Shown: piece after piece, positions 1 to 64,000 of the stretch
Layout: each line of letters starts with the position of its first letter
Numbering within the stretch: position 1 is the first letter of the stretch
Assembly (NCBI RefSeq): GCF_041248615.1
Contig: NZ_CP158426.1
Strand: one strand, 5' to 3'
Length of the DNA stretch: 64,000 nt
Source of the DNA: Escherichia coli
GTDB lineage: Bacteria > Pseudomonadota > Gammaproteobacteria > Enterobacterales > Enterobacteriaceae
The notes under the pieces: generated by a model
The model's database searches: none
What the model saw: the letters and a program-made list of their open reading frames with translations, nothing else
What the model was told of the DNA's origin: nothing
Made by a program: the position numbers and the translations under genes

Positions 1-77
1 GCATGGCTATGGATTGATAAATGATATCAAAACGTATCAGCTAGTTTCCACGGTTAGAGAAGATGGCTATTATACTT

Positions 78-107
78 CAGAAACGGAACAACAGCGTTCC
101 GTTTCTG
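78..107. repeat. Perfect 12-bp inverted repeat with 6-nt loop (CAGAAACGGAAC-N6-GTTCCGTTTCTG)
   Basis: Read directly from sequence; lies upstream of the first operon; no clear T-run so not a classical terminator. Confidence 0.5.
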
Positions 108-389
108 ACGGACTGATTCTTCCGTAAATTCAGGTGTAAATCGTGGTGTGCCCATACGCTCCTCCTATGCTCAAACTATAGGGCAGGATCGTCTACCGGG
201 GTGGGGTCAGTCCACCAATGACTGAGAGGTGTCTGTTAAACCCGTGGCGATTCAGACATTACTCTTCCTATGTACACTGGAGTAGATTGAATAATCATAT
301 AATAATCAATCGGTTGAAATCATTTAGGGCTTTTGTATTAATAGTATTGAGATGGTTTGGTCATGGTTCCAGTTCATAAGGAAATAGTT

Positions 390-1442
390 ATGGGAATTAG
401 TGTTCGAGTCTTGCAAGCAAATCATGGTGATTGTTTCTTAGTTAGTTATAAGAGCTCAGATAGTGTTTACAACTTGCTAATTGATGGTGGTAATAGCGCC
501 ACATTTATGTTTGGGGCTCAAGGGCGCTACAGTGGTGAGCTTAAATGTGTACTCGATGATTTGAAAAAAGAAGGTCAGAAAATTGACTTGGTTATCTTAA
601 CCCATATAGATGATGATCATATCGGTGGTTTGCTTAGGGCTTTTGAAACACCAGGTTATCTATGCCAAATGGCTTCTTCTATCTGGTTTAATTCTTCAAG
701 ATTTATCACCAAACATTTTAAGGTTGATGAAATTTCAGACAATGATGTCTGTCTTCAAAGTAACTCAACGCAGACAAGTGCTAGGCAAGGGAAGAAACTG
801 GAAAACTTACTTGATGAAATCAATTGCGAACGGCAACCCATAGTTATTGCGGGGCAGAAGTTTACAAGGGGTCCGTTCACATTCACGATCTTATCCCCTG
901 AAGAAGATAATCTACGTAGCCTTCTTCATAAGTGGCCAGATGAGCCAGATCCGGTTACGACATCCGGTGCTTCAAGGGATTATGGAATGAAATTTGAGGA
1001 TATTTTGTCTAATGATAAATTCCAGAGTGATCAATCTGTTTATAATGGTAGCTCAATTGCTTTCATCCTTGAAGCTGATGGTAAGGCTATGCTCTTTTTG
1101 GGCGATTCACATGATGAAAATATTGTCCGTAATTTACGATCTCTTGGTTTTAATGAAGGTAACAAGCTCAAACTCGACCTCGTGAAAATTTCTCATCATG
1201 GTAGCCAGTATAATACTAGCCCTGAATTTTTGTCGCTCATAGATGCGCAAAACTTCATTATATCCACTAATGGGAGTAAGCACGGACTTCCTGATAAGAG
1301 AACTATTGCACGGATTTTATCTTCAGGAGAAGGCAAAATCGGCTTCAATTATTCGCACATTATCCAGGAGATGCTTCACGAAAATGAGGTTCCATTGTAC
1401 TCTTCTCGCCTGGTAGCATTAAATGGAGAAATTAGGCTATAA
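390..1442 (+). CDS. Metallo-beta-lactamase-fold hydrolase (ComEC/Rec2-like MBL family)
   Basis: ORF track 357..1442; ATG at 390 preceded by AGGAAA; motifs LVILTHIDDDHIGG (variant of HxHxDH) and KISHHGSQYNTS typical of MBL-fold enzymes; AT-rich. Confidence 0.7.
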   Translation: MGISVRVLQANHGDCFLVSYKSSDSVYNLLIDGGNSATFMFGAQGRYSGELKCVLDDLKKEGQKIDLVILTHIDDDHIGGLLRAFETPGYLCQMASSIWFNSSRFITKHFKVDEISDNDVCLQSNSTQTSARQGKKLENLLDEINCERQPIVIAGQKFTRGPFTFTILSPEEDNLRSLLHKWPDEPDPVTTSGASRDYGMKFEDILSNDKFQSDQSVYNGSSIAFILEADGKAMLFLGDSHDENIVRNLRSLGFNEGNKLKLDLVKISHHGSQYNTSPEFLSLIDAQNFIISTNGSKHGLPDKRTIARILSSGEGKIGFNYSHIIQEMLHENEVPLYSSRLVALNGEIRL

Positions 1443-1443
1443 A

Positions 1444-2727
1444 ATGACCGCTTCAAATTTGATGGCTTCTAACGCAGTGATCGTGAACGAGGGCAGTGGT
1501 GTTCTTGTTAATGCGATGACTCAAGATTATTCATACGTACTCACAGCAAAACATGTGTTAGCGAAATCAGGTAGTCAAAATATCGTTACTAATCAATATG
1601 GTAACAGTCTTAGAGTGCTTGATGTATTGGTGGGTCAGGAAGAGCATTGCGACTGTGCTGTAATCAAAATTGAATATGTACCAACTGTTGCTCAGCAGTC
1701 CTTCCCTGCAATAGCATTACCCAATTCGGCTTTGCTAAAGTTTGTTGGTTTTCCGGGAACCGAGAGACTAAGCGCTACCCCGCTGAAAATCTATGATGGG
1801 CATGTAACAGATGTAAGGGAGGGGCTGATTAGCTTCACGATAGAAGGCAGTCCCTCAAAAACCGCAATCGATGGAATGTCTGGCGGTGGAATGTATTACA
1901 TAGTTAATGAACATCCCCTCCTTGTTGGTGTAGAATTTGGGATGGACAGTATTCGTCAAGATCTACAATATGGACGTATACAATGTAAAAGTTTAATTGT
2001 TTTTGAAGAGATAATTAATTTAAACAGTGCTGCTCCAATGGTTCCCGCTTATTTGGAGTGTTTTTCACGCTTAAAAGAATATATCTTCGATTTTAATGTT
2101 GTTGATAAAAATAGAGTTCTGAATCTGAAAAACGCATTAAATATTTTTGCAGATGAACTTATAGACAAAGGTATGCCACCACCATTTGAATTAATGTCCA
2201 AATACAAAACTGATTTGTTAGTAGGTCCATATCAAGTTGACGATGTTAAAAATAAAGAATTATGGGTTGCATATTTTGAATTTCTGATAATTTGCGCAAT
2301 TCTTGATAATGTAAGTATTGCCAATAGTTCTTATATAGAAAGTTTAGAGCGGCGTAGGAGAATTCTTTATACTCCGGATGGAAGTAATTGGGTCGGAAAG
2401 CTTGATGTAATCTTAAAAGTTGCTCGAAAGTTATTAGATAAAGATGGCATAGTAATTGTGGCATCTCCAGAAAATGGAGCCGAATTATTACCGGATGATT
2501 TTGAAGTCGATAGGGTTATAAGGAATATTGCGCGAATCGCTAATTCAGGTCCACTTGCTCCTATCGATCAAGTTGAAAAAGAGATGTATAAGAGTTTTGT
2601 ATTAACGCATCTTGAAGGGCTGAGAAAAAAATGTGTTATAAACAAAGAGAGAATGTATGCAGAAGTTGAAGCTGGCTTAGACCAACTTCAGACGTTTAAG
2701 GAAAGCTTTAATGAATTTATTAAATAA
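1444..2727 (+). CDS. Trypsin-like serine peptidase with uncharacterised C-terminal domain
   Basis: ORF track 1423..2727; ATG at 1444 directly after upstream stop (TAA 1440-1442); candidate triad His (LTAKHV), Asp (CDCAVIKI), Ser (GMSGGGMYY); about 240 aa C-terminal extension of unknown fold. Confidence 0.7.
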   Translation: MTASNLMASNAVIVNEGSGVLVNAMTQDYSYVLTAKHVLAKSGSQNIVTNQYGNSLRVLDVLVGQEEHCDCAVIKIEYVPTVAQQSFPAIALPNSALLKFVGFPGTERLSATPLKIYDGHVTDVREGLISFTIEGSPSKTAIDGMSGGGMYYIVNEHPLLVGVEFGMDSIRQDLQYGRIQCKSLIVFEEIINLNSAAPMVPAYLECFSRLKEYIFDFNVVDKNRVLNLKNALNIFADELIDKGMPPPFELMSKYKTDLLVGPYQVDDVKNKELWVAYFEFLIICAILDNVSIANSSYIESLERRRRILYTPDGSNWVGKLDVILKVARKLLDKDGIVIVASPENGAELLPDDFEVDRVIRNIARIANSGPLAPIDQVEKEMYKSFVLTHLEGLRKKCVINKERMYAEVEAGLDQLQTFKESFNEFIK

Positions 2728-3262
2728 AGAATTTGATTTGGAATTTCTTAAATCTAGATTTTCTGATGCAGATTTCTATTTTTTTGTTTCTAATGATGAC
2801 TCATCTTATATTTCATGCGTAGCATGCTATTGTGAGAGCGCTAATTACGTGGTTGCGAATTGGACAGCGATTCAGAATTATTTATCTGCTTACTACCAAC
2901 CGAAGGATGAATTAGCTCTTTGGAATATATATTTAGTTTTCTTTTGTTCCGAAAAATTACCGATTTGGGATAAGTACCTTATAGATAATGATAAGTATTC
3001 TGTCAGAAAATTAATTATTGACGGGTTAACTACTCTGCCAAGTATTTCCGAAACTGTAACTTTTCTGAACAATCATCTGCTAGGCGCAGACCTAGAATTA
3101 ACTGAAATAGAGGAGAAGAAGGAGATAGAGTTATCATTAATTGAGTATATAAGTGGAACTCCTTTAGATTCAAAGGTTGAGTCGAGAGATGAGCGTATGA
3201 GCAGAATTGATAAAATTATTAATCTAGTGAGTTCAAATAAAAATGAAAATAAAAAAAGTTGA
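2711..3262 (+). CDS. Hypothetical protein, 183 aa, middle gene of candidate operon
   Basis: ORF overlaps upstream gene by 17 nt and downstream gene by 20 nt (translational coupling); no recognisable motif. Confidence 0.5.
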   Translation: MNLLNKEFDLEFLKSRFSDADFYFFVSNDDSSYISCVACYCESANYVVANWTAIQNYLSAYYQPKDELALWNIYLVFFCSEKLPIWDKYLIDNDKYSVRKLIIDGLTTLPSISETVTFLNNHLLGADLELTEIEEKKEIELSLIEYISGTPLDSKVESRDERMSRIDKIINLVSSNKNENKKS

Positions 3263-6200
3263 AATAGAAGGCTTTCGAGCATACAGATTCAAGGAAGATG
3301 GTACTTTCGATTTTACAAATAAAGATGATACGCCATCCAATTTTGTAGCGATCTATGCACCCAATGGCTTTGGAAAAAGTTCATTCTATGATGCGGTTGA
3401 ATGGGCTATTACTCATAATTTAGATAGATTTGCGGGTGAATATAATAAAAAAAATTATGAGCAAGCTGCCAGGAGCACGAAAGAGGACGGTGTTGCACAA
3501 AAAATACTACGTAATAAAGATGTACCAGACAATATTCCTACTCGTGTAACAGTTTTCACTACTTTACCAACTCCATTCGAACAAAGTTTAGGAACAGTTC
3601 GTTCTGATTCTAGAGATATAAGAATCGGCGAGAATAAAAATAAAATCAATGGCTATTTTAGAAAAGTGGTTCTTAGTCAAGATGAAATAGACCGTTTTTT
3701 AAAAGAAGCAAAGCCGCAAGATCGTTATAAGATGTTTATGGAGAGTTTTGGAGGTGAATGGGAAAAGGCGAGACAAGAGCTAACTATACTATTGAATGAC
3801 AATAAGGCGGTTTTGTTAAATCTCGAAAAAAACAAAAATGAACTTCAGGAACAACTAGATCAGCCTGTTGATGCGTCAACATTCATACAATTTAATAAAA
3901 TAGCATCTGAACTTGTAGCAGAAGGTGAAAGTTTACCATTAGTAGATGAAACAACTATAGTTAATACACAGCATGAGCTTTTGGAAAAAATAATCACAAG
4001 AAGTCACGAAATAAATTTTTCCTTAAACAAGAAAAAAATATTGAGAGATTCGATTTCTGAGTATATTTTAAAATTTCCTGATATCAGTTTTCGTACAACC
4101 CAGATTATCGAGAAAAAGAATAGACTAGAAAAAATAAATAAAGGGATAGAAGATGTCGGTCGTTATAAGACATTTCAGTCTACTCTTGAAAAACTGACTA
4201 TCGAAAAGAAAAAGATAAGTCAGAGCTTAAATTTTATAGAAGAATTAGATGGTTTATCCCAAGAGTTTTTAAGCTTGGAATTTAACTTGGAATCAGCTCG
4301 AAAGAAACATAGAGAGATTTCATATAATTATGAAAATGAAAAAACTCTCCTTGATAATTTATTCCAAACAAGAAACCAAAATGATGCTGATTTATCTTCA
4401 ATTGACAAGCGATGCTTATCTATACGTTCTACGTTAGAAAACGCTACGGTTACTTATTCTAATATATCTAATATACAAAATAAAATTTTAAATATAGTTT
4501 CTACGCAAACAGAATTAGAGCACAAACTTAATCAAGTTAGATCCGAATACCAAAAAAACAAATCCGAATTAAACAAAGTATCAGATTTAACAATAACCGC
4601 CAAATCATTACTTTCATCAGACTTAAGTCTAATTGATTTATCTTCAGATTTATTAAAAGAACTAAACAACTTATCGCAAGAACTAAATATATTGGTCCTA
4701 CATGATCAATCAATTCATAACACACAAGAATCTCTTTCTGCACAAATGGGAGTTCACGAACGTCTAATTGCATCGGGCCTTGAGTACTTAAGTTTATGGC
4801 CGACTAATATATGTCCTTTATGTCACAAGCCGCATGACTCTGAGTCCTCTCTTAGAGAACAAGTAACAAATACTGACGTAATATCCATGCTTAGTAAAGA
4901 GAATGCAGCTAAGCTCGAGATATCCTCAAAACGGCGGTCAGAGTTAAATGGCAAGATAGAATCCATCGTACAGAAAGCCCTTGAAATTAAAATGAGTAAA
5001 CTTGAGGTATTAAGTAAAAAGGTCAATCAACAAGGAAATGAGATACATCGAGAAGAACAGCACTATACAGCTCTTTTAGCAGAAAAACAGTCTGTCCAAA
5101 ATCAGTTAAACGAGTTGCAGAAGGCTGTAGCTGGACTAACTAAAGATGAATTATTAGCTCGCTTAGATGCTGAACTTAAAGAATTAGAGGCCAAGAAAAA
5201 TGAAGTGATAAAAAACAAGCTGACCTTGACGAAAAATATTAACGTTAAAAGAACGTTGATTACAGAGTTAAGTGGGGCGATCAATTTACTTAATACGCAA
5301 ATTCATGAAATGATGTCATCATCTAACTATTTAAAAACAAAAGCTTACTCTGAAGAAAATGGCTTGTCATCGGAGTTTTTGAAAGAACATTATGATGATA
5401 AACGCCATTTTTACCTTAAAAATATAAATGGACTCAATTTTGAGATTAATAATATTACCAGCCAATTAAATGATCTTCAGAAAGCTATGATAGCCGATGA
5501 AATGTGGCTGGATTATGAAGAAATGATTTCTGAAAAAGAGAATTTCGAGGATTATATTTCTAAATCAGAAGCGGTTTTACAATCTTATTCATCATTATTA
5601 AAGCAGCATTTTGAACTACCAAAATATGAATCTTTAGTTGAATTGAAAGATTTCCTGATAAGCTCACTTGATAAAGAAACTAGGCTTTATAATGGTCTAG
5701 AGGAACGGCTTGGAAAATATAATTTATTATCAGAACTTTTGAAAACAGCAGAGTCGTTTGTAAAAAGTATTAAGTTGCAGAATGATATTAATGAAACCTT
5801 AGGTCTTATAGAAATAAGAAAAGAAGTTGATTTAGCTCTGACTAAGGAACGAAATCAAGTAATAGAGGAACTTAGAAACTTGATAAAATCTTTCTTTTAT
5901 GAGGAACTCATTAATTCTATTTATAAGAGAATAGATCCACATCCATCACTTAAGAAAGTGGTGTTTCGCCCAGATTTTGACTCATCAGATAAACCTGGTC
6001 TTAATATAGTTGTCAGTGATGAAAAAGGTGATATGGTATCTCCAATATTATTCTTTAGTGCAGCGCAATTAAATATTCTAAGCCTTAGTGTCTTTTTAGC
6101 AAGTGCTTTGCATGCAAAAGATGATAATGGAAATGTAATTGATGTGATTATGATTGATGATCCAATTCAATCAATGGATTCAATTAATATCCTATCCACA

Positions 6201-6380
6201 ATTGATCTTCTTAGAAGTATTACCGTTAGATTCAACAAACAAATAATAATATCAACACATGACGACAATTTCTTTGGCTTGCTCCAACGTAAAATCCCTT
6301 CGGAAATATTGGGTGCCAAGTTTCTTAAATTGGAGAAATTTGGGGTTGTAGTGCCTGTTGATGATTTAAATAATACATGA
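3243..6380 (+). CDS. SMC/Rad50/RecF-like ABC ATPase with long coiled coil and central CxxC motif
   Basis: N-terminal Walker A YAPNGFGKSSFYDAVEWAI; long K/E/L/Q-rich coiled-coil middle; CPLCHKP near centre; C-terminal signature-like FSAAQLNILSLS, Walker B VIMIDDP, His-switch ISTHD. Confidence 0.8.
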   Translation: MKIKKVEIEGFRAYRFKEDGTFDFTNKDDTPSNFVAIYAPNGFGKSSFYDAVEWAITHNLDRFAGEYNKKNYEQAARSTKEDGVAQKILRNKDVPDNIPTRVTVFTTLPTPFEQSLGTVRSDSRDIRIGENKNKINGYFRKVVLSQDEIDRFLKEAKPQDRYKMFMESFGGEWEKARQELTILLNDNKAVLLNLEKNKNELQEQLDQPVDASTFIQFNKIASELVAEGESLPLVDETTIVNTQHELLEKIITRSHEINFSLNKKKILRDSISEYILKFPDISFRTTQIIEKKNRLEKINKGIEDVGRYKTFQSTLEKLTIEKKKISQSLNFIEELDGLSQEFLSLEFNLESARKKHREISYNYENEKTLLDNLFQTRNQNDADLSSIDKRCLSIRSTLENATVTYSNISNIQNKILNIVSTQTELEHKLNQVRSEYQKNKSELNKVSDLTITAKSLLSSDLSLIDLSSDLLKELNNLSQELNILVLHDQSIHNTQESLSAQMGVHERLIASGLEYLSLWPTNICPLCHKPHDSESSLREQVTNTDVISMLSKENAAKLEISSKRRSELNGKIESIVQKALEIKMSKLEVLSKKVNQQGNEIHREEQHYTALLAEKQSVQNQLNELQKAVAGLTKDELLARLDAELKELEAKKNEVIKNKLTLTKNINVKRTLITELSGAINLLNTQIHEMMSSSNYLKTKAYSEENGLSSEFLKEHYDDKRHFYLKNINGLNFEINNITSQLNDLQKAMIADEMWLDYEEMISEKENFEDYISKSEAVLQSYSSLLKQHFELPKYESLVELKDFLISSLDKETRLYNGLEERLGKYNLLSELLKTAESFVKSIKLQNDINETLGLIEIRKEVDLALTKERNQVIEELRNLIKSFFYEELINSIYKRIDPHPSLKKVVFRPDFDSSDKPGLNIVVSDEKGDMVSPILFFSAAQLNILSLSVFLASALHAKDDNGNVIDVIMIDDPIQSMDSINILSTIDLLRSITVRFNKQIIISTHDDNFFGLLQRKIPSEILGAKFLKLEKFGVVVPVDDLNNT

Positions 6381-6406
6381 TTTATTTAGTGTGTTAACCA
6401 TAAAAT

Positions 6407-6440
6407 AAGAACTGGGCCAGTGACGACCCAGTTCTTATTT
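6407..6440 (+). terminator. Hairpin terminator after ATPase gene
   Basis: AAGAACTGGG-N10-CCCAGTTCTT followed by ATTT, 27 nt after stop at 6380. Confidence 0.5.
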
Positions 6441-7696
6441 ATAGGGGAACCTATTTTTATCGCAATAAATTAAGAGCGAAGATATGGTGAAAATTGTTAA
6501 AATATGAATTTTTTTAATTTTTTATCTAAAGCCCCTGTTTTCATTATCGTATAAATCAATCTGGACGATTTGTTCTTCAGGTGCAAGGGTATCCGCAAAC
6601 TAGCGCAGGCTATCACCGCCTATAAGCTCCAGAATATGATCAAGTCCATGCCCTCCTGACAACCCAATCGCCTGTAATGACCATTCAGGAATGATTTGCT
6701 CTTTTGATGACTCAACCACAAATGTATCGAGCTCAGTCTTTGCTTAGAGCAGAATTTGAGCCCAAGACTTCCACTCGTATCATCGTAGGTCAGCGTTTCT
6801 CAGAAAATAACCCATGTAACCACGGCATCCGTCTCCGAATGTTATCCTAGAAACAATATTGAGGGGGGAATGTAGAATCATAACCTCTGAATTAACGTAG
6901 ATTAAATCATTCGATCTAAATCAGAGCATTCATAGTGATGGTACACTCAGCACCAGACAAAGATCTCTAGGGGTTTGTTCTAATAAACATGGCCCTCATT
7001 CCTTCTGGTGAAATTCGGAATCTGATTGCGTAGGATAATTACATCCAGGAATCGGGCTAGCATTACAGCCCCCTAAGGGTGTTGTTTGCAACGGTTCATG
7101 TTTGTCTGAGTAACTATATTCCTGAATGTGTTGCTCCGAATTTACGGATTGCCTTGCAGAAAAGGGCTGTTCTGGCGTTGTGCTTTGAAAGGCGTACACC
7201 TGAGGAGCACAGAGCCACAGGAAGGGCAGTAGGGTGCAGCGGGCGAGTACATTCATATATTCTCCAGACAGAATTCATACCAATTATATGATATGCCAGA
7301 TTGACTCAATAAAGCGTTAACGAAGAACGAAAATATAAGACCAGGTATAGAACTCGACATGCCGATAGTCGCCGGGAAATATCGTGGCCAGATTTTTTGT
7401 TAATGCTCATAGTCAGGCAACAAGGGTCGCTGCAGTAATGACTTCTGAACCTTATAACAAATTTCGGCACGACACTTTTATCATCTTTTTCATAATAAAA
7501 CCTCCGTTTTTGTTTTAATCGTCCTCCGGATGTTTCGGACATTGGATGCCCGTAACATCCGGAGGCTGCGGGTGCGGGCGGCAAAGAGCCCGTGAAGATG
7601 CCCGGAATGAATGGCAAACCCCCTCAGGAATGAAGAAAATACGCAATCAATGCTGGGGTGCTTTGTTGATCACTTTTACTGAAGTACTTTTCTATC

Positions 7697-8416
7697 TCAG
7701 AAGTAGGTTGTCCAGAAAGAGGAAACTGGCATCGCCAGTACCAATGCAGGAAGCATACTGGCTACCGGGAAGACCTTGATACCGGAAATACGCAGGCCGG
7801 TCGCCACCATTAGAACGCCACCCACAGCTGAAAAGTCGGCCTGCATGGCAGGCGTGGTCAGGGGCAATATATATATCGCGCTGTAGGCGAGTGCTAACTG
7901 AATGATAAGCTGGGGGAAAGCGACTAATGCCACGGCGTAACCCAGGGTTGTGGCAAAAATGAGGGCGGTCAGCAAATCCAGGAACGCTTTCGCGATAAGG
8001 ATACTCGAGTCCCCGGTCATGCCTTCGTGCATCGCACCAAAAATACCGGTGCCACTGGCACAAAAAAGGACGATGATCGCCACATAGTTTTGTAAAAACT
8101 GCGCCTGTGAGTCTTTGTCTCCGGGATCGCTTTTCACGACGAGCTCCACCAACCCACGGGCTTGTCCGCCCAGGTGGCTTATCCCTTTTTCCAGATAGCA
8201 GAGCTCGCCCACCAGTGTGCCGAGAAGGACCGATAGAACCATGACGGGCATATGGCTGACACTTGTCACAAGGACGATCCCCATACACAGGGAGGCAGCA
8301 CCAAAAATGAGCGGCATTGAGGTACGTAACCTTTCAGGTAGACGTGAGCTAATGATGGCTCCTGCCATCCCGCCGATCACGACGGCAGAGCCGTTGAACC
8401 ATGGGCCTGTAATCAT
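7697..8416 (-). CDS. DUF554 family inner-membrane protein (YqgA-like)
   Basis: Hydrophobic 239-aa ORF; recalled similarity to E. coli YqgA including NYVAIIVLFCASGTGIFG and ILPLTTP; overlaps UbiX-like stop by 4 nt. Confidence 0.7.
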   Translation of the reverse strand: MITGPWFNGSAVVIGGMAGAIISSRLPERLRTSMPLIFGAASLCMGIVLVTSVSHMPVMVLSVLLGTLVGELCYLEKGISHLGGQARGLVELVVKSDPGDKDSQAQFLQNYVAIIVLFCASGTGIFGAMHEGMTGDSSILIAKAFLDLLTALIFATTLGYAVALVAFPQLIIQLALAYSAIYILPLTTPAMQADFSAVGGVLMVATGLRISGIKVFPVASMLPALVLAMPVSSFWTTYF

Positions 8417-9027
8417 AGCGATTTACTCCTGTTATTCAGGTTGGGAGTTTCACCCCAGCGCGGCAATGTGTCGCAATCAAGGTCGAGTAAACTCAGCGCC
8501 CGCGCAACACTATGAGCGAAGATGTTCTCAGTACTTGCAGGGCGTGCATACCAGGCAGGTACGGGTGGAAAAATGATGCCGCCGGTTTCGGTAACCTGAA
8601 GCATGTTACGAAGGTGCCCGGTATGCAGCGGCGTTTCCCGTACCATCAGAACCAGCCTCCGGCGCTCTTTCAGGGTCACATCGGCTGCCCGCACCAGCAA
8701 ACTGTTGGTTAAGCCCGCCGCAACAGCGGCGAGGGTGTTCATAGAGCAGGGGACAATCAACATCCCGGATGCCCTGAACGAACCGCTGGCGATGTCGGCT
8801 GCAATATCATCAAAGGGATAAATTACATCAGCCAGCTTATGAACGTCGTCTTCTGACAAAGTGGTTTCCAGACTGCGGGTCAGATGAGCGGCAGGAGAAA
8901 TCACAACGTGACTTTCCACGTTAAGTTGTCGCAGATAACGCAGGGCCTGCACTCCATATAAAAAACCGGATGCACCACTGATCCCAATGATGACGCGCTT
9001 GCGAGGAGAACATTCAGATGTCGACAT
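8413..9027 (-). CDS. UbiX/Pad1-family flavin prenyltransferase
   Basis: N-terminal VIIGISGASGFLYG motif typical of UbiX; 204 aa; directly downstream of UbiD-like gene. Confidence 0.85.
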   Translation of the reverse strand: MSTSECSPRKRVIIGISGASGFLYGVQALRYLRQLNVESHVVISPAAHLTRSLETTLSEDDVHKLADVIYPFDDIAADIASGSFRASGMLIVPCSMNTLAAVAAGLTNSLLVRAADVTLKERRRLVLMVRETPLHTGHLRNMLQVTETGGIIFPPVPAWYARPASTENIFAHSVARALSLLDLDCDTLPRWGETPNLNNRSKSL

Positions 9028-9037
9028 TATGGCGTCC

Positions 9038-10522
9038 TCAGTACTTGAAGTTATCCGGGAGGAAACGACTGATCTCGACCTCCATGAATTCGCTGCGGCG
9101 AAACTGGCCTTTCATCGTGAACGGAACGGTACAGTCGAAAATAGTTTTACAGGCGATCCCGTGGTCGCGGACGGAGTAACTAAAAGCCGGGTCAGAGGAC
9201 GGATCGAGGGGATGGCACCTTACGCCGGGTATGAACACCGTGCTGATATCCCCCTGATAGCGTGTCGTCATTGCCCATATCACGTCATTGAGATCGAAAA
9301 TATCCACATCGTCATCAACCAGAATCACATGCTTGAGTTCCGAGAATGCGGAGAAGGCCAGAAGAGCCGCCTGGCGCTGACGACCTTCATCGTTTGGCAG
9401 ACGTTTTTTCACCTGCAATACGGCAAGATATTTTCCGGTCCCGGGTGACGGGCAGTGAACATTTTGCACAAAGCCGGGAAGGGCGCGCTCCACCAGTTGC
9501 AGAATACTGGCCTCGGTGGGGATCCCTGCCATATTGGTATGCTCGTCACTTGGACCAATGCAGGTCTGTAGAATTGGGTGACGGCGGTGGGTGATGGCTT
9601 TCACTTTTATCACTGGCACCATTTGCTGTGCCTGTCCGGTATAGCCGGGGAATTCCGGCATGGCTTTACCACTGTTGGTATTTTGATCCTCCCTGACCCG
9701 ATAGTTAGGAATGAGTTCCCCCTCGATAACGACTTCGGCGTTCGCAATGGCCCGGGCATTCACGGTCAGACACTGGCACAGCTCAACAGGCTGTTTACGC
9801 AAGCTCCCTGCCACTGACAGTTCGTCAAAACCAAGTGGAGTTGTGGGCGGTTCGAAGCAGGCACCGATTTCAATGGCTGGGTCAACACCAATGCTGATCG
9901 AGATGGGAAGTGGGGCCCCATCTTCCTCTGCTTTCTGACGGAACAAATCCAGATGCCGACCGGGAACGAAGTACATGGATATTTCATCCCTGTTTTGCAC
10001 GCACAGTCGGTGAATAGTGATGTCATGCTCGCCGGTATGTGGATCGGCGGCGTAGCACATACCGAGAGTGAAGTAAGGACCGGCATCCTCCGGCGTATTC
10101 GTGGGTGCTGGCAGGATATTGAGGATACTGAAATCCGGATCGGATGCCAGATGGACTACTTCCTGACAGACGGCATTTTCCTGCGGAATAACGACAGGAC
10201 TTATCGGGGTGCTTACCGCGTCTTTCAGTAAAAAGGCCAGCTTATCGGGTGTGGTATCCAGTAGCCGGGCCACGCGTTTTCGCGAGGCGAGAAGACCTAT
10301 CAGCACTCGCATATCGGTATAGCCTTTAATCCGGTTAAAGAGCATGGCTGGACCGATACGAGTCGGACGCATGACCGTACCGTGTGCCCCAATGTAGCGG
10401 TACACCCCTGACAGTTCTGCACTTGGATCAACGGGTTCATCGGTTTCGATAAGCTCATCATCAAACTTGCGCAGTACGGCCAGCGCACTGCGTAGGTCAG
10501 TCACTTTTTGTGTTTGAGACAT
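9038..10522 (-). CDS. UbiD-family (prFMN-dependent) decarboxylase
   Basis: 494-aa ORF with UbiD-like size and sequence character; paired with UbiX-like gene as in non-oxidative aromatic acid decarboxylase operons. Confidence 0.8.
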   Translation of the reverse strand: MSQTQKVTDLRSALAVLRKFDDELIETDEPVDPSAELSGVYRYIGAHGTVMRPTRIGPAMLFNRIKGYTDMRVLIGLLASRKRVARLLDTTPDKLAFLLKDAVSTPISPVVIPQENAVCQEVVHLASDPDFSILNILPAPTNTPEDAGPYFTLGMCYAADPHTGEHDITIHRLCVQNRDEISMYFVPGRHLDLFRQKAEEDGAPLPISISIGVDPAIEIGACFEPPTTPLGFDELSVAGSLRKQPVELCQCLTVNARAIANAEVVIEGELIPNYRVREDQNTNSGKAMPEFPGYTGQAQQMVPVIKVKAITHRRHPILQTCIGPSDEHTNMAGIPTEASILQLVERALPGFVQNVHCPSPGTGKYLAVLQVKKRLPNDEGRQRQAALLAFSAFSELKHVILVDDDVDIFDLNDVIWAMTTRYQGDISTVFIPGVRCHPLDPSSDPAFSYSVRDHGIACKTIFDCTVPFTMKGQFRRSEFMEVEISRFLPDNFKY

Positions 10523-10651
10523 TACGTTTTCCTCAGTAAGTCGCCGGGAGACAGCATGCCCGGTGTGCTTTTATCTTCATCCTGCAGGCAATCACAGGAC
10601 GAGCCGTTACATCACTGACAGTATGTGAGGCAACATAAATCCCCGTCTAAT

Positions 10652-10675
10652 CACATTAACGACGTTTTTAATGTG
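10652..10675. promoter_or_regulatory. Interrupted palindrome CACATTAA-N8-TTAATGTG, candidate LysR-type regulator binding site
   Basis: Located in divergent intergenic region between the UbiD-like operon and the LysR gene; dyad of the kind used by LTTRs. Confidence 0.4.
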
Positions 10676-10710
10676 GGATTGTTATCGAAAAATAGTGATT
10701 GGAGGAACGT

Positions 10711-11592
10711 GTGGACTATCGGTATTTGCATGCATTTGTGGTGCTTGCCAGAGAACTGCATTTTGGAAAAGCCGCACTGCGGCTCAACATCACGCAGCCA
10801 GCCTTAAGCCGTCAGATTAGAGTGCTGGAAGATCAGCTTGGCATGGTGCTATTTACGCGTGATCGTCGTCATGTGGCGCTGACTGTGGAAGGAACTCAGC
10901 TTGCAGCGGAGGCGCGGAGCGCCGTCAGTCATTACGAAAAAATGCTGAGCCGTGCGAGTAGCCTTCGAAAAGGCTATAAAGGACAACTCATACTGGGTTA
11001 TGTCGGATCTTCCATTCTTGATCCCGCCCTGACACGGTTAATCACCTGTTTTCGCGAGACTAAACCGGATGTTGAGATTGTTATTGAGGAGCACAACGTT
11101 GACGAACAGCTCACCCTCCTGCTCGACCATCAACTGGATATGGGGCTGCTCCGATCGCCTGTTCCGCATTTTGCCAACCTGGACTACGTGGATATCGCCA
11201 CCAGGTCACTCATCGCCGCAGTACCGCACACGCATCCGCAGGCAGGAGTCGGTAAAATAGAGCTGGAGACGTTGTCCGGGGATACATTTATGATCCAGAA
11301 AGATCCGCCCGGGGTCGGGCTAGGCTGGTCTGCATTACATGCCTGTGAGATGGCCAGTTTTGTCCCACCCAAAATCTATTTTACTCGCGATGTTGCGGTG
11401 GCTATTGGCATGGTGTCGATGGGAATAGGAGTTACGCTGGTGCCAGAAACCCAGCGTTCTGTAACGTTGCCTAATGTCTGCTACTGCCTGCTGCACGATC
11501 CCGAGGTCACAACGACCTTAACGCTTTGCTGGCCGAAATTCAGGAAAAGCAGGGAATTGATAGAGTTTGTACGCTCTTTAACGCTTGGTTGA
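10711..11592 (+). CDS. LysR-family transcriptional regulator
   Basis: N-terminal HTH LHFGKAALRLNITQPALSRQIRVLEDQLG; GTG at 10711 with GGAGG 5 nt upstream (ORF track starts at TTG 10699); divergent from decarboxylase operon. Confidence 0.85.
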   Translation: MDYRYLHAFVVLARELHFGKAALRLNITQPALSRQIRVLEDQLGMVLFTRDRRHVALTVEGTQLAAEARSAVSHYEKMLSRASSLRKGYKGQLILGYVGSSILDPALTRLITCFRETKPDVEIVIEEHNVDEQLTLLLDHQLDMGLLRSPVPHFANLDYVDIATRSLIAAVPHTHPQAGVGKIELETLSGDTFMIQKDPPGVGLGWSALHACEMASFVPPKIYFTRDVAVAIGMVSMGIGVTLVPETQRSVTLPNVCYCLLHDPEVTTTLTLCWPKFRKSRELIEFVRSLTLG

Positions 11593-12133
11593 ATCTTAAG
11601 AAGCTGCAGTTGAGTCATAGCCAGCGATCAAAATTGAGAAGACAAAACCGGGGAGAGGTGCCCGCAGTTTCTGCCCCAGCTCCCATCTTCAGGAAGATGT
11701 GTTTCAGGAATGCATTCGTGATGCTGGGGATAGCGGCAAGACGATTTTCTCATCGGGTAACTCTGCGGTATCGGAACAGTTGACGACGGCAGGGTGGTGA
11801 ATGGGAACCTCAGGATGAAGCGCTCGGGCAAGAGGGATGGACTGTGCTGAAGAGAACACTGACAGAACGAGCATGATGCTTGCAAAAAGGGGACTCTGGA
11901 TATTCATTGTTTATCTCCTGATGATATTCATCGCTCCAGAGAATACGCTTGCCACTCTTTTTATTTGTTTTCCTGAATTAAAAATGCCCGGTTTTATGTG
12001 GTTCTTCCGTAAACGTTATTACATTAATTAACATCTAGTTTCTATCTCCGAAATGAGGTAAAAAAATAATTGTCGTGGTTTTTATCAAACAAATTTACCG
12101 GCAGCTCAGATCCGAACTAATACCTGGAAATTC

Positions 12134-12182
12134 AAACCCCAAACCCCAAACCCCAAACCCCAAACACCAAACCCCAAACACC
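12134..12182. repeat. Tandem heptanucleotide repeat (AAACCCC/AAACACC) x7
   Basis: Read directly: four AAACCCC, then AAACACC, AAACCCC, AAACACC; complementary strand is (GGGGTTT)n. Confidence 0.9.
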
Positions 12183-12412
12183 ATTTCACCGCTGGCGTGT
12201 AAGGGGCTCTATATCTGTTTATTCAGGGATAGTTTTTTCTCCCGTGTGATTTCCGTTCATGTATCTGCTTCCGGTTAATCGTTTCCCAGCACAACCCGTC
12301 CCGCAAGGGTAAATGGCACGCCTGCTGCGCCCTTGCGGGATGGAACGATGCCGGGAAAGCGAACCGTCAGGCGATACGAAGACGAAAATCACACCACTGA
12401 CGGAGAAAAAAA

Positions 12413-13357
12413 ATGACTATGTCCCTGCATACCAAGATAAGTGCCCCTAACACGACAGCGGCGACCAGCGTATCCTCGCTGGATCTGTCAGGCTCCTCAA
12501 AAACGAAATGTTCAACAGCCAGAACCGATATTTATCAGACTGTTACCGACAGCATAATTGCGGCGCTGGAAACCGGAGTAAAACCTTGGGTGTGTCCTTG
12601 GCAGCGAGCTCCCGGTATGTCCGGTTTACCGTCCAATTACGCCACTGGTAAGGCTTACAGCGGAATGAATATCATGTTGCTTTGGTGCAGCGCGTCAAAA
12701 CAGGGATTCTGTGATTCACGCTGGATGACCTACAAACAGGCAAAAGCGGTAGGTGGGCAGGTGCGCAAGGGAGAACACGGCACTACCGCGATTTTCTATA
12801 CCACGCTGGAAAAGGAAAATGATAACGGAGAAACTGACTATATTCCTATGCTGAAAGCATTCACTGTGTTTAATGTTGAACAAATTGACGGTTTACTCCT
12901 GAGTGATGATGCCGTTTTTCCGGCAGAGATCTTTGAGCCATTACCACGTGCAGAAGCACTTTTTCGTAGTAGCGGTGCAACCATTATTGAAAAAGGACAG
13001 AATGCTTTTTTTACACCATCAACCGACGAAATTCGCTTACCTGAACGGTATCTTTTTATTGATGCTGCTAATTTCTACGCAACCGGCCTGCATGAGCTCG
13101 TTCACTGGAGTGGGGCAAAAAGTCGGCTGAACCGTGAAATGAAAGGGAAATTTGGCAGCGAGGGGTATGCGTTTGAAGAGTTGATCGCTGAGCTGGGGAG
13201 CGCATTCCTGATGGCGGATCTGGGGATAGTTGGAGAAGTTCTGCATGACAGTTATATCGCTTCCTGGCTTAAAGCACTGAGGAATGATAAACGCTATATT
13301 TTCAAGGCCGCCAGCGCGGCATCGAAAGCACATCGCTATTTGATGGATAAAAGCTGA
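12413..13357 (+). CDS. ardC: ArdC-like antirestriction protein (ssDNA-binding N-domain plus zincin-like metallopeptidase C-domain)
   Basis: DIYQTVTDSIIAALETGVKPW N-terminal ArdC-type motif; HExxH motif GLHELVHWSG in C-terminal half; hairpin after stop. Confidence 0.75.
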   Translation: MTMSLHTKISAPNTTAATSVSSLDLSGSSKTKCSTARTDIYQTVTDSIIAALETGVKPWVCPWQRAPGMSGLPSNYATGKAYSGMNIMLLWCSASKQGFCDSRWMTYKQAKAVGGQVRKGEHGTTAIFYTTLEKENDNGETDYIPMLKAFTVFNVEQIDGLLLSDDAVFPAEIFEPLPRAEALFRSSGATIIEKGQNAFFTPSTDEIRLPERYLFIDAANFYATGLHELVHWSGAKSRLNREMKGKFGSEGYAFEELIAELGSAFLMADLGIVGEVLHDSYIASWLKALRNDKRYIFKAASAASKAHRYLMDKS

Positions 13358-13651
13358 GTAGCAAAAAGCCGCAAAGGAATGCGGCTTAATGGGCTGGGGG
13401 TACTAAACCAGTAAAGGTTTAGTCAGTAATATTAGTGAAGCAGAGCAAGTATCGAACAGTCATATTCCTGTAGTGGTATTAAGACAACCTTAAGAAGGGA
13501 CTGATGTATAGCTACTCTTGTATACCCATCCATGGAAAATTCGGTTGTATTGCCGGGTTGATATGTGCAGGTTGGTCCCGACCCAAGAAGTTTTTACTGT
13601 GAAAATTGTCAAACTATATCAATGTGGTAACAGCTTCTCTTGTCCCTTTGG

Positions 13652-14002
13652 TTATTTCAAATTGGACCGGGCTATCTGTTGCAACACGGTTGCTCTGCTT
13701 GAAACAGAGTTAACATATGCAACATCAGATACTTTGAGTTTGATCAGATCATAGCCTCGTAGCTTACTGTCCAAGGTCATATTGAACAGAGTTAAATCGC
13801 GCATTTTACCTTCCATTTCAAGCCTGATTCGGATCCCCCCTGATATGAGATATCTGAAGTGGTCTTTTTGGTCAGTGATACTTACAATACGGTCTTTGTC
13901 CCACGGTGACGTGTTCATACTCAAAGCTCCTGTAATGTTGGAGATTTGAGCATGGTTATCCCTCATGAGCGAGGAACGGACAATGTCCCTTGCGCGATCC
14001 AA
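13652..14002 (-). CDS. Hypothetical protein, possible recombinase-like remnant
   Basis: 116-aa ORF; weak resemblance (LRGYDLIKLKVSDV) to tyrosine recombinase core motif; no clear start context. Confidence 0.25.
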   Translation of the reverse strand: MDRARDIVRSSLMRDNHAQISNITGALSMNTSPWDKDRIVSITDQKDHFRYLISGGIRIRLEMEGKMRDLTLFNMTLDSKLRGYDLIKLKVSDVAYVNSVSSRATVLQQIARSNLK

Positions 14003-14200
14003 GATTGATTTTTCTTATTAAATTAAGCTATGGCTGACCTACGAACGATAGGCAAAATGCTCCTAAAGCTACGGCTTATGACAGTAAAAAACATATTGAT
14101 AAAAATCTGAGCTGGTTTAGAATGCTATAATGGAATAATTATTTATTTTCGGCCTTCAGTTTGATCATTTTTAGAAATCACCCTTTTGAAGGAATCTACA

Positions 14201-14995
14201 ATGGAATCAGAAGAAACGAAAGAAGAGAGTTATCAACAGCGTTCGGAGTTTATCAGAAAAATAATTCAACAGCCTGTTGAGGGTGTCATATCTTCATGCA
14301 CTATACCAAAAAAAATAATTCAATTTTGGGATTCATCCAATACTATCCCTAATGATGTCAGACATTGCATGAAATCATGGCGTATCTTAGAACCTTTTGG
14401 GTATGAGTATTTACTATATGATTTCGTTAGCGCCCAAGAATTTATTAAACATAATTTGGGTGAAACATACAGTGAAGCTTTTGCCAAGTGTACTCATCCT
14501 GCTATGCAATCAGATTATTTCCGATTATGTTATATCTCGGTAAACGGGGGATTTTATGTTGACACTGATGATGTTTATCTGGGTAGTGAGATAAGTAGTT
14601 TTTTCACGGATGATAAGTTAAAAATACAACCTTTATGCTACGATATTTCCACCGATTCTATGATTCCACCAGAAATTTTTACAAAGGAAAATACTTATGA
14701 AGAATCTTGGATTTTTTATTTCAACAACAACCCGTTAATTGCTCCGCCTCATCATGTTATCATTGATAAGGCACTAGAGCAATCCACATACTTACTTAAT
14801 AAATCAAGCTATCCTCTCACAGATATTCAGTCAACAACTGGTCCTGGTAATCTATCTAAATCTATTTTCTCGTGTCGCGAGGAAATAGATTTATTATCCC
14901 AGATTACGGTAGTATCAAACTGGCAAGATATTGCAGAAACTAAGTGGGATTTAGAATACAGAGCTGATTCTAGAAATTGGCGCTTGATGAATTAA
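14201..14995 (+). CDS. Glycosyltransferase with DXD motif (Gly_transf_sug-like)
   Basis: IIQFWDSSN...CMKSW and GGFYVDTDDVY motifs; ATG 14201 with GAAGGA upstream (track start is TTG 14186); AT-rich. Confidence 0.65.
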   Translation: MESEETKEESYQQRSEFIRKIIQQPVEGVISSCTIPKKIIQFWDSSNTIPNDVRHCMKSWRILEPFGYEYLLYDFVSAQEFIKHNLGETYSEAFAKCTHPAMQSDYFRLCYISVNGGFYVDTDDVYLGSEISSFFTDDKLKIQPLCYDISTDSMIPPEIFTKENTYEESWIFYFNNNPLIAPPHHVIIDKALEQSTYLLNKSSYPLTDIQSTTGPGNLSKSIFSCREEIDLLSQITVVSNWQDIAETKWDLEYRADSRNWRLMN

Positions 14996-15010
14996 CATGG
15001 ATTTTTAATA

Positions 15011-17212
15011 ATGAACATTAAAAATAATTTGAAAGGTATTAGCCGTTTTTTTTATTCTTTTTACTTACGCTCTCGGTTACTTCTCCCAGCGCAAAAATCA
15101 TCGACCTTTAATACATTAAATCAGAATGAAGGCGTTATTAGCAGGATTTACGCTATAAACTTAGAACGGGAAGCGATTAGATGGGCAGATTTAAATAAAG
15201 AACTGGGTAAAATACTAGATAAATCTAATAAAAAATTAACGAGCCAATTAACCAGATTCTCTGCTATAAACGCCAAAGAAATGTCAGACATTCTCAATGA
15301 GGAAGAGGTTATTCCTTATTATACTTTAGCAGACCAGTTGTACGTTGACCCTCAACCAAAAATCTTACCCGATAAATTTGATCTCGATGTCCCTATAAAA
15401 ATGAGTAAAGCGGAAATTGCTGTAGCATTATCGCATCTAAATGTTATTAGGCTTGTTGCAGAAGGTTCTGATGCATATGCTTTAGTGCTTGAGGATGACG
15501 TGTATTTTGAAAGAGATTTTGCCAAAACCTTAGATGCTGCTTGGTCTGAAATGATTCAAGCTGACAGATCTTCACCTGGTTTTGATATCTTATATTTGTC
15601 ATTTAAAGAGGTTATGAATGGCGCGAAAAAGAAAATTATTTCGAAAAGCATATTTAAACCAGAGCGAGGGTTATGGTATTTTTCAGGATATGTATTATCT
15701 AAGAAAGGAGCAAATAAAATCCTCTCACTCCTCCCAACTTATGGACCAATTGACTTATGGATAAATCATCAATTTGAGAAACTCGATGTGAGGGCAGTAT
15801 ATAAGTCGATCATTTCTCAGAGGTTGGATTTTAACTCTTCAAATTCCTATTCAATATTACCTACCTTAGTGAAGATTGGTATTATTGACAATGAAAAAGC
15901 TTCCAGTTTTAATGAACTTCCAAATTATTGGCCTGTTTTTGCATTTGGTGTAAGTGGTTCGGGTATTTCTTCTTTGGGTATGGCACTATCAATGCTTGGC
16001 TATAAGTGTTGTAGTGATATTGATAGACTTCCCAATGCAGACTTAAAAAATCTATTAAGTAATTCAGAGCAGAATGAATTCAATGCTTATGTAAATGTTG
16101 GCTGTCTCAGTAAGTATATCGGCATATTAAAAAAACAATATCCAAAAGCAAAATTTATAATTACCACGAGTGAATCAAAAGAAATCGAAGATGTTATTTT
16201 TAATATAATTGAGGAGATCGTTGATACTGACTATGTTGTATTGCATTCAGATGAAAAAAACAAATGGAAGGTTATATGTGAATACCTTCAATGCCCACCA
16301 CCTATTTCAGCGTACCCAGAAATGGCTGACATTATTCCTAGGCAGATTATAGATATCACCAGTGCAGCACAAATCAATAATTCAGAAATTAACATGATAC
16401 ATGACATTTCCCCTTGGATATTAGAAAGAAAGAATTTTTCAGGAAATGGTTTTTTTATAAAAGATAATCCGAAGAGAATTGAAAAAGAGCTTGCTGATTT
16501 CTTCATTAATGATTCACTACAAAATATTAATAATAACTATTGGGAAATTCGCGATGATACTTTCCCTGGAAATCTTGGACTGTTTCGACCTCAAAATGTG
16601 ATTCAAAATGATATTAGTGGTTTAGGTCTTGTAGTTAAGGAGGAACAGTTAGGCGTTAGAGAGTTTAGTGCTGCTGCGATTTCAAGTAGAATGAAGTTCC
16701 TATATGGCCGATTTGAAGTGTCCCTACGAGCGGCAAATGTTGCAGGGATAGTAACCGGCTTCTTTTTACATAGAGATTCGCCTCGTCAAGAAATCGATAT
16801 TGAGTTTGTTGGAAATCGATCTGATCATATGTTGATCAATGTTTTTTATAATCCTGGTGATGAAGGTGCAAAGTTTGATTATGGATATCGTGGTACACCA
16901 ACTCTTATTCCTTTAGGTTTTGATGCTTCTGAAGAGTTTCATGATTACATGATTGAATGGAGTCCTGATGAGATAAAATGGTTTGTGGATGGAGTTATGG
17001 TTTATCGTAGAGGAGTTTGGGGGCCTACACCTATACCTCATTTACCCATGACCCTTCATGCTAACACTTGGCCAACCCGTTCCAAGGAACTGGCGGGACG
17101 TCTCCACACGCGTTCCTTACCCTGTATCACTTATATTAGGAAAATATGTATTGATGCAACAATGGATGTTAATAATCCAAAATTAAATGACCAGACAGTA
17201 GTGGCTGGTTAA
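15011..17212 (+). CDS. Multidomain protein: GT25-like glycosyltransferase N-domain, central region, GH16-like C-terminal domain
   Basis: N-terminal RIYAINLEREAIRW and LVLEDDVYFE resemble family 25 glycosyltransferases; C-terminal EIDIEF matches the GH16 ExDxxE catalytic motif; 733 aa; AT-rich. Confidence 0.65.
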   Translation: MNIKNNLKGISRFFYSFYLRSRLLLPAQKSSTFNTLNQNEGVISRIYAINLEREAIRWADLNKELGKILDKSNKKLTSQLTRFSAINAKEMSDILNEEEVIPYYTLADQLYVDPQPKILPDKFDLDVPIKMSKAEIAVALSHLNVIRLVAEGSDAYALVLEDDVYFERDFAKTLDAAWSEMIQADRSSPGFDILYLSFKEVMNGAKKKIISKSIFKPERGLWYFSGYVLSKKGANKILSLLPTYGPIDLWINHQFEKLDVRAVYKSIISQRLDFNSSNSYSILPTLVKIGIIDNEKASSFNELPNYWPVFAFGVSGSGISSLGMALSMLGYKCCSDIDRLPNADLKNLLSNSEQNEFNAYVNVGCLSKYIGILKKQYPKAKFIITTSESKEIEDVIFNIIEEIVDTDYVVLHSDEKNKWKVICEYLQCPPPISAYPEMADIIPRQIIDITSAAQINNSEINMIHDISPWILERKNFSGNGFFIKDNPKRIEKELADFFINDSLQNINNNYWEIRDDTFPGNLGLFRPQNVIQNDISGLGLVVKEEQLGVREFSAAAISSRMKFLYGRFEVSLRAANVAGIVTGFFLHRDSPRQEIDIEFVGNRSDHMLINVFYNPGDEGAKFDYGYRGTPTLIPLGFDASEEFHDYMIEWSPDEIKWFVDGVMVYRRGVWGPTPIPHLPMTLHANTWPTRSKELAGRLHTRSLPCITYIRKICIDATMDVNNPKLNDQTVVAG

Positions 17213-17490
17213 TCATTAGAGTGAAAAGTAAATATTAGTAAGGCACTGGTAAAAATGTAGACACTATCAGTGCCTTAGTAGTTATCCCTCTGGATGGTTT
17301 TTTGACAATAATTTCCGTTTCTGGCACGGAACGGACAGAAAGCAGGGCCACCAAATCTCTCACGAGCCAAAAACCTAAATTATGATCTGACAGATACATG
17401 TATCAATGAAACTGTCGCTGTCAGATCAATTACGCCTTACTATCTGAAAATTATTTGATTTTCTGCATCGTGCATTCAAATTAACAATGT

Positions 17491-18342
17491 TCAGGAGGCA
17501 TAAACTGAAAGGAGTTCTTTAGCTGCCAATTGACCAAGTGCGTTGGCTGCAAAAGGACTGTCACCTGTCAGTACCTTACGATCTTTGTATACGCTTCCTT
17601 TAATATCATCATTAACAATATTCATCCCCATTTGCTTAAGTGCATCGCCAAAATACCATGTGAGATGGCCCGGCATATAACCAATGTCAGGCGTCTGCTT
17701 ATCAGCTGAATCAGGGAAAGCGCAAATAGAATACTCTTTTAGAGGGTTTTCACCATTGCGCAGCGAAAGGAATGCTGCTGGGCCATGGCAAAGGGATATG
17801 ACGAAGCGGTCATTGTCCATGAACCAGCGAAGAGTATCGGCTACTGCGCTGCTTTCTGGCAGCCCAATCAGTGCGCCGTGGCCACCAGGAATAAACACGG
17901 CAGCATATTCACTTTGCTTGTTCAGGCTATTCAATACATCAGACAATTTTTCAGGATTTTGGAACTTGTCTCTATACCGGCTGAAAAATGGCATAACTTT
18001 CTCATCCTTGTGCGGCATGGCCCAGTATTCGAACTTTGTCATGTAACCTGAGATTGTCGCAATGTCAAAATCAAAACCAGCAGCATGCAGGTGATACATT
18101 GGAATAAGCGTTTCAACAGGATGGTTTCCCGTTGAGAACAGAGCCCCGCTATCAGTCATCAGGTAACGCTCATCCGCAGCGATGACCAGCACCTTCTTCC
18201 CTCCCATGCACTGTTTGGGATAGTCGTAGTCACTAAGGTCAGATACGGGGCTGGTAAACTGACTAAGGGAATAGTCAGAGGGGAAAAATGCGTTTTCTTC
18301 AGCATGATCCACTTTCGGATGTTTACTTTTATCATTTGTCAT
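17491..18342 (-). CDS. hchA: Hsp31 / glyoxalase III (DJ-1/PfpI family), divergent HchA homologue
   Basis: 283-aa product from MTNDKSKHPKVDHAEENAFFPSDYSLSQ; strong but not identical similarity to recalled E. coli HchA (KFEYWAMPHKDEKVMPFF, FVISLCHGPAAFL, TGDSPFAANALG); track ORF 17491..18504 extends upstream into the IS2 flank. Confidence 0.85.
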   Translation of the reverse strand: MTNDKSKHPKVDHAEENAFFPSDYSLSQFTSPVSDLSDYDYPKQCMGGKKVLVIAADERYLMTDSGALFSTGNHPVETLIPMYHLHAAGFDFDIATISGYMTKFEYWAMPHKDEKVMPFFSRYRDKFQNPEKLSDVLNSLNKQSEYAAVFIPGGHGALIGLPESSAVADTLRWFMDNDRFVISLCHGPAAFLSLRNGENPLKEYSICAFPDSADKQTPDIGYMPGHLTWYFGDALKQMGMNIVNDDIKGSVYKDRKVLTGDSPFAANALGQLAAKELLSVYAS

Positions 18343-18514
18343 TACGTATTCCTCGTTGATTGGTGTTAACTCTCTTTCTCGGGCCTGAATTCGCCTGTTA
18401 TATGGGCGACCAGGATAGCCTGATAGACTGGCCCCATGAATCTCCAGACAACCAATATCACTTAAATAAGTGATAGTCTTAATACTAGTTTTTAGACTAG
18501 TCATTGGAGAGCAG

Positions 18515-18880
18515 ATGATTGATGTCTTAGGACCGGAGAAACGCAGACGGCGTACTACACAGGAAAAGATCGCTATTGTTCAGCAGAGTTTTGAACCGGG
18601 AATGAAGGTCTCCCTTGTTGCCCGGCAACACGGTGTGGCAGCCAGCCAGTTATTTCTCTGGCGCAAGCAATACCAGGAGGGAAGTCTTACTGCTGTGGCC
18701 GCAGGAGAGCAGGTCGTTCCTGCCTCTGAACTTGCTGCTGCCATGAAGCAGATTAAAGAACTCCAGCGCCTGCTCGGCAAAAAAACGATGGAAAATGAAC
18801 TCCTTAAAGAAGCCGTTGAATACGGGCGTGCAAAAAAGTGGATAGCGCACGCGCCCTTATTGCCCGGGGATGGGGAGTAA
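18515..18880 (+). CDS. insC: IS2 transposase OrfA (InsC)
   Basis: [29 protein letters not shown]... matches recalled IS2 InsC; ATG at 18515 inside track ORF 18470..18880. Confidence 0.9.
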
Positions 18881-19743
18881 GCTTAGTCAGCCGTTGTCTC
18901 CGGGTGTCGCGTGCGCAGTTGCACGTAATTCTCAGACGAACCGATGACTGGAAAGATGGTCGCCGCAGCCGTCACTCAGATGATACGGATGTGCTTCTCC
19001 GTATACACCATGTTATCGGAGAGCTGCCCACGTATGGTTATCGTCGGGTATGGGCGCTGCTTCGCAGACAGGCCGAACTTGATGGTACGCCTGCGATCAA
19101 TGCCAAACGTGTTTACCGGATCATGCGCCAGAATGCGCTGTTGCTTGAGCGAAAAACCGCTGTACCGCCATCGAAACGGGCACATACTGGCAAAGTGGCC
19201 GTGAAAGAAAGCAATCAACGATGGTGCTCTGACGGGTTCGAGTTCCGCTGTGATAACGGAGAAAAACTGCGAGTCACGTTCGCGCTGGACTGCTGTGACC
19301 GTGAGGCACTGCACTGGGCAGTCACTACGGGCGGCTTCGACAGTGAAACAGTACAGGACGTCATGCTGGGAGCGGTGGAACGCCGCTTCGGCAACGAGCT
19401 TCCGGCGTCTCCAGTAGAGTGGCTGACGGATAATGGTTCATGCTACCGGGCTAATGAAACACGGCAGTTTGCCCGGATATTGGGGCTTGAACCGAAGAAC
19501 ACGGCGGTGCGGAGTCCGGAGAGTAACGGCATAGCAGAGAGCTTCGTGAAAACGATAAAGCGTGACTACATCAGTATCATGCCTAAACCAGACGGGTTAA
19601 CGGCAGCAAAGAACCTTGCAGAGGCGTTCGAGCATTATAACGAATGGCATCCGCATAGTGCACTGGGTTATCGCTCGCCACGGGAATATCTGCGGCAGCA
19701 GGCCAGTAATGGGTTAAGTGATAACAGGTGTCTGGAAATATAG
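18838..19743 (+). CDS. insD: IS2 transposase OrfB (InsD), DDE integrase domain
   Basis: Overlaps insC 3' end in a different frame as expected for IS3-family frameshifting; sequence matches recalled IS2 OrfB. Confidence 0.9.
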
Positions 19744-20342
19744 GGGCAAATCCACCTGAGTAGTGGTAGTCTCTTCCATACGGTTGCGTACGTATCTCAG
19801 GTGGTTTGCTACAGCATGCGGAGATAGTCCCAGTAAACCAAGAACCACTTTAGCTTTTGATGACTCATACCCCCAATCTGAACACTCCTTTAATACCCAT
19901 ATTGCCGAATACAGGAATCATAATGTCGTGCAAAATACCACTAACAAAATTATGACAATTTAATAACTTTGAACGTGGCTTTGTGTTCCAGTTTTATGCC
20001 AGGAGAAATCATTCGATATCTTTATAAAATATCGTTCTAACTGTAAGTAATTAATATGATTTTTCTCATAAAAAAACTTAAAATCAGTTAACTTCAGCCC
20101 GGAATATGCGTTCACTGAGCGGCCTCTTCATGAACGAAACCGAGAAAAAATAGGCTACAGTCACAACCACACTGTAGAGCAACTTCTCTCACGTGCTGTT
20201 TCAGAGAATAGATCTTCTTGCATCTGAAGAATGGTATCCAGAGCTATCCTGATCACCCCTGAATGCAATAGTTGCGTATACTAGGCGCATGACAGAATCA
20301 TAAAATGAGAGCTATCCCTTATTATCATGACTTCAGTAAAAT

Positions 20343-21098
20343 TTAAATTTGCATTGAGGTAGCGATATCGAGACGTTGCAGTTCGTCAATCGTGTAGATG
20401 CGGAACACATTCCTGTGGCGGGTTTCCAGTGGGATGTGTTGATGATTCACGATGACGTACTGGATGCTGTCAAACAGCCGTTCAAGACCGAGTTTTTTTT
20501 GCGGGTCTGGCACAATATAAAAAACGTAGATCCAGTCTTTACGCGTTCGGGCCAGTAAATGACTGGCTATGATCGACTGGTAACGGGCTTTGGTTTTCAG
20601 ATGGCGCTCGGTCTCGATGGCGATCACCGTGCCGCTGGGGAGGGCAATTAGCCCGTCCGGGCGGTGACTGACCTGATAACGACTCAGGAAAGTTGTGCGA
20701 TCGCCATGTATCCAGCCGCATGCGCCTTTTTTTTCGAGGATGATCCGCGCCATCTGATTATCAAGGTGATGTTCCAGCGTCCAGCCTGTGAGTTTTGAAG
20801 GCTCAAACCGGGCCGGGAAAATTTCATCATCAGGCTGTATTACGACCGCCAGCCCGTCGTTGGTTATTCCCCACAATGAAATTTTCTTCGTACGTGATAC
20901 CAGGACGTGTTTTTGTATTAACCCCATTCCCTCAACTTTTGAAAGCAGGGAATACAGTGATTTATGATCCCTGAAGCCGAACAGCAGCATCAGTGTTGTA
21001 AAATCACTGTACGTTTCTTCTTTCAGGAAATTCAGCAGTCGTATTATCTTCTCGCGATGTCGGGTCTGGCGCTCGCGGTATGCGGTGATAAGCATCAT
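20343..21098 (-). CDS. Hypothetical mobilization protein, possible MobC-like small relaxase
   Basis: 251-aa ORF 8 nt downstream of coupling-protein gene; function inferred from position only. Confidence 0.35.
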   Translation of the reverse strand: MMLITAYRERQTRHREKIIRLLNFLKEETYSDFTTLMLLFGFRDHKSLYSLLSKVEGMGLIQKHVLVSRTKKISLWGITNDGLAVVIQPDDEIFPARFEPSKLTGWTLEHHLDNQMARIILEKKGACGWIHGDRTTFLSRYQVSHRPDGLIALPSGTVIAIETERHLKTKARYQSIIASHLLARTRKDWIYVFYIVPDPQKKLGLERLFDSIQYVIVNHQHIPLETRHRNVFRIYTIDELQRLDIATSMQI

Positions 21099-21106
21099 TT
21101 CCCCTT

Positions 21107-23032
21107 CTAAAAGTTCAGTAACGAGGGATGATCCTCTTTACCTGCACCTGCACCTGCACCTGCACCTGCACTTGTTGTTGTGTGTTTCTCGTCCGGCTTG
21201 TCAAAAAAGAGATCGGGTTGTGTTGTCGTGATAACTGATGTTGATGACGGTCCGGATGACATTTCTTCCTCGTCAAAATTCAGGGCAATGTTGACTCTTG
21301 CGGCGGTGGCGGCAACAGCGGGCGATACGGCACAGATCGCCAGTTCCCTTTTTTTAACCCTGATGGGAGAAATTAGTGAAGCAGAGGGGAGGGCTTTGGT
21401 GGTGAATATAAAACTGACAAAATCAGGCAGGTTCAGCACCATATTACTGTCGATAAAGAAACGCTCGGCCTGCCTGATGGTGCGTTCACTATCGATAGTC
21501 TCTGTCAGCACCGCATCTGTTTTGGCTTTGCGGACTTCGTCATCGACTAATATGGTGCCTGACATTCTTGCCACCCAGTCAGCGGTATCAGGGTCCATGA
21601 CACGATAAACCAGCTTGAATTTGGCATTCTCCACAACTGCACCCACCACGGCATCGCTTTTCAAATCCGCCGGGCAATCTTTTAAATCGGCAATGGATTG
21701 GTGGTCCATAATAATGTGTACACCTTTATCCCGTGCCGCACCTAAGCCTTCCAGCGCAGGCTTGGATAAATGGTATTTCAGTTCGGAAAGGTAAATAGCA
21801 ATAGGGCGGGGTGTGTGGTTTACCCGATCGCGCCTTTCTGCCAGCTGGTACAGGCGAACCAGCAGCATGCGCTGAGCGGTAATAATTTTGCTGTTGCGCA
21901 TCGAGCCAATCACATAGCAGCAACCACCGTTATCAAATATTGTATTGAGGGAAAATCCTGCCGGTGCATTGATGGCATTGAGTAAGGCCAGCTCCTCAAT
22001 TTTCCCGAAAAAGGCTTTTATCTTATCAGCGATACTTTGGACGTATTCCCCGTTATACACATCCCGAATGGTTGAGGTCGTATTACGGGCGACAAATTGT
22101 GCAGCTATTCGGGCTGCTTTGCGATCGTCAATGCGATAAAAGTCAGACTCTTGTCCTTTCTCTGCCAGACTGAAACCCGCGACAAAAAGTTCTTCCAGTT
22201 CATCAGCGGTGATATCGTTAATCAGGTTTAGCTGGTATGCCTGTTTCCTCAGGTCAATTAGGGCAAAGGATTTCCCTGCATCCTCGCAGGCTTTCCGGTA
22301 AAGGTGTGGGGCCCACTCATCATCTTTGGGGTCCATAACAAATACGCCTTCACCGGCCAAAATACTCTGATAAAGTAATATCCCGGTGGCCACCCCTTTA
22401 CCGGCCCCCGTGGTCCCGATGATATCGGCATGTTGTTTTTGCCAGTCTTTTAACGGCAGGTACATCGGCTGTTTCATTCTGTTCATGCCGATAAAAATAC
22501 CTTTACTCAGGTTAATATAATCCTCCGGGTTATAGTGCAATGTTTCCGGTAGCAGCGATTTCACCGTTCGGACATCAGTACGTAATTCCCTTTCCAGAGT
22601 GGTTTTTCTGACGAACCGACTTTTTACTTTATCGAGTTCAGGTGTTAACACCCTGCGCAGAAGAATATGGAAAACAAAACCGGCTGCGGTAGAGGTAATC
22701 AGTATCAGCCAGGAGAGGACAGTATTGCTGGTGGCTATCTTTATTCGGTATATCCATTGAAATAATTCGTTCACCACGGGCGCTATTGTGCCAAACAAAA
22801 AGCACAGTATGGAAAAAACTATCACCAGCTTTTTCCATAAAGGGGCTTTGAGTCGTTCATCGCTTTTCATCGACGCGAAGAATGGCATGGTCAGCCCTGA
22901 GAATAGCGCCAAAATAGGTTGATGCTGGTGCATAAAAACGAGCAGTCCCAGCATGCCGTCCACTATCGGTGATAGTGAAACGATCAGCTTATTTAACACC
23001 ATAATGCTTCCTTTATCGGCCATTCGCCCCAC
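21107..23032 (-). CDS. Type IV coupling protein (VirD4/TraD/MobB-like)
   Basis: N-terminal TM helices; Walker A GTTGAGKGVATG; 641 aa; C-terminal Gly-Ala repeat. Confidence 0.85.
   Translation of the reverse strand: MGRMADKGSIMVLNKLIVSLSPIVDGMLGLLVFMHQHQPILALFSGLTMPFFASMKSDERLKAPLWKKLVIVFSILCFLFGTIAPVVNELFQWIYRIKIATSNTVLSWLILITSTAAGFVFHILLRRVLTPELDKVKSRFVRKTTLERELRTDVRTVKSLLPETLHYNPEDYINLSKGIFIGMNRMKQPMYLPLKDWQKQHADIIGTTGAGKGVATGILLYQSILAGEGVFVMDPKDDEWAPHLYRKACEDAGKSFALIDLRKQAYQLNLINDITADELEELFVAGFSLAEKGQESDFYRIDDRKAARIAAQFVARNTTSTIRDVYNGEYVQSIADKIKAFFGKIEELALLNAINAPAGFSLNTIFDNGGCCYVIGSMRNSKIITAQRMLLVRLYQLAERRDRVNHTPRPIAIYLSELKYHLSKPALEGLGAARDKGVHIIMDHQSIADLKDCPADLKSDAVVGAVVENAKFKLVYRVMDPDTADWVARMSGTILVDDEVRKAKTDAVLTETIDSERTIRQAERFFIDSNMVLNLPDFVSFIFTTKALPSASLISPIRVKKRELAICAVSPAVAATAARVNIALNFDEEEMSSGPSSTSVITTTQPDLFFDKPDEKHTTTSAGAGAGAGAGKEDHPSLLNF
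21137..21166. repeat. Hexanucleotide tandem repeat (CACCTG)x5 within coupling protein C-terminus
   Basis: Read directly; encodes (Ala-Gly)n on the minus strand; in-frame repeat. Confidence 0.85.
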
Positions 23033-23270
23033 GACATCGCCCCCTCAATTCGCCCCACGGTGTTGGGCGAAAAGCTGGGGTGAAAGCAGGGGCAAACAGA
23101 GGTGGCTGCGGTGCAGCCATGTGCCGGTAGATAGACTTTCCGGCCCGAAACGACGTGCACCAGTTCATGCGGGCTGGACGCCCTTATTGCCTGGCGCATG
23201 GGGGTAATGGCGTGGCTGTACGCCGCGCCAAAACCCCCAGGGTCAACGGCGGCACACCGTCGCCCGCTAC

Positions 23271-23633
23271 GCGCGACCAACCCCTTTAAGACGCGCGTTT
23301 CGCCTGTTTTTTTCTCGCAAGCTCCAAAAAACGGGAACGCTGCTTTAAAGGGGTTGGTCGCGCCTGATTGGTAATATCCCCGCTGGGGCGGGAAATATTA
23401 CCTGGCTTGACGGTGTGCGGGGCAAGCCCCCCACAAAAAACGGCACGTGGGCGTGCCTTTTTGCTCGCTGGGGCGGCAAAATTTTTGCGGCTCCCCCGGC
23501 CTGCTTAATTCGCTGTGGGCGAATGTGCGCAGATGGATGCGGTACCTGAAAATTAACAATTTCTGCGAAATTGAATTTTCTGTCCGCGTTCCACTGGCTT
23601 ATTTCACGGCTTAACAATTTCTCCGAAATTGAA
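23271..23633. other. Candidate oriT / relaxosome assembly region with inverted and direct repeats
   Basis: 20-bp near-perfect inverted repeat (23271-23290 vs 23344-23363); two copies of TTAACAATTTCNCGAAATTGAA (23553-23575, 23611-23633), each containing dyad CAATTTC-N3-GAAATTG; lies between coupling protein gene and T4SS genes. Confidence 0.5.
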
Positions 23634-23709
23634 GCCAGAAATTAGCCAGCCTCAACCCCGCCGTCTGTCAGTCTGTGGCGCTGTGAGGCATAGTGTAATG
23701 TCCGGTGGT

Positions 23710-24015
23710 TCACACCTGTTCGCGATATATTTCAGCCCGGCATTCCTGTTCAGCCTTTAATACCTCCCGGTAGGTTTCATCATCGACTTTCGTTCCCTGA
23801 TTTTCGGCGTATCGTCTGAGTTTGTCAGCATCCTGTTCATTAAGACGCGAAAGATGATGTCGCAATAAACTGATCAGTCTACTTTCATAGATCTCATAGT
23901 AAAGGCCGCATCCCTGATTCGCTTCCTCAGAGAACTTTCTGTACACGGCTCCGACCGATATTCTGTCATGATGCATTGAGTGGATGTTGGAAATAAAAAG
24001 GTTTTCTTTATCCAT
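23710..24015 (-). CDS. Hypothetical protein, 101 aa
   Basis: ORF only; charged and helical in character. Confidence 0.45.
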   Translation of the reverse strand: MDKENLFISNIHSMHHDRISVGAVYRKFSEEANQGCGLYYEIYESRLISLLRHHLSRLNEQDADKLRRYAENQGTKVDDETYREVLKAEQECRAEIYREQV

Positions 24016-24063
24016 ATTTATTTCTCCCCAAAAAAAGGTACTAACATAATGGCCGGGGGGTTA

Positions 24064-24366
24064 TTATCCTCTGAGCCTACCAAATCTGGACAGGATTTTA
24101 TTCACCGCCTCTGGGTCGGCACTGGCACATTCTCCGAGGAAAGCTTTTCTGGCATTCAGTGTATGACCGGGTAAAAATCCGTGTTTATTCTTTTTGACGA
24201 TATTAAAGAAAGTTTTTTCAGCTGAATGGCACTCACTCCCTCCACTGTTTCCGGTCGCTTTCCCGTACATACAAAGCACGACTTCGCATGGGTCAGAGGC
24301 GAAGCAATAAACAGGGAGCACAATGGCAATGCACAGCATTACCGTCGCAATGGAGGCGTATTTCAT
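24064..24366 (-). CDS. Small secreted Cys-containing protein (T4SS-associated)
   Basis: N-terminal signal-peptide-like hydrophobic segment MKYASIATVMLCIAIVLPVYCFA. Confidence 0.5.
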   Translation of the reverse strand: MKYASIATVMLCIAIVLPVYCFASDPCEVVLCMYGKATGNSGGSECHSAEKTFFNIVKKNKHGFLPGHTLNARKAFLGECASADPEAVNKILSRFGRLRG

Positions 24367-24410
24367 GATGAAGTCCTTACCATAATTTCTGTACCAGGAT
24401 ATCGGTATAT

Positions 24411-24806
24411 TTAATGTGAAAAATAAATATAGGTATCGCTACACGTCAGGCACTGAGTTGCAGGTTGATATTCAATAACACCATTTGCGCCATGCTGGCG
24501 AAGCCAGCTTGTTGCAGTAAAGAATGCTGTGCCTGATGGTGCAGCAACAACAATACGCGTCGAATGCGCAACTGCGTAAAATACGTCGGGGGTCCAAAGT
24601 GTCTCGTTAAACTGCGTTGAGTGAACGGACAATAACCACTTCCCATTAACGATTGGGGAAGGATTAATAACGGGGGTGTCATTCCATTGCGATAAATTGA
24701 TATTCACTGACTCGCCCGATTTATCCCATTCAACAGATACCGGTGGGGGTGGTGACGAACAGCCGGTAAGCACCATTAAAAATAACAGTATATTGATGGT
24801 TTTCAT
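24411..24806 (-). CDS. Lipoprotein, 131 aa
   Basis: Signal peptide with lipobox LTGCSS; start overlaps virB11 stop by 1 nt. Confidence 0.6.
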   Translation of the reverse strand: MKTINILLFLMVLTGCSSPPPPVSVEWDKSGESVNINLSQWNDTPVINPSPIVNGKWLLSVHSTQFNETLWTPDVFYAVAHSTRIVVAAPSGTAFFTATSWLRQHGANGVIEYQPATQCLTCSDTYIYFSH

Positions 24807-25849
24807 TATGCTTTCATCTCCTCGAAGAAGGCATTACGGTGCAGTGGCCGGAAATAGATATCATTCATTCGGCGCACGTTGCCGTCTAAATCAATACTGA
24901 CAATAACATCCAGACTGTCCAGCACTTTGCGTAACATAAACGTGTAGGGCAGCCGGGCGCATTGTGGGTTTTCATAACAGCGAGTAATAAAACCGTCTAC
25001 CGCTTCTATTGCTGAACCCGCATGCAGGGAAGTCATACTGCCTTCATGGCCGGAGCCGGTTATTTTGAGAAAATCCCAGGCTTCACCACCGCGCACTTCG
25101 GTTAACAATATACGGTCGGGGTTCATGCGATAATTCCAGCGCAGAAGACTGGCTGGCGTCACAATCGAGCCTTTTTCATCTGCTGATTCGGACGGATAGA
25201 AGAGGTGGACATAGTTTTTATGAACAAAAAAGGTGATTTCCGGATTATCTTCAATGGTCGTAATACGCAAATGGCGAGGAATAAAACCAATCAGCATCTT
25301 CATGTAGGTTGTTTTCCCGGTACCGGTTTCCCCGGCCACCGCGATAGTTTTACCGTACTCCACGCACTTCTCCATAAAGCGCGGGATATCTTTGGCGGTA
25401 TACAGGCTCAACAATTCCTGATCGTGCGTCTGGGTGGTTTCTGAGCCCGTCACCCTGTTATAAAAACCGGCGTCGATATAGCTCTGGTGGGGAATTTGTA
25501 CCTGTGACGGCTTTCGGATAGTAATGGAGACGGTGTTGCGCTCACAGGCCGGAGGGACAATAACCTGACAACGTTCACCGGATTCCAGCGTGGCTGACAG
25601 CCCCGGTTTGATATCTTCAATATTGTCGCAGTGATGCTTTGCCAGGCATCTGGCGAAGTTGTAGCACCCCTCATAATCCAGCGAAACACTGTGCAGCTCC
25701 CAGATACCATTAATTTTGGTAAATAGCTCGCCCGGGCGGTTGACGGCGATTTCTGTTAGTCCAGGATGAGCAATAAAATCGCCAAAAAATCGCTGTGTAT
25801 AGCGATCGAGAGAGATGTTTTTCATGTGATATCCTTGTATCGGATACAT
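24806..25849 (-). CDS. virB11: VirB11-family T4SS ATPase
   Basis: Walker A VAGETGTGKTT; size and position at end of virB operon. Confidence 0.9.
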   Translation of the reverse strand: MYPIQGYHMKNISLDRYTQRFFGDFIAHPGLTEIAVNRPGELFTKINGIWELHSVSLDYEGCYNFARCLAKHHCDNIEDIKPGLSATLESGERCQVIVPPACERNTVSITIRKPSQVQIPHQSYIDAGFYNRVTGSETTQTHDQELLSLYTAKDIPRFMEKCVEYGKTIAVAGETGTGKTTYMKMLIGFIPRHLRITTIEDNPEITFFVHKNYVHLFYPSESADEKGSIVTPASLLRWNYRMNPDRILLTEVRGGEAWDFLKITGSGHEGSMTSLHAGSAIEAVDGFITRCYENPQCARLPYTFMLRKVLDSLDVIVSIDLDGNVRRMNDIYFRPLHRNAFFEEMKA

Positions 25850-25862
25850 TTGTGGAGGGAGT

Positions 25863-26870
25863 ATGTCGAAGACGAAAGTACTGTTCGCTTATTGCCATGA
25901 ACTCGGGCGCTGTTTGTCCATTGATGAAGCGCGAATGGAATTTTTTTCCAGAAAGCCGGAAGAAAGGAAGCGGTTCACTTTTTCATGTAGCGATCGCAAC
26001 TGTGATGTCACCATTAGCGGTGTTAACTATCACGTCAAAGCTGAAGATGGTGAGAAATTCAAGGCTGCGCACTTCCGTTCACCTCATCCTCACAAGTTCG
26101 GATGTGAATGGCTCGAATTCACCGAGGATGCGGATCAGGACCGGCGTCCAGACGAGTCAGAGGCTGATTTCACAGAACGAAAAGCAAAGCAAAAGCTGAC
26201 GGACTATATCAACTGCTTTGACCCTTCAATAGATGATCCTGATGGCGAACCATCCGATCCCGTGAAGCTTGTTACGCCTGTTCACACAAGAAAAACTGTC
26301 GGGGATGATGATAAAACGGGTACAAATGAAGAGCCCCGCTGGAGTCGCTACACGCGAACCAACCAGCTTCAGCGACTTATCGACACATGGCAGGAAGCGA
26401 AAGAAACGCTGCCTCAGGATGAGTTCCGGGCGTTGAGACTCAGGATCATGCACCATGATCAGGTCTATCTACATGAATATATAACGCATATACAGCGTGG
26501 ATTGGCTAATCCGTATTCGGGCGTCATCTATGGTGGTGGGACCCTAATGCATCGGTATGGTCGGGGTTTTCTGATTAATTTCTTTGATAAACATGAGGGG
26601 AAGCCTGTTCGCCTGTATGTCAGTAAAGATCTGATGGCGAAAGGACGGTTTGGTCATTATATCGATGAGATTCTGGACACTAAAAACGTCAGATATTTCC
26701 GTATATTTTTACTCAATCCGGTTGTTTCCGAACGGGAAAACAGCACAGGAAAAAGCGTTATCAACCTTGAAATATCAAAGCTGCGTCAACTGGCTATTTA
26801 CTACGAACTGAACTCCAGCAGAGAAGATGAATCTTCATCGGTGGAGACGGAGGGGGAAAGTCCGGCGTAG
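25863..26870 (+). CDS. Hypothetical protein, 335 aa, Cys/His-rich N-terminus, antisense to T4SS operon
   Basis: Long ORF on opposite strand between virB11 and virB10; N-terminal Cys/His cluster (CHELGRC, CSDRNC, HPHKFGC); acidic C-terminus. Confidence 0.5.
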   Translation: MSKTKVLFAYCHELGRCLSIDEARMEFFSRKPEERKRFTFSCSDRNCDVTISGVNYHVKAEDGEKFKAAHFRSPHPHKFGCEWLEFTEDADQDRRPDESEADFTERKAKQKLTDYINCFDPSIDDPDGEPSDPVKLVTPVHTRKTVGDDDKTGTNEEPRWSRYTRTNQLQRLIDTWQEAKETLPQDEFRALRLRIMHHDQVYLHEYITHIQRGLANPYSGVIYGGGTLMHRYGRGFLINFFDKHEGKPVRLYVSKDLMAKGRFGHYIDEILDTKNVRYFRIFLLNPVVSERENSTGKSVINLEISKLRQLAIYYELNSSREDESSSVETEGESPA

Positions 26871-27187
26871 CGGGCTAATGTTGTCACAAGAATGAGTATA
26901 TCGGTGACGTCAGGCAGCGATATCTGCTTATGTGCCAGCCGGATATCGTCCGGGGAAAAAGGCGGTGCATCCAAAGGGCCTTCACTGATGGTGATACAGA
27001 ACGGTTGCTCTTCTCCTGAGTCAATACTGAGTTCTATCAATGCGCCCCCGGCACGATAGCATGTCATGACTATTCTTCTGATTCCGGTAAGGTGTGACAG
27101 TAAGTCGTTGACGACAGCGTTGCTGAAATCGTCCCTTACGATGACGTCTGTCGCCGTAACACCAAACAAAAACTTTCGATTACTCAC
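26801..27187 (-). CDS. Hypothetical protein, 128 aa, coupled to virB10
   Basis: Start overlaps virB10 stop by 8 nt; 3' end overlaps the convergent 335-aa ORF by 70 nt, so one of the two calls may be wrong. Confidence 0.35.
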   Translation of the reverse strand: MSNRKFLFGVTATDVIVRDDFSNAVVNDLLSHLTGIRRIVMTCYRAGGALIELSIDSGEEQPFCITISEGPLDAPPFSPDDIRLAHKQISLPDVTDILILVTTLARYAGLSPSVSTDEDSSSLLEFSS

Positions 27188-28430
27188 TCTTCATCCTCAG
27201 CGTGTAGATGCCTGAAAAATCAATATCCTGCCCTGTGACCAGGTTGATGATTTCACCCTGATTTTTGTAGAGCGTCGGTGGGATATTAATGCTGTTTTCC
27301 AGCGTGGTACGTGCCATATCCGCCATAGCCTGACGGCTGTTTTCTGTATAGTCGGTATTCCGATCTTTCTGACCGGCGCTGTTGGATGCCCATGCCCCAA
27401 TATCAGGGATCATACCGACCAGTAATGCACCTCCAAATCGCTCCCTGAAATGCGAGTCTATCCAGCCATCAACGCCAGCCTCGCCCAGTTCTCCGGCAGC
27501 ATTCGTATCGACCAGCGGAATATCAAGGAAAGGGGGCTGGCGGGTACGCAGTTTCGTGATGATGATGAATGCGCGTCCCTGTCCATGCGTCATTCCTGTT
27601 TCTGCACCAGTCTGGTACATCCCCGTGGCGGTGGTCCCTTTTTCTATCAGCTTTGTATTACCGCTGGCGCTCCAGATGTCTTCGGCGATCGTGCAGCGGA
27701 TTTTTCCAGCCCGATCTGAGACAAAACGGTAATCCAGTGAGCAGGGAATAGCGGTATTTTCCGGCACGTACAGATCGGGATTATAAGGAATTCGCCGGAC
27801 CGCTGTCGGGGACTGTTCCGGCTGTGGCGACGAGGTGTTTAGCGGCTGACCGGTATCAGAATATTGTGTCTCTGACGGCTGTCTGGCTGAGGATGCCTGC
27901 GTCATTTCCTGATACCGGGTCCGTACCGGATTTCGTACCGCTGAACCTGAACCCTCCCGGCGCACCAGAAAACGGGCTTTATCTAAGTCGGGCAGAGCCT
28001 CCGATCCGTTGGGTGTCGTACTACCAGGGTTGTTGTCCGCCGGTTCTGGTGTTTTCGCGTCGATATAGTGCGTACCCAGATCGGTACGCTGTCGAGAATC
28101 GGTCCGATCTGTCGGGGCCACAGTTTCCTGAGGCTTTTCTTTACCTGGCTGCCAAAGAAGATTGTGGTATATCCAGTTACCCCCCCACGCCAGTGCAATC
28201 AGGGCAACGGCAGCGAATGCCAGAAAAGCGGTGGCTTTCCCCTGCTGGCGCTTTTTCAGTTTATTGACAGCCGGCTGTATTGGATCGTTATTGTCATCAT
28301 CCTGCCAGGTGTGAAGCACAGCTTCACGCTTTGCGCGGGCCTCGCGCTCAAGCGCAGCAATATCATCATCCTTCTGTGTCGGACAGGACCTGGATTCATC
28401 TGGCACAGGATGCAGATGTTCGTCATTCAT
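27180..28430 (-). CDS. virB10: VirB10/TrbI-family T4SS protein
   Basis: N-terminal TM anchor, Pro-rich linker, conserved C-terminal domain; position in operon. Confidence 0.85.
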   Translation of the reverse strand: MNDEHLHPVPDESRSCPTQKDDDIAALEREARAKREAVLHTWQDDDNNDPIQPAVNKLKKRQQGKATAFLAFAAVALIALAWGGNWIYHNLLWQPGKEKPQETVAPTDRTDSRQRTDLGTHYIDAKTPEPADNNPGSTTPNGSEALPDLDKARFLVRREGSGSAVRNPVRTRYQEMTQASSARQPSETQYSDTGQPLNTSSPQPEQSPTAVRRIPYNPDLYVPENTAIPCSLDYRFVSDRAGKIRCTIAEDIWSASGNTKLIEKGTTATGMYQTGAETGMTHGQGRAFIIITKLRTRQPPFLDIPLVDTNAAGELGEAGVDGWIDSHFRERFGGALLVGMIPDIGAWASNSAGQKDRNTDYTENSRQAMADMARTTLENSINIPPTLYKNQGEIINLVTGQDIDFSGIYTLRMKSE

Positions 28431-28449
28431 GTGTACAGTTCCTCAGCTG

Positions 28450-29349
28450 TTAATTGGTTGCGGTTTTTACCACTCGCTCAACTTGCGGGGAGACTGTGGC
28501 ACCATCTGCGACCTGAACCCTGCCGAAACCACGATTTTCCAGGCCGACCACAGCGCCACCGGAACGGAGGACCAGACGGGGGGTAACTTCCTGAATAACC
28601 AGTACGGTGAAGTTGCCTTTCCTGCGGACACTGCTGTTAACCACATGCTCCTGGCCGTTTAGCTCTTTTGTCAAAGAGGGAATGGATTTGGCTGGGGAGA
28701 AGCCCACGAACGTAAAGCGACCATCGTCATAGGCGAAGTCCGGAACGATACGTGTGCTATTGCTCCCCGGATATTTGAGATAGTCCCAGTTTCGTGGCGT
28801 CTGCGCGGCGTTAAGAGCCTGCTGGATATCGGCCTGCTGTTGTTTCTGCTCCCGTTCCCGCGCTTTGGTTGTGACTTCACGGCCCGATTTTTCGTGTGCT
28901 TCATCGGGATAGCGATAACTCACCTGAAAAGCAGGCTGCTGCGATGATTTTTCATCGATGACGTTTAGCTCGACGTTATACAGCCGCCGAGTGGTAACGA
29001 TTAGCATGTTGGTATGCCAGTCGTGACTGTTGGGAGGAATGACCACCTGCGCTGTATTACCGTCCACTCCGGGGGCACCCTGAATCAGGGCTACCGGGCG
29101 GATACTGACCCGGTTTGCGTCTGTTGTGGCTTCCCATGCGTCCTCAAAACCTGGTTTAGCACTGATAACCGCTTCGTCATTGTCAAAGATGAGCGTGGTT
29201 ACGAAACCGGGTCGGGTATTGACGACAGTGACGTTAAACGGGTTATAGACAACCTGCTGGAGACGGGCGTCGTAGCGGCTTGCTTGTGGTATTGCAGCAC
29301 CCCAGGCTATACCGCACATCGCCAGTGCGAAAAGGATGATAATTTTCAT
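28450..29349 (-). CDS. virB9: VirB9/TrbG-family T4SS protein
   Basis: Signal peptide; size and synteny; 1-nt overlap with virB8. Confidence 0.85.
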   Translation of the reverse strand: MKIIILFALAMCGIAWGAAIPQASRYDARLQQVVYNPFNVTVVNTRPGFVTTLIFDNDEAVISAKPGFEDAWEATTDANRVSIRPVALIQGAPGVDGNTAQVVIPPNSHDWHTNMLIVTTRRLYNVELNVIDEKSSQQPAFQVSYRYPDEAHEKSGREVTTKAREREQKQQQADIQQALNAAQTPRNWDYLKYPGSNSTRIVPDFAYDDGRFTFVGFSPAKSIPSLTKELNGQEHVVNSSVRRKGNFTVLVIQEVTPRLVLRSGGAVVGLENRGFGRVQVADGATVSPQVERVVKTATN

Positions 29350-30032
29350 TATTCAACTCCTCTGATTTCACGATCTGCCTGCCAACTTGTCACCGTAAAA
29401 CCGAACGGGTTAACTTCCCGCTCTGTATCGCTCATTTCCTTACTTGGGTCGGAGTGGAATGTCAGGTGGGCATCCCAGTATTCTGTACGCGTACTGCTAT
29501 CAGCGAGGCGGCGGATAGTTTTTTTGTAACGGAGGGTGGCGACTTTATCGGGGGCAGTGCCTTCGGTGATCTGATTAGACAGGATGTCGATATGTACGGT
29601 GTGGGCCTCATTCTGGTACACCTTATCCGGGGCGTCTTTTCCTGAATAAAGTGCCAGATAATCATCATTAACCTGAGGGCTGTTATAGACCTGTACCGTT
29701 GAATAATCGTCCTGTAGGGCAGGGTAAATGTAACGTTCACGCACTCTGACGTAACTTGAGGTCATCGCCTTCTGATAAGCTTCTTCCGCTGTCAGACTCG
29801 TTTGTGACGCTCGGGTGACGTGTTCCAACCGTCCGGTATGATTATCAACAGCATACAGCTCAATAACTGTCTGTTTCAGCGGTAATATCAGCACCACAGT
29901 GGTGAGTGCCAGTATGGCAATGAGTAAGCCCGCGCCACCAACCATAAATCCCGCCTTCGTGGCGCGTTTGTCCCGCTCAATCATTTTCTGCTCAAAGGTG
30001 CGGGAATCAGCAATGATTGACTGTTCACTCAT
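29349..30032 (-). CDS. virB8: VirB8-family T4SS protein
   Basis: Single N-terminal TM segment; size and synteny. Confidence 0.8.
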   Translation of the reverse strand: MSEQSIIADSRTFEQKMIERDKRATKAGFMVGGAGLLIAILALTTVVLILPLKQTVIELYAVDNHTGRLEHVTRASQTSLTAEEAYQKAMTSSYVRVRERYIYPALQDDYSTVQVYNSPQVNDDYLALYSGKDAPDKVYQNEAHTVHIDILSNQITEGTAPDKVATLRYKKTIRRLADSSTRTEYWDAHLTFHSDPSKEMSDTEREVNPFGFTVTSWQADREIRGVE

Positions 30033-30162
30033 GATTGTTTAACTCCGCCATCATCTGAGGCGTGTTTACCGGGATGCCATTCCCACTAAAGGCCAGGGGA
30101 TGGGGTGACTGTGCACAGCCGTAAAGCGCGCACAGTAAAATCAGCGCAATCAAGCGTTTCAT
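30025..30162 (-). CDS. virB7: VirB7-like small lipoprotein, 45 aa (not in ORF track)
   Basis: Hand-translated MKRLIALILLCALYGCAQSPHPLAFSGNGIPVNTPQMMAELNNHE; lipobox LYGC; stop overlaps virB8 start. Confidence 0.5.
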   Translation of the reverse strand: MKRLIALILLCALYGCAQSPHPLAFSGNGIPVNTPQMMAELNNHE

Positions 30163-30245
30163 GGGATGTTTCCTCAGTGGGTTGGATAGAGGGTAGTGTT
30201 AGCGCCGGGGGGATTGACGGAAATAGTATGCAAGGGATGACAAGT

Positions 30246-31310
30246 TTAACGATGAAATTTCTGAACGGTTGTTTCTCTTGATTTTGCCAGCCGTCGGGCC
30301 TCGTTCCTGGCGATCATTTGCTCAATGGCATACTTACGTGCCTGAGCAGCTCTGTATCCCGGGCCGCTGCCGGGTTTATCTGTACTGGCATCTCTCCATC
30401 CCTGAAGATTGTCCTGAATTGCGCGGTTTGTCTGCTTCCCGGCTCCTGCGGCTAATTTCCCTGCACCAAACGCCGCTGCGCCTATACCCACGGCGGACAG
30501 TCCCTGCATGGAGACAGTCGCTCCCGCCCCGGCTAGTGCTCCGGCCAGTTTTGCGGAAAGGTATACCATTATTGCCGCGCAGACCCCGGCGAGACAGACC
30601 TGAGCGCCTAGCTCCACAATATTAGATTGTGCAGATATTTGTGTGGCAATATCTAAGCGGGAGTTTAAATAATTAACGACCACTCGTAGCGACAATGCAG
30701 AAAACAGAACCGTTAATATGGCTGCGAAAATATTTTGCAGCCAGTTGTTAAACATGGGACGTAAAAAGCCATACATGAGACAAAAGATGAAAACGGGGGC
30801 TGTGATGCTGAGCAGCAAAACCATGACCTCTGCGATCATTGCAACAAAGGCTGTAATAGTCATTAAAACGAATATCCCAAGCCACACATAAAATTGAGCT
30901 GTGATGCCCTCGTCTTTTATGTACGTTGAATTATCCATGTCGTGTAACGTTTTGCCTAATACCTTCGCTTTATCCCATAAGCTATCCAGTAGTTGCCATA
31001 TATTATCGTTGCCGGAAAAGCCGTCTTTTAAGCCATTGATAGCGTCAATGACCCCGTCGAGATAACCGCTGACATTGGCCACAAAGGACAGGATGATGGC
31101 CATTCTTATGATGTCCCACATGACGTCCTCCATGGGTGCGGACAACTTACCTGCCAGGCTCTGGTATCCACGCCACATGATATAAAGTGTCGCTGACGTT
31201 GCCGCCAGTCCCAGCATCATGGCGGAGTATGACATCATCAGTCCCTTTGTTGCGTCGGTGACTCCCCCTATCAGGTGTTTTTCAACACCGATAAATACAC
31301 CACCAGGCAT
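30246..31310 (-). CDS. virB6: VirB6/TrbL-family polytopic membrane protein
   Basis: Multiple hydrophobic helices; Gly/Ala-rich C-terminal region; synteny. Confidence 0.8.
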   Translation of the reverse strand: MPGGVFIGVEKHLIGGVTDATKGLMMSYSAMMLGLAATSATLYIMWRGYQSLAGKLSAPMEDVMWDIIRMAIILSFVANVSGYLDGVIDAINGLKDGFSGNDNIWQLLDSLWDKAKVLGKTLHDMDNSTYIKDEGITAQFYVWLGIFVLMTITAFVAMIAEVMVLLLSITAPVFIFCLMYGFLRPMFNNWLQNIFAAILTVLFSALSLRVVVNYLNSRLDIATQISAQSNIVELGAQVCLAGVCAAIMVYLSAKLAGALAGAGATVSMQGLSAVGIGAAAFGAGKLAAGAGKQTNRAIQDNLQGWRDASTDKPGSGPGYRAAQARKYAIEQMIARNEARRLAKSRETTVQKFHR

Positions 31311-31320
31311 ATTAACCTCA

Positions 31321-31548
31321 CTATGAATTCAGGTTGGGAGTGGGGGCATTTAACTGTTGAATCTGAAAATGAGCTTCATTGGCATTTTTACAGTTTTCAG
31401 AGGCATCGCCGGTTTTCAGGCATTTTTCATATACTGTTTTCAGCTCATCGGGATGATCTTTGTACCACTGGGTAGTTTTGGTTTCGTCTCTGCAGCCGCA
31501 AATGATGAGGAATAAAATGGACAGGAACGAAAGGGTTAATAAACGCAT
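31321..31548 (-). CDS. Small lipoprotein, possible entry-exclusion protein
   Basis: MRLLTLSFLSILFLIICGC signal/lipobox; located between virB5 and virB6; internal start of track ORF 31321..31608. Confidence 0.5.
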   Translation of the reverse strand: MRLLTLSFLSILFLIICGCRDETKTTQWYKDHPDELKTVYEKCLKTGDASENCKNANEAHFQIQQLNAPTPNLNS

Positions 31549-31559
31549 GTGAAACTCCT

Positions 31560-32267
31560 TTAACGGTTTAAATCGGAGGTTGGTGCAGTTAACTGCTGCT
31601 GGTTCCACTGTTTGAGACGCTCATCCTCCAGCACTTTCCCGCGTTTTTCTGCCGCCTTCACACTCATTTCCCATTGATCAGTGAGCGTGTTCAGCATCAC
31701 TGATTTCAACTGAATACTGTTGGCAAGGTCCAGCGACTCCTTTGAGTCTTTAGAGAGTGCAATCCGGTTTGAAAGATTATTGATCTCACCCAATGTTTGG
31801 CTGACCTGATCCTGGATCTCGTCAGTCTGCTCAAACTGAATTGCCTTATTGATAACCTGTTGTTTGCAGATATCGGCATAGCTTCCGGACTGCGCCGCGT
31901 TGCACGTATCGAAAACCCGGTACTTTGCGTATAGCGCATCGAACTGCCCGGCGATGCCACCAGAAAGTAGCAGGTCGTTGAGTGTCTGGCCCGGCTTACG
32001 CAGTTTTTCCAGATCTGATTTAAGACTCTTCGCCTGATCAACGAAATCAACAATATTCCGTACACCGGTGGCCGTTGCTAACTGGTCTTTATATGCCTGA
32101 ATTTGGCTCTCATAATGCTGCGCTGTTTGTATCCAGCGTTGTGCCTCTTTCAGCCATTCGAGCTCACGTAGTGGGTCAGCATCCACCAGAACAGGGATAC
32201 CTGCGTGTGCCATCGGGCTGATGATCACACACGCAATAATTAATGCATGAAAACGCCGTTTCATCAT
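31560..32267 (-). CDS. virB5: VirB5/TrbJ-family minor pilus protein
   Basis: Signal peptide MKRRFHALIIACVIISPMAHA; coiled-coil content; synteny; start chosen downstream of virB4 stop. Confidence 0.7.
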   Translation of the reverse strand: MMKRRFHALIIACVIISPMAHAGIPVLVDADPLRELEWLKEAQRWIQTAQHYESQIQAYKDQLATATGVRNIVDFVDQAKSLKSDLEKLRKPGQTLNDLLLSGGIAGQFDALYAKYRVFDTCNAAQSGSYADICKQQVINKAIQFEQTDEIQDQVSQTLGEINNLSNRIALSKDSKESLDLANSIQLKSVMLNTLTDQWEMSVKAAEKRGKVLEDERLKQWNQQQLTAPTSDLNR

Positions 32268-32284
32268 GAATCTCCTGTGGATTT

Positions 32285-35029
32285 TCAGAGTGCCTGAGCC
32301 AGGTAAGTATCCAGCCATTCATGGGGCTGCATTCCTTCCCGGTAGAGAGAGTCGAAGATTTCCAGGTTGTCGGCGCTGCCGCTCATGACTTTTGTGTACC
32401 TGCCGATCCCGGAAAGATCGAGCGTCACACGTGCAGCAAAACGCTTTATGTCGCCACGTCTAAATTGATTTTTTACCACTACGTACTGACGGGCCTGAGG
32501 ATCCAGGGCTTTCACGACGTCGAACACTTCCGGCTCAAACTTCATTCCGTCGACATAGTGTTCCCTGTCAGCACTGGGGTTGGCTGCCAGGATCTGCGTG
32601 CCGCACTGCTCAATCACGGCAGGCGCAATTTCATCCCTGATGATCTCCGCCGGGGACTGTGTTCCAACAACCAGCATCCCGTTTAGCTTGCGGATAGTTT
32701 TCAGTCGGTTATAGGCGAAATCCTTAAAAACCGGATCCCGTAGCCATTTCCAGAACTCATCCATGAAGATAACCAGTCGACGTCCGTCGAGTAGGCTGGT
32801 AATGCGGTACAGCAGATAAAAGGAGATCGGTGCGCAGATATTCGTATCGTCAAGAAACTCTGTGCCGTCAATGCCAAAGTTATCGCAGCGACTGATATCG
32901 AAGGTGTCTGATGCGTTATCAAACACCCAGCCAAACTCGCCACCCTGCGCCCACTGTGACAGGCGAATACTCAGGCCATTCTCCTGGGCTTCTCGGGTCG
33001 CAGGCTCCGGAAGATTCTCCAGTAAACGGGTGATCCCATGAATACGGTACTGTGGTTCATTACCGATCACCGCCAGTATGGCATCATTTAGACGTCGTTC
33101 ATTGCGGGGCGTGATGGTCGCACCGTTACGCGTACACAGCAGTTTCATCAGCTGACTGATAAAACTGATATTGCGTTTCGTGGGCGATAGCGAAAATGGG
33201 TTCCACCCGGTGGGCTCTCCATGTGTAATACGGTAATAACGGCCTTGCAATGCCCGGATATTCATTTCAGCGCCACGATCCTTATCCAGATAAACGGTTG
33301 TCAGTCGTTTGGTTTTTGCGTCGGGAGAAAAACTCTCCGTACGGCTATATTTCTGCTGCATGTTTTCCAGAAACGTCATGAGCATGGTTTTACCCGAACC
33401 GTTGGTACCGAGAATGCAGGTACTGGCTGGATTCTTCTCGTTGAATTCATCCTTATCCGCCAGCGTATTGTGAAGGTTCAGATAGTATCCATCCCCTGAT
33501 GGGGCACGCAGTAAGGCCATCGCATCCCCCCAGGGCGCATTATCGCGCTTGCCGGGATAGAAATTGTGTAGCGAAGCCAGCTCGACAAAATTCTGACTGC
33601 TCAGCTCACCCTTGCGGGGCCGCAAATGATAATTGCCAGGCAGTTGCGCCATATACCCGGCTGAAAGAGAAAGCGCGGCGGGAACCGATATAATGCCGAG
33701 GTTGTTCAGGGCATTGCTGATTTCGCTGGTATCGGCTACCAGACTATCCAGCGTCTGGGAAAACACCATGATGGAAAAATGGTGTTTTCCATACGCAATT
33801 TTTCCCGATGTCAGCAGGTCAAGCGCCACATCCAGATCCAGCCGCTGAGACACCGCATCATCATCTGAACTCATTAACAGACGTCGGGTGCGTTTGATGG
33901 CCTTCCGGGCTTCTTCCCGTGACATGCAGGTGTAGGACTGTGTGATGACATAATCACAGGGGGCATAAAGCAGAGAATCCATCATTCCAGTTGCTGTTTC
34001 TTCAGGGAACTCTTTAACTTCCAGACCCCGGAAATACTGGGTGCCGCCGGTATGGTTTATCTGTCCAGACTCCCCGGAGAAAAACAGCGCCGCCGATCCC
34101 ATGACGGAATATGCAGGAGCACGGGTGACGCGGATCCTGCGCCATTGGTGCGTCAAGAGATACTCGTAAAAGGATAACTGGGAGGAGAATACCGCCTGTT
34201 CTTCGCTGAAAGTACCAAGAGAGTGTGCGGCGTAGCGTGACAGAGCGGTATCGAGGGTACCTTTAATTTCCAGCATCCCCTGCAACACACCGTCAAGCTC
34301 TTTCAGTTTCTGGCCGTCTTTCATACGCCGGTGTCCGGCTTTTTCCAGACTGGCAAAAGGGCGGTAGCAGGCAGTCAGGAACAAGCGGTTACGGCGAAAC
34401 GGGTTAGCCTCCAGCGAGGCATAATACAGACGGCTGACTTCATCAGCGTAAGGGTTGCCGGATACCTTATGTAGCGAATCGGTAAATGGCTCCCTTACGT
34501 TATGGATATAGAAGGTGACCGGCATCCCCTCGAAAGAGCGGATAATTCCGTGCAACTGGTTACGGTCAATATTGAGCGTTTCTTCTGATTCACAATCGAA
34601 CGGAGTGCCCGTCAGTTCCCAGGTACAGTAGAGGTCACTATTGGGTGAGCGGACGACATGTTGATGAATATGCGATGAATACGGAATGTATTTCCTGAGC
34701 GTGGCACTCTGATTCAATTTCATGACGTTGAGAAACTCCGTGATATCAACAGCATCATGCTCAATGGGCATAAATGCTGTTGCGCCAAATAGACGGTTTG
34801 CCGCAGGTTTTCCTCTTGCCCTGAGCCAGACGGCTATCAGGCTGAACCGCATGGGTTCATTCTTGGTAAGCGATTTCATCAGCAGAAATTCAATCGGGAG
34901 TAGGGCGAGGAAAGCGACGGAGGTCCAGACAGCAATGATGATGGTGATACCCGTGACAGCCAGTAGAGGCACCATCGGCACTCCCCATAGTGCCGCCGGA
35001 CGTCTCATTGCCTTAAGCAGCTTTGCCAT
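32285..35029 (-). CDS. virB4: VirB3-VirB4 fusion T4SS ATPase
   Basis: 914 aa; N-terminal TM VirB3-like segment; large ATPase body; synteny. Confidence 0.9.
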   Translation of the reverse strand: MAKLLKAMRRPAALWGVPMVPLLAVTGITIIIAVWTSVAFLALLPIEFLLMKSLTKNEPMRFSLIAVWLRARGKPAANRLFGATAFMPIEHDAVDITEFLNVMKLNQSATLRKYIPYSSHIHQHVVRSPNSDLYCTWELTGTPFDCESEETLNIDRNQLHGIIRSFEGMPVTFYIHNVREPFTDSLHKVSGNPYADEVSRLYYASLEANPFRRNRLFLTACYRPFASLEKAGHRRMKDGQKLKELDGVLQGMLEIKGTLDTALSRYAAHSLGTFSEEQAVFSSQLSFYEYLLTHQWRRIRVTRAPAYSVMGSAALFFSGESGQINHTGGTQYFRGLEVKEFPEETATGMMDSLLYAPCDYVITQSYTCMSREEARKAIKRTRRLLMSSDDDAVSQRLDLDVALDLLTSGKIAYGKHHFSIMVFSQTLDSLVADTSEISNALNNLGIISVPAALSLSAGYMAQLPGNYHLRPRKGELSSQNFVELASLHNFYPGKRDNAPWGDAMALLRAPSGDGYYLNLHNTLADKDEFNEKNPASTCILGTNGSGKTMLMTFLENMQQKYSRTESFSPDAKTKRLTTVYLDKDRGAEMNIRALQGRYYRITHGEPTGWNPFSLSPTKRNISFISQLMKLLCTRNGATITPRNERRLNDAILAVIGNEPQYRIHGITRLLENLPEPATREAQENGLSIRLSQWAQGGEFGWVFDNASDTFDISRCDNFGIDGTEFLDDTNICAPISFYLLYRITSLLDGRRLVIFMDEFWKWLRDPVFKDFAYNRLKTIRKLNGMLVVGTQSPAEIIRDEIAPAVIEQCGTQILAANPSADREHYVDGMKFEPEVFDVVKALDPQARQYVVVKNQFRRGDIKRFAARVTLDLSGIGRYTKVMSGSADNLEIFDSLYREGMQPHEWLDTYLAQAL

Positions 35030-35039
35030 AGATAACCTC

Positions 35040-35333
35040 TCAGCTCATCAGCAGTGCGCCGATTTCACTGCCTCCACCAATCAGGATGCCGCCAATGATG
35101 ATGTAGGCGCACTGGGACAGGCTTTCGCCTTTCCAGAGTGTCTTGTAACCTACCCAGATCACGGCCACGGTAATGGTGATGGCCGCCAGGCCATTAAGGC
35201 CGGTGGCGACTTTTTCCATCACGGTATTTGCGCGTTGAAAGCCATCGGCAAAAACCGGAGGTACAGAACAAACGATGAGTGCAAATGCGGAAACATGACT
35301 GAAAGCGGCCTTAAGTTTGCAGCAAAGTGTCAT
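35040..35333 (-). CDS. virB2: VirB2-family pilin
   Basis: 97 aa with two hydrophobic segments; position after virB1. Confidence 0.7.
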   Translation of the reverse strand: MTLCCKLKAAFSHVSAFALIVCSVPPVFADGFQRANTVMEKVATGLNGLAAITITVAVIWVGYKTLWKGESLSQCAYIIIGGILIGGGSEIGALLMS

Positions 35334-36088
35334 TATTCTTTCTCCTCACGGGGTGACAGGGAGAGGCTCCGGCGCAATGACGGCGTAGAGATCTTTTCTA
35401 TGGCAATTTTCTTCTGGCGGAATTTTGAGGGGACGCCACGAACCACGCCCTTCGGCCAGATCACGCAGGGACGTAACTGGTCACCTGCAGGCGTAGGCTT
35501 CAGGAACGGCGGGGGTGTCAATTTATCCTCGTGGGTTCCGGGTACGGCATAGTGGGGAGCAGCAGCGTAACCGATTCGTTGCACATAGCTGGTTCCGGAA
35601 AAAGCCGCTTCCGGCTGTTCTCCGGTACGGAAATTGCCGGAGTAGTAGCAACTCAGTGCTCTTTTCAGCGAGCCGCCGCGTCGGTAACAGTCGTTGAGGA
35701 TGTGTTCGAAAACAGACAAATTGGTACAGGGATCAAGCAGCTCAGAGGCTGTCACACCGTAATGATGGAAATTGGTGCTGGTAATTTGCATCAGCCCCAC
35801 AGAATAACGGCGGCTCTGCGCCATAAGGCGACCTATGATTCGCTCGGCTCTTTCCCGGCTGGTGGGCTGATGAGAAATGATTTTATTGTGACCGAAGGTG
35901 CCTGAGCCCTTTGGGATAATTTCGGCGATCGCATAAGGGTTAAAATTGGACTCCACCCTTACGACGTCGAGTGCTGTGGACGGATGAATGCTGGTGGCAC
36001 ACTGCATGGCCACCGCCAGAAAGGCAGATGTGGAAAGCATAGTAGCCTCGGGAATGCGGGCAGCGTACATAGCCAAAGAACCATGCAT
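35333..36088 (-). CDS. virB1: VirB1-family lytic transglycosylase (SLT domain)
   Basis: SLT motifs VESNFNPYA and GLMQIT; first gene of operon; exact start uncertain. Confidence 0.8.
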   Translation of the reverse strand: MHGSLAMYAARIPEATMLSTSAFLAVAMQCATSIHPSTALDVVRVESNFNPYAIAEIIPKGSGTFGHNKIISHQPTSRERAERIIGRLMAQSRRYSVGLMQITSTNFHHYGVTASELLDPCTNLSVFEHILNDCYRRGGSLKRALSCYYSGNFRTGEQPEAAFSGTSYVQRIGYAAAPHYAVPGTHEDKLTPPPFLKPTPAGDQLRPCVIWPKGVVRGVPSKFRQKKIAIEKISTPSLRRSLSLSPREEKE

Positions 36089-36677
36089 GCTGAGGGAAAC
36101 TTGAAGGGGTAATGTGTGGTTTCGAGATTGTGAGCACTTTGCGCCGGATTTCCGAAGCCATAATAAAGGGTTTCATGAGATATTCTTTACAGGGCTTTTG
36201 ATTCGGGTAAATGCGGCACTAATGTTTTTGAAGTAGATGTTTTATTTCAGCGTGTCTGTTGAAAATTCAAGACCGACAAAATGATGTCACTTGGTTTTAT
36301 CTGGATAGTCTCTAATCAAAATAATAATTAATGGGTCACATCCCAATTCTGCATTCCGATTTCAACGGGTCAGCGAGAACATTCAGCGGCACACTGAATT
36401 AAGGTTGTGTGATAGCCTGATATAAATTATTAAAGAACGGTGCTCGACCAGGCTGAATAAATGCCTAACTGTCAGGTCGATGAGCAGAAACACTATCAGG
36501 ATGGATTTAATTAATATAAATTGGAATGATAAAGTGAAAATGAAATGATAAGAGTTTTTCGGGGATGAATTTTAGTAGTGTAAGGGGAGGGGGATATAAT
36601 CGATGATTGTGTTTGTACTAATAGTGAAATATAAAGACGTGCGGGGTTTTAATTCCCTGCACGCCTTACTGTTAACA

Positions 36678-36887
36678 TTAGCGTTTACGTCGTTCAAGCA
36701 TTTCCTGGCATTCTCTACACGTTGTTACTCCTGGCAGAGTGTGCCTCCGCTTTTCAGGAATTGGTCTACCGCAGAACTGACAGTGATACAGGGAAGGTGT
36801 TGCTGCTGGTTTGAAACGGCTTTGTTCAATCATTTCCTCCAGACGTTGCTCATTGAATTCCTGGTCGCGATCAACTTCGTCAGGCAT
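36678..36887 (-). CDS. TraR/DksA-family C4 zinc-finger protein
   Basis: CQFCGRPIPEKRR...CRECQ four-Cys motif; start at internal ATG of track ORF 36678..36944. Confidence 0.6.
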   Translation of the reverse strand: MPDEVDRDQEFNEQRLEEMIEQSRFKPAATPSLYHCQFCGRPIPEKRRHTLPGVTTCRECQEMLERRKR

Positions 36888-36888
36888 A

Positions 36889-37461
36889 TCATGTCCTCCT
36901 GTCTGTCCTTCCCTGCTCGCAAAATGTGATTCGGTTACACACAACAGTGAGTGAGGGGGGATTGGGCTCTGAGGCTAACTCTTCGGTGATCTGCATCATG
37001 ATGTTAATTGCTTCATTAGCATCAGGACTTTTCCCTTTTAACGCCTTCCATCGGCACCATATTGTGGCATCCATGGTTTCATCAGGAAGAGGTGAGCGTC
37101 CATACGGTACAGAGATGCCCTGTAATCTGCGGTTGAAACAGACATCGTTGGAAGTAAGACCAAAATAATGCTTTAGTAAGGCTATAGATCCACCTAACCG
37201 GATCGCCCGATTAATTTGCTGATGATGCTGGGTTTCAGTACGTGCTCTTTCCAGCTGTTTGCGTAAAATGTCATGGTGAATTTTGACTGTAATAAATGAT
37301 GCGGGAGAGTGGCAGATGTTCAATAATACATCAAGTGGTAACTGACTGATTTCGTTTATTTCTTCAAGAGTAAATCCAAGTGTTTCACCATAAGATAAGT
37401 CACCATCCTTCAATGCATAAATTACATCCGTGAGTACGTAATAATTCAGCAAGGGAAACAT
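36889..37461 (-). CDS. Hypothetical protein, 190 aa
   Basis: ORF only; between alpA-like gene and traR-like gene. Confidence 0.45.
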   Translation of the reverse strand: MFPLLNYYVLTDVIYALKDGDLSYGETLGFTLEEINEISQLPLDVLLNICHSPASFITVKIHHDILRKQLERARTETQHHQQINRAIRLGGSIALLKHYFGLTSNDVCFNRRLQGISVPYGRSPLPDETMDATIWCRWKALKGKSPDANEAINIMMQITEELASEPNPPSLTVVCNRITFCEQGRTDRRT

Positions 37462-37478
37462 AAGTTATCTCTCTTATC

Positions 37479-37664
37479 TTAGCGGTTAGCTAATTTACAA
37501 TTAATCCATTCGTCAATCTCCGACTCGAGCCAGGCTACGCTGGCTGGGCCGATTTTTATTGAGAGTGGGAAACGCTTGTCTTTCATATACAGATAGATTT
37601 GTGAGCGTTTAAGACCTGTTTTTTGCTCGACCTGTCTGAGGCGTAATAATTGATGAGATGGCAT
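37479..37664 (-). CDS. alpA: AlpA-family phage/ICE regulatory protein (excisionase-like HTH)
   Basis: 61-aa product with LRLRQVEQKTGLKRSQIYLYMKDKRFP typical of AlpA family. Confidence 0.8.
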   Translation of the reverse strand: MPSHQLLRLRQVEQKTGLKRSQIYLYMKDKRFPLSIKIGPASVAWLESEIDEWINCKLANR

Positions 37665-37798
37665 TTGTTCCTCCAGGGGCTTATGGCATTGCTATCATAA
37701 AGGAACACAGAATGATGTTTAGATAAAGACAGTGAACCCGTATTACGACATTATTCACCCGTAATACGGATCTCAGAGCTATATACACGAAGGATGTA

Positions 37799-38752
37799 CT
37801 ACTTCACCGTAGTTTTAAACGATAAAGGGGAGCCACGCTCCAGCGCCGTTTTTAGCGTATCACCGCTGAGATGATCGGTGATACCATCAGAGATTGCCCA
37901 TTCCTCAAATATAGACAAGAGTTTGTAGGGTTGTTTCACCAGAGGGCGTATATCATCATTATGATAACAGGCTAGCCAGAACAGCCGGGATAAGGGCGTA
38001 GATATTCTCGTCGGAGATAACTTGGGGTTTTTGTCACTGGTTAGCTTTTCTATCAATCTCTCAATTTCAACACATTTGATAACGAAAAAAGCATCTTGTG
38101 GCAAGTCATGCATTGGGAAGTAGCATGGATCCGCATAGTCCCGCTTTTCATTCCGCAAGGAAGACTCTTTTATTATAGAGGTGGTTTCATTCGATAAGTA
38201 TTTTATCTTGCTCTGAATTTGTTCTTTCCATGATATTTTATTGAAAAGTAAGAAAAGTTCATTTCCACTCGTAACAGTGATGCCAAAATTAATGGTGTCA
38301 GGATTATCAATAGGTAGTGGCATGCTGAGCGAGTCTGCTAGATATCTTTGTATGATAATGTATTCAAATCCAAATAGGTTTGTGTCCAAAATATTCCTGC
38401 GAGATGAAAAGTAATCTCCTTCAGTAGATATGATAAGGTTCCTATTATTTTTGAAACAATGTTTATCAAGAAAGCAGAGTCTCTTTAGCTCTGAATTGTC
38501 CAAGGTAGATATTTTTACTTTTTCTCCATTTTTAGTTATTTTTCGTAATGTCACCGGAGACTGGAAGTAAATGGATAGATTGATTTGCCCATACAGTGCA
38601 CAGCGATATATTGTACTTTCTGTAATTGAAGTATCGAATGTCTCATTAATCACTTGCACAGCTTCGTGTATTGTTAACCAGTTTTTTGCCATAAGCTTGA
38701 GATTGCTATTCCAGGACATAAGTGATTTTCCTTCATTTATTTTCTTTGGCAA
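37799..38752 (-). CDS. Hypothetical protein, 317 aa, AT-rich cargo
   Basis: ORF only; very AT-rich codon usage distinct from flanking T4SS genes. Confidence 0.5.
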   Translation of the reverse strand: MPKKINEGKSLMSWNSNLKLMAKNWLTIHEAVQVINETFDTSITESTIYRCALYGQINLSIYFQSPVTLRKITKNGEKVKISTLDNSELKRLCFLDKHCFKNNRNLIISTEGDYFSSRRNILDTNLFGFEYIIIQRYLADSLSMPLPIDNPDTINFGITVTSGNELFLLFNKISWKEQIQSKIKYLSNETTSIIKESSLRNEKRDYADPCYFPMHDLPQDAFFVIKCVEIERLIEKLTSDKNPKLSPTRISTPLSRLFWLACYHNDDIRPLVKQPYKLLSIFEEWAISDGITDHLSGDTLKTALERGSPLSFKTTVK

Positions 38753-38987
38753 TTATCTGATGCCATAAGTTAATTGATTGCTATCAATGTGAGAAATACC
38801 TCAGCGTTTATAGACATGCGAGGTTCAGAAAAATAAATTATCTTATTGATATTTCTTCTTTATAGCTTGTAAGTGGTAGTCGCCAATGATGCAAGGGAAA
38901 GGGTCTTTATGGGCATATATCCTATCCGTTAATTTCAACCATGTTCTGTTGTCCAGAGTCAGAATACATCTAACTCTGGATACGTTT

Positions 38988-40037
38988 TCACCAGTGATAA
39001 CTTATCCCTGTATCAAGTTTATCTGCACAGTCAATCCCTGCAGGGCTATTTCTGACGTTATTAAATTTATAATCTAAAAATATCTGCATATTTTTGTTGA
39101 AGTAGTAGCTAAAGCCTATTTCTTCATAATCCAGCACTCGGGTTCGTTGGCCAGCGATTGTTTGCGTCAGGTGAGTGTAACCAATGTTGGGCTGAAATCT
39201 GTCGGTCAGCATATACTTAGCCAGGGCTTCATAGCTGAAGGAGTTGGTATTATTGTTGCGAGGTTGGGGGTTGATAGCATTATTACTCTGCGTGAAAACA
39301 GTGGCCAGATAAAGTTTTTTGCTCTGGTACTTGACCCCCTCTGCGAAAGTTCGAATATTTTTTTTGTAACCGGCATTTTGTTGCTGTGAAAATGTGGTCT
39401 CGGAAGATGACGCAGCAAAAATTGCACTGAGCTTTGGCGTAAAGAACCAGGACAGCGAAGTACCAATACCATTGCCGTTCTGTTGTCTTAAGGTACGATT
39501 CTCGTTGTTACTTTTGAACTGGTATTGCATCGCTAATTTCACTGTCTGTTGAAAGACCGAAAATTTTTTTCGCCACGTAATAAGATCAAGGGCTCGGCCA
39601 CGCATGAAGTTGTCAATGTAGTTATAGGACATTTCCCTGAATAAGGGAGAGCGGTCTGTTATTGAGGTAACGTCGTACAGTACCCCCCAGTTCCGACCGA
39701 TATCAAGGCTTCCCCAGTACGGGTTGTCTACACCCAGAAACGCTAGCCGGGTTGCATTTCTGCTGGCATCTGATGCACTAACCGTATATTCCCAATGAGC
39801 GTAGGTTTGCCAGTTGTGGGTAAGTTCATGCTTCCCAATCAACCCAAAATAGAGATAGCTACGATCGCCATCATCTTTTATGTTATTACTGGTAAAACGT
39901 CTCGCAATAATAGTGCCATAAAAATCGAGACTTTTACCGTCCTGGTTCAGAACGTTGACCGCAAAAGAGTAGGGTGAGAAGAGTAGTGTGATTGATATAA
40001 AATAATAGCGTAAGTAATGCAATGTCATGATAAACAT
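38988..40037 (-). CDS. Outer-membrane beta-barrel porin-like protein
   Basis: N-terminal signal peptide; alternating beta-strand pattern; aromatic C-terminus. Confidence 0.55.
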   Translation of the reverse strand: MFIMTLHYLRYYFISITLLFSPYSFAVNVLNQDGKSLDFYGTIIARRFTSNNIKDDGDRSYLYFGLIGKHELTHNWQTYAHWEYTVSASDASRNATRLAFLGVDNPYWGSLDIGRNWGVLYDVTSITDRSPLFREMSYNYIDNFMRGRALDLITWRKKFSVFQQTVKLAMQYQFKSNNENRTLRQQNGNGIGTSLSWFFTPKLSAIFAASSSETTFSQQQNAGYKKNIRTFAEGVKYQSKKLYLATVFTQSNNAINPQPRNNNTNSFSYEALAKYMLTDRFQPNIGYTHLTQTIAGQRTRVLDYEEIGFSYYFNKNMQIFLDYKFNNVRNSPAGIDCADKLDTGISYHW

Positions 40038-40133
40038 CCCTAAAGATGGCTCAGCATCTGAATGGTGGCAGGGTGGACAATTTACCGCGACATATGCTCA
40101 TTGCTTAAATCCAATGGAATGAGATTATTATCG

Positions 40134-40970
40134 TTATGCTGAAGCGTTTTGTTTATGGCTAAAATAACTGATGATGCCATTAGAAATGGCGGATGCAATT
40201 TTGTTGCGGAATGCTGTTGTGCCTAATAATTTCTCCTCCTGTGGGTTGGTGATAAAAGAGGTTTCAATCAGGACAGATGGGATATAGGGTGATTTAAGTA
40301 CGGCAAAAGCTGCCTGTTCTGTATGGTTTGAATGCATATGGTGGACAGGAGAAATATGGTGAACTATATGTGATCCCAGTAAAAGACTTTCCCTGATGGT
40401 TTCAGTCTGTTCAAGATCGAAGATGATTTTGTCGAGATACTTGTCTCTGTGAATGATTCGTTTTCCTGCAATATTATCAGCAGCATTCTCACTTTTAGAT
40501 AGATACCTTGCCATAGCGCTGCTGGCTCCCCGTGTTGAAAGTGCAAAAACGGAAGCGCCATGGGCTGCAGGACTTGCGAAACCATCGGCGTGAATGGACA
40601 TAAATAGATCGGCTTTGTGTGCGTGAGCAATCTGTACGCGATCGTATAGTGGAATAAATGTGTCATCCGATCGCGTCTGGAGTGCATTAATACCGTGGCT
40701 ATTGAGAATGGCTTTTATCTTAGAGGTAATATCCAGTACTACATGTTTTTCCAGCGATCCTTCACAACCCACTGCGCCGGAATCAATACCCCCGTGTCCA
40801 GGATCTAGCATTATCGTAAATTTGCTACGCCCATTTGTTGGGAGGGAGGAATGCTTATGACTTAGCTGAGGTCGCATATGTGCATATGTCAGCGGTATAG
40901 CCAGTGTATTGGCTGCGAGGGCCGCTAAACCAGTAAGAATAAGTTTTCGCCGGGTAATGTTGGTGTTCAA
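40134..40970 (-). CDS. N-acetylmuramoyl-L-alanine amidase (Amidase_3 family) with Tat-like signal
   Basis: RRKLILTGLAALAA twin-arginine signal; FTIMLDPGHGGIDSGAVG and SIHADG motifs. Confidence 0.85.
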   Translation of the reverse strand: MNTNITRRKLILTGLAALAANTLAIPLTYAHMRPQLSHKHSSLPTNGRSKFTIMLDPGHGGIDSGAVGCEGSLEKHVVLDITSKIKAILNSHGINALQTRSDDTFIPLYDRVQIAHAHKADLFMSIHADGFASPAAHGASVFALSTRGASSAMARYLSKSENAADNIAGKRIIHRDKYLDKIIFDLEQTETIRESLLLGSHIVHHISPVHHMHSNHTEQAAFAVLKSPYIPSVLIETSFITNPQEEKLLGTTAFRNKIASAISNGIISYFSHKQNASA

Positions 40971-41412
40971 TGTTGACGCCTCATGCTGAATGATTTGTTA
41001 TGTTATAACGTTATGAATTATTTAAGGTCGAGGACTTGAATGTTATTTTTTGTTGCTTCGGGTTACTTAATATTAATCATTGGAAAATCACGAGGCTCCC
41101 AATGTATTGATAAATTGGATTTTTAATACCCATCACTACCTCTCATCGCTTGAATCATGATGACATCAGGCGTCCAGGTATGATCGTAATCTGCAAGAGC
41201 ACTGCTGATTAGCCTTTGTCCCATCTGTTTACTTTAAATCCTGAATTATCAAACAGGACAATGGAGTCCTGCTGGAAACATATTGATATAGATCCTTTCA
41301 AAAGATAATTATTCTCATTATTATTGGTTATGTTATAACGTAACAATTGAGGGTGTGCCGAGATTTAGAATGAGTCTATCCATTATTCGATGACTTATTC
41401 TGGGGAGGAATT

Positions 41413-42795
41413 ATGTCAACTGAACATATCAAAGAAGAAAAACTCAACATTGGTGCTGTGCTGGCTGTATCACTTAGTACAGTGATTGCGATGCTGGACA
41501 GCACTATCGCAAATGTTGCCTTACCTGTTATTGGCAAAGATTTTGCCGTCTCAGAAGCTGCATCCATCATGATAATCAATGCTTACCAGTTTGCTGTGGT
41601 CGCTTCATTGCTGGTATTCGCTGCATTGGGAGGCAAAATAGGTAACAAACGTATTTTTATTCTTGGAGTGATTTTTTTTGCGCTTTCCTCGTTAGGATGT
41701 GCACTTTCTGAAACACTGATGATGCTGACGGCTTTTCGCGTCATTCAGGGCTTTGGGGCTGCGGCCATTCTAAGTGTGAATGCGGTGTTGATTAAAGAGA
41801 TCTATCCTGCCCGGTTGTTAGGTCGTGGATTGGGGATTAATGTAATGGTGGTCTCTGTTTCCGCAGCGGCGGGCCCGTCAATTGCTTCAGCTATTATGTC
41901 AGTTGCGAACTGGAACTGGTTGTTTTCTATTAATGTACCGATCGCTTGTATTTCATTGCTGCTCTGTATTGTATCGTTCAAATCGACGCAACGTACCGAA
42001 AACCGGTTTGATAAAGCGGGTGCGTTGCTGGTTTTCCTGACGTTCGCTTCGTTTTCAACGATGATGCTGGGTCTGGCGAGGAACAACGTGTTAGACGTTA
42101 TCCCAAGCTCGATTATTCTTGTCGTGCTGGCAATCACTTTGTATCTGAATCAAAAAAGAAAGATTACTGATGCTTTGATCCCGGTTGCGATATTTCGCAA
42201 CAGGACATTTTCTCTGTCGTTATTAATGTCTTTGTTATCATATAGTACGCAGTTACTGGCATATGTCTCCTTACCATTTTATTTTCATAATGTATTAAAC
42301 CGCAATGTCGTTGAAATTGGCATGCTGTTAACGGCATGGCCGCTGGCGACAATGTTGACGTCATTGGTCGCGGGTGAACTAATCAAAAAGTTCGAGCCCA
42401 ACCTGGTAGCATTTACCGGACTATTACTACTTTTGATAGGCACTCTTTTAATGACATGGCTGCCCGTACAACCCTCGAATCTGCAGATCCTCTGGCGGAT
42501 CGCTATTTGTGGTTTTGGTTTTGGACTATTCCAGTCCCCTAATAATTTTCTCATTATGACTTCGGTCCCACATGAAAATAGCGGTATTGCCAGCGGATTA
42601 TTAGGCAGTTCACGTCTGATTGGGCAGATTATTGGTTCTGTGCTGGTGGCGTTTTTCTTTAATAACTTTGGGCGTAATGTAACAAATATTAGTCTTTTTG
42701 CCGGAGCATTGTTCTCATTTATGTCTCTGGCGGTGAGTTATCTCCGCTATAAATCTGCTTCTCATGACGTTGGTTTTGTTAAGAAAGTAATATAA
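41413..42795 (+). CDS. MFS transporter (DHA2-like, 14-TMS type)
   Basis: 460 aa; multiple TM helices; MFS motifs around LDSTIANVALPVIGKDF. Confidence 0.85.
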   Translation: MSTEHIKEEKLNIGAVLAVSLSTVIAMLDSTIANVALPVIGKDFAVSEAASIMIINAYQFAVVASLLVFAALGGKIGNKRIFILGVIFFALSSLGCALSETLMMLTAFRVIQGFGAAAILSVNAVLIKEIYPARLLGRGLGINVMVVSVSAAAGPSIASAIMSVANWNWLFSINVPIACISLLLCIVSFKSTQRTENRFDKAGALLVFLTFASFSTMMLGLARNNVLDVIPSSIILVVLAITLYLNQKRKITDALIPVAIFRNRTFSLSLLMSLLSYSTQLLAYVSLPFYFHNVLNRNVVEIGMLLTAWPLATMLTSLVAGELIKKFEPNLVAFTGLLLLLIGTLLMTWLPVQPSNLQILWRIAICGFGFGLFQSPNNFLIMTSVPHENSGIASGLLGSSRLIGQIIGSVLVAFFFNNFGRNVTNISLFAGALFSFMSLAVSYLRYKSASHDVGFVKKVI

Positions 42796-42854
42796 GTCTT
42801 TCAATAAAATAATCATGTGATGCTATTAAATTACAATTCATTTAACTCATTGAG

Positions 42855-43943
42855 GTGCTAAGTATGCTTAATGGAAAAATATTATTCTCATTATTCATAT
42901 CATCGATAATATTATTATCAACGGCAAGCTATGCCAATAGTAGTGAGGTGAGTAAGACGATAAATGACCAAAATATGAAAAATACTGAAGAAATACCCAT
43001 AAAATTCAACCGTATTATTATCACCGGCAATTGCCCCTTTGGTGTAATTATGGCAAATGATTTGGCATATAAACATGTTGTGGGCGTAGGACCTTGGGCT
43101 TTTCTGCATTCAAACATGAAACTTCTCAAGGATATGAAGCCAGATATCGACCGTATCACTACTGACTTTATTAATAAAGACTATGTTGTAAATATGGAAT
43201 CCTTACTAAATTTACAACCAGATATTATTTACTATTATGGTAAAAGTCAGAATGATAATCTGCAGCGGGCAGGGATCCCAACTATTAATCTTGATGCTGG
43301 TGGTGACACGAAATTTGAGCCAGTAGTAACGCAAACGTATTGGGAAAACGAATTTAACCAGACGCTTGGTTTACCTCACAGTCACAAATTTTCGGATGCA
43401 TGGAAGAGAAGCCTCAATGAGGCAAAACCATATGCCGAGAAGATCAAATCACAACATATTCGGGCATTATATCTTGAGCAGAGTGATGGGAAAGAGCTCA
43501 AGGTGAGTGGGCCGAAAACATATGGTGATACCTATCTTAAGATGGCGGGGATGGAAAATGTAGCAAGTGATCTGGTGGTAAAAGGGGATGCTGGCAGGTA
43601 CATTAATGTTTCAATGGAGCAAATAATTCAGTGGGATCCCGATGTTGTATTTGTGGTCTTTGGTAGCGCGAAGGATATTCTTAATAATAAAAATCCCGGG
43701 CAAGATTGGCATAATGTTAAAGCATTCAAAGATGGGAAAATATTTTCTACACCCGTAGGACTACATAATTGGGGAGGATTGTCTGCTGAGACTTCGCTAT
43801 TACCATTGTTTATGATTAATAAATTTAACCCTGACTATATAACAGATGCAGAATTGAAAGTTGCAACGCGGTTACACTATAAAAAAGTGTTTGATTATGA
43901 AATTCCGGACGCGCTATTAACCGATGAGTTAAGACAGCGGTAA
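42855..43943 (+). CDS. ABC transporter periplasmic substrate-binding protein (iron-siderophore / B12 / heme type)
   Basis: Signal peptide; followed by FecCD-type permease and ATPase genes. Confidence 0.75.
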   Translation: MLSMLNGKILFSLFISSIILLSTASYANSSEVSKTINDQNMKNTEEIPIKFNRIIITGNCPFGVIMANDLAYKHVVGVGPWAFLHSNMKLLKDMKPDIDRITTDFINKDYVVNMESLLNLQPDIIYYYGKSQNDNLQRAGIPTINLDAGGDTKFEPVVTQTYWENEFNQTLGLPHSHKFSDAWKRSLNEAKPYAEKIKSQHIRALYLEQSDGKELKVSGPKTYGDTYLKMAGMENVASDLVVKGDAGRYINVSMEQIIQWDPDVVFVVFGSAKDILNNKNPGQDWHNVKAFKDGKIFSTPVGLHNWGGLSAETSLLPLFMINKFNPDYITDAELKVATRLHYKKVFDYEIPDALLTDELRQR

Positions 43944-43986
43944 TAAAGTAATTCGGCGAATAGGTTTTTATTTTTAAAGGTTAGTT

Positions 43987-45000
43987 ATGCAGGAAAGACA
44001 AAAATACCGCATGCTGATGTGGATTTCAATCGTATTGTTACTGATTGTGGCTATGATTTCTTTGTTCATAGGTCGCTATACATTATCTATCCCCGAAATA
44101 ATGACGGAGGTATTACATGATAATGGTCACCGTTGTTTGAGCGCAGGATTCTCGGTTATATGCAATCTACGGTTGCCAAGGATTATTGCCGTCATGATGG
44201 TAGGGGCAGGGCTATCAGTAGCAGGCGTGACGTATCAAGCGGTGTTGCGAAATGCACTGGCTAGCCCGGATGTGCTCGGTACATCTTCCGCCGCAGCGTT
44301 CGGCGCAGCACTTGGGATACTGCTAGGTTTTCCACTACAACTCAGCGCTTTTTCCTCTTTCTTCTTTGGCATTGTCAGCCTTTTATGCGTGATGGGACTT
44401 TGCCATTTCAAGAAAAACAATGGGGAGCTCACGACTATCCTGTCGGGCATCATAGTGGCTTCGGTGTTTATGTCTTTTGTATCAATCATTAAATATGTTG
44501 CCGATCCACAGGACGAACTCCCGGCTATCGTCTTCTGGCTTATGGGGAGTTTCGCTTCTCTGGTCAAAGAGCAGGTTTATGGACTCATCCCGCTATACAT
44601 CATTTGTTATCTGGCTATTTACAAACTTCGATGGAAAATCAATGTGTTGTCTTTGGGAAATGATGAGGCCAAAATTGCTGGAATGAACCCACAATTGTTG
44701 AATACAGTTTTGCTAATCACAGCCTCAATTTTGGTGGCAGCATCAGTCACCATCGCTGGCGTGGTGGGCTGGGTTGGTCTGGTTATCCCGCATCTGGTTA
44801 GAACGCTGGTCGGGTACAACCATAGCAAGCTGATCCCGGCTTCGGCTGTATGTGGTGCGTTGTTTTTATTGGTCATCGACAACATTGCCAGGACCCTGAC
44901 TTACGCAGAGATCCCCATTGGAATACTTACTGCTCTGGTTGGTGCGCCTTTATTTGCTGTACTGTTCATCATGAGTAACCGATATGATCGAAGTGAATAA
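43987..45000 (+). CDS. ABC transporter permease, FecCD family
   Basis: 337 aa polytopic; FecCD-like conserved region; overlaps ATPase gene start. Confidence 0.85.
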   Translation: MQERQKYRMLMWISIVLLLIVAMISLFIGRYTLSIPEIMTEVLHDNGHRCLSAGFSVICNLRLPRIIAVMMVGAGLSVAGVTYQAVLRNALASPDVLGTSSAAAFGAALGILLGFPLQLSAFSSFFFGIVSLLCVMGLCHFKKNNGELTTILSGIIVASVFMSFVSIIKYVADPQDELPAIVFWLMGSFASLVKEQVYGLIPLYIICYLAIYKLRWKINVLSLGNDEAKIAGMNPQLLNTVLLITASILVAASVTIAGVVGWVGLVIPHLVRTLVGYNHSKLIPASAVCGALFLLVIDNIARTLTYAEIPIGILTALVGAPLFAVLFIMSNRYDRSE

Positions 45001-45739
45001 TCTGACGTTCGCATTCAAAAAGAGTAAAACTGCCTTTAACAATATCAGCTTCTCCATTGATGAAGGTGAGGTACTGTGCGTATTAGGACCGAATGGTGTT
45101 GGCAAAACAACATTGCTTAAAACGGTTACCGGTCTGTATCAACCGGTTAGTGGCTCATGTCATATTGGCCGAGTGGGAAACCGGAAAGCTCGTATGGCGT
45201 ATGTCCCGCAGGCCAAACGTGTTCACTTTTCTTACAATGTACTCGATTTCATCTCCTTTGGGTGCCCATTACGGGGCGGAATGCTGGCATCTCCTGGGGC
45301 GAGGGACATCGAAAAAGCGGCGCGAATATTGTCGGGACTTGGCGCTTCATATCTTGCAACCAAAGACGTTAACCAGATAAGTGGAGGTGAACTACAGATG
45401 TGCTACATCGCGAAGGCGCTGGTCTCAGAGCCGGACATCCTTGTGCTTGATGAACCTGAATCAAATCTTGATTTTAATAATCAGTCTCTCATTATCAATT
45501 GGTTGCACACGTTGTCGCGAGAGAAAAAAGTTACTATTATCCTGAATACGCACTTCATCAATCATGCAAATAACATTGCAGATAAATGTTTGCTAATGGG
45601 AAAAGATAGTTACTGTTTTGGAACAACACAGAGTGTCTTACAAGAGTCTCTCCTCGCCGATTATTTCCATGTTCCCGTTAAACGCTGTCATTTTGAACAC
45701 AAAGGAATACAGAAAGAATCATTTATTGTTGCAGTGTGA
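44984..45739 (+). CDS. ABC transporter ATP-binding protein
   Basis: Walker A GPNGVGKTT; signature ISGGELQM; Walker B ILVLDEP. Confidence 0.9.
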   Translation: MIEVNNLTFAFKKSKTAFNNISFSIDEGEVLCVLGPNGVGKTTLLKTVTGLYQPVSGSCHIGRVGNRKARMAYVPQAKRVHFSYNVLDFISFGCPLRGGMLASPGARDIEKAARILSGLGASYLATKDVNQISGGELQMCYIAKALVSEPDILVLDEPESNLDFNNQSLIINWLHTLSREKKVTIILNTHFINHANNIADKCLLMGKDSYCFGTTQSVLQESLLADYFHVPVKRCHFEHKGIQKESFIVAV

Positions 45740-45934
45740 TAGGTAGCCAATATCGCAGAGAAAATAAGAATTGAGGAATTGTTTATTGCGAAACCGTGCG
45801 AGTAGATGGTAATTCTGGTAGGAATATCATTTACGATTGATCAATTTTCCCACGGACTATATGCGATAAAATAACTTTGTCGATGCATGAAATAGCAGCT
45901 TCATTTTGTTAAAAGTAATAATAAAGGTGTAATT

Positions 45935-46552
45935 ATGATTAAAAAATTCGTTGAAGAATATCTTAATCAGATCTACATAAAAAAATACTCAATTATTACT
46001 ATTAATTCTCTTGATGAAGCTTCAATTATATCTAATATGCCTCATTGTTGGGAGCGTGATTTTCTGAAAAGAGAGCTGCATCTTCGAAGTGATATTGTAT
46101 TGAAAGCTAGAAGTAAAATAACCCCCTTCAAATGGTCTTCTGTAAATGGTAATAATGAAGATCTTAAGGCTTTATCCAATAGGTATAATATTAGCAATGG
46201 GGTGACTTTTGTTATAAAAATAAAACATGATGTCGTGATCTTCACGATGTACTACAATGAGGATGATGAGGATTTCATAAGATACTACTCTAGAAAGAAA
46301 CATAAAATATTGTATGATGTTATGAGTCTTTTTGAATCCCATTATGAACAAACACCCAAACATGTATTCACTGTACGAGAAAAGGAAGTTATGAATTTGC
46401 TGAAGTTTGGAAAAACTTATATTGAAATAGCATTTATTCTTGGTGTAAGTGAAAGGACCGTCAGATTTCATATCAATAATATTCTTGATAAATTGAATGT
46501 GACATCAGTTCGTTATGCGATCTTTAAAGCAGCTTCCGAAGGTTTGATCTGA
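45935..46552 (+). CDS. LuxR/FixJ-family HTH transcriptional regulator
   Basis: C-terminal LuxR-type HTH REKEVMNLLKFGKTYIEIAFILGVSERTVRFHINNILDKL; AT-rich. Confidence 0.75.
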   Translation: MIKKFVEEYLNQIYIKKYSIITINSLDEASIISNMPHCWERDFLKRELHLRSDIVLKARSKITPFKWSSVNGNNEDLKALSNRYNISNGVTFVIKIKHDVVIFTMYYNEDDEDFIRYYSRKKHKILYDVMSLFESHYEQTPKHVFTVREKEVMNLLKFGKTYIEIAFILGVSERTVRFHINNILDKLNVTSVRYAIFKAASEGLI

Positions 46553-46572
46553 CAAGGTTTTCCTTGTCAGAT
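46545..46572. terminator. Perfect hairpin GATCTGACAAGG-TTTT-CCTTGTCAGATC at luxR-type gene 3' end
   Basis: 12-bp stem, 4-nt loop overlapping the stop codon. Confidence 0.6.
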
Positions 46573-46578
46573 CATCTA

Positions 46579-46836
46579 TCAATGACGATAGAATTCTGAA
46601 AGGCGTAATCTCAAGCCATCGGTATCAAATCCATGCGCCCGAATGTGTTCTTCTGGGGTCCAAAATTGTCTGAGCTCCTTTGGTTTTGCACCAATGGACA
46701 AGATTCTGTGAGGTATATCGGACAATGCCTCACCTATAGCATGAATTGTCGTTCCTTCTAGGTATGGTTAACCTAGCCGGTTTATTACTACATGTCGTGG
46801 CAACTCCAGCGGAGTACATAATAGTCCATTCAGCAT
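46579..46836 (-). pseudogene. Short interrupted ORF (about 85 codons with one in-frame TAA), possible gene remnant
   Basis: Hand translation MLNGLLCTPLELPRHVVINRLG*PYLEGTTIHAIGEALSDIPHRILSIGAKPKELRQFWTPEEHIRAHGFDTDGLRLRLSEFYRH; protein-like but interrupted. Confidence 0.3.
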
Positions 46837-46883
46837 TGTTACTTTTTGTGAACTAGACTGGAAAAGAACTGGGTCAAATCACA

Positions 46884-48158
46884 TTAAATGAAGATACGTA
46901 GGCCGACCGCCGCCAGATGATCTGATACATTATATGACGCATCAGTGTTACCGCTTGCTTTCTCATAACCGTATTCAATATAGGTCACTGCGTTTTTCCC
47001 CAGCCAGTAATCGGTACCCAGCGTGGTGGACTGGAAGTGTTGACCGTCCATCGCATCACCGCCTTCGGTCCAGTCAAAGTTGGCATAGACGCTCCACTCA
47101 GGGGTAATTTTGAACTGTGAGGCATATTCCAGACCCAGAATCGTTTCTTGGTCGTTAGTCTGTTTGCTGGCGCCGCTGGTTGCTGCCTGAACGTCATCAA
47201 CTTTGTTGATATAGTAAGTCGCTTGCGCGCCGTTATACCAGGTGAAACTATCAAAGCTGGTTGTGTACTTAGCGTTCATCCCCATCGAATAGGTATTACC
47301 GTCATATGAAGGGCCGGTCACCGTTGTAACTGGAACAGTACCACCGTGCGGACCTATGGGCACATCCGTGGTTATGGTACCCTGATTGACAGAATAGTTG
47401 TTATAAGCTGCCGTACCGGAAAGTGAGAAACCATTATCGAAGCGATATTGTGCTGCTAACGCAGCGCCGCCGTGAACAGTCGCGGAACCATCGTGGTACG
47501 CATCATGCATATCCGGTCCGTTGCCGTAACCGCTGCCAAAACCAATTTTATCGACATCGTCATTCCCTTGGCCCATTACACCCACCGTGAAGGCCTTGGT
47601 GTTGTAATAATAAATAACAGCCGAGTTAATAATATCGGTCGACATACCAGTGGTATCATGTTTGGCTTTGCCACCGTATGCATAGGTGGTATCAATTCCC
47701 AGCCCCCAGTCGGTTGGGGAATATTGCTTACCGAAAGTCACCACCCCATATTCATCATTACCTATCCCCGCATACGCCTGACGGGTATAAACATCGTTAC
47801 CCTGATTATCAGTTGCGGAATCCAGACCGTGTATGCCAGTTTCATAATAACCTGCTGCGTAATAGCCTTTGTCATTAATATTGTGTCGTAGTGCGACACC
47901 CAGACGTGAGTCGTTGTTTTGTATATTATGTTCTACACTGTGCGCTGAATCGTTCTTTGCCATGAGACGTAAGGATCCCATAACTGAAATGGCTGTATCA
48001 TCATTTTGATAAATCATCTCCCCCTTGGTCTGTGTAGCAGTATATGCTGGAGCCGTATGTTCCCCGCTACTCACCTGTGCACAGGCAGGTGCGACTATTG
48101 CTGCAGTAATAAGCGGAGCAACAATAAATGGTTTAAGTCTTATATATTTTACGTGCAT
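46884..48158 (-). CDS. Outer-membrane porin-like beta-barrel protein
   Basis: Signal peptide MHVKYIRLKPFIVAPLITAAIVAPACAQ; Gly/Tyr/Asn/Thr-rich barrel-like composition; start at internal ATG of track ORF. Confidence 0.7.
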   Translation of the reverse strand: MHVKYIRLKPFIVAPLITAAIVAPACAQVSSGEHTAPAYTATQTKGEMIYQNDDTAISVMGSLRLMAKNDSAHSVEHNIQNNDSRLGVALRHNINDKGYYAAGYYETGIHGLDSATDNQGNDVYTRQAYAGIGNDEYGVVTFGKQYSPTDWGLGIDTTYAYGGKAKHDTTGMSTDIINSAVIYYYNTKAFTVGVMGQGNDDVDKIGFGSGYGNGPDMHDAYHDGSATVHGGAALAAQYRFDNGFSLSGTAAYNNYSVNQGTITTDVPIGPHGGTVPVTTVTGPSYDGNTYSMGMNAKYTTSFDSFTWYNGAQATYYINKVDDVQAATSGASKQTNDQETILGLEYASQFKITPEWSVYANFDWTEGGDAMDGQHFQSTTLGTDYWLGKNAVTYIEYGYEKASGNTDASYNVSDHLAAVGLRIFI

Positions 48159-48422
48159 AGAAACCCCATGATCATTGTTTAAGTTCATTTTTAGAGTGTT
48201 TTTTAAATATGGAGAGTCTATTAAAAGCTTTTGAATATAAAATAAAACTGTCAGTTCTGACAGGAGTGTTTTTTATTTTCAATTAAATTATTAAGCATTT
48301 TTTCGGAGATGTGGGTTTTTTACACGGTATTAGCGAAACGGTTTGCCATGTAGTTTGGACAAAGTAAAAAGCCGCATCAGTCTGCACTGATGCGGCTTTG
48401 ATTTGTCAGGGTGACTAAATCA

Positions 48423-49694
48423 CTAGCCAGCTTGAAGCGTCGTTTTTCCTCTCCCCAGTATGTAGGGCGGTACATAGGATTTGCGGCAAGTATCCAGATA
48501 ATCCGACCACCACTGCATCATTGCCTTTCTTGCTTCCAGATGCTCTGCTCTGTGAATATATGCCTGGCGTACGGAGTTACGTTCCTGGTGGCTCATTTGC
48601 CGTTCAACAGCATCCTGTGACCATATACTGGATTCCATAAGGGCACTGCATGCCATTGTCCTGAAACCGTGACCACAGATTTCCATTTTCGTATCCCAGC
48701 CCATCAGGCGTAGCGCCTTGTTCACCGTATTTTCACACATGGGTTTATACGGATTATGGTCCCCGGGGAACACGAGTGCATTATCTCCTGAGATATCCTT
48801 AATCTTTTTCAAGATCGCGATCGACTGTTGTGAGAGGGGTACGATATGAGGCCTGCGCATTTTGGCACCACGACCAGAGTAACGCACGCCTTCAATAGCT
48901 TCGCGCGTGGCGGGTATTGTCCAGACCTGGTTTCCGAAATCAATTTCATGCCAGCGGGCAAAACGCAATTCACTCGAGCGAATGAACAGATGCAGTGTTA
49001 GCAGGATGGCAAGGCGAGTGAGTTCACGGCACTGCTGAAAACTCTCAATGCTCTCAAGCAGTTCTGGAAGACGCTCCAGTGGTAGAGCGGGGTAGTGTCG
49101 TTTTACTGGTGGAGCCGTCACTCCGTCAAGGTTTGCTGCCGGATTAAAATCGATTAATCCATGATGCACGGCGTAGCGCATGATATTCCGGAGGTGCTGG
49201 CGTGTACGGGATGCAACTTCCAGGAGACCCTTTTCCTCAATTCCTTTTAATAAAGTGATGAAATGGCGGGGTTTCAGTTCTGAAACTGACATGGTGCCAA
49301 TGACTGGGAAGATATGATTATTCATGCTGGCGAGCAAACGGTCGGCGGTGTTCTCTGACCATTTTTTATTGCTCTTGTGCCATGCAAGTGCAACGTTTCT
49401 AAACACTTTCTTTGGCATGCGAGAACTGCGTTCGGCTGCTCGCTGCTCTGCTGGATTGATGTTCAGTACCAGCATTTTGCGAATACCTTCACGTTGACTA
49501 CGGGCGTCTGAGAGGGAGATGACTGGGTAGGCACCGAGTGCAATACGTGATTCTTTACCCTTAATACGGTACTTGAGATACCAGTGACGTGAACCGCCAG
49601 GTTTGACCAAGAGATACAGACCGTGGGAATCGGAAACTTTAAAGGGTTTATCAGATGGTTTGAGACTGCGGATTTTGGTGTCGGTAAGAGACAT
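48423..49694 (-). CDS. int: P4-type tyrosine integrase (tRNA-adjacent)
   Basis: 423 aa; N-terminal arm-binding-like region, C-terminal catalytic domain; 161 nt from tRNA-Asn 3' end. Confidence 0.9.
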   Translation of the reverse strand: MSLTDTKIRSLKPSDKPFKVSDSHGLYLLVKPGGSRHWYLKYRIKGKESRIALGAYPVISLSDARSQREGIRKMLVLNINPAEQRAAERSSRMPKKVFRNVALAWHKSNKKWSENTADRLLASMNNHIFPVIGTMSVSELKPRHFITLLKGIEEKGLLEVASRTRQHLRNIMRYAVHHGLIDFNPAANLDGVTAPPVKRHYPALPLERLPELLESIESFQQCRELTRLAILLTLHLFIRSSELRFARWHEIDFGNQVWTIPATREAIEGVRYSGRGAKMRRPHIVPLSQQSIAILKKIKDISGDNALVFPGDHNPYKPMCENTVNKALRLMGWDTKMEICGHGFRTMACSALMESSIWSQDAVERQMSHQERNSVRQAYIHRAEHLEARKAMMQWWSDYLDTCRKSYVPPYILGRGKTTLQAG

Positions 49695-49855
49695 ATGGGG
49701 TCACTCCATAATAGAACGAACCGGACCCCAGATTTGACCACCAATTTTTCCCGATGCGGAGGATAAAATCAAAATGCATCAGGAGAAGTTTTCACGCTAA
49801 GCTGTTGTATTAAAACCATAGAGGCATTAATGAATGCTGCACGAAAACAAGAATT

Positions 49856-49931
49856 TGGCTCCTCTGACTGGACTCGAACCAGTGACATACGGATTAACAG
49901 TCCGCCGTTCTACCGACTGAACTACAGAGGA
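49856..49931 (-). tRNA. asnT: tRNA-Asn (anticodon GUU)
   Basis: Reverse complement reads TCCTCTGTAGTTCAGTCGGTAGAACGGCGGACTGTTAATCCGTATGTCACTGGTTCGAGTCCAGTCAGAGGAGCCA; matches recalled E. coli tRNA-Asn; next to mtfA as at the E. coli asnT locus. Confidence 0.95.
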
Positions 49932-50031
49932 ATCGTGTGAACGGGGCGCATATTACTTAGCGGTACCTTGTCTGTCAACACTAAATTTCATAAGCCATTT
50001 CAATTGGTTAATTAATCTGCAAAGTTGTTAA

Positions 50032-50829
50032 TTAATGAACATTCGTCGCCGAAAACGAGTCTGTATCATTAGCGTGATGCAGTCTCTGCAAAGGATCTTG
50101 TTGATAAAATTGGCAGAAACGTTGCCACAATGAAGGGAAACGAGGAGCAAAAAGTTCTGGGGCGCTAAAGAAATATTCAGAAAGTACGGCAAAACACTCA
50201 GCAGGATCACTGGCAGCATAAGCATCGATGCTCGCCGCATTCTCGCCAACTAATTCGATTTCTTCCTGAATGTTGTTCATTGCAGCATGAAGATCGTGTT
50301 CCCAGCTAGCAACCTCACGCAACGGAATAAAGGGAACTCCGCTGGCGCGATCGCCGTTACGGGTGTCCAGCTTATGAGCGACTTCATGAATAATCAGGTT
50401 AAAACCAGAAGCATCAAAAGAATCTTGTATATCCAACCAGTTCAAAACGATAGGCCCTTGCTGCCAGCTCTGACCTGACTGAACAATACGTTGGTTATGC
50501 ACCAGACCGATATCGTCTTCCCATTCGTCATCGACCACAAATGGCGCAGGATAAATTAAGACTTCATGAAAACCATCCAGCCATTCCAGTCCTAACTCCA
50601 GAACGGGCAGGCAAAATAGAAGTGCTATCCGGCAGCTTCTTAATGAATCCAGTTCAAAGCCCTGTAAAGGAACAAGCCGCTTTTGCTGTAAAAAACGTTC
50701 GGCAAGAGTGACTAATTTGCTTTGTTCCTGTTCCGTCAGACACGTTAAAAGGGGGATCGATAGTGCTTCCTGCCAGGGAAGGGCAGTTTGATGTGCTGAT
50801 TCTTGTACTTTCCAGGGCCACTTAATCAT
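50032..50829 (-). CDS. mtfA: Mlc titration factor A (zinc-dependent peptidase MtfA)
   Basis: 265 aa from [13 protein letters not shown]; HEVAH zinc-binding motif; conserved position between serU and asnT. Confidence 0.9.
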
Positions 50830-50922
50830 CGTTTTGCTCGCAAACTCGTCACTTGAACAAAATTGCACGGACAGGGACTGTTAAAATGCCAAATTTCCTG
50901 GCATCATGGCAACCATCTGAAC

Positions 50923-51012
50923 GGAGAGATGCCGGAGCGGCTGAACGGACCGGTCTCGAAAACCGGAGTGGGGGCAACTCCACCGGGGGTTCAAATCCCC
51001 CTCTCTCCGCCA
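50923..51012 (+). tRNA. serU: tRNA-Ser (anticodon CGA)
   Basis: 90-nt GGAGAGATGCCGGAGCGGCTGAACGGACCGGTCTCGAAAACCGG...CCCCCTCTCTCCGCCA with long variable arm. Confidence 0.9.
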
Positions 51013-51064
51013 AAATTCAATCACTTACACATCATTAAGTCAGTGACAAAAATCACACTTGGAA

Positions 51065-52090
51065 TTACTTGGAATATTTTCTTGGAATATTTTCAGGTAA
51101 CGGGACATCAAGTGTTGGTGAAACTTTAACCTTCCTGTCATAGATTAGCACTTGCCCTTCGGTTTTGTGACCAGAGAAAAGTTGCTTATCCCGGCTGCTT
51201 CCTTCATAGTCTGAAATTCCTTTCGCCTTCAGATCATGAAAGGTGAAGTCGGTTAAAATACCTGAAATTTTTCCAGCACGATTTCTTGCATCTACCCACA
51301 TTTCGTTAAAGCCTTTGTACATATATCGGTTGCCGTATTGATTGCTGATCACATAGGCAGATTTTGGTAACTGTTTTGCTTTTTCGATCGCTGCCTGTAA
51401 TCGTGGACTCCATGCTTTTATCTGTTTTTTTCCGGTTTTCCCTTGCTGGATGAATATCCCGTCGTTTCCAATCTGTTCCCATTTCAGCGATAACACATCG
51501 GAAACCCTCGCTGCACACAGATAGGCAATTTCCATTGCGATAAAAACAGGAAGAGGTGCAACGCTTAATACTGCCTGGTATTCTTTGTCGGTTACATATC
51601 GTTCGCGGTTTTTGGCCTTGAATTTACTTACACCTGCACATGGGTTAGCCTTCACGTACCCTCGCTCATACCCCCAACTGTAAACACGGGACATACTGCT
51701 TTTTTCATGGTTGGCTTGCGTTTTACTCTGCTCCCCTCTTTTGTCCATGTATCGACGGATGTGTTCTGGTTTTATGGAATCCGCTGGTACCTTACCGAAT
51801 ACGGCAAGCAACTTTTTTTGATGTTGCAGATAATCTTTTTGTGTTCTTGGACTAAGGTCACTGTAATAGGCGCTGGCGAGGAATTTTTCCCACAAGCGAC
51901 CGAATGTCATTGCACGATCGCGATTATTTACAGTTTCCTCATACTTTTTCCATAAAGCAGCTAAACCATCCTTGATGGCGGTTAGTGTGACAGATTCTCT
52001 GGATGTTGGTTTCCATACATAACTATATTTATTTGGGTATACATTTGGAGGTAATTTTTCGTGTTCAGGATTTTTCCTTCGTCTTCCCAT
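51065..52090 (-). CDS. int: Phage tyrosine integrase (lambdoid prophage, serU-adjacent)
   Basis: 341 aa; 52 nt downstream of serU 3' end; followed by excisionase. Confidence 0.9.
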   Translation of the reverse strand: MGRRRKNPEHEKLPPNVYPNKYSYVWKPTSRESVTLTAIKDGLAALWKKYEETVNNRDRAMTFGRLWEKFLASAYYSDLSPRTQKDYLQHQKKLLAVFGKVPADSIKPEHIRRYMDKRGEQSKTQANHEKSSMSRVYSWGYERGYVKANPCAGVSKFKAKNRERYVTDKEYQAVLSVAPLPVFIAMEIAYLCAARVSDVLSLKWEQIGNDGIFIQQGKTGKKQIKAWSPRLQAAIEKAKQLPKSAYVISNQYGNRYMYKGFNEMWVDARNRAGKISGILTDFTFHDLKAKGISDYEGSSRDKQLFSGHKTEGQVLIYDRKVKVSPTLDVPLPENIPRKYSK

Positions 52091-52293
52091 CAGATCGCAC
52101 CAAAATTCGGCTCTACCTCGCGTGGTGGTAAAGTTTTATTGCAGGTAAATAGATCCCGGCTGACAATCGGTTTGCCACTACGATTGGTATAGAACGGAAG
52201 CCCGTTTTCCATTAACCATTTTCGCTGGTGGCTTGCATATTTGCAGCCCGTTAATATTAGCAATTCATCTTCGGTTAAAAATAAGCTGCTCAT
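52090..52293 (-). CDS. xis: Excisionase-like protein
   Basis: 67 aa; immediately upstream of integrase with 1-nt overlap. Confidence 0.65.
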   Translation of the reverse strand: MSSLFLTEDELLILTGCKYASHQRKWLMENGLPFYTNRSGKPIVSRDLFTCNKTLPPREVEPNFGAI

Positions 52294-52351
52294 AGCTATA
52301 TCTCATAACCGCCGCTAACTATATACGGTTAGCGGCAATTAGGGTTGAACA

Positions 52352-54793
52352 TTAAAAATCAGCCTGACTCGGGATCAGTTTTTGCCAGATAGCTGAAACG
52401 TATTTTGCCTGGTAACGAGCGTCATCAAGTGCATTATGGCGCTCACCTTCGAATGGAATAGCCGTTCTGGCATCGAAGTCTATGGCTTTCCCCAGCTCAA
52501 CGATTGTGCGTACATCGCGATCGTTGTAGTAACGCCACGGGCAGGGGATCCCCTGCCGTTCGTATGAACGGCGCAAAATCGTGTTGTCGAAGTTGGCTCC
52601 ATTTCCCCAAACCTGAACAAAAAATTCACCGGAGTTTTCGTCGATAAATTCCCGCAATTGTAACAGTGCATCATCTAACGGGATTTCATCGGTCATAATG
52701 GCAGATTGCGCTTCGCGTGATTGCTTAAGCCACCATTTAATGGTGTCCCGATCAATGACTCCGCCAGCAGTTTCCAGATCGATAGTCTTACTAAATTCCG
52801 GTCCCATATCTCCGGTTTGCGGATCGAAAAATATTGCACCTATTGAGATGATCGGGGCATCAGGATTTTTTCCCATGGTTTCAAGGTCGATCATTAGATG
52901 GTCACACGTCCTGCTGGTGGATGTGATTTCGTGATGACCGTTCACCTTAATTGGGTGATCTGCCGTCTCGCCAGTTTTATTATCGCTGGCGTGATGCTGA
53001 TTGCCGCCAGGGTTCTCCTTGTGTGGATGTTCAGCGCCTTCCATTTCCTCCGGATCATTTTCCTGAACTTCAACCTGATTCTCTTCATCGAATGTTTCCT
53101 GGTATGTTGCGTCGCCCATCACCGCGCCACAATCAGGGCAGTTGCCGCCACCGCTCTGACCGCAGGCGGTGCAGACTTTTTCCGGTTCCTGTTGCGCTAC
53201 TGGTTCGGATTGTTTCGTTTCTGGCTCGTTTTGTAACGCATTTGGGCTGTTTTGTTCCGCTTTTTGGTCGTTCCGTTCCGATTCATGCTGGTTCTGGTTC
53301 ACAGAATCGCGAGTCTGGATCCCCTTGACCCATTTCGGATCATTAGGGTCGCTAATCCCCTCAACAAATTCACCACGCGATACAGCAAGTAACTTATCGG
53401 CGTCAGGCTGGCTGATATTGGCTGCCTGCATAATTTTGTTTACTTCGTCAGCGGTGACTTTTACTTGGTTAGCGGAACTCACCTGCGACTGAGCATCCAG
53501 CGACTGCGCGTTCTGGCCATGTTCAGTTGTATCCGGTTCCATTGTTTCAGTTGTTGCCTGTTCACCTGCCATTGCGTCAGATGGTTGTGGTTTTTCTTCT
53601 TCTGTTTCACGCTCAGTAACCACCTCGCGGTTAATTTCTTCCAGGATATCTTTTTCCGGCGTATGCCGGGCAGCTGTGAGAGTTTCCTTGCTGGGGTTCT
53701 CGTGATCAGTTTCCGTCAAATAGGCGTTGATATACCCCTGAAGGCGTCCCGGGTAGTGATAAAATTCAGGGTGTGCGCTTCGGATAAGTGCAAAAATAGC
53801 GGCGCGGGAATAGTCCAGAATACCCGGGGTTGCACGAAGTGCTGCGGACCATTCTTTGAACGGACTTTCTTTGTTCAGGACTACTTCTTTTGCGCGACGA
53901 TAAACGCTGCCCGGAATTTCATAAATATTAAAATCCATCGGAAGTGTGGCTGCTGCAATCTCCACATCCAGTGTGTCGAGGGTGTGTACTAAATTCGGAT
54001 TGCGATCGGTTTTGTTCCCACCGCCAGCATTAGCACCGGAAGCCGTGCGGGTGATGCGTGAAACACGATTTCCTTTCATCCACTCTTTTGTCAGCAGACC
54101 CCGATCAGTGTAGTCAGCGTCCAGGTATGCTTCGAAAAAAGCAGTTATTAGTCCCAGGTCTGAATTACCAGGATTAGGGAAAACTTTGTCAGTGTCACGA
54201 ACCAGTTTGTGGAGGTCGCGAATCTCCAGCGAGTCGAGCAGACTGGTTTTATGCGAAATAGCCAGGGCAGTAACAGCCGGTAGTTCTTCAGCCCGTGCAA
54301 TGTGTAATGCCTGGAGTTCGTCGCGTGAAACGTGCGTTACTGGTTTTTCGCTGCCGTGTTGAGCAAGCCAACGAATGGGCAGTTCCTGACCGGAGACAGG
54401 CAGAAGCATGCTCTCCTCAATCTCAGTCATGTCTTCGCCGTTGATGTTGGTATTGTCAGTGCTGGCTGGTTTGTCCTGAACAGAGGGGGAAGGGCCGATA
54501 AATGTCATTGTGATGCCATCTTTCCCGCCTTTTTCATAGCGGTTGCAGAATTCAGTATCAAACACGCCTTCTGGCGGAAGGTCGTCAACAACGGGCAAAT
54601 TGACGCGGACGGGTTTTTTAAAGTCGTCTTCATCATAATCGTTGTCATCCATTGCGGTAATGCAGCGGGAGATTGCAACAGATAATTTTTTTGCTGTAGT
54701 CCAGTAAAAACCACCTTTAATTCCCAGGCGTTTTCTTACTTTGTCATTTTTTGCTTCGCAATATAGTGCAAATTCTTCTTTATCAGTGCTCAT
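52352..54793 (-). CDS. Prophage exonuclease with C-terminal DEDD-type 3'-5' exonuclease domain
   Basis: C-terminal motifs [32 protein letters not shown] (DnaQ-like Exo I-III); central zinc-ribbon CTACGQ...CPDCG; 813 aa. Confidence 0.65.
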
Positions 54794-54886
54794 TATTGGT
54801 AAACCTCATCACAGATTTAAGGGTGAACAAATCTCTGCCATTGCTGACATATAAGAATGAAACTGGATATTTATTACGGTGCTGTT

Positions 54887-55078
54887 TTAAAATCCTGCCG
54901 GGATTTCGTTATTATCCTGGTGAATAACTTTATCGACCGGATAACAGTTGCCTGGAATTTTCTGTTCGGTTGCTGCTGCCATACATTCCTGCTTTGTTCT
55001 GTGAACACTGACTGCAATATCAACTGGCCCTCCGGAAACAAGAAAAACCGTCAGAATAAGTGCAAATACTGGATTCAT
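54887..55078 (-). CDS. ydfD: YdfD-like small prophage protein
   Basis: 63-aa product from MNPVFALILTVFLVSGG; ATGA overlap with dicB stop. Confidence 0.6.
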   Translation of the reverse strand: MNPVFALILTVFLVSGGPVDIAVSVHRTKQECMAAATEQKIPGNCYPVDKVIHQDNNEIPAGF

Positions 55079-55263
55079 TGTGCACATCCTTTTGGCATCA
55101 GACGTAAACGGGCCAGCATTGAAACAATGCATACTTTATTTAATAACTCCCGTTCGTGTTTTCTTTTGTTAATGGCATCTTCAGTAAATACAGGATTACT
55201 GATAGTGACACCAATTTCAAAACAACCTTCAGACGTATTAACGTTTGGTAATAACGTTTTCAT
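55075..55263 (-). CDS. dicB: Cell division inhibitor DicB
   Basis: 62-aa product MKTLLPNVNTSEGCFEIGVTISNPVFTEDAINKRK...MLARLRLMPKGCAQ matching recalled DicB. Confidence 0.8.
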   Translation of the reverse strand: MKTLLPNVNTSEGCFEIGVTISNPVFTEDAINKRKHERELLNKVCIVSMLARLRLMPKGCAQ

Positions 55264-55437
55264 TATCGCGCCCTCAACAATGAGTTTTGTGATGCGGTGC
55301 CTGGTGCCTCCAGGTGACGTTAACCAGTTAACAATTAACGCCGGATACAGAGAATCCACCCATAACACTGTTTTTGGTTTTAACTGTTCCGCGTGCGCTT
55401 AGCCGCATTCACCGCATCACAAAATTCACTTTAAAAA

Positions 55438-55490
55438 GGGCGGCAGAGCAGTCACGGAGTAAAACTGATACCGCCAAACGTCACCAGAAA
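55438..55490 (-). ncRNA. dicF: DicF small regulatory RNA
   Basis: Minus-strand sequence TTTCTGGTGACGTTTGGCGGTATCAGTTTTACTCCGTGACTGCTCTGCCGCCC followed by a T-run; matches recalled DicF; lies between ydfC and dicB. Confidence 0.8.
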
Positions 55491-55830
55491 ATTGATAACA
55501 GAGGGCGTTGCAGCGGGGTTGTCACTTAAGCGTATGGTCAACCTGACAACCCGGTGTCCTCAACGGGGAAGGAATAACCCCGCCATACTTACCGCCGCGC
55601 CATTTCGCGGAGTGCCACAACCGGAAGCGCACGGTCGACGAAAATTTAACGACAGGCTATCTATGAACCAGCTACCTCGCCGTGCGCTTTCGCGTTATGG
55701 TCTGACTTTTCAGGGAAATATCCTTTCAGTAAACTGTCAGTGCCGGATGCTCACCCGTGTCCGGCGCACGCACTCCACCTCACCCGTGGAGAACTCCTTA
55801 ATTACCAACCTTAGCTTCGTTGGTTAGCTA

Positions 55831-56049
55831 TTAACGCGGGTATGTAATCATTCTGGCAATGCTTAATGCCGCTGCTTTTTCCAGATTGGTGATATCCTGC
55901 TCCAGAGCGGACAGATTTTCAGCCTGCTTAGCCCTGGCTTCATTAGCCCATTTCAGATCCTGCGCTGCATTAATTTTCTGGCGCATCCACTCATAAAGTT
56001 CATCATCGGTATAGTCTGGCGCGATTATGACGGGTTCTCGTTTCTGCAT
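55831..56049 (-). CDS. ydfC: YdfC-like prophage protein
   Basis: 72-aa ORF upstream of dicF in the dicB operon. Confidence 0.6.
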   Translation of the reverse strand: MQKREPVIIAPDYTDDELYEWMRQKINAAQDLKWANEARAKQAENLSALEQDITNLEKAAALSIARMITYPR

Positions 56050-56078
56050 ACTGATTCCTCGCGGTGCTACTTCGCTTA

Positions 56079-56207
56079 TCAGCCGTTAGATTTTGCCGAG
56101 CTGGAAAGCGCCTGTTTAAACTCACTGAAGCTGAGAGCTTCTTCGCCTTCGGCAAGGTCTTCGAAGTATTCTTCGTAAGCCTTTTCCATGATTGTGTCGA
56201 AATCCAT
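56079..56207 (-). CDS. ydfB: YdfB-like small protein, 42 aa (not in ORF track)
   Basis: Hand-translated MDFDTIMEKAYEEYFEDLAEGEEALSFSEFKQALSSSAKSNG. Confidence 0.5.
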   Translation of the reverse strand: MDFDTIMEKAYEEYFEDLAEGEEALSFSEFKQALSSSAKSNG

Positions 56208-56208
56208 A

Positions 56209-56364
56209 TCACTCACCTGAGTTTCTTTCCAGCCAGCGACGGGCACCATTTTCGGTTTTAAACGTTTTGCTTTTGGTATACGTCATCGCGGTGAACGTGC
56301 CGTCCTGGTTGGGAAACACGCCGTACACCAGAGATTCGTTGTTGCCAAGATCGATAGTATCCAT
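56209..56364 (-). CDS. ydfA: YdfA-like small protein, 51 aa
   Basis: Internal start MDTIDLGNNESLVYGVFPNQDG within track ORF 56209..56445; start choice uncertain. Confidence 0.45.
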   Translation of the reverse strand: MDTIDLGNNESLVYGVFPNQDGTFTAMTYTKSKTFKTENGARRWLERNSGE

Positions 56365-56629
56365 GCTGACCTCATTTCCCCTTAACGCCGGGGTAGCGGA
56401 ACAAAAACCTGCTGCATAGTTATTAAAGTTGAACCCTGCCGTCATGTTCTTACGCCTCGGGCTGGCTACTTAACCCCTGACCACTGCCTGGTAACTCGAA
56501 GTATTGCCCTGCATTCTGTGGGGCGGGGTGGGTTGGTATGAAAAGAAGGATACCCATAGGTATTTAAAAAGTAAATACCCATGGGTAACTTTTTGCGGTG
56601 TCTTAACTGGTGACTAGTTGTTTGGTGAG

Positions 56630-57049
56630 CTATGATGCGTTTTGTGCTTTCTTTTTACGGATTTCTTCGTAGATCATATTGTAATACTGTTTTTTCTCTT
56701 CAAGAGTTTTTAATAAGTTATCCGCTTCACTTTCTGGCAGTTCGTCTAAGAGATCTAAAAAAATACGTTGTCGTGGCGTTAGAACCCTTGTTTCATAACT
56801 GGAGGCTGTGTTCGTTGATGATGAAACGATACCATCCATCCATCCCCGGGGTAACCCAAAGGACTCTTCGATAATCTCCACCATATCATCAGCGATCCGT
56901 TTTTTTCCCTTTTTCCCCTCTGGGTACAACATTCTTGATACATAAGAAGGCTCGCGCCCGATCTTTCTGGCCACGTTAACCGCTTTACCATCGCATTTCT
57001 CATCACGAATTTTGATGAGTTGCTGTCGTCTAAATTCATATTTGTCCAT
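56630..57049 (-). CDS. Prophage repressor-like HTH protein (XRE/CI-like)
   Basis: 139 aa; HTH-like NVARKIGREPSYVSRML; divergent from Cro-like gene. Confidence 0.6.
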   Translation of the reverse strand: MDKYEFRRQQLIKIRDEKCDGKAVNVARKIGREPSYVSRMLYPEGKKGKKRIADDMVEIIEESFGLPRGWMDGIVSSSTNTASSYETRVLTPRQRIFLDLLDELPESEADNLLKTLEEKKQYYNMIYEEIRKKKAQNAS

Positions 57050-57149
57050 AGGTAAATAATAGATGCGATTACCGCAAGGTAAACAACCTGTGGGTATTGA
57101 CTTTTGTTTACCTGCGGGTATTCTTTACTGTGTTTACTAAGGAGTAGCT

Positions 57150-57431
57150 ATGGAAGAATTAAGAATATTTCTCAATTCTCTTTCGTCAGATGAACAGCGT
57201 ATGTTTGCATGCGAGTGTGGTACCAGCATCGGTTATCTAAGAAAGGCATTGAGTAAAGGTCAAGTGTTAGGGGCATCGTTATGTGTCCTTATTGAGCGAG
57301 CCAGTAATGGTGAAGTTACACGTCAGCAACTAAGGCCTTTTGATTGGATGAATATTTGGCCCGAGCTGGAAGATACCAAAACGTTAACACAACCACTTTC
57401 TAGGAGCTTGATTCATGAAAATCAAGCATGA
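57150..57431 (+). CDS. Cro-like / YdaS-family small regulator
   Basis: 93 aa; divergent from repressor; followed by YdaT-like gene, as in Rac-type immunity regions. Confidence 0.55.
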   Translation: MEELRIFLNSLSSDEQRMFACECGTSIGYLRKALSKGQVLGASLCVLIERASNGEVTRQQLRPFDWMNIWPELEDTKTLTQPLSRSLIHENQA

Positions 57432-57840
57432 ACACATCCGCATGGCGATGAATGCCTGGGCGCATCCGGACGGTGAAAAAGTTCCGGCAGCTGAAATAAC
57501 CAGGGCTTATTTTGAACTGGGTATGACGTTCCCAGAACTGTATGACGACAGCCATCCGGAAGCCCTGGCTCGCAATACCCAGAAAATTTTCCGCTGGGTA
57601 GAGAAAGACACCCCTGATGCAGTTGAAAAAATTCAGGCGTTGTTACCAGCGATCGAAAAGGCAATGCCACCTTTGCTGGTGGCCAGAATGCGCAGCCACA
57701 GTTCAGCTTATTTTCGGGAACTGGTGGAGACGCGGGAGCGACTGGTGAGAGACGCTGATGATTTTGTCGCAGTGGCAATCGCCGGTTTCAATCAGATGAA
57801 CCGTGGTGGCCCGGCAGGAAATGCTGTGGCAGTACATTGA
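57415..57840 (+). CDS. YdaT-family prophage protein
   Basis: N-terminus MKIKHEHI resembles recalled YdaT; 141 aa. Confidence 0.6.
   Translation: MKIKHEHIRMAMNAWAHPDGEKVPAAEITRAYFELGMTFPELYDDSHPEALARNTQKIFRWVEKDTPDAVEKIQALLPAIEKAMPPLLVARMRSHSSAYFRELVETRERLVRDADDFVAVAIAGFNQMNRGGPAGNAVAVH

Positions 57841-64000: not shown

Follow-up and report, generated by a model that had tools for sequence, protein, structure and literature searches.

The hchA-like gene carried by a conjugative element (ICE) of Escherichia coli NRZ14408 has a complete copy of the insertion sequence IS2 directly in front of it, and this arrangement raises the question whether the insertion is real and recent, what kind of DNA it has entered and what it would do to the expression of its neighbour. 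The initial annotation had read positions 17491-19759 as a recent transposition into the promoter region of an acquired hchA copy, with a probable change of its expression; these limits do enclose exactly the gene, the spacer, IS2 and the right-hand repeat (Table 1). All positions refer to the 64,000-nucleotide stretch of DNA analysed here (the window), which matches the chromosome of NRZ14408 (NZ_LT599825.1) at 100%, position x of the window corresponding to x + 2,083,671 of that record. All components of the locus are of known kinds: an IS2, a member of the HchA/Hsp31 class, a pseudogene derived from the TIGR03541 family and an ICE integrated at a tRNA gene. The transposase and hchA are already annotated in RefSeq, and it is the regulator pseudogene alone which is not.

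Table 1 Features of the hchA-IS2-mobC locus, in window coordinates
Feature	Position	Strand	Basis
hchA-like gene, 283 aa + stop; glyoxalase III/Hsp31 xenolog, ICE cargo	17491..18342	-	ORF; RefSeq hchA
23-nt spacer with ribosome-binding site GAGGAA, from regulator stop to hchA ATG	18343..18365	-	kept in all relatives
Regulator pseudogene, 3' end (residues 221-238 + TAA 18366-18368), severed by IS2	18366..18423	-	tblastn; DNA alignment
Target-site duplication CCTGA, left copy, 5 bp	18419..18423		sequence; alignment to empty sites
IS2	18424..19754	+	100% match to the copy at record position 100990; Pfam domains in OrfA and OrfB
IS2 IRL, 42 bp, hchA-facing end	18424..18465	+	imperfect inverted repeat with 19714-19754
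IS2 orfA, 121 aa	18515..18880	+	ORF; Pfam HTH_Tnp_1
IS2 orfB, DDE integrase core	18838..19743	+	ORF; Pfam rve, rve_3, HTH_21
IS2 IRR, 41 bp, towards mobC, away from hchA	19714..19754	+	inverted-repeat comparison with IRL
Target-site duplication CCTGA, right copy, 5 bp	19755..19759		sequence; alignment to empty sites
Regulator pseudogene, remainder (equivalents of residues 1-221)	19760..20247	-	tblastn; DNA alignment; TIGR03541
Region homologous to the DNA in front of intact regulator genes (putative promoter/operator)	20248..20342	-	alignments
mobC, MobC-family replication-relaxation protein	20343..21098	-	NCBIfam NF041423 E=6.7e-109; RefSeq

The IS2 insertion and its empty sites

Reading of the sequence together with a script check identified a complete IS2 of the IS3 family, 1,331 bp long, which starts with TAGACTGGCCCC and ends with GGGGCAAATCCA. 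On re-inspection the 5-bp repeat CCTGA was found on both of its flanks, so that the earlier description of an intact element with an intact target duplication held; a match of 5 nt between the flanks is expected by chance with a probability of about 0.001. The terminal repeats are imperfect (33-nt arms, 76% complementary), and position 13 of IRL is an A here instead of the C of the reference (CCCCATGAA as compared to CCCCCTGAA). Published work gives IRL as 42 bp and IRR as 41 bp and describes an A6G motif as the -1 frameshift site of IS2 (PMC3299598); the corresponding window lies in orfA at 18832-18838 (AAAAAAG), where the two reading frames overlap, and RefSeq labels the transposase 'programmed frameshift'. 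Size, 42/41-bp ends, orfA/orfB arrangement with A6G, HTH and DDE (rve) domains and the 5-bp duplication are thus the same as in known IS2, no structural difference being found. IS2 copies in 4,059 E. coli genomes match the element at 95-100% identity (1,012 records at 99% or more, 5,859 at 95-99%). In the genome of NRZ14408 IS2 occupies 13 places, and the copy at record position 100990 is 100% identical to the present one over the full length. The first base of the hchA ATG (18342) and the first base of IS2 (18424) differ by 82 in coordinate, the distance noted initially, which leaves 81 nt between them.

A megablast search with the left flank across 5,426 complete E. coli genomes detected the locus in five of them, and one of these five assemblies carries IS2. 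The locus is free of IS2 in 2018-06-4CC (two assemblies), YF-1 and A38, where hchA is followed by mobC after a gap of 664 nt. The comparison with IS-free alleles, which had been suggested as a check, could therefore be made directly: in the alignments all three strains have a single CCTGA at the exact junction and an otherwise continuous sequence. Once positions 18424-19759 are removed, the window aligns with the element of 2018-06-4CC in one piece of 11,664 bp, with 99.87% identity, 8 mismatches and 2 gaps. We regard the empty sites in the sister strains as the decisive evidence that the insertion is real. Copies of IS elements are a frequent source of misassembly and IS2 is found in only one of the five assemblies, which might suggest an assembly artefact or else an ancestral feature precisely excised in the other strains; however, the NRZ14408 record is a complete chromosome, the perfect 5-bp duplication contrasts with a single copy in 2018-06-4CC, YF-1 and A38, which are independent strains and of which A38 has a more divergent element (96.5% identity in hchA), and precise excision of an IS3-family element in three lineages would be far less parsimonious than one insertion. 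Both of these explanations are, in our judgement, highly improbable. The IS2 at this locus is a simple and strain-specific insertion, and its recent date, as initially proposed, follows from the identical copy elsewhere in the genome and from the hchA sequence of the NRZ14408 ICE, which is identical to the IS-free allele. Most probably, a single IS2 copy has transposed into the cargo DNA of the ICE by the copy-out/paste-in route of the IS3 family, duplicating CCTGA in the process.

The acquired hchA gene

The element carrying the gene is an ICE integrated at a tRNA gene: a tRNA-Asn gene (49856-49931) is adjoined by a tyrosine integrase gene (48423-49694), and according to the RefSeq annotation the element contains VirB2-B11 secretion genes, the gene of a coupling protein (21107-23032) and that of MobC. 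The left end of the ICE is situated outside the window. In 2018-06-4CC the same ICE occupies a different tRNA-Asn copy, which is consistent with its mobility. Of the backbone genes of the transfer module, mobC is the one that comes last before the cargo, to which hchA belongs. The canonical hchA of NRZ14408 is intact, adjoins hprS and lies about 80 kb from the ICE copy. As the initial annotation had it, the protein encoded on the ICE is related to the E. coli one without being identical to it, the two hchA genes of this genome sharing 75% of their amino acids and 70.9% of their nucleotides. The closest database proteins are two of metagenomic origin (93 and 87%), followed by those of Hafnia (84%) and Serratia plymuthica (81%). 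The position of the gene in ICE cargo, its divergence from the canonical gene and the named relatives in Hafnia and Serratia together support a horizontally acquired copy, which is the origin supposed before.

Compared with E. coli HchA/Hsp31 (PDB 1N57, 1PV2, 1ONS, 1IZY), the ICE protein has the same length of 283 aa and aligns without gaps; the full-length matches to 1PV2 and 1N57 have E values of about 1e-150 (residues 1-282 against 1PV2: E=6e-150), and the Pfam domain DJ-1_PfpI is recognised with 33.7 bits at a cutoff of 26.6. The catalytic triad Cys185-His186-Asp214 is kept, and so are Glu77 and His155. What sets the ICE copy apart from the E. coli gene is its location on a conjugative element, away from hprS, and the metal-site residues of its product. 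We take the 2-His-1-carboxylate metal site of Hsp31 to be formed by His86, Glu91 and His123; in the ICE protein His86 is retained, but Glu91 is replaced by Asp and His123 by Tyr. To our knowledge, this site is not generally held to be necessary for glyoxalase activity, and for this reason the altered residues still allow the protein to be placed in the HchA/Hsp31 class, in which it fits by full-length homology including the DJ-1/PfpI domain and by the triad.

The region between mobC and hchA

In the translated IS-free spacer an open stretch of 71 codons ends 23 nt before the ATG of hchA, and the resulting fragment of 71 aa matches the NCBIfam model TIGR03541, reg_near_HchA (E=4.8e-6, 26.3 bits, profile positions 192-231 of 232), which describes PA1136-family autoinducer-binding LuxR-type regulators and has a curated cutoff of 215.6 bits. 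Intact regulators of 238-240 aa, which score 246-249 bits against this cutoff, are encoded in metagenomic contigs and in one assembly each of Serratia plymuthica and E. coli, in each case with the stop 22 nt before hchA. Compared by tblastn with the IS-free ICE allele, these intact proteins match three segments of it, which are collinear but lie each in a different frame (residues 16-40, 40-132 and 188-238). In the window they correspond to positions 20219-20145 (residues 16-40), 20146-19871 (residues 40-132), 19857-19756 (residues 188-221) and 18422-18369 (residues 221-238). The DNA of the intact regulator genes aligns with the ICE from end to end, that is, from the upstream palindrome to the hchA ATG, and the alignment reveals the loss of the start codon, small indels and frameshifts as well as an internal deletion of 152 nt, which has taken out the linker and the beginning of the HTH.

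By homology, the "intergenic" region between mobC and hchA is a decayed LuxR-type regulator pseudogene, in A38 and 2018-06-4CC alike. It shares with the intact TIGR03541 members the position directly upstream of hchA and the strand, its stop being 23 nt from hchA in place of 22 nt. Unlike the intact proteins (about 232-240 aa, with an autoinducer-binding and a GerE domain), its frame is broken in three places besides the internal deletion, and the remnant is a pseudogene derived from the TIGR03541 family and not a member protein. In NRZ14408 it is additionally cut in two by IS2, at the equivalent of residue 221 within the recognition-helix part of the HTH remnant. The earlier view that IS2 had inserted into the promoter region thus needs to be amended: the element does lie upstream of hchA, but this is not a plain promoter region, the site being inside the 3' remnant of the regulator pseudogene. 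Because the IS-free alleles already carry a dead regulator gene, IS2 has not inactivated a working one.

Upstream of the regulator, the intact units have the palindrome AGGGGAnnTCCCT and, after it, -10-like sequences. All decayed versions have retained a degenerate form of this region, among them the ICE, where the palindrome reads AAGGGATAGCTCTC (20307-20320); such retention of the regulator upstream region would be expected if it were still driving hchA. When relatives of this hchA from four mutually unrelated genomic contexts are compared, the common sequence in front of the ATG extends over no more than about 60 nt; a further common block lies about 325 nt farther upstream in the ICE. The regulator is absent from the plasmid-borne hchA contexts in Enterobacter, Klebsiella and Pantoea. 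Our search of the literature for PA1136 returned incidental mentions only.

In contrast to the coding region, the sequence upstream of the ICE hchA is not homologous to the promoter region of the K-12 gene, the alignment showing nothing in common beyond the ribosome-binding site, and what has been published on the promoter of hchA in K-12 is therefore not transferable. Conserved RNA structure was not found in the hchA leader (only 3 weak pairs, -2 kcal/mol), nor did Rfam give a match in the region.

Consequences for hchA expression

In the intact relatives, hchA is probably co-transcribed with the regulator from the promoter upstream of the latter, as the regulator stops only 22 nt before hchA. 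This promoter-like region is retained on the ICE at 20248-20342; IS2 now puts 1.3 kb between it and hchA, with the transposase genes antisense to hchA, and the insertion would reduce expression of the hchA-like gene by polarity rather than activate it. IS2 would be polar in this orientation in view of the classical gal/IS2 literature; our own literature search on the classical orientation I/II polarity of IS2 brought up nothing usable. What makes us lean towards a polar reduction, to which we give slightly better than even chances, is that hchA faces the left end of IS2, from which no outward promoter is known, and that there is no consensus promoter in the intervening 81 nt: a sigma-70 scan of window positions 17300-20400 returned no minus-strand site upstream of hchA, within the 81 nt or reading outward from IRL. 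On the basis of the sequence, we infer such a reduction in preference to a neutral or an activating effect.

It should also be noted that two observations weaken the case for a polar effect. The sigma-70 consensus scan found no promoter-like site in the IS-free upstream region of hchA either, and the retained 81 nt contain a weak -10-like TATAAC at -59 to -54, with which an internal promoter is possible. Two motifs of this spacer, the TATAAC and a sigma-32-like GCCCATAT, were considered and rejected as promoters, given that neither is conserved as such in the relatives and that the stretch is regulator coding sequence; both are left as weak possibilities.

If the 81 nt left in front of the ICE hchA contained a promoter of this gene, for instance at this TATAAC, IS2 would replace only sequence upstream of the -35 and the insertion would be neutral. 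Such an arrangement would agree with the conservation of the proximal 57-60 nt in every genomic context of the hchA lineage and with purifying selection on the gene despite the heavy decay upstream of it. The dN/dS of the ICE hchA is 0.077 (compared with the A38 ICE allele), which indicates that it is maintained as a functional gene and, by implication, that it functioned without its regulator. The conservation of the proximal stretch, however, is accounted for by the fact that it codes for the C-terminus of the regulator and contains the ribosome-binding site; the TATAAC does not have the final T, a highly conserved base, several relatives match poorly at its position and no promoter-like site came out of the scan. 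We consider a neutral insertion unlikely, though it deserves more credit than any of the other alternatives.

The insertion could also activate the gene, similar to silent operons activated by IS elements: IS2 might have moved an AT-rich silencing region of the H-NS type away from it, or outward or divergent transcription might come from the left end of IS2. An AT-rich stretch (29% GC, 19900-20099), whose distance from the insertion site is about 150-350 nt on the upstream side in alleles free of IS2, has indeed been displaced by IS2 (53% GC), and an ATG within IS2 (18504) is in frame with hchA. Binding of H-NS is speculative, though, and the in-frame ORF is purely mechanical, with no evident ribosome-binding site. 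Activation of neighbouring genes is documented for IS elements, among them IS2 (PMC9330008; PMC12095673). In the fusion promoters formed by IS2 at ampC, acrEF and neoR, an outward -35 in IRR is used (PMC9330008), and the native promoter of IS2, which is contained in IRL, points inward (PMC3299598). The present insertion resembles these cases in that IS2 is located tens of bases upstream of the gene, but here it is IRL that abuts the gene, the transposase genes read away from it and no hybrid -35/-10 pair is seen. Activation is disfavoured because the promoter in IRL points inward, the -35 used in fusions is in the IRR facing mobC and neither the 81 nt nor the outward-reading end of IRL offers a consensus promoter; we find it improbable.

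Should polarity indeed reduce expression of the ICE hchA, the cost to NRZ14408 should be small, because the canonical gene about 80 kb away is intact. The situation differs in 2018-06-4CC and YF-1, in which the canonical hchA is deleted and the ICE copy is the sole hchA. One could imagine that the ICE gene is a functional xenolog without its LuxR-type regulator, which replaced the canonical gene in some lineages, while IS2 is shutting down the redundant ICE copy in NRZ14408, the whole being a snapshot of xenologous displacement in two directions; we regard this as doubtful.

The insertion itself is a real but ordinary strain-specific event and carries little weight beyond NRZ14408, for which it provides a clean and datable case of IS2 activity in a clinical isolate associated with mcr-1 and KPC-2. 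For this ICE family, the annotation of the region between mobC and hchA as intergenic can be corrected to that of a decayed regulator gene, as the alignments indicate. If the ICE hchA aids tolerance of methylglyoxal or glycation stress, its expression could differ between NRZ14408 and the sister strains, and such a difference would matter most where the ICE copy is the sole hchA.

Copies of hchA and the encoded protein

Comparing the strains, we observed that the canonical hchA, the chromosomal copy next to hprS, is absent from 2018-06-4CC and YF-1, both of which carry the IS-free version of the ICE, the conjugative element integrated at tRNA-Asn (NZ_AP021893.1, 1895415-1896276, locus L017, and the comparison rows for both strains); neither strain thus has an hchA other than the one on the ICE. 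A truncated porin pseudogene directly follows hprS in 2018-06-4CC. Both copies are present in NRZ14408 and A38. The HchA of the ICE (17491-18342) has kept the catalytic triad, and residues 91 and 123 are changed (E91D, H123Y), two positions of the 2-His-1-carboxylate metal site of Hsp31. The metal site of this HchA lineage may have been lost.

IS2 junctions

The insertion of IS2 mechanically created an ORF of 337 codons (17491-18504, minus strand), which starts at an ATG within the left end of the element and is in frame with hchA, adding 54 codons; since neither a ribosome-binding site nor a promoter is evident for it, this ORF probably is meaningless. At the right junction, the tip of IS2 together with the duplicated target (19749-19760) forms a 12-nt inverted repeat of 92% complementarity with flanking DNA 35 nt apart (19796-19807). 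Its CCTGAG/CTCAGG portion was already found in the empty site, before IS2, and the repeat may have arisen by chance or may be a feature of target structure.

Further features of the ICE and the neighbouring prophage

The type IV coupling protein shows a small length polymorphism in its C-terminal Ala-Gly dipeptide repeat, (AG)5 in NRZ14408 versus (AG)4 in 2018-06-4CC. An 'ABC-three component system' gene set (window 1-8000; L001, 1591-7581), including a ComEC/Rec2-like protein and an AAA ATPase of 1,045 aa, probably represents an anti-phage defence module; in 2018-06-4CC (L006, 22677-25053) it is interrupted by ISApl1, the element associated with mcr-1 mobilisation. Just past mtfA, a lambdoid prophage (50923-64000) is inserted at tRNA-Ser(cga), and dicB also is located on it.

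Window coordinates of additional features
Feature	Position	Strand	Context
3' end of coupling-protein gene, with Ala-Gly repeat	21107-21200	minus	ICE
DicF RNA	55438-55489		lambdoid prophage
hokD/sok locus	61662-61836		lambdoid prophage

Regulator decay and origin of the cargo

The LuxR-type regulator beside hchA (TIGR03541, reg_near_HchA) has decayed independently in several lineages (L023, L014, L011), and the deletions differ between a second Serratia strain, the 93% HchA relative and Hafnia (L023 being Serratia plymuthica CP068771.1, 2607-3001); hchA is intact in every one of them. Loss of this regulator appears to be recurrent.

Two further cargo modules of the ICE (8853-11597 and 43000-45722) directly adjoin related hchA genes in other bacteria (L008, L011, L013). 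The LysR-UbiD-UbiX module shares 88% DNA identity with a metagenomic contig also encoding an 87% HchA, and the FecCD-type ABC transporter module 72% identity with Hafnia contigs also encoding an 84% HchA. This suggests that a chromosomal segment surrounding hchA was taken up as cargo and rearranged afterwards.

Follow-up and report, generated by a model that had tools for sequence, protein, structure and literature searches.

The stretch of DNA analysed here (64,000 nucleotides, hereafter the window) contains, according to its ORF list, two co-directional minus-strand open reading frames at 21107..23032 (641 aa, GTG start) and 20343..21098 (251 aa, ATG start). A sequence-only reading had described them as a Walker-A coupling protein and, 8 nt downstream, a small protein in a MobB/MobC-like arrangement, and the frames and the gap were found as it stated; the Walker A motif reads GTTGAGKG (residues 206-213). 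The features of the pair are as follows:

20343..21098, minus strand: mobC, predicted MOB_C-family relaxase gene (N-terminal winged helix and C-terminal PD-(D/E)XK nuclease domain)
21099..21106, minus strand: mobB-mobC spacer AAGGGGAA, 8 nt (sequence read)
21107..23002, minus strand, with the ORF open to GTG 23032: gene of a mobB-type coupling protein (T4CP; Pfam, homology, PGAP annotation)

Both genes are real, and their RefSeq annotation is already correct. The coupling protein more likely starts at ATG 23002, giving 631 aa instead of 641, because a good Shine-Dalgarno sequence (AAGGAAG) lies 5 nt ahead of this codon, which is also the start in PGAP; for MobC, PGAP takes the second ATG (21095), yielding 250 aa. 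The spacer AAGGGGAA reads as the Shine-Dalgarno sequence of mobC, indicating translational coupling of the two genes.

The pair is carried by an ICE of about 51.8 kb at tRNA-Asn of Escherichia coli NRZ14408, with intact 17-bp repeats, integrase and virB1-11, in agreement with the earlier proposal of a tRNA-Asn ICE with a VirB-type T4SS. Its relevant features in the window are:

12413..13357, plus strand: ArdC anti-restriction protein (Pfam ArdcN and MPTase-PolyVal, synteny)
24064..36088, minus strand: VirB-type T4SS (PGAP annotation; Pfam and NCBIfam matches)
37479..37664, minus strand: AlpA-family regulator or excisionase candidate (PGAP annotation)
48423..49694, minus strand: tyrosine integrase, P4 type (Pfam Arm-DNA-bind_3, Phage_int_M, Phage_integrase)
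49855..49931, minus strand: tRNA-Asn, whose 3' end carries the 17-bp att repeat CCAGTCAGAGGAGCCAA (49855-49871)

CCAGTCAGAGGAGCCAA recurs outside the window, about 1.5 kb to the left of its first nucleotide (record 2081785-2081801). The T4SS, which is the secretion channel served by MobB, comprises virB1, B2, a B3-B4 fusion, B5, eexN, B6, B8, B9, B10, B11 and Cag12-like and TrbM-like genes; VirB11 matched TIGR02788 with 294.5 bits, Cag12 and TrbM were recognized by Pfam, and VirB1 and VirB5 by NCBIfam. The AlpA-family gene matches the position of xis in ICEKp (PMC6202445), and the 14-kb mobility module defined for ICEKp in the same study (xis, virB T4SS, oriT and mobBC; PMC6202445) is present. 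No ybt genes were found between int and the T4SS, an interval occupied by porin, amiA, MFS and ABC transporter genes; because the yersiniabactin (ybt) locus is missing, the element is regarded as a ybt-less relative on the same backbone and not, strictly speaking, as HPI/ICEKp. The genes ardC and mobC are conserved neighbours in related ICEs and plasmids; here, inserted cargo and an IS3 element intervene. Of the two IS3 copies, one follows mobC at a distance of 600 bp and the other, frameshifted, sits at the left end; two extra ORFs are situated between virB11 and virB10, a pseudo-integrase fragment is present in the cargo, and Lamassu is among the defence cargo. Over the full length of the element, the 1.5 kb to the left of the window included, no other relaxase was detected by Pfam, NCBIfam or annotation, which extends to the entire ICE the previous remark that no large canonical relaxase is visible in the window.

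The sequence-only reading had considered the 251-aa protein to be either the relaxase or an accessory factor, and the evidence decides for the former. The protein matched the NCBIfam model NF041423 (MobC_subf) over profile positions 1-240 of 240 with 362.8 bits (cutoff 200) and shares 85% identity with ICEEc1-type MobC; tblastn identities were 79% for ICEKp, 64% for the IncFIB plasmid and about 50% for the pMET1-like one, and CloDF13-type MobC is 29% identical (E=3e-26). For comparisons with CloDF13, proteins were taken from the CloDF13-like Klebsiella plasmid L006 and only the nic sequence from NC_002119, whose fragmentary mob-region annotation led us to take no protein sequences from it. The Pfam scan of the protein gave no match even at E<=10, PF13814 (Replic_Relax) included, and MobC is placed in the family by NCBIfam, by its fold and by transitivity through homologs; PF13814 does match 34 of 121 aligned MobC homologs, among them CloDF13-type MobC (1.7e-22). 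No match to any HUH relaxase family was obtained in the Pfam and NCBIfam searches for HUH/3H relaxase domains. PDB sequence searches returned a chance match for MobC (E=0.78), none for the T4CP and no solved structure of a MOB_C relaxase, and neither MobC nor the unassigned backbone ORFs of the element matched PHROGs or PADLOC.

The AlphaFold model of MobC (pLDDT 96.8) predicts a MarR/PadR-like winged helix at the N-terminus and a PD-(D/E)XK nuclease domain, making up two thirds of the protein, at the C-terminus; these correspond to the N-terminal winged helix-turn-helix and the C-terminal restriction-endonuclease-like domain of MOB_C relaxases. Residues D148, E162, E164, K168, R172 and Y173 are conserved in 115-117 of the 121 diverse homologs, and hhalign aligned MobC with the pTEF1 counterpart of pAD1 TraX at a probability of 96.7%, placing D148/E162/E164/K168/Y173 opposite D152/E170/E172/K176/Y181 (TraX numbering is that of the pTEF1 homolog, the presumed counterpart of pAD1 TraX). 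According to reviews and secondary citations, the TraX active site has been validated by mutation (PMC12857230, PMC6736028), and pAD1 transfer needs Y181 of TraX, the DEE motif of MOB_C being described in the same paper (PMC6736028). Taken together, HMM, predicted fold and catalytic residues identify the 251-aa protein as a MOB_C relaxase and not an accessory factor, and by analogy with its homologs it would possess nicking activity. The ICEKp1 texts consulted report tests of mobB, virB1 and oriT and make no mention of a mobC knockout.

Two other identities of the protein were weighed. It is very improbable that the protein only binds oriT as an accessory factor, or regulates transcription, while a co-resident plasmid supplies the relaxase in trans: MarR/PadR regulators are indeed the strongest matches in whole-protein fold comparison, the oriT region contains palindromic boxes like those of dimeric wHTH operators, and elsewhere the name MobC designates accessory proteins (PMC12857230), but the nuclease domain dominates the protein and its near-invariant D-E-E-K residues align to the TraX active site, reported as validated by mutation (PMC12857230, PMC6736028). 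Two labels attached to the name were rejected, namely the RHH accessory 'MobC' of ColE1/RSF1010/RA3 type for its wrong, unrelated fold, and 'molybdopterin-guanine dinucleotide biosynthesis protein MobC' as a database misnomer. The MobC of CloDF13 is the relaxase of that plasmid, and CloDF13 MobB/MobC, from Nunez and de la Cruz in 2001, is reportedly the MOB_C1 prototype. We give almost no credence to the idea that the gene is cargo encoding an independent defence or restriction-like nuclease, or a toxin, and sits beside the T4CP by coincidence. The nuclease fold is common to type II restriction enzymes and CRISPR-ancillary nucleases and the element also carries Lamassu; against this, the T4CP-mobC order with its 8-nt, Shine-Dalgarno-only spacer is conserved across ICEs, plasmids and Enterococcus pTEF1, MOB-suite types the replicons carrying this pair as MOBC, and the PADLOC and PHROGs searches gave no match.

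The product of the 641-aa ORF is, on homology and motifs, a MobB-type coupling protein, and it is the only T4CP of the element in Pfam and NCBIfam scans and in PGAP annotation. It matched Pfam TrwB_AAD_bind with 31.3 bits (cutoff 20.5) and T4SS-DNA_transf with 25.4 bits (cutoff 20.1), and showed 78-79% identity to ICEEc1-type and ICEKp MobB and 34% to CloDF13-type MobB (E=2e-69, residues 177-566), which bears out the earlier MobB assignment. The Walker B position, LDE or KDE in plasmids, reads YLSE in the MobB of the window, of the ICEEc1-type ICE and of ICEKp, with Ser replacing Asp; the ICEKp1 MobB, with the same deviation, is still essential for transfer (PMC6761156). A hydropathy scan, a rough predictor of topology, placed three hydrophobic segments at residues 16-34, 69-87 and 105-123 (Kyte-Doolittle means of 1.8-2.7). 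In CloDF13 MobB, an N-terminal TMD of three helices (~150 aa) is essential and the protein has a dual role (PMC7431656), which by homology the MobB of the window may share.

Upstream of mobB, the neighbouring oriT-like region pointed out previously carries a CloDF13-like nic core, and consists of the following features:

23033..23709, no strand: oriT region between a 101-aa ORF and mobB (conservation, homologs)
23271..23289, minus strand: mobB-proximal inverted-repeat arm, reading TTAAAGGGGTTGGTCGCGC, with the second nic-core copy
23345..23363, plus strand: mobB-distal inverted-repeat arm (sequence, CloDF13 analogy)
23553-23575 and 23611-23633, no strand: two 23-bp direct repeats, each with the palindrome CAATTTC-N3-GAAATTG (repeat search)

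The region has a mean column identity of 76% with its counterparts in the ICEEc1-type ICE, ICEKp, the pMET1-like plasmid and the IncFIB plasmid, and similar sequences (72-91% nucleotide identity) occur in 277 PLSDB plasmids, 187 of which are predicted to be conjugative; in ICEKp1 the virB11-mobB interval functions as an oriT (PMC6761156). Each arm of the perfect 19-bp inverted repeat carries the core GGGTTGGTCGCG, found twice in the window (0.06 occurrences expected) and resembling the mapped CloDF13 nic sequence GGGTG/GTCGGG (PMC5935869). In CloDF13 itself, the exact nic sequence falls within the mob-distal arm of the inverted repeat, with the same two-arm geometry around it; the exact core pattern GGGKTGGTCG fails on CloDF13-type plasmids, for which a relaxed pattern was used. 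By this analogy, nic is predicted at GGGTTG/GTCGCG on the plus strand, between 23356 and 23357. The arms exhibit compensatory changes at three positions between lineages, an observation drawn from two lineages plus CloDF13 because L011-L013 share the IncFIB/IncY lineage of L008; as judged from these alignments, the compensated changes show selection for symmetry, not its purpose. The 23-bp repeats occur as two exact copies, against 0.7 chance matches expected when up to 2 mismatches are allowed. CloDF13-type plasmids lack their palindrome, which ICE, pMET1-like and IncF-type oriTs have conserved. The repeats are candidate sites for a dimeric winged-helix protein, perhaps MobC.

Related modules were found in 313 of 5426 complete E. 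coli genomes, with near-identical copies in five unrelated ones, and MobC homologs in 1420 plasmid records; the T4CP-mobC order is kept in ICEs, conjugative plasmids, mobilizable plasmids and Enterococcus pTEF1. We consider it unlikely that the module is a decayed remnant, with intact genes on an element that no longer transfers and a pair devoid of current function. The IS3 insertions, the ORFs inserted between virB11 and virB10, the pseudo-integrase fragment and the deviant Walker B of MobB would be consistent with decay, but mobB and mobC are full length against their homologs, the oriT repeat is perfect, all virB genes are intact, as are the integrase and both copies of the 17-bp att repeat, the near-identical copies occur in unrelated genomes, and the Walker B variant is common to the transfer-proficient ICEKp1 (PMC6761156).

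The gene pair is thus, with high confidence, the DNA-processing (Dtr) module of the ~51.8-kb ICE, a reading carried by the family, fold and catalytic-residue conservation of MobC, the conservation and symmetry of oriT, the completeness of the element and the absence of a second relaxase from its annotation and domain matches. In the proposed mechanism, Int/Xis would excise the element, after which MobC (250-251 aa) would bind oriT upstream of mobB through its winged helix and cut one strand in the GGGTTG/GTCGCG core, in an arm of the perfect 19-bp inverted repeat, by means of a BamHI-like PD...ExE metal-binding site formed by D148, E162 and E164, with K168 and Y173 close by. MobB, anchored in the membrane by its N-terminal three-segment hydrophobic domain, may serve, as in CloDF13, both as a relaxation helper and as the coupling ATPase feeding the nicked strand to the VirB1-11 channel of the element; the mob genes would be the last to enter the recipient, and strand piloting and rejoining are presumed from homologs. 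Work on MOB_C relaxases has detected no covalent intermediate, and for CloDF13 a free 5' end has been described (PMC6736028, PMC12857230). An alternative that we rate as improbable is that MobC, being similar to restriction enzymes, which are normally dimeric, pairs both 19-bp arms and nicks both strands, 78 nt apart, at GGGTTG/GTCGCG, so that either strand could be transferred or a staggered break would arise, and that, without a covalent adduct, the Walker-B-deviant MobB pilots the free 5' end into the VirB channel; if true, this would make the start of conjugation fundamentally unlike that by HUH relaxases.

The favoured reading of a single-strand-nicking Dtr module brings minimal novelty, the oriT-mobB-mobC layout having been published for CloDF13, ICEEc1 and ICEKp1 and the genes having already been annotated, and it sheds no new light on how MOB_C enzymes act without a detectable covalent intermediate. 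Its practical value is that a ybt-less relative of the high-pathogenicity-island ICEs now has a relaxase type (MOB_C) and an oriT assigned to it; the element can therefore be rated as potentially self-transmissible, and it may also mobilise plasmids with the same oriT type (277 in PLSDB). Moreover, with its perfect 19-bp symmetric arms and lineage-specific compensated changes, this oriT offers a clean natural substrate for work on the MOB_C mechanism.

Among known systems, the RHH 'MobC' proteins of ColE1/RSF1010/RA3-type MOB_P/MOB_Q systems have only the name and the association with a relaxosome in common with the MobC of the window, as they are ribbon-helix-helix proteins devoid of a nuclease domain and partners of a separate HUH relaxase (PMC12857230). 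TraX (pAD1/pTEF1, Enterococcus), a biochemically characterised MOB_C relaxase, resembles MobC in combining a winged helix with a PD-(D/E)XK domain, in the D-E-E, K and essential Tyr aligned residue for residue, and in its gene lying downstream of a T4CP gene; it also binds repeats far from nic (PMC12857230), and the repeats of the window lie ~200-280 bp from the inverted repeat. It differs in its ~18% identity, Gram-positive host, other T4SS type and a small ORF between the genes. The oriT-mobB-mobC arrangement has been described in HPI-ECOR31, ICEKp1, pCRY, pMET1 and CloDF13 (PMC2262945). CloDF13 shares this gene order, the large N-terminal hydrophobic domain of MobB and a nic core, GGGTGGTCG, within a two-arm inverted repeat upstream of mobB, whereas, as a small mobilizable plasmid, it encodes no T4SS of its own, the arms of its imperfect inverted repeat are 84-89% complementary and 47 nt apart, it has no CAATTTC-N3-GAAATTG boxes, and its MobB possesses a canonical Walker B (LDE, in place of YLSE). 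The conjugative plasmids pCRY, pMET1, p29930 and IncFIB-IncY (MPF_T and MOB_C) have the same oriT type, mobB-mobC followed by ardC, and a VirB-like T4SS, but are plasmid replicons with a phospholipase-D-family nuclease gene after mobC that the window element lacks, the IncF lineage differing further by compensated arm changes and a longer spacer. Finally, ICEEc1 (the HPI of E. coli ECOR31) and the ICEKp1/ICEKp family are tRNA-Asn ICEs sharing the backbone of the window element, with the order int, xis/alpA, virB1-11, Cag12/TrbM, oriT, mobB, mobC and ardC, identical 19-bp arms, palindromic boxes, 17-bp att repeat and the YLSE variant; in ICEKp, virB1, mobB and oriT are required for transfer (PMC6202445, PMC6761156). 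Nucleotide identity across the mob region is only ~82%, and the ICEEc1-type comparator carries fyuA, ybtE, ybtT and ybtU where the window element has other cargo (porins, amiA, MFS and iron-type ABC transporters, Lamassu, UbiD/UbiX, GT32/GH16 and hchA), the latter being further distinguished by the two extra ORFs between virB11 and virB10 and the IS3 insertions.

In the ORF listing, both genes of the proposed MobB/MobC-like arrangement, a coupling protein followed by a 251-aa protein, are present and co-directional:

21107-23032, minus strand, mobB, ORF of 641 aa from a GTG start
20343-21098, minus strand, mobC, ORF of 251 aa

The two are separated by 8 nt (AAGGGGAA), a spacer that doubles as ribosome-binding site. 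The ATG at 23002 of mobB is preceded by a strong Shine-Dalgarno sequence (AAGGAAG), so the product is more likely to have 631 than 641 residues, a cosmetic correction with which the RefSeq annotation agrees. The PGAP annotation, read from the chromosome of E. coli NRZ14408 (NZ_LT599825.1; 100% identical to the window), names mobB 'type IV secretory system conjugative DNA transfer family protein' and mobC 'mobC: MobC family replication-relaxation protein'. Many public homologs of the mobC product are titled 'molybdopterin-guanine dinucleotide biosynthesis protein MobC', an annotation error arising from the collision of the gene names mob (mobilisation) and mob (molybdopterin); similarly misnamed, relatives of the 101-aa ORF upstream of oriT (23710-24015) carry the label 'dpoa decarboxylase'.

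The 251-aa protein matches the whole NCBIfam profile NF041423, 'MobC family replication-relaxation protein' (E=6.7e-109, 362.8 bits, cutoff 200). It is 85% identical to MobC of a yersiniabactin (ybt)-bearing ICEEc1-type element, and tblastn gave identities of 79% with ICEKp, 64% with an IncFIB conjugative plasmid and ~50% with a pMET1-like plasmid; identity to MobC of a CloDF13-type plasmid, typed MOBC by MOB-suite, is 29% (E=3e-26). An exhaustive search returned 414 representative homologs; aligning 121 of these, at 24-85% identity, showed H110, Q115, P147-D148, E162, E164, K168 and R172-Y173 to be near-invariant. The AlphaFold2 model is very confident (pLDDT 96.8, pTM 0.92). The E. faecalis V583 plasmid pTEF1, a pheromone plasmid of pAD1 type, encodes a 'replication-relaxation family protein' whose gene likewise lies downstream of that for a type IV coupling protein (T4CP). 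Comparing the profile of this protein with that of MobC gave 96.7% probability over 210 columns and aligned D148/E162/E164/K168/Y173 of MobC with D152/E170/E172/K176/Y181. PMC12857230 and PMC6736028 describe MOB_C relaxases as winged-helix and PD-(D/E)XK enzymes with a BamHI-resembling D-E-E motif, report TraX Y181 as essential for pAD1 transfer, and state that no covalent intermediate with DNA has been detected. Judged by sequence and structural model, MobC has every defining feature of MOB_C relaxases, and nicking activity is predicted. Ribbon-helix-helix accessory proteins also called MobC are unrelated to it, having the name alone in common.

In MobB, the Pfam domains TrwB_AAD_bind and T4SS-DNA_transf both exceed gathering cutoffs, and a Walker A motif (GTTGAGKG) occupies residues 206-213 of the ORF product. 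The protein is 78-79% identical to its ICEEc1-type and ICEKp counterparts and, over the cytoplasmic domain, shares 34% identity with CloDF13-type MobB (E=2e-69). Three strongly hydrophobic segments lie within its first ~125 residues, similar to the TMD of CloDF13 MobB, a domain of three helices that is unusually large and required for mobilisation; CloDF13 MobB has been called atypical, as T4CP and relaxation helper in one (PMC7431656). The Walker B position (21876-21887, residues ~411-420 in 641-aa numbering) reads IYLSE, not hhhhDE; YLSE is shared with ICEEc1-type and ICEKp MobB, whereas plasmid homologs keep DE (LDE/KDE), and the deviation has already been noted for ICEKp1 MobB (Farzand et al. 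2019, PMC6761156). The C-terminal tail (21107-21200) is acidic and of low complexity, with an (AG)5 run in the window copy only, and its terminus is conserved as hydrophobic/aromatic (SLLNF in the window, SPLDF and SLLDL in relatives); in this it recalls the tails by which T4CPs dock proteins of the relaxosome.

The pair belongs to a chromosomal island flanked by a 17-bp repeat (CCAGTCAGAGGAGCCAA), the positions of which give an element of about 51.8 kb:

49855-49871, 17-bp repeat copy 1, 3' end of tRNA-Asn
~1.5 kb left of the window start, 17-bp repeat copy 2

A P4-type tyrosine integrase is encoded beside tRNA-Asn, and the element also encodes an AlpA-type regulator or excisionase and a complete VirB1-B11 set with Cag12- and TrbM-like genes. 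The virB set is followed by a 677-bp non-coding region, mobB and mobC, with an ArdC gene further along, past inserted cargo. Neither the annotation nor a search of unassigned ORFs yielded a second coupling protein on the element or, besides MobC, a relaxase of HUH, MOB_H, MOB_T or other type. The sequence-only reading, which had seen no large canonical relaxase, therefore holds for the whole element, and the relaxase encoded elsewhere that would have spoken against it is lacking.

The 677-bp region, between the 101-aa ORF and mobB, shows 76% mean column identity with its equivalents in the ICEEc1-type ICE, in ICEKp and in one plasmid each of the pMET1-like and IncFIB types, and similar sequence was found in 277 plasmids. 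Its repeats are:

23271-23289 and 23345-23363, perfect 19-bp inverted repeat, 55-nt spacer
23553-23575 and 23611-23633, two 23-bp direct repeats, each with the palindrome CAATTTC-N3-GAAATTG

The window contains two copies of the inverted-repeat core AGGGGTTGGTCGCGC (0.06 expected by chance). For CloDF13, nic has been mapped at 5'-GGGTG/GTCGGG-3' (Nunez & de la Cruz 2001, cited by PMC5935869), a sequence found upstream of the mob genes, where it is part of the mob-distal arm of an imperfect inverted repeat analogous to that of the window. By analogy, nic is predicted at GGGTTG/GTCGCG on the plus strand, between 23356 and 23357, with a symmetric second candidate on the minus strand; two nic sites within 'IR2' were already proposed for pMET1 and HPI-ECOR31 (PMC2262945). 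The arms of the ICE/pMET1 lineage (GCGCGACCAACCCCTTTAA) and of the IncFIB/IncY lineage (GCGCGACCACCCCCTAAAA) differ at 3 positions, all three compensated in the partner arm, so that the 19-bp symmetry is perfect in both, which is evidence, from two lineages only, of selection for symmetry itself. The direct repeats with their palindrome are conserved across ICE and large-plasmid oriTs and were absent when looked for in CloDF13-type plasmids. They resemble operators of a dimeric winged-helix protein, for which MobC would be the obvious candidate; TraX likewise binds repeats far from nic (PMC12857230).

In the proposed transfer mechanism, Int and Xis would excise the element as a circle, MobC would bind oriT and nick one strand at the inverted-repeat core with the assistance of MobB, and MobB would couple the DNA to the VirB channel. 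Y173 of MobC, equivalent to TraX Y181, is a candidate for a transient DNA link. Transfer would run 5' to 3' away from the mob genes, which would thus enter the recipient last.

Two ORFs are inserted between virB11 and virB10, genes that overlap directly in the ICEEc1-type and ICEKp relatives:

25863-26870, plus strand (opposite to the virB genes), 335-aa ORF
26801-27187, minus strand, ORF of up to 128 aa overlapping the former (PGAP: 26801-27067)

Neither has a family assignment, with no match in Pfam, NCBIfam, PADLOC or PHROG searches. The left-end cargo (357-6380, plus strand) is a complete Lamassu anti-phage system, comprising two LmuA-type effectors (one with a metallo-beta-lactamase fold, the other a trypsin-like protease with ABC-3C CTD4), LmuC and a 1045-aa LmuB SMC-like ATPase (PADLOC E-values from 1.8e-44 for LmuC to 1.6e-269 for LmuB). 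CBASS and Hachiman occupy the corresponding site of the ICEEc1-type comparator, and the region past mobC/ardC therefore appears to be a hotspot for defence islands. In related ICEs the yersiniabactin locus lies between int and the T4SS; in the window this interval (38988-48188) holds genes for two porins and an MFS transporter, as well as amiA, an HTH regulator gene and a FecCD-type ABC transporter set. Of two IS3-family copies, the one 600 bp downstream of mobC (18470-19743, plus strand) is intact (orfA/orfB, programmed frameshift) and the other, just within the left att repeat (record 2082159-2083311, left of the window), is frameshifted; a pseudo-integrase fragment lies near 13517-13918. 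Directly past tRNA-Asn and mtfA is tRNA-Ser (50923-51012, plus strand); a second mobile element, unrelated to the ICE, takes up the sequence from 51065 onward, with a frameshifted integrase and a prophage region of lambdoid (Rac/Qin-like) type that carries exonuclease, dicB, ydfABC and hokD.

Published descriptions of the oriT-mobB-mobC layout cover CloDF13, p29930, pCRY, pMET1, HPI-ECOR31/ICEEc1 and ICEKp (PMC2262945, PMC6202445, PMC6761156); the mobB-mobC finding is correct and already known, RefSeq naming both genes correctly. Among 5426 complete E. coli genomes, only 5 have a mob region near-identical to that of the window. Since its backbone has no yersiniabactin locus, the element lacks a defining feature of HPI/ICEKp and is a ybt-less relative of the high-pathogenicity-island ICEs. 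What distinguishes it from them, namely this lack, a different cargo that includes Lamassu, the inserted ORFs and the IS3 copies, falls outside the mobB-mobC pair.

Follow-up and report, generated by a model that had tools for sequence, protein, structure and literature searches.

A polymorphic Ala-Gly-coding hexanucleotide repeat in the C-terminal tail of the coupling protein MobB of an integrative and conjugative element in Escherichia coli

The closest precedent for a coupling protein with a C-terminal extension of variable length is TraD of F-like plasmids, with its Gln-Pro (QQP) region. This region has 5 residues in F and 23 residues in R1, and both plasmids are functional (PMC3245843). 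The TraD C-terminal tail docks on the tetramerisation domain of TraM (PMC3159463; Lu et al. 2008 as cited there). TraD is of the F-type, whereas MobB coupling proteins are CloDF13-type proteins with a VirB-type type IV secretion system (T4SS). In CloDF13, nicking and mobilisation at oriT depend on both mobB and mobC (Nunez and de la Cruz 2001, cited in PMC2262945), and in ICEKp1, mobB is required for mobilisation at oriT (PMC6761156).

The window analysed here is a stretch of 64,000 nucleotides from the chromosome of E. coli NRZ14408. Its mobB is carried by an integrative and conjugative element (ICE) integrated at a tRNA-Asn gene, like ICEKp and HPI. The oriT-mobB-mobC module of CloDF13, pCRY/pMET1, HPI-ECOR31 and ICEKp1 has the same gene order and an adjacent VirB-type T4SS (PMC2262945, PMC6761156, PMC7431656). 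The cargo is unlike that of ICEKp1-type elements, with no yersiniabactin locus within the window. A plasmid location was rejected: the element is chromosomal, and among plasmids the locus had only two partial megablast matches, at 80-85%. The relevant features are:

18515-19743, plus strand: IS3-family insertion between mobC and hchA
20343-21095, minus strand: mobC, candidate MobC-family (MOB_C-type) relaxase (NCBIfam; winged-helix and nuclease-like domain)
21107-23002, minus strand: mobB, MobB-type type IV coupling protein of 631 aa (RefSeq ATG start; Pfam and AlphaFold fold match)
23003-23709, no strand: non-coding region with long inverted repeats, upstream of mobB
24064-36040, minus strand: VirB-type type IV secretion cluster, virB1 to virB11, Cag12-like and TrbM-like genes
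48423-49931, minus strand: tyrosine integrase (48423-49694) adjoining tRNA-Asn (49856-49931), the integration end of the ICE

The T4SS and relaxase companions of MobB are encoded on its two sides, with virB1-11 upstream and mobC directly downstream. The mobB reading frame is intact, and mobC and the virB genes are complete coding sequences in the PGAP annotation, free of pseudogene flags. The non-coding region is a putative oriT by its position, which oriT also occupies in ICEKp1, HPI-ECOR31 and pMET1 (PMC2262945, PMC6761156). The start of mobC lies 8-11 nt past the mobB stop, and of the 39 related loci that were checkable, 36 have mobC directly after mobB. MobC matched the NCBIfam model NF041423 over its full length (362.8 bits, cutoff 200). 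Its predicted fold comprises a winged helix and weak nuclease-like matches; Pfam gave no match. Nor did tblastn with MobC as query find a match in NC_002119, an old and poorly annotated CloDF13 record, and the tie of MobC to CloDF13 therefore rests on the NCBIfam naming and the literature. The IS3 insertion is missing from near-identical E. coli strains with four Ala-Gly pairs, (AG)4.

The first-pass annotation of the window had called the repeat-bearing gene product a coupling protein. This was borne out by Pfam matches to TrwB_AAD_bind (31.3 bits, cutoff 20.5) and T4SS-DNA_transf (25.4 bits, cutoff 20.1) and by the TrwB-like fold of an AlphaFold model. The body of the model has a mean pLDDT of 89.7. 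Structure comparison matched it with TrwB (1e9s, E 1.8e-16) and also with Cagbeta (8dol). Long hydrophobic helices at residues 2-130 form a predicted N-terminal membrane anchor in the AlphaFold model. An alternative upstream GTG start at 23032 would give a protein of 641 aa. MobB shares 28.5% identical amino acids with CloDF13 MobB over residues 176-535, the nucleotide-binding body (E 1.3e-20). The translation contains the Walker A motif GTTGAGKG, in which K202 is invariant in an alignment of 140 sequences. The Walker B motif is IYLSE versus a family consensus of IFLDE: E407 is invariant and the aspartate is replaced by serine. ICEKp1 MobB has the same variant, yet is required for mobilisation (PMC6761156). 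The dN/dS values are 0.06-0.08 for the MobB body, indicating purifying selection, and 0.33-0.42 for the tail, which is more relaxed. The product name given by NCBI, 'TraM recognition domain-containing protein', was rejected as evidence on the tail. It is uninformative in this respect, since Pfam TraG-D_C matches at residues 427-505 of the 641-aa ORF, within the folded body.

The tail of MobB contains the repeat and three neighbouring elements:

21110-21124, minus strand: terminal motif SLLNF-COOH ([SP]LL[DN]F conserved in the close family)
21140-21171, coding strand minus: perfect hexanucleotide repeat, (ACCTGC)x5.3 on the plus strand (Tandem Repeats Finder and independent scan)
21173-21181, minus strand: (ACA)3 Thr run, adjoining the Ala-Gly repeat on its upstream side
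21203-21214, minus strand: DLFF motif, residues 597-600, N-terminal end of the repeat-bearing linker (conserved in relatives)

Tandem Repeats Finder reported the unit ACCTGC with a period of 6, 5.3 copies and 100% matches at 21140-21171. The independent scan found the period of 6 without a mismatch over 32 nt, in a single run with the same boundaries. A run of this length would be expected by chance about 2e-11 times per window, and the longest one with period 6 among 200 shuffled sequences had 18 nt. On the coding strand, positions 21140-21169 read (GCAGGT)x5 and encode (Ala-Gly)5, which occupies residues 612-621 in the 631-aa MobB; the period extends 2 nt more into the preceding Ser codon. 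The minus strand reads AGT (GCA GGT)x5 AAA in frame with the ORF 21107-23032, and this translation agrees with the earlier description of an in-frame hexanucleotide repeat encoding Ala-Gly. The same feature had been placed at 21137-21166, which is off by 3-5 nt from the true span. It had also been described as a Gly-Ala tail at the C-terminus, which has to be corrected. The protein ends with ...HTTTS-AGAGAGAGAG-KEDHPSLLNF-stop; the run is an internal spacer and is followed by the 10 residues KEDHPSLLNF. Read in the CACCTG phase of the first-pass annotation, the run has four full copies and partial copies at both ends.

Residues 585-631 of MobB are modelled as coil with a pLDDT below 50 (AlphaFold), a predicted disordered tail of about 47 residues. 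The linker, with 35% Asp and Glu, connects DLFF with the terminus. In all 122 unexpanded relatives its length is 16-19 residues, even at about 50% sequence identity. Expanded alleles have linkers of 20-26 residues and are the sole exceptions; the window allele has 26. This conservation of length, broken by the expanded alleles alone, is a hint of a constraint on linker length, and the expansions may perhaps be non-neutral. The neighbouring linker 1 is also variable (15-22 aa). More distant relatives end with an acidic residue and then a hydrophobic one (I, L or F). By analogy with TraD and TraM (PMC3159463), the terminal SLLNF is a putative docking motif. Two conserved short motifs joined by a linker that is conserved in length and variable in sequence suggest that the MobB-type tail is an unstudied docking interface. 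The AlphaFold model of full-length MobB had no cis-docking of the tail. A MobC-(G4S)5-tail fusion also gave no docking, with a pLDDT above 90 for MobC and about 30 for the tail; this is a weak negative result and does not speak against docking in general. The model covered monomeric MobC as the sole partner, free of DNA, and its paired alignment had a shallow depth of 29 pairs.

The MobB repeat and the TraD QQP region are both low-complexity, in-frame repeats that vary in length and are located in the unstructured C-terminal extension of their coupling protein. Each precedes an extreme C-terminal segment, which in TraD binds the relaxosome protein TraM. The tails are acidic and flexible and have an aromatic or hydrophobic last residue with a free carboxylate, and in both a conserved end follows a variable segment. 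The differences concern the unit, Ala-Gly from a perfect hexanucleotide in MobB and Gln/Pro in TraD, and the tail length, about 47 residues versus 150-200. TraD has TraM, whereas the MobB system is without a known TraM homologue. Binding was demonstrated for TraD and TraM only; MobC did not dock to the MobB tail in the fusion model. Unlike in TraD QQP, the variation in MobB occurs on otherwise identical sequences, that is, on a microevolutionary time scale. The eukaryotic/viral Gly-Ala repeat of EBNA1 was rejected as a parallel for its different context and mechanism.

Among strains and relatives, the Ala-Gly copy number ranges from 1 to 6 pairs. The repeat number had been expected to vary without frameshift, and it does: it is not uniform among homologues, and one exact protein backbone occurs with n=2, 3, 4 and 5 in Citrobacter, E. 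coli and K. oxytoca. Searches of this backbone for n=0, 1 and 6-10 found none. A second backbone, differing by 6 substitutions, has n=3 and n=5, and a third (97% identical), a metagenome allele, has n=6. The nearest relatives have exactly one AG unit (...S-AG-K...). Expansion to at least two units was absent from all other sampled family members, with none in 120 family representatives and none in 39 species-level loci. In E. coli 2018-06-4CC and YF-1, 2-3 substitutions and one 6-bp gap in 4946 bp are the differences from the window; their MobB is the window protein minus one AG, that is, (AG)4. A protein identical to the window MobB is encoded on 7-9 independent contigs, one of them a complete chromosome. 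Of the roughly 200 members of the 90% cluster, 40 were read, and contig counts of alleles do not equal numbers of independent isolates. Identical expanded proteins occur across genera, the n=3 form in both E. coli and K. oxytoca and the n=2 form in Citrobacter, and this places the expanded alleles on elements recently shared between hosts. Every allele from n=1 to n=6 keeps the frame and the terminal motif. Several contigs carry mobB alleles that lack the tail because of a frameshift, and the relatives include one stop-loss allele. A metagenome scan for at least six units returned 25 loci, of which 24 were unrelated Ala/Gly-rich repeats and were discarded.

The Ala-Gly repeat is a real length polymorphism and ordinary in kind. 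Coding hexanucleotide variable-number tandem repeats (VNTRs) are known from enterobacterial genomes, for example as MLVA typing loci. The mobB repeat resembles them in being in-frame, in whole-unit changes of the slippage kind and in differing between close strains. It has at least three perfect head-to-tail units, and whole-unit differences are found on identical or near-identical sequences. It is unlike those VNTRs in its location in a conjugation protein on a horizontally mobile element. The best explanation, with a probability of roughly 0.7, is a coding microsatellite undergoing slippage in a permissive disordered linker, with a near-neutral and presumably hypermutable length polymorphism as the result. 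A single GCAGGT (Ala-Gly) unit would have been duplicated in one young mobB sublineage, and whole units would then have been gained and lost, presumably by replication slippage. With a unit of 6 nt, each step is one Ala-Gly pair and the reading frame is kept. The repeat lengthens the spacer between DLFF and SLL[D/N]F-COOH, which grows from 18 residues to 26. As Ala and Gly are small, uncharged and flexible, their addition most likely changes function little or not at all, and the expansion is probably close to neutral. A phase-variable ON/OFF contingency locus was rejected, as the unit is a multiple of three and lies inside the ORF.

The linker could instead be a ruler between two docking motifs, with Ala-Gly steps heritably adjusting relaxosome or partner engagement and the frequency or specificity of transfer. 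The tight linker length in 122 of 122 unexpanded relatives at relaxed sequence would fit this, as would the conserved flanking motifs DLFF and [SP]LL[DN]F and the repeated change of copy number on at least two backbones. Distant relatives also share the acidic-then-hydrophobic end of the TraM-binding TraD tail (PMC3159463). Such tuning, a possibility raised in the first-pass annotation, is nevertheless unlikely. The tail stayed at a pLDDT of about 30 in the MobC-linker-tail model, linker 1 varies as well, which argues that the tail tolerates indels, and tail-less frameshift alleles persist on several contigs. Ala-Gly is a flexible spacer type that rarely disturbs tethered motifs, and the allele frequencies have no pattern beyond mutation alone. 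In a bolder form of this idea, a length-constrained ruler of 16-19 residues with an in-frame microsatellite would be a heritable and reversible transfer rheostat in one ICE lineage, a graded contingency locus for efficiency or partner choice and not an ON/OFF switch; we regard this as a long shot. Decay of an ICE that no longer transfers, with the expansion as one degenerative change among several, is very improbable. The IS3 element adjoining mobC, the tail-less and stop-loss alleles of relatives and the replaced Walker B aspartate (YLSE) may point in this direction. However, the IS3 element is intergenic and missing from the (AG)4 strains, and the Walker B variant is shared with the ICEKp1 MobB that is required for mobilisation (PMC6761156). 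The intact mobB, mobC and virB genes and the low dN/dS of the MobB body speak against decay, and the same expanded proteins in different genera indicate recent horizontal movement.

Copy number might also act on the RNA, altering mRNA folding or ribosome behaviour and thereby relaxase expression from mobC, not MobB function. The short distance between the mobB stop and the mobC start is compatible with this. The mobC ribosome-binding site follows 33 nt after the end of the repeat, which contributes five AGGUG (Shine-Dalgarno-like) motifs. The mobC initiation region is predicted to be less accessible at n of 3 or more (0.30) than at n of 2 or less (0.40-0.45), and the local minimum free energy becomes more negative as n rises. 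The predicted change is small, though, and reaches a plateau at n=3. Ribosomes terminating on mobB would unfold the region anyway by translational coupling, and pausing at internal Shine-Dalgarno-like sequences is disputed. An RNA-level effect is very improbable. An artefact of sequencing or assembly, or a low-complexity match arising by chance, can be practically dismissed. No point in its favour was found; the identical sequence in a complete chromosome and on the 7-9 contigs, the other copy numbers in independent assemblies and the minute chance expectation of 2e-11 all contradict it.

The coding microsatellite is mainly a well-documented instance of microevolution in an ICE common to E. 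coli, Klebsiella, Citrobacter and Raoultella. The length changes in mobB appear to outpace point substitutions, which makes the copy number usable as a fine-scale marker for tracking strains and the ICE. The locus also draws attention to MobB-type C-terminal tails, in a family that includes the clinically important ICEKp. The natural series from n=1 to n=6, together with the tail-less frameshift alleles, is a ready set of variants for studying spacing and transfer. A second small length variation is located beside the repeat: the Thr run is T3 in the window and T4 in some (AG)1 relatives.

The 3' end of mobB carries a perfect hexanucleotide array. On the plus strand, ACCTGC x5 plus AC lies between ctcttt and ttgttgttg. 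Tandem Repeats Finder placed it at 21140-21171 (period 6, 5.3 copies, 100% matches), and an independent scan gave one perfect period-6 run of 32 nt at 21140-21171. By chance, about 2e-11 period-6 runs of such length are expected per window, and the period-6 maximum in 200 shuffles was 18 nt. The minus strand reads AGT (GCA GGT)x5 AAA, in frame with the ORF 21107-23032. Both searches and the ORF confirm the in-frame Ala-Gly repeat of the first-pass annotation, whose coordinates (21137-21166) were 3-5 nt off. Its placement of Ala-Gly at the very C-terminus was not borne out: MobB ends with PDLFFDKPDEKHTTTS-AGAGAGAGAG-KEDHPSLLNF, and ten residues follow the run, which is near the C-terminus but short of the end. 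An artefact origin was excluded by the presence of the window sequence in the NRZ14408 chromosome and of the same protein in independent contigs. Metagenomes contained (GCAGGT)n with n = 6-14 in 24 unrelated contigs (L051-L074, GC 0.41-0.74), apparently in Ala/Gly-rich repeat proteins; hence, the unit is not mobB-specific.

RefSeq annotates 21107-23002 as a 'type IV secretory system conjugative DNA transfer family protein' of 631 aa. The coupling-protein assignment was upheld by a Walker A motif (GTTGAGKG), matches above the Pfam gathering thresholds to TrwB_AAD_bind and T4SS-DNA_transf, and an AlphaFold model (140-sequence alignment A1 as input, mean pLDDT 89.7) with a body similar to the coupling protein TrwB (1e9s, E 1.8e-16) and also to Cagbeta. 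CloDF13 MobB shares 28.5% identity over the nucleotide-binding body (E 1e-20). The E. coli NRZ14408 chromosome (NZ_LT599825.1) is 100% identical to the window. At the Walker B position (residues ~403-407), MobB has IYLSE versus IFLDE in the wider family, with Ser in place of Asp and an invariant Glu.

The gene mobC starts 8-11 nt downstream of mobB. Its product, annotated as 'MobC family replication-relaxation protein', scores 363 bits against NCBIfam NF041423 (cutoff 200) and has a predicted fold of a winged helix and a nuclease-like domain. Upstream of mobB are a 0.7-kb non-coding, inverted-repeat-rich stretch and a complete virB1-virB11 cluster, followed by AlpA-, DUF2857- and TraR-like genes, cargo, a tyrosine integrase and tRNA-Asn. 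This oriT-mobB-mobC and VirB layout is that known for CloDF13, pCRY/pMET1, HPI-ECOR31 and ICEKp1 (PMC2262945). ICEKp1 mobilisation needs mobB, and its oriT lies between virB11 and mobB (PMC6761156).

23003-23709, strand not applicable: candidate oriT region, non-coding, upstream of mobB, with several long inverted repeats

The inverted repeats include GGTAATATTTCCCGCCCCAGCGGGGATATTACC and CGCGACCAACCCCTTTAAAG...CTTTAAAGGGGTTGGTCGCG. The region matches in position the oriT described for HPI-ECOR31 and pMET1, whose two nic sites lie within an inverted repeat. A 101-aa ORF (23710-24015) adjoins the region and is conserved in pCRY/pMET1-type elements. It had no Pfam or NCBIfam match and is named 'dopa decarboxylase remnant' in some records. 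As a candidate small TraM-like accessory protein, its product might bind the MobB tail.

The MobB tail (residues 585-631) is coil with a pLDDT <50 in the full-length model. It includes:

Residues 597-600: DLFF motif
Residues 612-621: Ala-Gly run
Residues 622-631: terminal decapeptide

DLFF and the extreme C-terminal [SP]LL[DN]F are kept across 120 family representatives (76-97% identical) and 39 species-level loci; the intervening residues diverge, with an acidic, Pro/Lys/Thr-rich composition. Among 122 more distant representatives (~30-56% identical), the C-terminus is mostly an acidic and then a hydrophobic residue (I in 29, L in 28, F in 9), with ...DVD-type ends in 18. This end resembles the acidic flexible TraD tail of F-like systems, where the TraM tetramerisation domain binds the C-terminal aromatic residue and carboxylate (PMC3159463). 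Judged by this analogy, the segment is probably a docking tail, with the Ala-Gly run as a spacer in it and not its docking end. A Thr run, (ACA)n at 21173-21181, adjoins the repeat. With T3 in the window but T4 in some relatives with one Ala-Gly unit (L001, L008), it gives this linker another minor length difference.

Two or more Ala-Gly units were found in none of the 120 representatives and none of the 39 loci outside the window's own sublineage. The nearest relatives have one unit (...TTTS-AG-KEDHPSLLNF). Alleles were tallied from the 90%-identity cluster and a metagenome scan.

Number of Ala-Gly units (n) in MobB alleles
n = 1: C. freundii, K. aerogenes, C. gillenii, E. coli A38
n = 3: K. 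grimontii; a VG(AG)2 form in E. coli
n = 4: Raoultella; E. coli 2018-06-4CC and YF-1
n = 5: the window
n = 6: metagenome contig L050 (gene 97% identical)

Copy number thus differs among homologues (n = 1-6), the variability that the first-pass annotation had proposed. Synthetic window MobB with 0-10 units was matched exactly against ~15 billion proteins. Long-start versions were found with n = 2 (2 contigs), 3 (11), 4 (14) and 5 (7-9); n = 0, 1 and 6-10 were not among these proteins. Exact matches with the RefSeq start were n = 2 in Citrobacter sp., n = 3 in E. coli and K. oxytoca, and n = 4 and 5 in E. coli. In K. grimontii, a second backbone with 6 residues different occurs with both 3 and 5 units. 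Over 4946 bp of DNA, 2-3 substitutions and one 6-bp gap separate the window from the two (AG)4 E. coli genomes, whose MobB is the window protein less one AG. With n = 2-5 on one backbone, n = 3 and 5 on a second and so few substitutions beside the 6-bp gap, the repeat evolves faster than the sequence around it, in whole-unit steps and repeatedly, on cross-genus elements.

Replication slippage along the perfect array would be the simplest account. The array may have started when the ancestral GCAGGT unit was duplicated; GT..GT microhomology surrounds this unit in AGT-GCA-GGT-AAA. Each step would alter the protein by two residues of flexible uncharged spacer and nothing else; as the unit is a multiple of three, no ON/OFF switching would occur. 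Against the (AG)1 relatives, dN/dS is 0.06-0.08 for the mobB body and 0.33-0.42, with small counts, for the tail, showing strong purifying selection on the body and a more permissive tail. Selection on the body and identical expanded proteins across genera argue that expanded alleles reside on functional, recently mobile elements. The length difference is probably a near-neutral polymorphism (probability about 0.7). The repeat fits a known class, the variable low-complexity repeat in a disordered coupling-protein tail. As the closest precedent, F-like TraD has a QQP repeat of variable length in its unstructured C-terminal extension, ahead of the segment that interacts with TraM (5 residues in F, 23 in R1; PMC3245843). 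The enterobacterial coding VNTR is an equally apt class.

The first-pass annotation had suggested that tail length might tune relaxosome docking. This is unlikely, although the linker between DLFF and the last five residues measures 16-19 residues in 122/122 unexpanded proteins (72 distinct sequences, ~50% mean pairwise identity). The linker ahead of this one is more variable (15-22 residues). A conserved length in a linker of divergent sequence points to constrained spacing of DLFF and the terminal motif. Expanded alleles have linkers of 20, 22, 24 and 26 residues. Flexible tethers usually bear lengthening better than shortening, and the finding of expansions alone is consistent with this. 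Docking was modelled with MobC joined through (G4S)5 to the last 62 MobB residues (alignment A2, with divergent MobC rows added to 29 paired ones). MobC reached a pLDDT >90 and the MobB tail ~30. Tail docking on monomeric MobC was not supported by this model, a weak negative given a shallow paired alignment, no DNA and no oligomer.

Decay of the element is very unlikely as the background of the expansion: frameshifted tail-less mobB alleles (ending in DLFFDIAGRETHNNKCR) do occur in Citrobacter and one MAG, but mobB is under purifying selection, its ORF is intact, and PGAP calls mobC and the virB genes complete CDSs without pseudogene flags. An RNA-level effect of copy number on mobC expression is highly improbable. 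The mobC ribosome-binding site lies 33 nt beyond the end of the repeat, which contains AGGUG motifs, but predicted accessibility changes little with n (0.40-0.45 at n<=2 versus 0.30 at n>=3). Copy number is usable as a practical ICE marker, and the natural allelic series is a means of probing the unstudied tail interface of the ICEKp-type MobB family.

The mobB relatives P0122, P0126, P0133 and P0130 include natural tail-less variants, in which a frameshift just after DLFFD replaces the entire distal tail by IAGRETHNNKCR and a stop. Their hosts are Citrobacter freundii, Citrobacter sp. and an 'Acinetobacter' MAG; P0122 alone accounts for 7 contigs. The stop codon of one further allele is lost (+EKGK). 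Repeat aside, the last 61 mobB codons (21107-21290) are nucleotide-identical in the window and the Citrobacter gillenii locus L009, whereas their bodies differ (dS ~0.10, 43 differences). The opposite holds for L001 and L008, with a tail dS of 0.26-0.30 above the body dS of 0.04-0.10. These opposite mismatches suggest recombination breakpoints near the mobB 3' end.

An IS3-family element with a programmed frameshift (18515-19743) separates mobC from hchA. E. coli 2018-06-4CC and YF-1 lack it in islands that are otherwise 99.8-99.9% identical, which makes the insertion recent. An intergenic heptanucleotide repeat, (CAAACCC)x7.3 at 12133-12183 and perfect over 12133-12165, lies ~230 bp upstream of an ArdC anti-restriction gene (12413-13357). 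Non-triplet, intergenic and near a promoter, it could be phase-variable. The short-read contig L004 of the same island stops exactly at 12133. A hypothetical prophage gene (~57912-59000) contains two adjoining arrays at 58299-58394, one of period 10-11 (TGTCACGACA-like, 5 copies) and one of the 12-mer ACAGATAAAGAT x4. They resemble replication-origin iterons inside a lambdoid O-like gene. The left end of the window has a four-gene cluster (357-6380), a candidate anti-phage defence system with these RefSeq annotations:

ComEC/Rec2-family protein
'ABC-three component system protein'
'middle component 1'
1045-aa AAA ATPase

Follow-up and report, generated by a model that had tools for sequence, protein, structure and literature searches.

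Genetic context of the intergenic region

The window (the whole 64-kb stretch of DNA that we analysed) includes an ICE that resides in the Escherichia coli chromosome at a tRNA-Asn gene. Within this element, a gap of 0.7 kb that is annotated as non-coding separates the last gene of the virB operon from the genes mobB and mobC (Table 1). To the right of the gap lie orf101, TrbM-like and Cag12-like genes, and then virB11 through virB1, all of which are encoded on the minus strand. We consider the element to be a relative of ICEEc1/ICEKp1 that lacks the yersiniabactin genes, because none of the ORFs in the 64-kb window is large enough to encode a yersiniabactin synthetase. The 17-bp att repeat of the ICE was sought in the same 64 kb, and no second copy was present. 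In sequence, the window is identical to part of the E. coli NRZ14408 chromosome.

The start of mobB is annotated as the ATG at position 23002, and the longest ORF begins with a GTG at 23032. The product of mobC matches the NCBIfam model NF041423, ‘MobC family replication-relaxation protein’, with a score of 362.8 bits (cut-off, 200). Its family assignment rests on NCBIfam, since searches of Pfam and of PDB sequences gave no match. The protein also carries the residues PD...IETERHLK, which resemble a PD-(D/E)XK nuclease motif.

The initial annotation of this locus proposed that positions 23271-23633 constitute an origin of transfer (oriT), whose repeats were described as occupying non-coding DNA between the coupling-protein gene and the T4SS operon. 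This placement is accurate, given that the stop codon of orf101 is found on one side of the repeats and mobB on the other.

Table 1. Positions of the genes and of the observed and predicted DNA features at the candidate transfer origin. Offsets are relative to the motif used for the comparative scan.
Feature	Position in window	Strand	Remarks
mobC	20343-21098	-	MOB_C family relaxase (NCBIfam NF041423)
mobB	21107-23002	-	Type IV coupling protein; 29% identity to CloDF13 MobB, 82% to ICEKp MobB
Heptamer iterons	23024-23095		Proposed MobC binding site, just upstream of mobB; three direct and three inverted
TCGCCCC, direct orientation	23024, 23037, 23050
Inverted heptamers	23065 (GGGCGAA), 23077 (GGGGTGA), 23089 (GGGGCAA)
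Conserved blocks left of inverted repeat	23101-23245		Fixed offsets in ~50 loci
Hairpin GTGGCTGC-GGT-GCAGCCAT	within 23101-23245		Between iterons and inverted repeat
Block GCGGGCTGGACGCCCTTA	23169		Offset -96
Block CATGGGGGTAATG	23197		Offset -68
Block GCCAAAACCCCCA	23227		Offset -38
Large inverted repeat	23271-23363		Published as ‘IR2’; 19-nt perfect arms plus imperfect inner extension
Mirror nic motif GGGTTGGTCGCG	23272-23283	-	In the other arm
Nic motif GGGTTGGTCGCG	23351-23362	+	By alignment with the CloDF13 nick
Conserved blocks right of inverted repeat	23409-23497		GACGGTGTGCGGGGCAAGCCCC, hairpin, GCTCGCTGGGGCGGCAAAATTT, CGGCTCCCCC
Block GACGGTGTGCGGGGC			Offset +144
Bidirectional terminator-like hairpin GGCACGTGGGCGTGCC	23442-23457		T-runs on both strands
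Block GCTCGCTGGGGCGGCAAAATTT			Offset +199
Block CGGCTCCCCC			Offset +224
Repeat copy 1, bulged palindrome	23548-23580		GAAAATT-AA-CAATTTC-TGC-GAAATTG-AATTTTC
Repeat copy 2, bulged palindrome	23608-23636		GGCTT-AA-CAATTTC-TCC-GAAATTG-AAGCC
orf101	23710-24015	-	Small helical protein of 101 aa; final ORF of the virB operon
tRNA-Asn	49856-49931		P4-type integrase adjoining; one end of the ICE

A large inverted repeat carries a predicted nick site

The arms of the inverted repeat, 23271-23289 (GCGCGACCAACCCCTTTAA) and 23345-23363, are each 19 nt in length, 100% complementary and 55 nt apart. Its earlier description as a 20-bp repeat with arms separated by 53 bp is also apt, in that the 19 perfect pairs are followed by a G.T pair as the 20th. 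No longer perfect inverted repeat with a loop of at most 100 nt exists anywhere in the 64-kb window, and none of 100 dinucleotide shuffles contained one of 19 nt (the longest had 14 nt). When treated as single-stranded DNA, positions 23271-23363 are predicted to fold into one long hairpin with a free energy of -35.4 kcal/mol (z = -6.4). A literature search with the arm sequence gave no match.

The nick site of CloDF13 was mapped to 5'-GGGTG/GTCGGG-3' by Nunez & de la Cruz 2001, as quoted in PMC5935869. In the sequence record of CloDF13, the nick belongs to an inverted repeat (GACCACCCGCAAAA ... TTTTTGTGGGTGGTCGGG) approximately 300-350 bp upstream of mobB and falls in the arm that is distal to mobB. 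The arm TTTTTGTGGGTGGTCGGGCG of CloDF13 can be aligned with TTTAAAGGGGTTGGTCGCGCC of the window, and it aligns better still with TTTTTAGGGGGTGGTCGCGCC of the group of plasmids with ~72% identity described below. An arm of the inverted repeat in the window therefore carries a sequence that is similar to the mapped CloDF13 nick, and by homology we predict that the plus strand is cut at 23356/23357. The same motif is present in mirror image in the other arm, where a second nick, on the minus strand between 23278 and 23277, is possible. Two nic sites that are located inside the inverted repeat IR2 have been described previously (PMC2262945; supplement of PMC4891358).

Comparative analysis reveals covariation and a larger conserved core

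A scan with the motif CGCTACGCGNGACCAMCCCC against one genome per species yielded 59 loci. Approximately 50 of these are real and come almost exclusively from Enterobacterales, and the remainder are chance matches or are cut by contig ends. In the real loci, the partner arm is located 55-80 nt away. A mobB homologue (41-97% identity) starts 232-400 bp to the left of the motif in approximately 35 loci. Roughly a dozen others have neither mobB nor mobC despite several kilobases of available flank, and these are orphan origins of a kind known from the literature. Orphan origins were observed in Pectobacterium, Dickeya, Brenneria and other genera, and also on one plasmid of 2.4 kb.

Among 26 distinct sequences of the inverted repeat, standard pairs occupy 97.2% of the cells in the 19 pairs, a proportion that is to be read with the selection of loci in mind: they were picked by a left-arm pattern and then by at most two mismatches in a 14-nt core, and this choice favours paired arms, although the filter still passes a single uncompensated change. 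Six pairs have changed on both sides. The pair 23280/23354 is A-T in one half of the sequences and C-G in the other (13:13) with no exception, and 23274/23360 is represented by C-G, A-T and T-A. Changes from T-A to A-T affect both 23286/23348 and 23287/23347, a change from A-T to G-C affects 23288/23346, and 23289/23345 has changed from A-T to C-G in one sequence. None of 500 shuffles reached these covariation values, and slid controls pair in 33-50% of cells. This covariation shows that the inverted repeat has been kept able to pair.

Additional sequence blocks occur at nearly fixed distances from the motif in the ~50 loci (Table 1), including origins with no mob genes nearby. The conserved core corresponds to approximately 23024-23497 in the window, and this core is retained in the orphan copies. 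Consequently, the box 23271-23633 that had been drawn previously does cover part of the origin, but its left limit does not hold, because the origin extends ~250 bp further to the left (23024-23245).

The region is a probable transfer origin of a known type

We judge it very probable that the region from approximately 23024 to 23640 is an oriT of the CloDF13/ICEEc1/ICEKp1 type that is served by the adjoining MobC and MobB proteins. The proposal that this locus functions as a transfer origin is supported by its homology to a published oriT segment, by its CloDF13-like nick motif, and by its mobB-mobC/virB context. Origins of this type are already known from studies of the CloDF13 nick (2001), ICEEc1 (2004) and ICEKp1 (2008).

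The intergenic gap exhibits 86-88% identity over 95% of its length (~650 bp) to ICEKp-type elements of E. coli and Klebsiella pneumoniae, and ICEKp-type homologues of the gap are present in 179 complete E. coli genomes. The exact variant (at least 98% identity) is found in only five of 5426 such genomes. Small conjugative plasmids similar to pMET1 and pCRY share ~87% identity over 78% of the gap, such that the alignments with the ICEKp-type and pMET1/pCRY-type segments span 530-650 bp. A group of MOB_C conjugative plasmids shares ~72% identity. In the latter group, topB is located next to the origin in all five plasmids whose flanks were examined, accompanied by hns in four of the five.

The DNA homology includes the published oriT region of ICEKp1/ICEEc1. 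A segment of ~250 bp near the virB and mobB genes of ICEKp1 was sufficient for plasmid mobilisation (Lin 2008, as summarised by Marcoleta et al.; PMC4891358), and pACYC184 was mobilised by the 1760-bp virB11-mobB interval of ICEKp1 (Farzand et al.; PMC6761156). The corresponding regions of pMET1 and HPI-ECOR31 are 90% identical, and pMET1 was reported to have the layout oriT-mobB-mobC, as do HPI-ECOR31 and CloDF13 (PMC2262945). The origin in the window is likewise positioned immediately upstream of mobB-mobC, a linkage that recurs in the approximately 35 other loci noted above. A family named ‘oriT_ICEKp1’ has been described in ICEs, in PTU-E50 plasmids and in islands with an origin alone (bioRxiv 10.64898/2026.01.13.699239). 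Locating the transfer origin of an ICEEc1/ICEKp1 relative that lacks ybt genes should aid both the annotation of such elements and the prediction of their mobility.

Heptamer iterons covary with the N-terminal domain of MobC

DNA recognition by MOB_C relaxases is poorly understood. In the ~50 loci, heptamers that are specific to each family are found at -330 to -130 from the motif. Other families exhibit the same iteron layout as the window with other heptamers, namely CTCGCCTCA, TCGGTCAG, TCGGTGA, CGCCGCA or GCTCCCA. TCGCCC iterons are present in 14 loci, and the MobC N-terminal domain is of a single type in all of them. In pLH214 and pCAV1947-61 the origins are nearly identical and the MobB proteins share 96% identity, but the heptamers differ. 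Their MobC proteins are 86% identical overall, and the differences are confined almost entirely to residues 1-90.

On the basis of this covariation with the MobC N-terminal domain, the iterons probably serve as the relaxase binding site, with the qualification that the association largely follows phylogeny and includes only one sharp contrast, that between pLH214 and pCAV1947-61. Certain small plasmids carry two sets of iterons. If the iterons do determine specificity for the N-terminal domain of MobC, then such plasmids could hitch on two families of helper elements.

Two bulged palindromes as a proposed optional outer module

Two direct repeats of 23 bp had been reported in the region, each said to contain a dyad. 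We find them at 23553-23575 and 23611-23633, where they are alike at 22 of 23 positions, have starts that are 58 bp apart, and each include the dyad CAATTTC-nnn-GAAATTG. The exact dyad pattern occurs in the window only in these two repeats, and no pair of 23-mers with at most one mismatch within 100 nt arose in 30 shuffles. Both repeats are part of longer palindromes that are interrupted by a bulge (Table 1), with a folding z-score of -7.3.

We compared 32 distinct copies from approximately 30 elements. The inner stem covaries (TTTC/GAAA, TTTT/AAAA, TTCC/GGAA and TTCA/TGAA), and the outer stems differ freely while remaining complementary (AAATT/AATTT, GGCTT/AAGCC, CGTT/AACG, TCGTT/AACGA, CGATT/AATCG, GGGGATT/AATCCCC and TGATT/AATCA). 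Both the 2-nt A-R bulge and the first base of the loop are invariant in the 32 copies. Of the cells in the stems, 92% are paired compared to 80% in shuffles, with none of 500 shuffles reaching 92%, and seven stem pairs have changed on both sides. The distance of the repeats from the motif is fixed (+295 and +353) regardless of which gene comes next; in the ICEs this gene is orf101, and most of the topB-linked plasmids have hns instead. A change in the N-terminal domain of MobC is not matched by a change in the repeats, which are missing from approximately half of the related origins, including those of ICEs of the Ec-isolate-12 type with intact mobB-mobC and most of the orphans. A scan of 22900-23800 with Rfam 15 gave only spurious hairpin matches (MIR3440, 24 bits versus a gathering score of 105). 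Resemblance to integron attC sites or to IHF sites was rejected by eye, as the box patterns do not fit.

We regard the 23-bp repeats as an optional outer module of the origin, and our best guess is that they have an accessory role, either as a structured site or as a site bound by protein. This view takes into account that the repeats are absent from about half of the origins and show no link to the N-terminal domain of MobC. Several more specific roles can be considered for this module.

It is possible, although somewhat doubtful, that the repeats are binding sites in duplex DNA for a small protein encoded by the element, which would tune transfer or the expression of mobB or virB and would not be required for nicking. 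The obvious candidate for such a protein is the product of orf101. In favour of this role, two copies of the inner dyad CAATTTC/GAAATTG are present at a distance of 58 bp, and the dyad shows strong conservation. Moreover, copy 2 adjoins orf101 in all 12 virB-type loci, and a further 12 related loci without orf101 also have no copy 2. Of the five topB-linked plasmids examined, four have the repeats together with an orf101 homologue (31-36% identity) located ~3 kb away. However, the co-occurrence of orf101 and copy 2 may reflect simple co-inheritance, because the two are physically adjacent, and two loci (L055 and L066) have an orf101 homologue and no repeats. Binding of the duplex by one protein also leaves unexplained why the outer stems of copies 1 and 2 differ and yet are complementary.

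The orf101 product has no recognisable DNA-binding family or fold. Its residues 51-88 gave one weak match to the Arc repressor (E = 0.068), but there is no match to Pfam or NCBIfam, a PDB profile search was empty, and the AF2 model, which is a confident one (pLDDT 87), is helical at the position expected for the Arc-like strand and finds no Foldseek match in the PDB. A ribbon-helix-helix assignment for this protein was rejected, given that the match to Arc was not confirmed by Pfam, PDB profile, AF2 or Foldseek at E ≤0.001.

A rather unlikely option is that the repeats act while single-stranded, by folding into hairpins on the leading 200-280 nt of the strand that is transferred; equally, they could form cruciforms in the donor. 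Such hairpins might signal priming or early expression in the recipient, or might protect or mark the leading end. The covariation of the stems, which extends to the unconserved outer stems, would be accounted for in this manner, as would the invariant bulge and first loop base, the favourable z-score, and the fixed distance from the nic motif, which is the same with orf101 or hns. If the orientation of CloDF13 holds, the repeats are also on the side that enters the recipient first. Arguing against this role, the palindromes point to neither strand, so the strand that matters cannot be distinguished, their stems are too short for a promoter of the Frpo type, and approximately half of the related origins, including most of those without nearby mob genes, manage without them.

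TraX, the prototype of the MOB_C relaxases, has its binding site in direct repeats that are some way from nic (PMC12857230), and the 23-bp repeats are likewise 190-280 bp from the predicted nick. That they are the MobC binding site is nevertheless improbable. Between pLH214 and pCAV1947-61 the N-terminal domains of MobC differ, whereas repeat copy 1 is identical and copy 2 nearly so, and we rejected MobC binding to the repeats on this comparison. What does vary with the N-terminal domain is the set of heptamer iterons on the opposite side of the inverted repeat, and many elements with intact mobB-mobC have no 23-bp repeats.

The chance that the inverted repeat and the 23-bp repeats are instead transcription signals (terminators or attenuators) between the virB operon and mobB, with the origin located elsewhere, is close to negligible: the region does lie between two operons on the same strand and includes the terminator-like hairpin with T-runs on both strands at 23442-23457, but no T-run follows the 19-bp or the 23-bp repeats, a terminator scan flagged 23442-23457 and 23103-23119 but neither type of repeat, the same module occurs without such adjoining genes on the 2.4-kb plasmid and in orphan chromosomal copies, the arms of the inverted repeat bear the CloDF13 nick motif, and the homologous fragment of ICEKp1 is a proven oriT. 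A promoter scan of the gap found no sigma-70-like promoter.

Returning to the notion of an optional outer module, we tentatively suggest a composite arrangement wherein the 23-bp repeats operate in cis as bulged hairpins selected for base pairing, at the level of DNA structure and not as ordinary direct repeats bound by protein, perhaps together with the orf101 product, and the iterons are the specificity site for MobC. This arrangement is an unlikely one to be correct in all of its parts. Specialists in MOB_C relaxases may find computational leads in the tracking of iterons with the N-terminal domain, in the bulged hairpins, and in the copies of the origin that are orphans or carry two iteron sets.

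A proposed mechanism for the origin

With these uncertainties in mind, the features described above can be arranged into a proposed order of events. The N-terminal domain of MobC would bind the TCGCCCC iterons at 23024-23095, as suggested by covariation. MobC and MobB would then nick the 93-bp inverted repeat in its right arm, at the sequence TTG/GTCGCG (23356/23357, plus strand), as predicted by homology, and the mirror-image site in the left arm could permit nicking of the other strand. If the orientation is that of CloDF13, the plus strand would depart 5' end first in the direction of the virB genes, and therefore mobB and mobC would be the last to enter the recipient. Pairing of the inverted repeat presumably serves recognition or termination. 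The 23-bp repeats, 190-280 nt beyond the predicted nick, could form cruciforms on the duplex or could fold on the leading single strand.

Comparison with known systems

The closest counterparts of the origin in the window are the oriT regions of ICEKp1 (Lin et al. 2008) and ICEEc1/HPI-ECOR31 (Schubert et al. 2004), which occupy the same position, from the end of the virB operon to mobB-mobC. They likewise have a 19-bp inverted repeat, each arm of which bears a nic motif, as well as TCGCCCC iterons and two 23-bp repeats that are followed by orf101. The host ICE described herein differs in that it has no genes of the size required for yersiniabactin synthesis and carries other cargo.

CloDF13 shares the gene order oriT-mobB-mobC, an inverted repeat whose arms are ~50 nt apart, and a MobC protein that belongs to the same NCBIfam family as that of the window. 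Its nick sequence is GGGTG/GTCGGG, compared to the predicted GGGTTG/GTCGCG in the window, and outside the arms the DNA of the two origins cannot be aligned. Reading of the CloDF13 sequence revealed neither 23-bp repeats nor TCGCCCC iterons. Furthermore, CloDF13 is a small mobilisable plasmid that has no secretion system of its own.

A more distant comparison can be made with oriT2 and TraX of the Enterococcus plasmid pAD1, the MOB_C prototype, whose relaxase is of the same class and is related to restriction endonucleases. There is no sequence similarity between pAD1 and the window. Francia and Clewell reportedly found in 2002 that the pAD1 nick is carried by a large inverted repeat. The N-terminal winged helix of TraX binds direct repeats located 70-120 bp from nic (PMC12857230), whereas the iterons of the window are ~260-330 bp away, are arranged as a 3+3 palindrome, and are a binding site that we infer. 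By analogy, the tracking of these iterons with the N-terminal domain of MobC would parallel recognition by TraX.

Finally, the ‘iOriT’ islands such as GIE492 (Marcoleta 2016; bioRxiv 10.64898/2026.01.13.699239) carry origins of the oriT_ICEKp1 family and have no mob genes. The copy in the window, in contrast, is not an orphan, as it is accompanied by a full set of mobB-mobC and virB genes.

Iterons and a hairpin in the transfer origin

The region immediately before mobB, the gene for the coupling protein, carries a set of TCGCCCC heptamers (see table) whose layout is kept in related elements even though the heptamer itself is swapped for other sequences. Across these elements, the heptamer type tracks the N-terminal ~90 residues of the MobC relaxase. 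The relaxase probably binds at these iterons, which may also serve as an autoregulatory operator for mobB. The longest mobB ORF begins at a GTG codon at position 23032 (21107-23032, minus strand), and if this longer form is used then the coding region overlaps the first iteron. RefSeq places the start at the ATG at 23002, which is preceded by AAGGAAG.

A hairpin located within the conserved core of the origin resembles a bidirectional terminator, as judged from its sequence. Its stem exhibits compensatory changes in relatives (GACGCG/CGCGTC and GCTGTCG/CGACAGC).

Features of the transfer origin, the ICE and a related small plasmid
Feature	Coordinates	Remarks
TCGCCCC heptamers	23024-23095	3 direct and 3 inverted copies; directly upstream of mobB
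Hairpin GGCACG-TGGG-CGTGCC	23442-23457	T-runs on both strands
orf101	23710-24015	101-aa helical protein; minus strand
IS3-family element	18470-19743	immediately downstream of mobC
ArdC gene	12413-13357	on the ICE
ICE integrase	48423-49694	
tRNA-Asn	49856-49931	ICE insertion site
Small-plasmid origin copy	1434-1800 of L007	Enterobacter ludwigii 2.4-kb plasmid NZ_CP099313.1

Origins without neighbouring mob genes

A copy of the origin is also present on the small Enterobacter ludwigii plasmid, which lacks mob genes. The nic-bearing inverted repeat is present there, with a change in one arm compensated in the other, and the 23-bp repeats are absent from this plasmid. Two tandem iteron palindromes of differing type are found, wherein one (TCGCCC[CT]) is the same as that of the window and the other (TCGCC[TG]CA) is the same as that of pLH214/pRHBSTW-type plasmids. 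Helpers from two families may be able to mobilise this plasmid.

Complete origin modules, comprising the blocks, the inverted repeat and often iterons, were identified at nine further loci (L014, L024, L026, L032, L042, L043, L047, L056 and L060), and neither mobB nor mobC was found within 2-6 kb of these origins. The hosts include Dickeya, Pectobacterium, Brenneria and Erwinia, among others, and in several genomes the origin is present in two or three copies.

orf101, the ICE and its cargo

The orf101 protein has an invariant GCGLYYEIY motif and no relative in Pfam, NCBIfam or PDB; Foldseek likewise gave no match, although the structural model is confident. Many records name this family 'dpoa decarboxylase', which looks like a propagated misannotation.

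Cargo of the ICE (which lies within 1-49931) includes a porin-like gene, an MFS efflux pump, a UbiD-like decarboxylase with a LysR regulator, a GH16 glycosylhydrolase and hchA, and an integrase pseudogene is also present. Yersiniabactin-sized genes are absent from the ICE. The 17-bp att repeat occurs as a single copy within the window. Outside the ICE, an ORF (57837-59000) contains four tandem copies (97% matches) of the unit ACAGATAAAGAT at 58347-58394.

Distribution of the origin variant

Of 5426 complete E. coli genomes, just 5 have the origin variant (23033-23709) at an identity of at least 98%. Citrobacter gillenii (L037) has the nearest MobB (97%) and MobC (96%) proteins found. The ICEKp/ICEEc1 variant of the origin, which is ~86.5% identical to 23033-23709, is carried by ~179 of these complete E. 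coli genomes.

Follow-up and report, generated by a model that had tools for sequence, protein, structure and literature searches.

A conserved two-gene module, orfA/orfB, lies exactly at the virB translational-coupling junction between virB10 and virB11 in what is very probably the P-type VirB-like Mpf operon of an intact ICE of ~51.7 kb. The ICE is carried on the chromosome of Escherichia coli NRZ14408, which the window matches at 100% identity, and its insertion site there is a tRNA-Asn gene, probably asnT. The window, the whole stretch of DNA that was analysed, is 64,000 nt long, and the features discussed here are listed in Table 1. The T4SS and the ICE are themselves routine. The more useful point is the module, whose family has members in defence loci as well as in transfer regions. 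If it ties conjugation to defence or exclusion, or brakes VirB11 expression, it would add a new regulatory or conflict layer to a clinically relevant ICE family.

Table 1 Features of the ICE in the window.
Feature	Position	Strand	Evidence or remark
IS3-family insertion downstream of mobC	18515-19743	+	RefSeq annotation; intergenic, strain-specific
MobC (CloDF13-type, MOB_C) relaxase	20343-21095	-	NCBIfam MobC_subf E=6.7e-109
MobB-type type IV coupling protein	21107-23002	-	Pfam TrwB_AAD_bind, T4SS-DNA_transf, TraG-D_C
Putative oriT region	23003-23709		Perfect 19-bp inverted repeat 23271-23289 / 23345-23363
Conserved 101-aa protein	23710-24015	-	Syntenic in L002, L003, L030
TrbM/KikA/MpfK-family protein	24064-24366	-	Pfam TrbM E=2.8e-6; RefSeq name
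Cag12-family lipoprotein	24411-24809	-	Pfam Cag12 E=5.7e-19; lipobox LTGC
VirB11 ATPase	24806-25825	-	Pfam T2SSE E=1.4e-20; conserved start and Shine-Dalgarno site
orfA, 335 aa	25863-26870	+	Antisense to operon
orfB, conserved protein, 128 aa	26801-27187	-	GTG start overlaps virB10 stop by 8 nt
VirB10	27180-28430	-	Pfam TrbI E=2.3e-41
VirB9	28450-29349	-	Pfam CagX E=1.3e-43
VirB8	29349-30032	-	Pfam VirB8 E=2e-55
VirB7-like lipoprotein, 45 aa (ORF9 of pMET1)	30025-30162	-	Position, size, lipobox LYGC
VirB6 inner-membrane channel protein	30246-31310	-	Pfam TrbL E=1.2e-45
EexN-family entry-exclusion lipoprotein	31321-31548	-	NCBIfam Eex_IncN E=2.6e-21; lipobox ICGC
VirB5 minor pilin / adhesin	31560-32264	-	Pfam T4SS (PF07996) E=1.8e-37
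VirB3-VirB4 fusion, 914 aa	32285-35029	-	Pfam VirB3 residues 3-80, CagE_TrbE_VirB 271-472
VirB2 pilin	35040-35333	-	Pfam TrbC/VirB2 E=3e-19
VirB1 lytic transglycosylase	35333-36040	-	Pfam SLT E=1.5e-13; RefSeq start 36040
TraR/DksA zinc finger gene	36678-36887	-	Pfam match
DUF2857 gene	36889-37461	-	Pfam match
AlpA-type Xis	37479-37664	-	Pfam match
P4-like tyrosine integrase	48423-49694	-	Pfam Arm-DNA-bind_3, Phage_int_M, Phage_integrase
att direct repeat, 17 bp, TTGGCTCCTCTGACTGG	49855-49871		tRNA-Asn 3' end; repeat searches
tRNA-Asn	49856-49931	-	ARAGORN

Architecture of the virB operon

Homologues of VirB1 to VirB6 and of VirB8 to VirB11 were found in one cluster, each above its Pfam gathering cut-off, with E-values spanning 1e-12 to 1e-55. 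These matches bear out the sequence-only reading of the region (24806-36088) as real VirB genes on the minus strand in canonical order; the end coordinate used there, 36088, is the one reached by the longest virB1 ORF. The T4SS ORFs are also intact, with no internal stop or truncation and with lengths that match those of the two relatives compared. The earlier count of eleven genes becomes ten ORFs, since VirB3 and VirB4 are fused. The fusion carries the Walker A motif GTNGSGKT and is typical of the pCRY/pMET1/ICEKp1 family (PMC2262945). VirB11 has its own Walker A motif, GETGTGKT.

The small lipoprotein genes noted earlier are present as well, those for EexN, the VirB7-like ORF and Cag12, all three carrying a lipobox. 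The 45-aa ORF is recognisable as VirB7 only by its position, size and lipobox; its sole HMM match was weak (LvhB7, E=0.023, with 14 bits where the cut-off is 70), and its counterpart ORF9 is conserved across the pMET1 family (PMC2262945). The 101-aa protein at the far end of the cluster is the one named as a "dopa decarboxylase remnant" in the naming history of pCRY (PMC2262945).

From virB1 to virB10, successive gaps measure -1, 10, 20, 11, 10, 83, -8, -1 and 19 nt, the 83 nt lying between virB6 and the VirB7-like ORF, and virB10 is separated from virB11 by 1,354 nt (25826-27179). With gaps of 19, 20, 83 and 1,354 nt, the spacing of 1 to 17 nt given by the sequence-only reading does not hold, and its tightly coupled VirB1-VirB11 operon fails at virB10/virB11, where a plus-strand gene sits inside the interval. 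Both ORFs of this interval, orfA and orfB, had been overlooked.

A two-gene insert at the virB10/virB11 junction

The GTG start of orfB sits where insert-free relatives have the ATG of virB11, as judged by comparison with the ICEEc1-like copy L003, whose virB10 and virB11 share 11 nt. Homology to L003 stops exactly at the junction of the virB10 stop and the virB11 start. On the opposite strand, orfA begins 37 nt from the divergent start of virB11 and runs convergently into the 3' end of orfB, with which it shares its final 70 nt. The module was found at virB10/virB11 in 11 further loci, from E. coli (L002) and nine other genera or isolates (Citrobacter, Salmonella, Pectobacterium, Erwinia, Pantoea, Kosakonia and three more). 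The A/B pair, with a convergent 3' overlap of 64-79 nt, recurs in other transfer regions, including those of pVA1-type Vibrio plasmids, for which conjugation has been shown experimentally.

Because orfB occupies the coupling site, it is most likely co-produced with the Mpf proteins. A search for terminator-like sites in the insert found none, so transcription of the operon must cross orfA in antisense to include virB11, unless that gene is served by a separate promoter; promoter scans gave no signal above chance. Over approximately 1 kb, the operon-sense transcript would go untranslated and run antisense to another gene, and for this reason expression of virB11-cag12-trbM may be uncoupled from the upstream genes or regulated otherwise than they are. 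The insert could impair virB11 expression by Rho-dependent polarity on ~975 nt of untranslated antisense RNA, and the convergent layout would give reciprocal transcriptional interference between orfA and virB11-cag12-trbM.

The orfA/orfB family and its contexts

The module belongs to a large unannotated protein family, with 385 clusters at 50% identity. The orfA protein has a Cys/His-rich N-terminal domain with invariant C11, C42, C47, H70, H77 and C81, followed by an acidic linker and, at the C-terminus, a predicted OB fold, which in a fold comparison was most like ssDNA binders. Its resemblance to OB-fold ssDNA-binding proteins (bacterial and phage SSB, RPA70, the internal domain of MCM10) is limited to the predicted fold: no sequence match to SSB or OB-fold families was found in Pfam, NCBIfam, PHROG or PDB sequences. 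Unlike those proteins, orfA has the additional Cys/His domain and acidic linker, and its contexts include defence islands. For orfB, fold comparison gave no informative match. One UniRef entry labels orfB "Immunity protein 10", an identity that Pfam did not bear out, as none of 18 family members matched any immunity family at E<=1.

Homologues of A that occur alone adjoin TerY-P, T5orf172, RT, AbiGi, Mrr and type IIG R-M genes. They are also found between hsdS and hsdR, inside a type I R-M operon. The association of A with defence islands comprises only three independent contexts; neither orfA nor orfB matched a PADLOC model, and no sequence-level tie of either to any defence family was found. 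With low confidence, we propose from fold and context that orfA is a nucleic-acid-binding, probably ssDNA-binding, protein of defence or exclusion type, which orfB counteracts or partners. In a more detailed model, which is speculative and rather unlikely to be right in full, A is a Zn-binding OB-fold ssDNA sensor or binder in defence or exclusion, which would account for its occurrence alone in defence islands and in the type I R-M operon. In this model B is an antidote translationally coupled to the transfer genes, the antisense layout with its 3' overlap switching A off and B on during the element's own ssDNA production.

The module could instead help transfer, with orfA as an SSB-like conjugation accessory that coats or protects the transferred strand in donor or recipient and orfB as its chaperone or adaptor, comparable to VirE2 and VirE1. 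We consider this possible but would not expect it. The predicted OB fold closest to ssDNA binders is consistent with such a function, as is the repeated presence of the module within transfer regions, where topoisomerase III, Toprim and H-NS genes lie close by. The orfA protein also ends in an acidic C-terminal tail in the fashion of SSB; however, this tail is absent from the A-alone homologues and is a reverse-strand reading of the structured orfB C-terminus, and so may be incidental. A is found without B and without a T4SS, in defence islands and the R-M operon, and its antisense orientation to the transfer operon is a poor fit with co-expression. Close relatives transfer without the module, ICEKp1 being reported as self-transmissible (PMC6202445).

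Less probable than a transfer accessory, and in our view improbable, is a selfish, toxin-antitoxin-like addiction cassette that hitch-hikes in transfer regions. Two compact genes with a conserved overlap would suit a cassette of this kind, as would their presence on many plasmids, in one case beside ParE and HicAB, and the depositor label that calls B an "Immunity protein". Yet A stands alone in at least six loci covering four kinds of context, where an unguarded toxin would be lethal, a convergent overlap is unusual for toxin-antitoxin pairs, and there was no match to a toxin-antitoxin or immunity-family HMM.

Ends and mobilisation of the ICE

The att junction implied by the sequence-only reading was located, with 17-bp direct repeats at both ends of the element. 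The second copy lies at record position 2081785-2081801, ~1.9 kb left of the window start. The two copies are perfect and 51.7 kb apart, and none would be expected by chance. The integrase gene is 161 bp from the tRNA-Asn gene.

The putative oriT region has a mean column identity of 91% to L002 and L003, compared with ~77-84% nucleotide identity over the transfer region, and its 19-bp inverted repeat is invariant in this comparison. In HPI-ECOR31 and pMET1, oriT lies upstream of mobB, with the nic sites inside IR2 (PMC2262945). MobB has a variant Walker A motif, GTTGAGKG, which is kept in L002 and L003. By analogy with ICEKp1, Int and Xis would excise the ICE at the 17-bp repeats, MobC would nick oriT, and MobB would couple the relaxosome to the VirB channel, through which the T-strand would be exported.

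Self-transmission of the ICE is plausible from its gene content. The complete and intact Mpf set, MobB, MobC, the oriT region, integrase, Xis and att repeats point to a chromosomally integrated, probably self-transmissible element, as does the presence of near-identical copies in Citrobacter gillenii and unrelated E. coli. Other E. coli isolates, from human, manure and wallaby sources, carry this ICE at 95.8-99.8% identity, and the proteins of the C. gillenii copy are mostly 96-99% identical (range 87-99%).

There is a small chance that the island is a fixed remnant that is no longer mobile, as in most E. coli HPI copies, and that the insert and the IS3 insertion are signs of decay. The insertion does split the virB operon, the distal part of the ICE contains an integrase pseudogene as well as the IS3 element, and a further IS3 pseudogene lies near its left end. 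Against decay, every transfer ORF is full-length, both att repeats are perfect, and near-identical copies are present in Citrobacter and diverse E. coli. The insert is a conserved lineage feature and not a lesion, the lineage extending over Salmonella and eight genera or isolates from a species-representative scan. The IS3 element is intergenic and specific to this strain; its site has no annotated IS3 in L030, a related ICE copy from E. coli, and the remaining close copies align as two segments that leave ~6% of the query uncovered. Least likely of all, to the point of being negligible, is that this probably self-transmissible element encodes an effector-translocating (virulence) T4SS in place of a conjugation apparatus, as a Cag12-family lipoprotein might suggest, given the oriT region, MobB and MobC directly adjoining the VirB operon, the EexN exclusion protein, the ICE context and the documented conjugative role of the family (PMC2262945, PMC6202445).

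Relationship to known elements

The ICE belongs to the pCRY / pMET1 / HPI-ECOR31 (ICEEc1) / ICEKp1 backbone family, of which it is an ordinary member apart from the orfA/orfB module. This assignment follows from the VirB3-4 fusion, the 45-aa VirB7-like ORF, EexN, Cag12, TrbM, the CloDF13-type oriT-mobB-mobC, the AlpA-type Xis and the P4-like integrase. Like ICEKp1/ICEKp and HPI-ECOR31, it has its P4-like integrase at a tRNA-Asn gene with 17-bp direct repeats, then xis and a virB-type T4SS with the fused VirB3-4 and 45-aa ORF, then oriT-mobB-mobC, with ArdC beyond the mobilisation module. Unlike them, it has the 1.35-kb A/B module between virB10 and virB11 and lacks a 77-aa gene upstream of virB1, and its ArdC is displaced by ~7 kb that includes IS3, hchA, GT32/GH16 genes and an integrase remnant. 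Its T4SS proteins are only 60-88% identical to those of L003.

ICEKp elements are defined to include a 29-kb yersiniabactin (ybt) locus between int and xis (PMC6202445). No ybt locus was found between int and xis here (37665-48422); unlike in ICEKp1 and HPI-ECOR31, this interval holds ~10.7 kb of other cargo, comprising porins, an HTH regulator, ABC and MFS transporters and AmiA. By the definition of PMC6202445 this is therefore not an ICEKp, although the backbone is common to both. Among Enterobacterales, E. coli included, the ICEKp/HPI-type mobilisation backbone thus circulates with non-yersiniabactin cargo, and typing schemes based on ybt will miss such elements.

The best plasmid matches are pMET1 of K. 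pneumoniae (NC_010726) and pCRY of Yersinia pestis 91001, at ~77-78% nucleotide identity. Their gene order from VirB1 to MobC is the same as here, but they are plasmids and not ICEs, and in both of them virB10 runs 11 nt into virB11 without an insert (PMC2262945).

The Tra system of pKM101 / IncN is similar in having an EexN-family lipoprotein between VirB5 and VirB6 and a TrbM/KikA-family protein downstream. It is the archetype of P-type T4SSs with EexN and KikA. Unlike in pKM101, VirB3 and VirB4 are fused here, and the Dtr module differs as well, with a MOB_F TraI in pKM101 and the MOB_C relaxase MobC in this ICE.

The virB operon and its gene junctions

The virB operon and the ICE that carries it are ordinary and already stand in the RefSeq annotation; the sole unexpected feature is a conserved antisense module located where virB10 and virB11 are coupled in relatives. 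Pfam and NCBIfam scans, together with an ORF listing, gave an intact minus-strand VirB series, with Walker A motifs present and no truncated protein on comparison with two relatives. Both limits of the span proposed in the sequence-only reading, 24806-36088, coincide exactly with outermost ORF ends. The eleven minus-strand VirB genes of that reading are present as functions, but ten ORFs cover them, and its 1- to 17-nt junctions did not hold: from virB1 onward the measured distances are -1, 10, 20, 11, 10, 83, -8, -1 and 19 nt, followed by 1,354 nt between virB10 and virB11.

Features of the transfer region and of the tRNA-Asn end of the ICE (window coordinates)
Feature	Coordinates	Strand	Basis or remark
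tRNA-Asn	49856-49931		
P4-like integrase	48423-49694		abuts tRNA-Asn
TraR, DUF2857, AlpA-type Xis			upstream of virB1
VirB1	35333-36040	-	ORF listing, Pfam/NCBIfam
VirB2	35040-35333	-	ORF listing, Pfam/NCBIfam
VirB3-VirB4	32285-35029	-	one fused ORF, 914 aa
VirB5	31560-32264	-	ORF listing, Pfam/NCBIfam
EexN	31321-31548	-	exclusion lipoprotein
VirB6	30246-31310	-	ORF listing, Pfam/NCBIfam
VirB7-like	30025-30162	-	45-aa lipoprotein; position, size and lipobox only
VirB8	29349-30032	-	ORF listing, Pfam/NCBIfam
VirB9	28450-29349	-	ORF listing, Pfam/NCBIfam
VirB10	27180-28430	-	ORF listing, Pfam/NCBIfam
orfB	26801-27187	-	128 aa, GTG start
orfA	25863-26870	+	335 aa, opposite to operon
VirB11	24806-25825	-	ORF listing, Pfam/NCBIfam
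Cag12, TrbM/KikA, conserved 101-aa ORF, then 707-bp non-coding region			downstream of virB11
MobB-type coupling protein			beyond the 707-bp non-coding region
MobC relaxase			beyond the 707-bp non-coding region; NCBIfam MobC_subf, E=6.7e-109

The insert at the virB10/virB11 junction

In L003, an ICEEc1-like relative lacking the insert, virB10 and virB11 overlap by 11 nt, as they do in plasmid pMET1 (PMC2262945), and homology between the window and L003 ends exactly at this junction. The GTG start of orfB occupies the position of the L003 virB11 ATG and overlaps the virB10 stop by 8 nt (GTGAGTAA). The start of orfA lies 37 nt from that of virB11, with conserved Shine-Dalgarno sequences on both strands of the spacer, while its final 70 nt convergently overlap the 3' end of orfB. 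The GC content of the insert (0.475) is similar to that of the flanking genes. An IS element in the 1.3-kb gap was ruled out, since no transposase match was present and the two ORFs represent conserved protein families. A terminator scan found no terminator-like site in the insert, so, if virB11 lacks a promoter of its own, operon transcripts would have to cross an untranslated stretch of ~975 nt antisense to orfA before arriving at that gene. Promoter scans for virB11 and orfA gave no candidate above chance.

The orfA and orfB proteins

On comparative sequence evidence, orfA and orfB are both real genes. The orfA protein (A) has 59 close homologues at 47-98% identity in Enterobacterales and Vibrio, and its family, whose members are nearly uniform in length, comprises 385 clusters at 50% identity; the orfB protein (B) has 33 homologues. 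In the RefSeq annotation of this strain, orfB is an 88-aa product from an internal Met (26801-27067), without the N-terminal 40 residues. These residues are conserved, and relatives have the 128-aa form annotated, which points to the longer, GTG-initiated form as the true one.

Neither protein matched Pfam, NCBIfam, PADLOC, PHROGs or PDB sequences, and a literature search by the accession of A found nothing. The N-terminal domain of A, in which C11, C42, C47, H70, H77 and C81 are invariant, is poorly modelled. The model of B is good (pLDDT 84), with no informative structural neighbours. Read on the opposite strand, the DNA for the structured C-terminus of B encodes the disordered acidic tail of A, which homologues of A that occur alone do not have; the 3' overlap probably constrains B rather than A. 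Between B and the protein encoded convergently to a distant A homologue (locus L016), a YR[AT]G motif aligned, though the hhalign match was not significant.

Distribution and possible role of the A/B module

Another 11 loci have the pair between virB10 and virB11: L002 (a second E. coli ICE), L012 (Salmonella), and nine from a scan of species-representative genomes, in Citrobacter, Pectobacterium, Erwinia, Pantoea, Symbiopectobacterium, Winslowiella, Kosakonia and another Enterobacteriaceae isolate. VirB10 identity among the loci with this arrangement falls as low as 61%. Elsewhere the pair follows virB10 of a different T4SS (L014), follows virB11-cag12-trbM on Klebsiella aerogenes and Serratia plasmids, or lies among the transfer genes of pVA1-type Vibrio plasmids, whose conjugation has been shown by experiment (PMC9602635). 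In these pairs B is always co-oriented with the transfer genes and the 3' overlap is 64-79 nt. On a Providencia plasmid A stands without B, beside ParE and HicAB.

A also occurs without B in Enterobacter and Rahnella islands, immediately after TerY-P (PADLOC TerY, PP2C, STK_OB), and its neighbours there include T5orf172, RT/PRTase, AbiGi, Mrr and type IIG R-M genes. We tentatively favor a reading in which A would be a nucleic-acid-binding defence or exclusion protein, B would be its partner or antidote coupled to the operon, and transcription would interfere across virB11. Only slightly less likely is that A is an SSB-like transfer accessory, whereas an addiction cassette is improbable.

In Enterobacter asburiae (L011, 818-5975) and Rahnella victoriana (L023, 2817-7966), an orfA homologue comes fifth in a conserved cluster of same-strand genes, in the order TerY, PP2C, STK_OB, a 180-aa ORF and A, followed by T5orf172. 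This cluster may be an extended TerY-P defence variant. In a type I R-M operon (L031, 1778-6397), hsdS and hsdR flank, with 4 nt of overlap, a distant 358-aa orfA homologue without B. Defence genes linked to R-M systems, PrrC for example, typically occupy this position.

Relationship to pMET1/pCRY and ICEKp/ICEEc1

The top plasmid matches to the operon are pMET1 and pCRY, at ~77% nucleotide identity. pCRY, HPI-ECOR31 (ICEEc1) and ICEKp1 share the pMET1 layout, with a VirB3-4-like fusion and the 45-aa ORF9 as VirB7 equivalent (PMC2262945). The pMET1 family carries oriT-mobB-mobC as in CloDF13, with nic sites within an inverted repeat, reportedly two of them (PMC2262945). Because of these two reported sites, a prediction of which genes enter the recipient first was dropped. 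The oriT region of the window contains a perfect 19-bp inverted repeat (23271-23289 / 23345-23363) and, when aligned with two diverged E. coli ICEs, has a mean column identity of 91%, above the 77-84% nucleotide identity of the whole transfer region. No known RNA was found when the transfer region was scanned with Rfam.

The features that define ICEKp are a P4-like int, 17-bp repeats, the yersiniabactin locus ybt and xis-virB-oriT-mobBC; ICEKp excision and transfer were shown to require xis, int, virB1, mobB and oriT (PMC6202445). Every backbone feature of ICEKp/ICEEc1 is present in the window's ICE, but the ICEKp ybt locus is missing; the element would thus work like ICEKp/ICEEc1, from which its transfer mechanism is taken by analogy, yet is not one by the ybt criterion. 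The virB operon is very probably the Mpf operon of an intact ICE with this backbone. A literature search by strain name, NRZ14408, returned no description of this ICE.

Integration site, cargo and other copies of the ICE

The window is 100% identical to ~2,083,672-2,147,671 of the E. coli NRZ14408 chromosome (NZ_LT599825.1). The 17-bp sequence TTGGCTCCTCTGACTGG at 49855-49871 includes the 3' end of the tRNA-Asn, and a perfect second copy sits just past yeeJ, ~1.9 kb left of the window; bounded by these two copies, the ICE measures ~51.7 kb. Cargo between int and xis comprises porins, transporters and AmiA, with ybt absent.

Human E. coli isolates from Japan and E. coli from manure carry the ICE at 99.8% identity, and a wallaby isolate (L030) carries it at 95.8%. 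A Citrobacter gillenii genome with the module has proteins mostly 96-99% identical (range 87-99%). Such near-identical copies in other hosts indirectly support mobility of the element. The intergenic IS3 (18515-19743) is unannotated at this place in L030, and the 99.8% copies align in two pieces with ~6% of the query uncovered; we therefore take it as strain-specific.

ArdC directly adjoins mobC in relatives, whereas here ~7 kb separates them (12413-20342), containing the IS3, hchA, a low-GC GT32/GH16 glycosyl-enzyme pair and a frameshifted integrase fragment (13517-13918), which suggests a secondary insertion into the ICE. The MobB-type coupling protein terminates in a low-complexity (AG)5 run (21107-21200) and exceeds its L002 and L003 counterparts by 12 residues. 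In both of these related ICEs a conserved 77-aa gene separates traR from virB1 (L002, 17773-18006; L003, 16458-16691); it is absent from the window (36041-36677), and L030 has no annotated gene in this interval.

At the distal ICE end, a low-GC (0.32-0.40) cargo block (357-6380) encodes a ComEC/Rec2-like protein, an ABC-3C (ABC-three-component) system protein along with the middle component, and an AAA/SMC-like ATPase of 1,045 aa. The block probably represents a defence system, and a 90% identical copy occurs in other E. coli outside this ICE lineage. On the chromosome left of the window (L010 1-12500, record 2055000-2067500), the same 17-bp att sequence is found at two further tRNA-Asn genes and also next to a second island, a degraded one that has an RHS element and whose integrases are frameshifted; this marks the tRNA-Asn cluster as a multi-island hotspot in NRZ14408.
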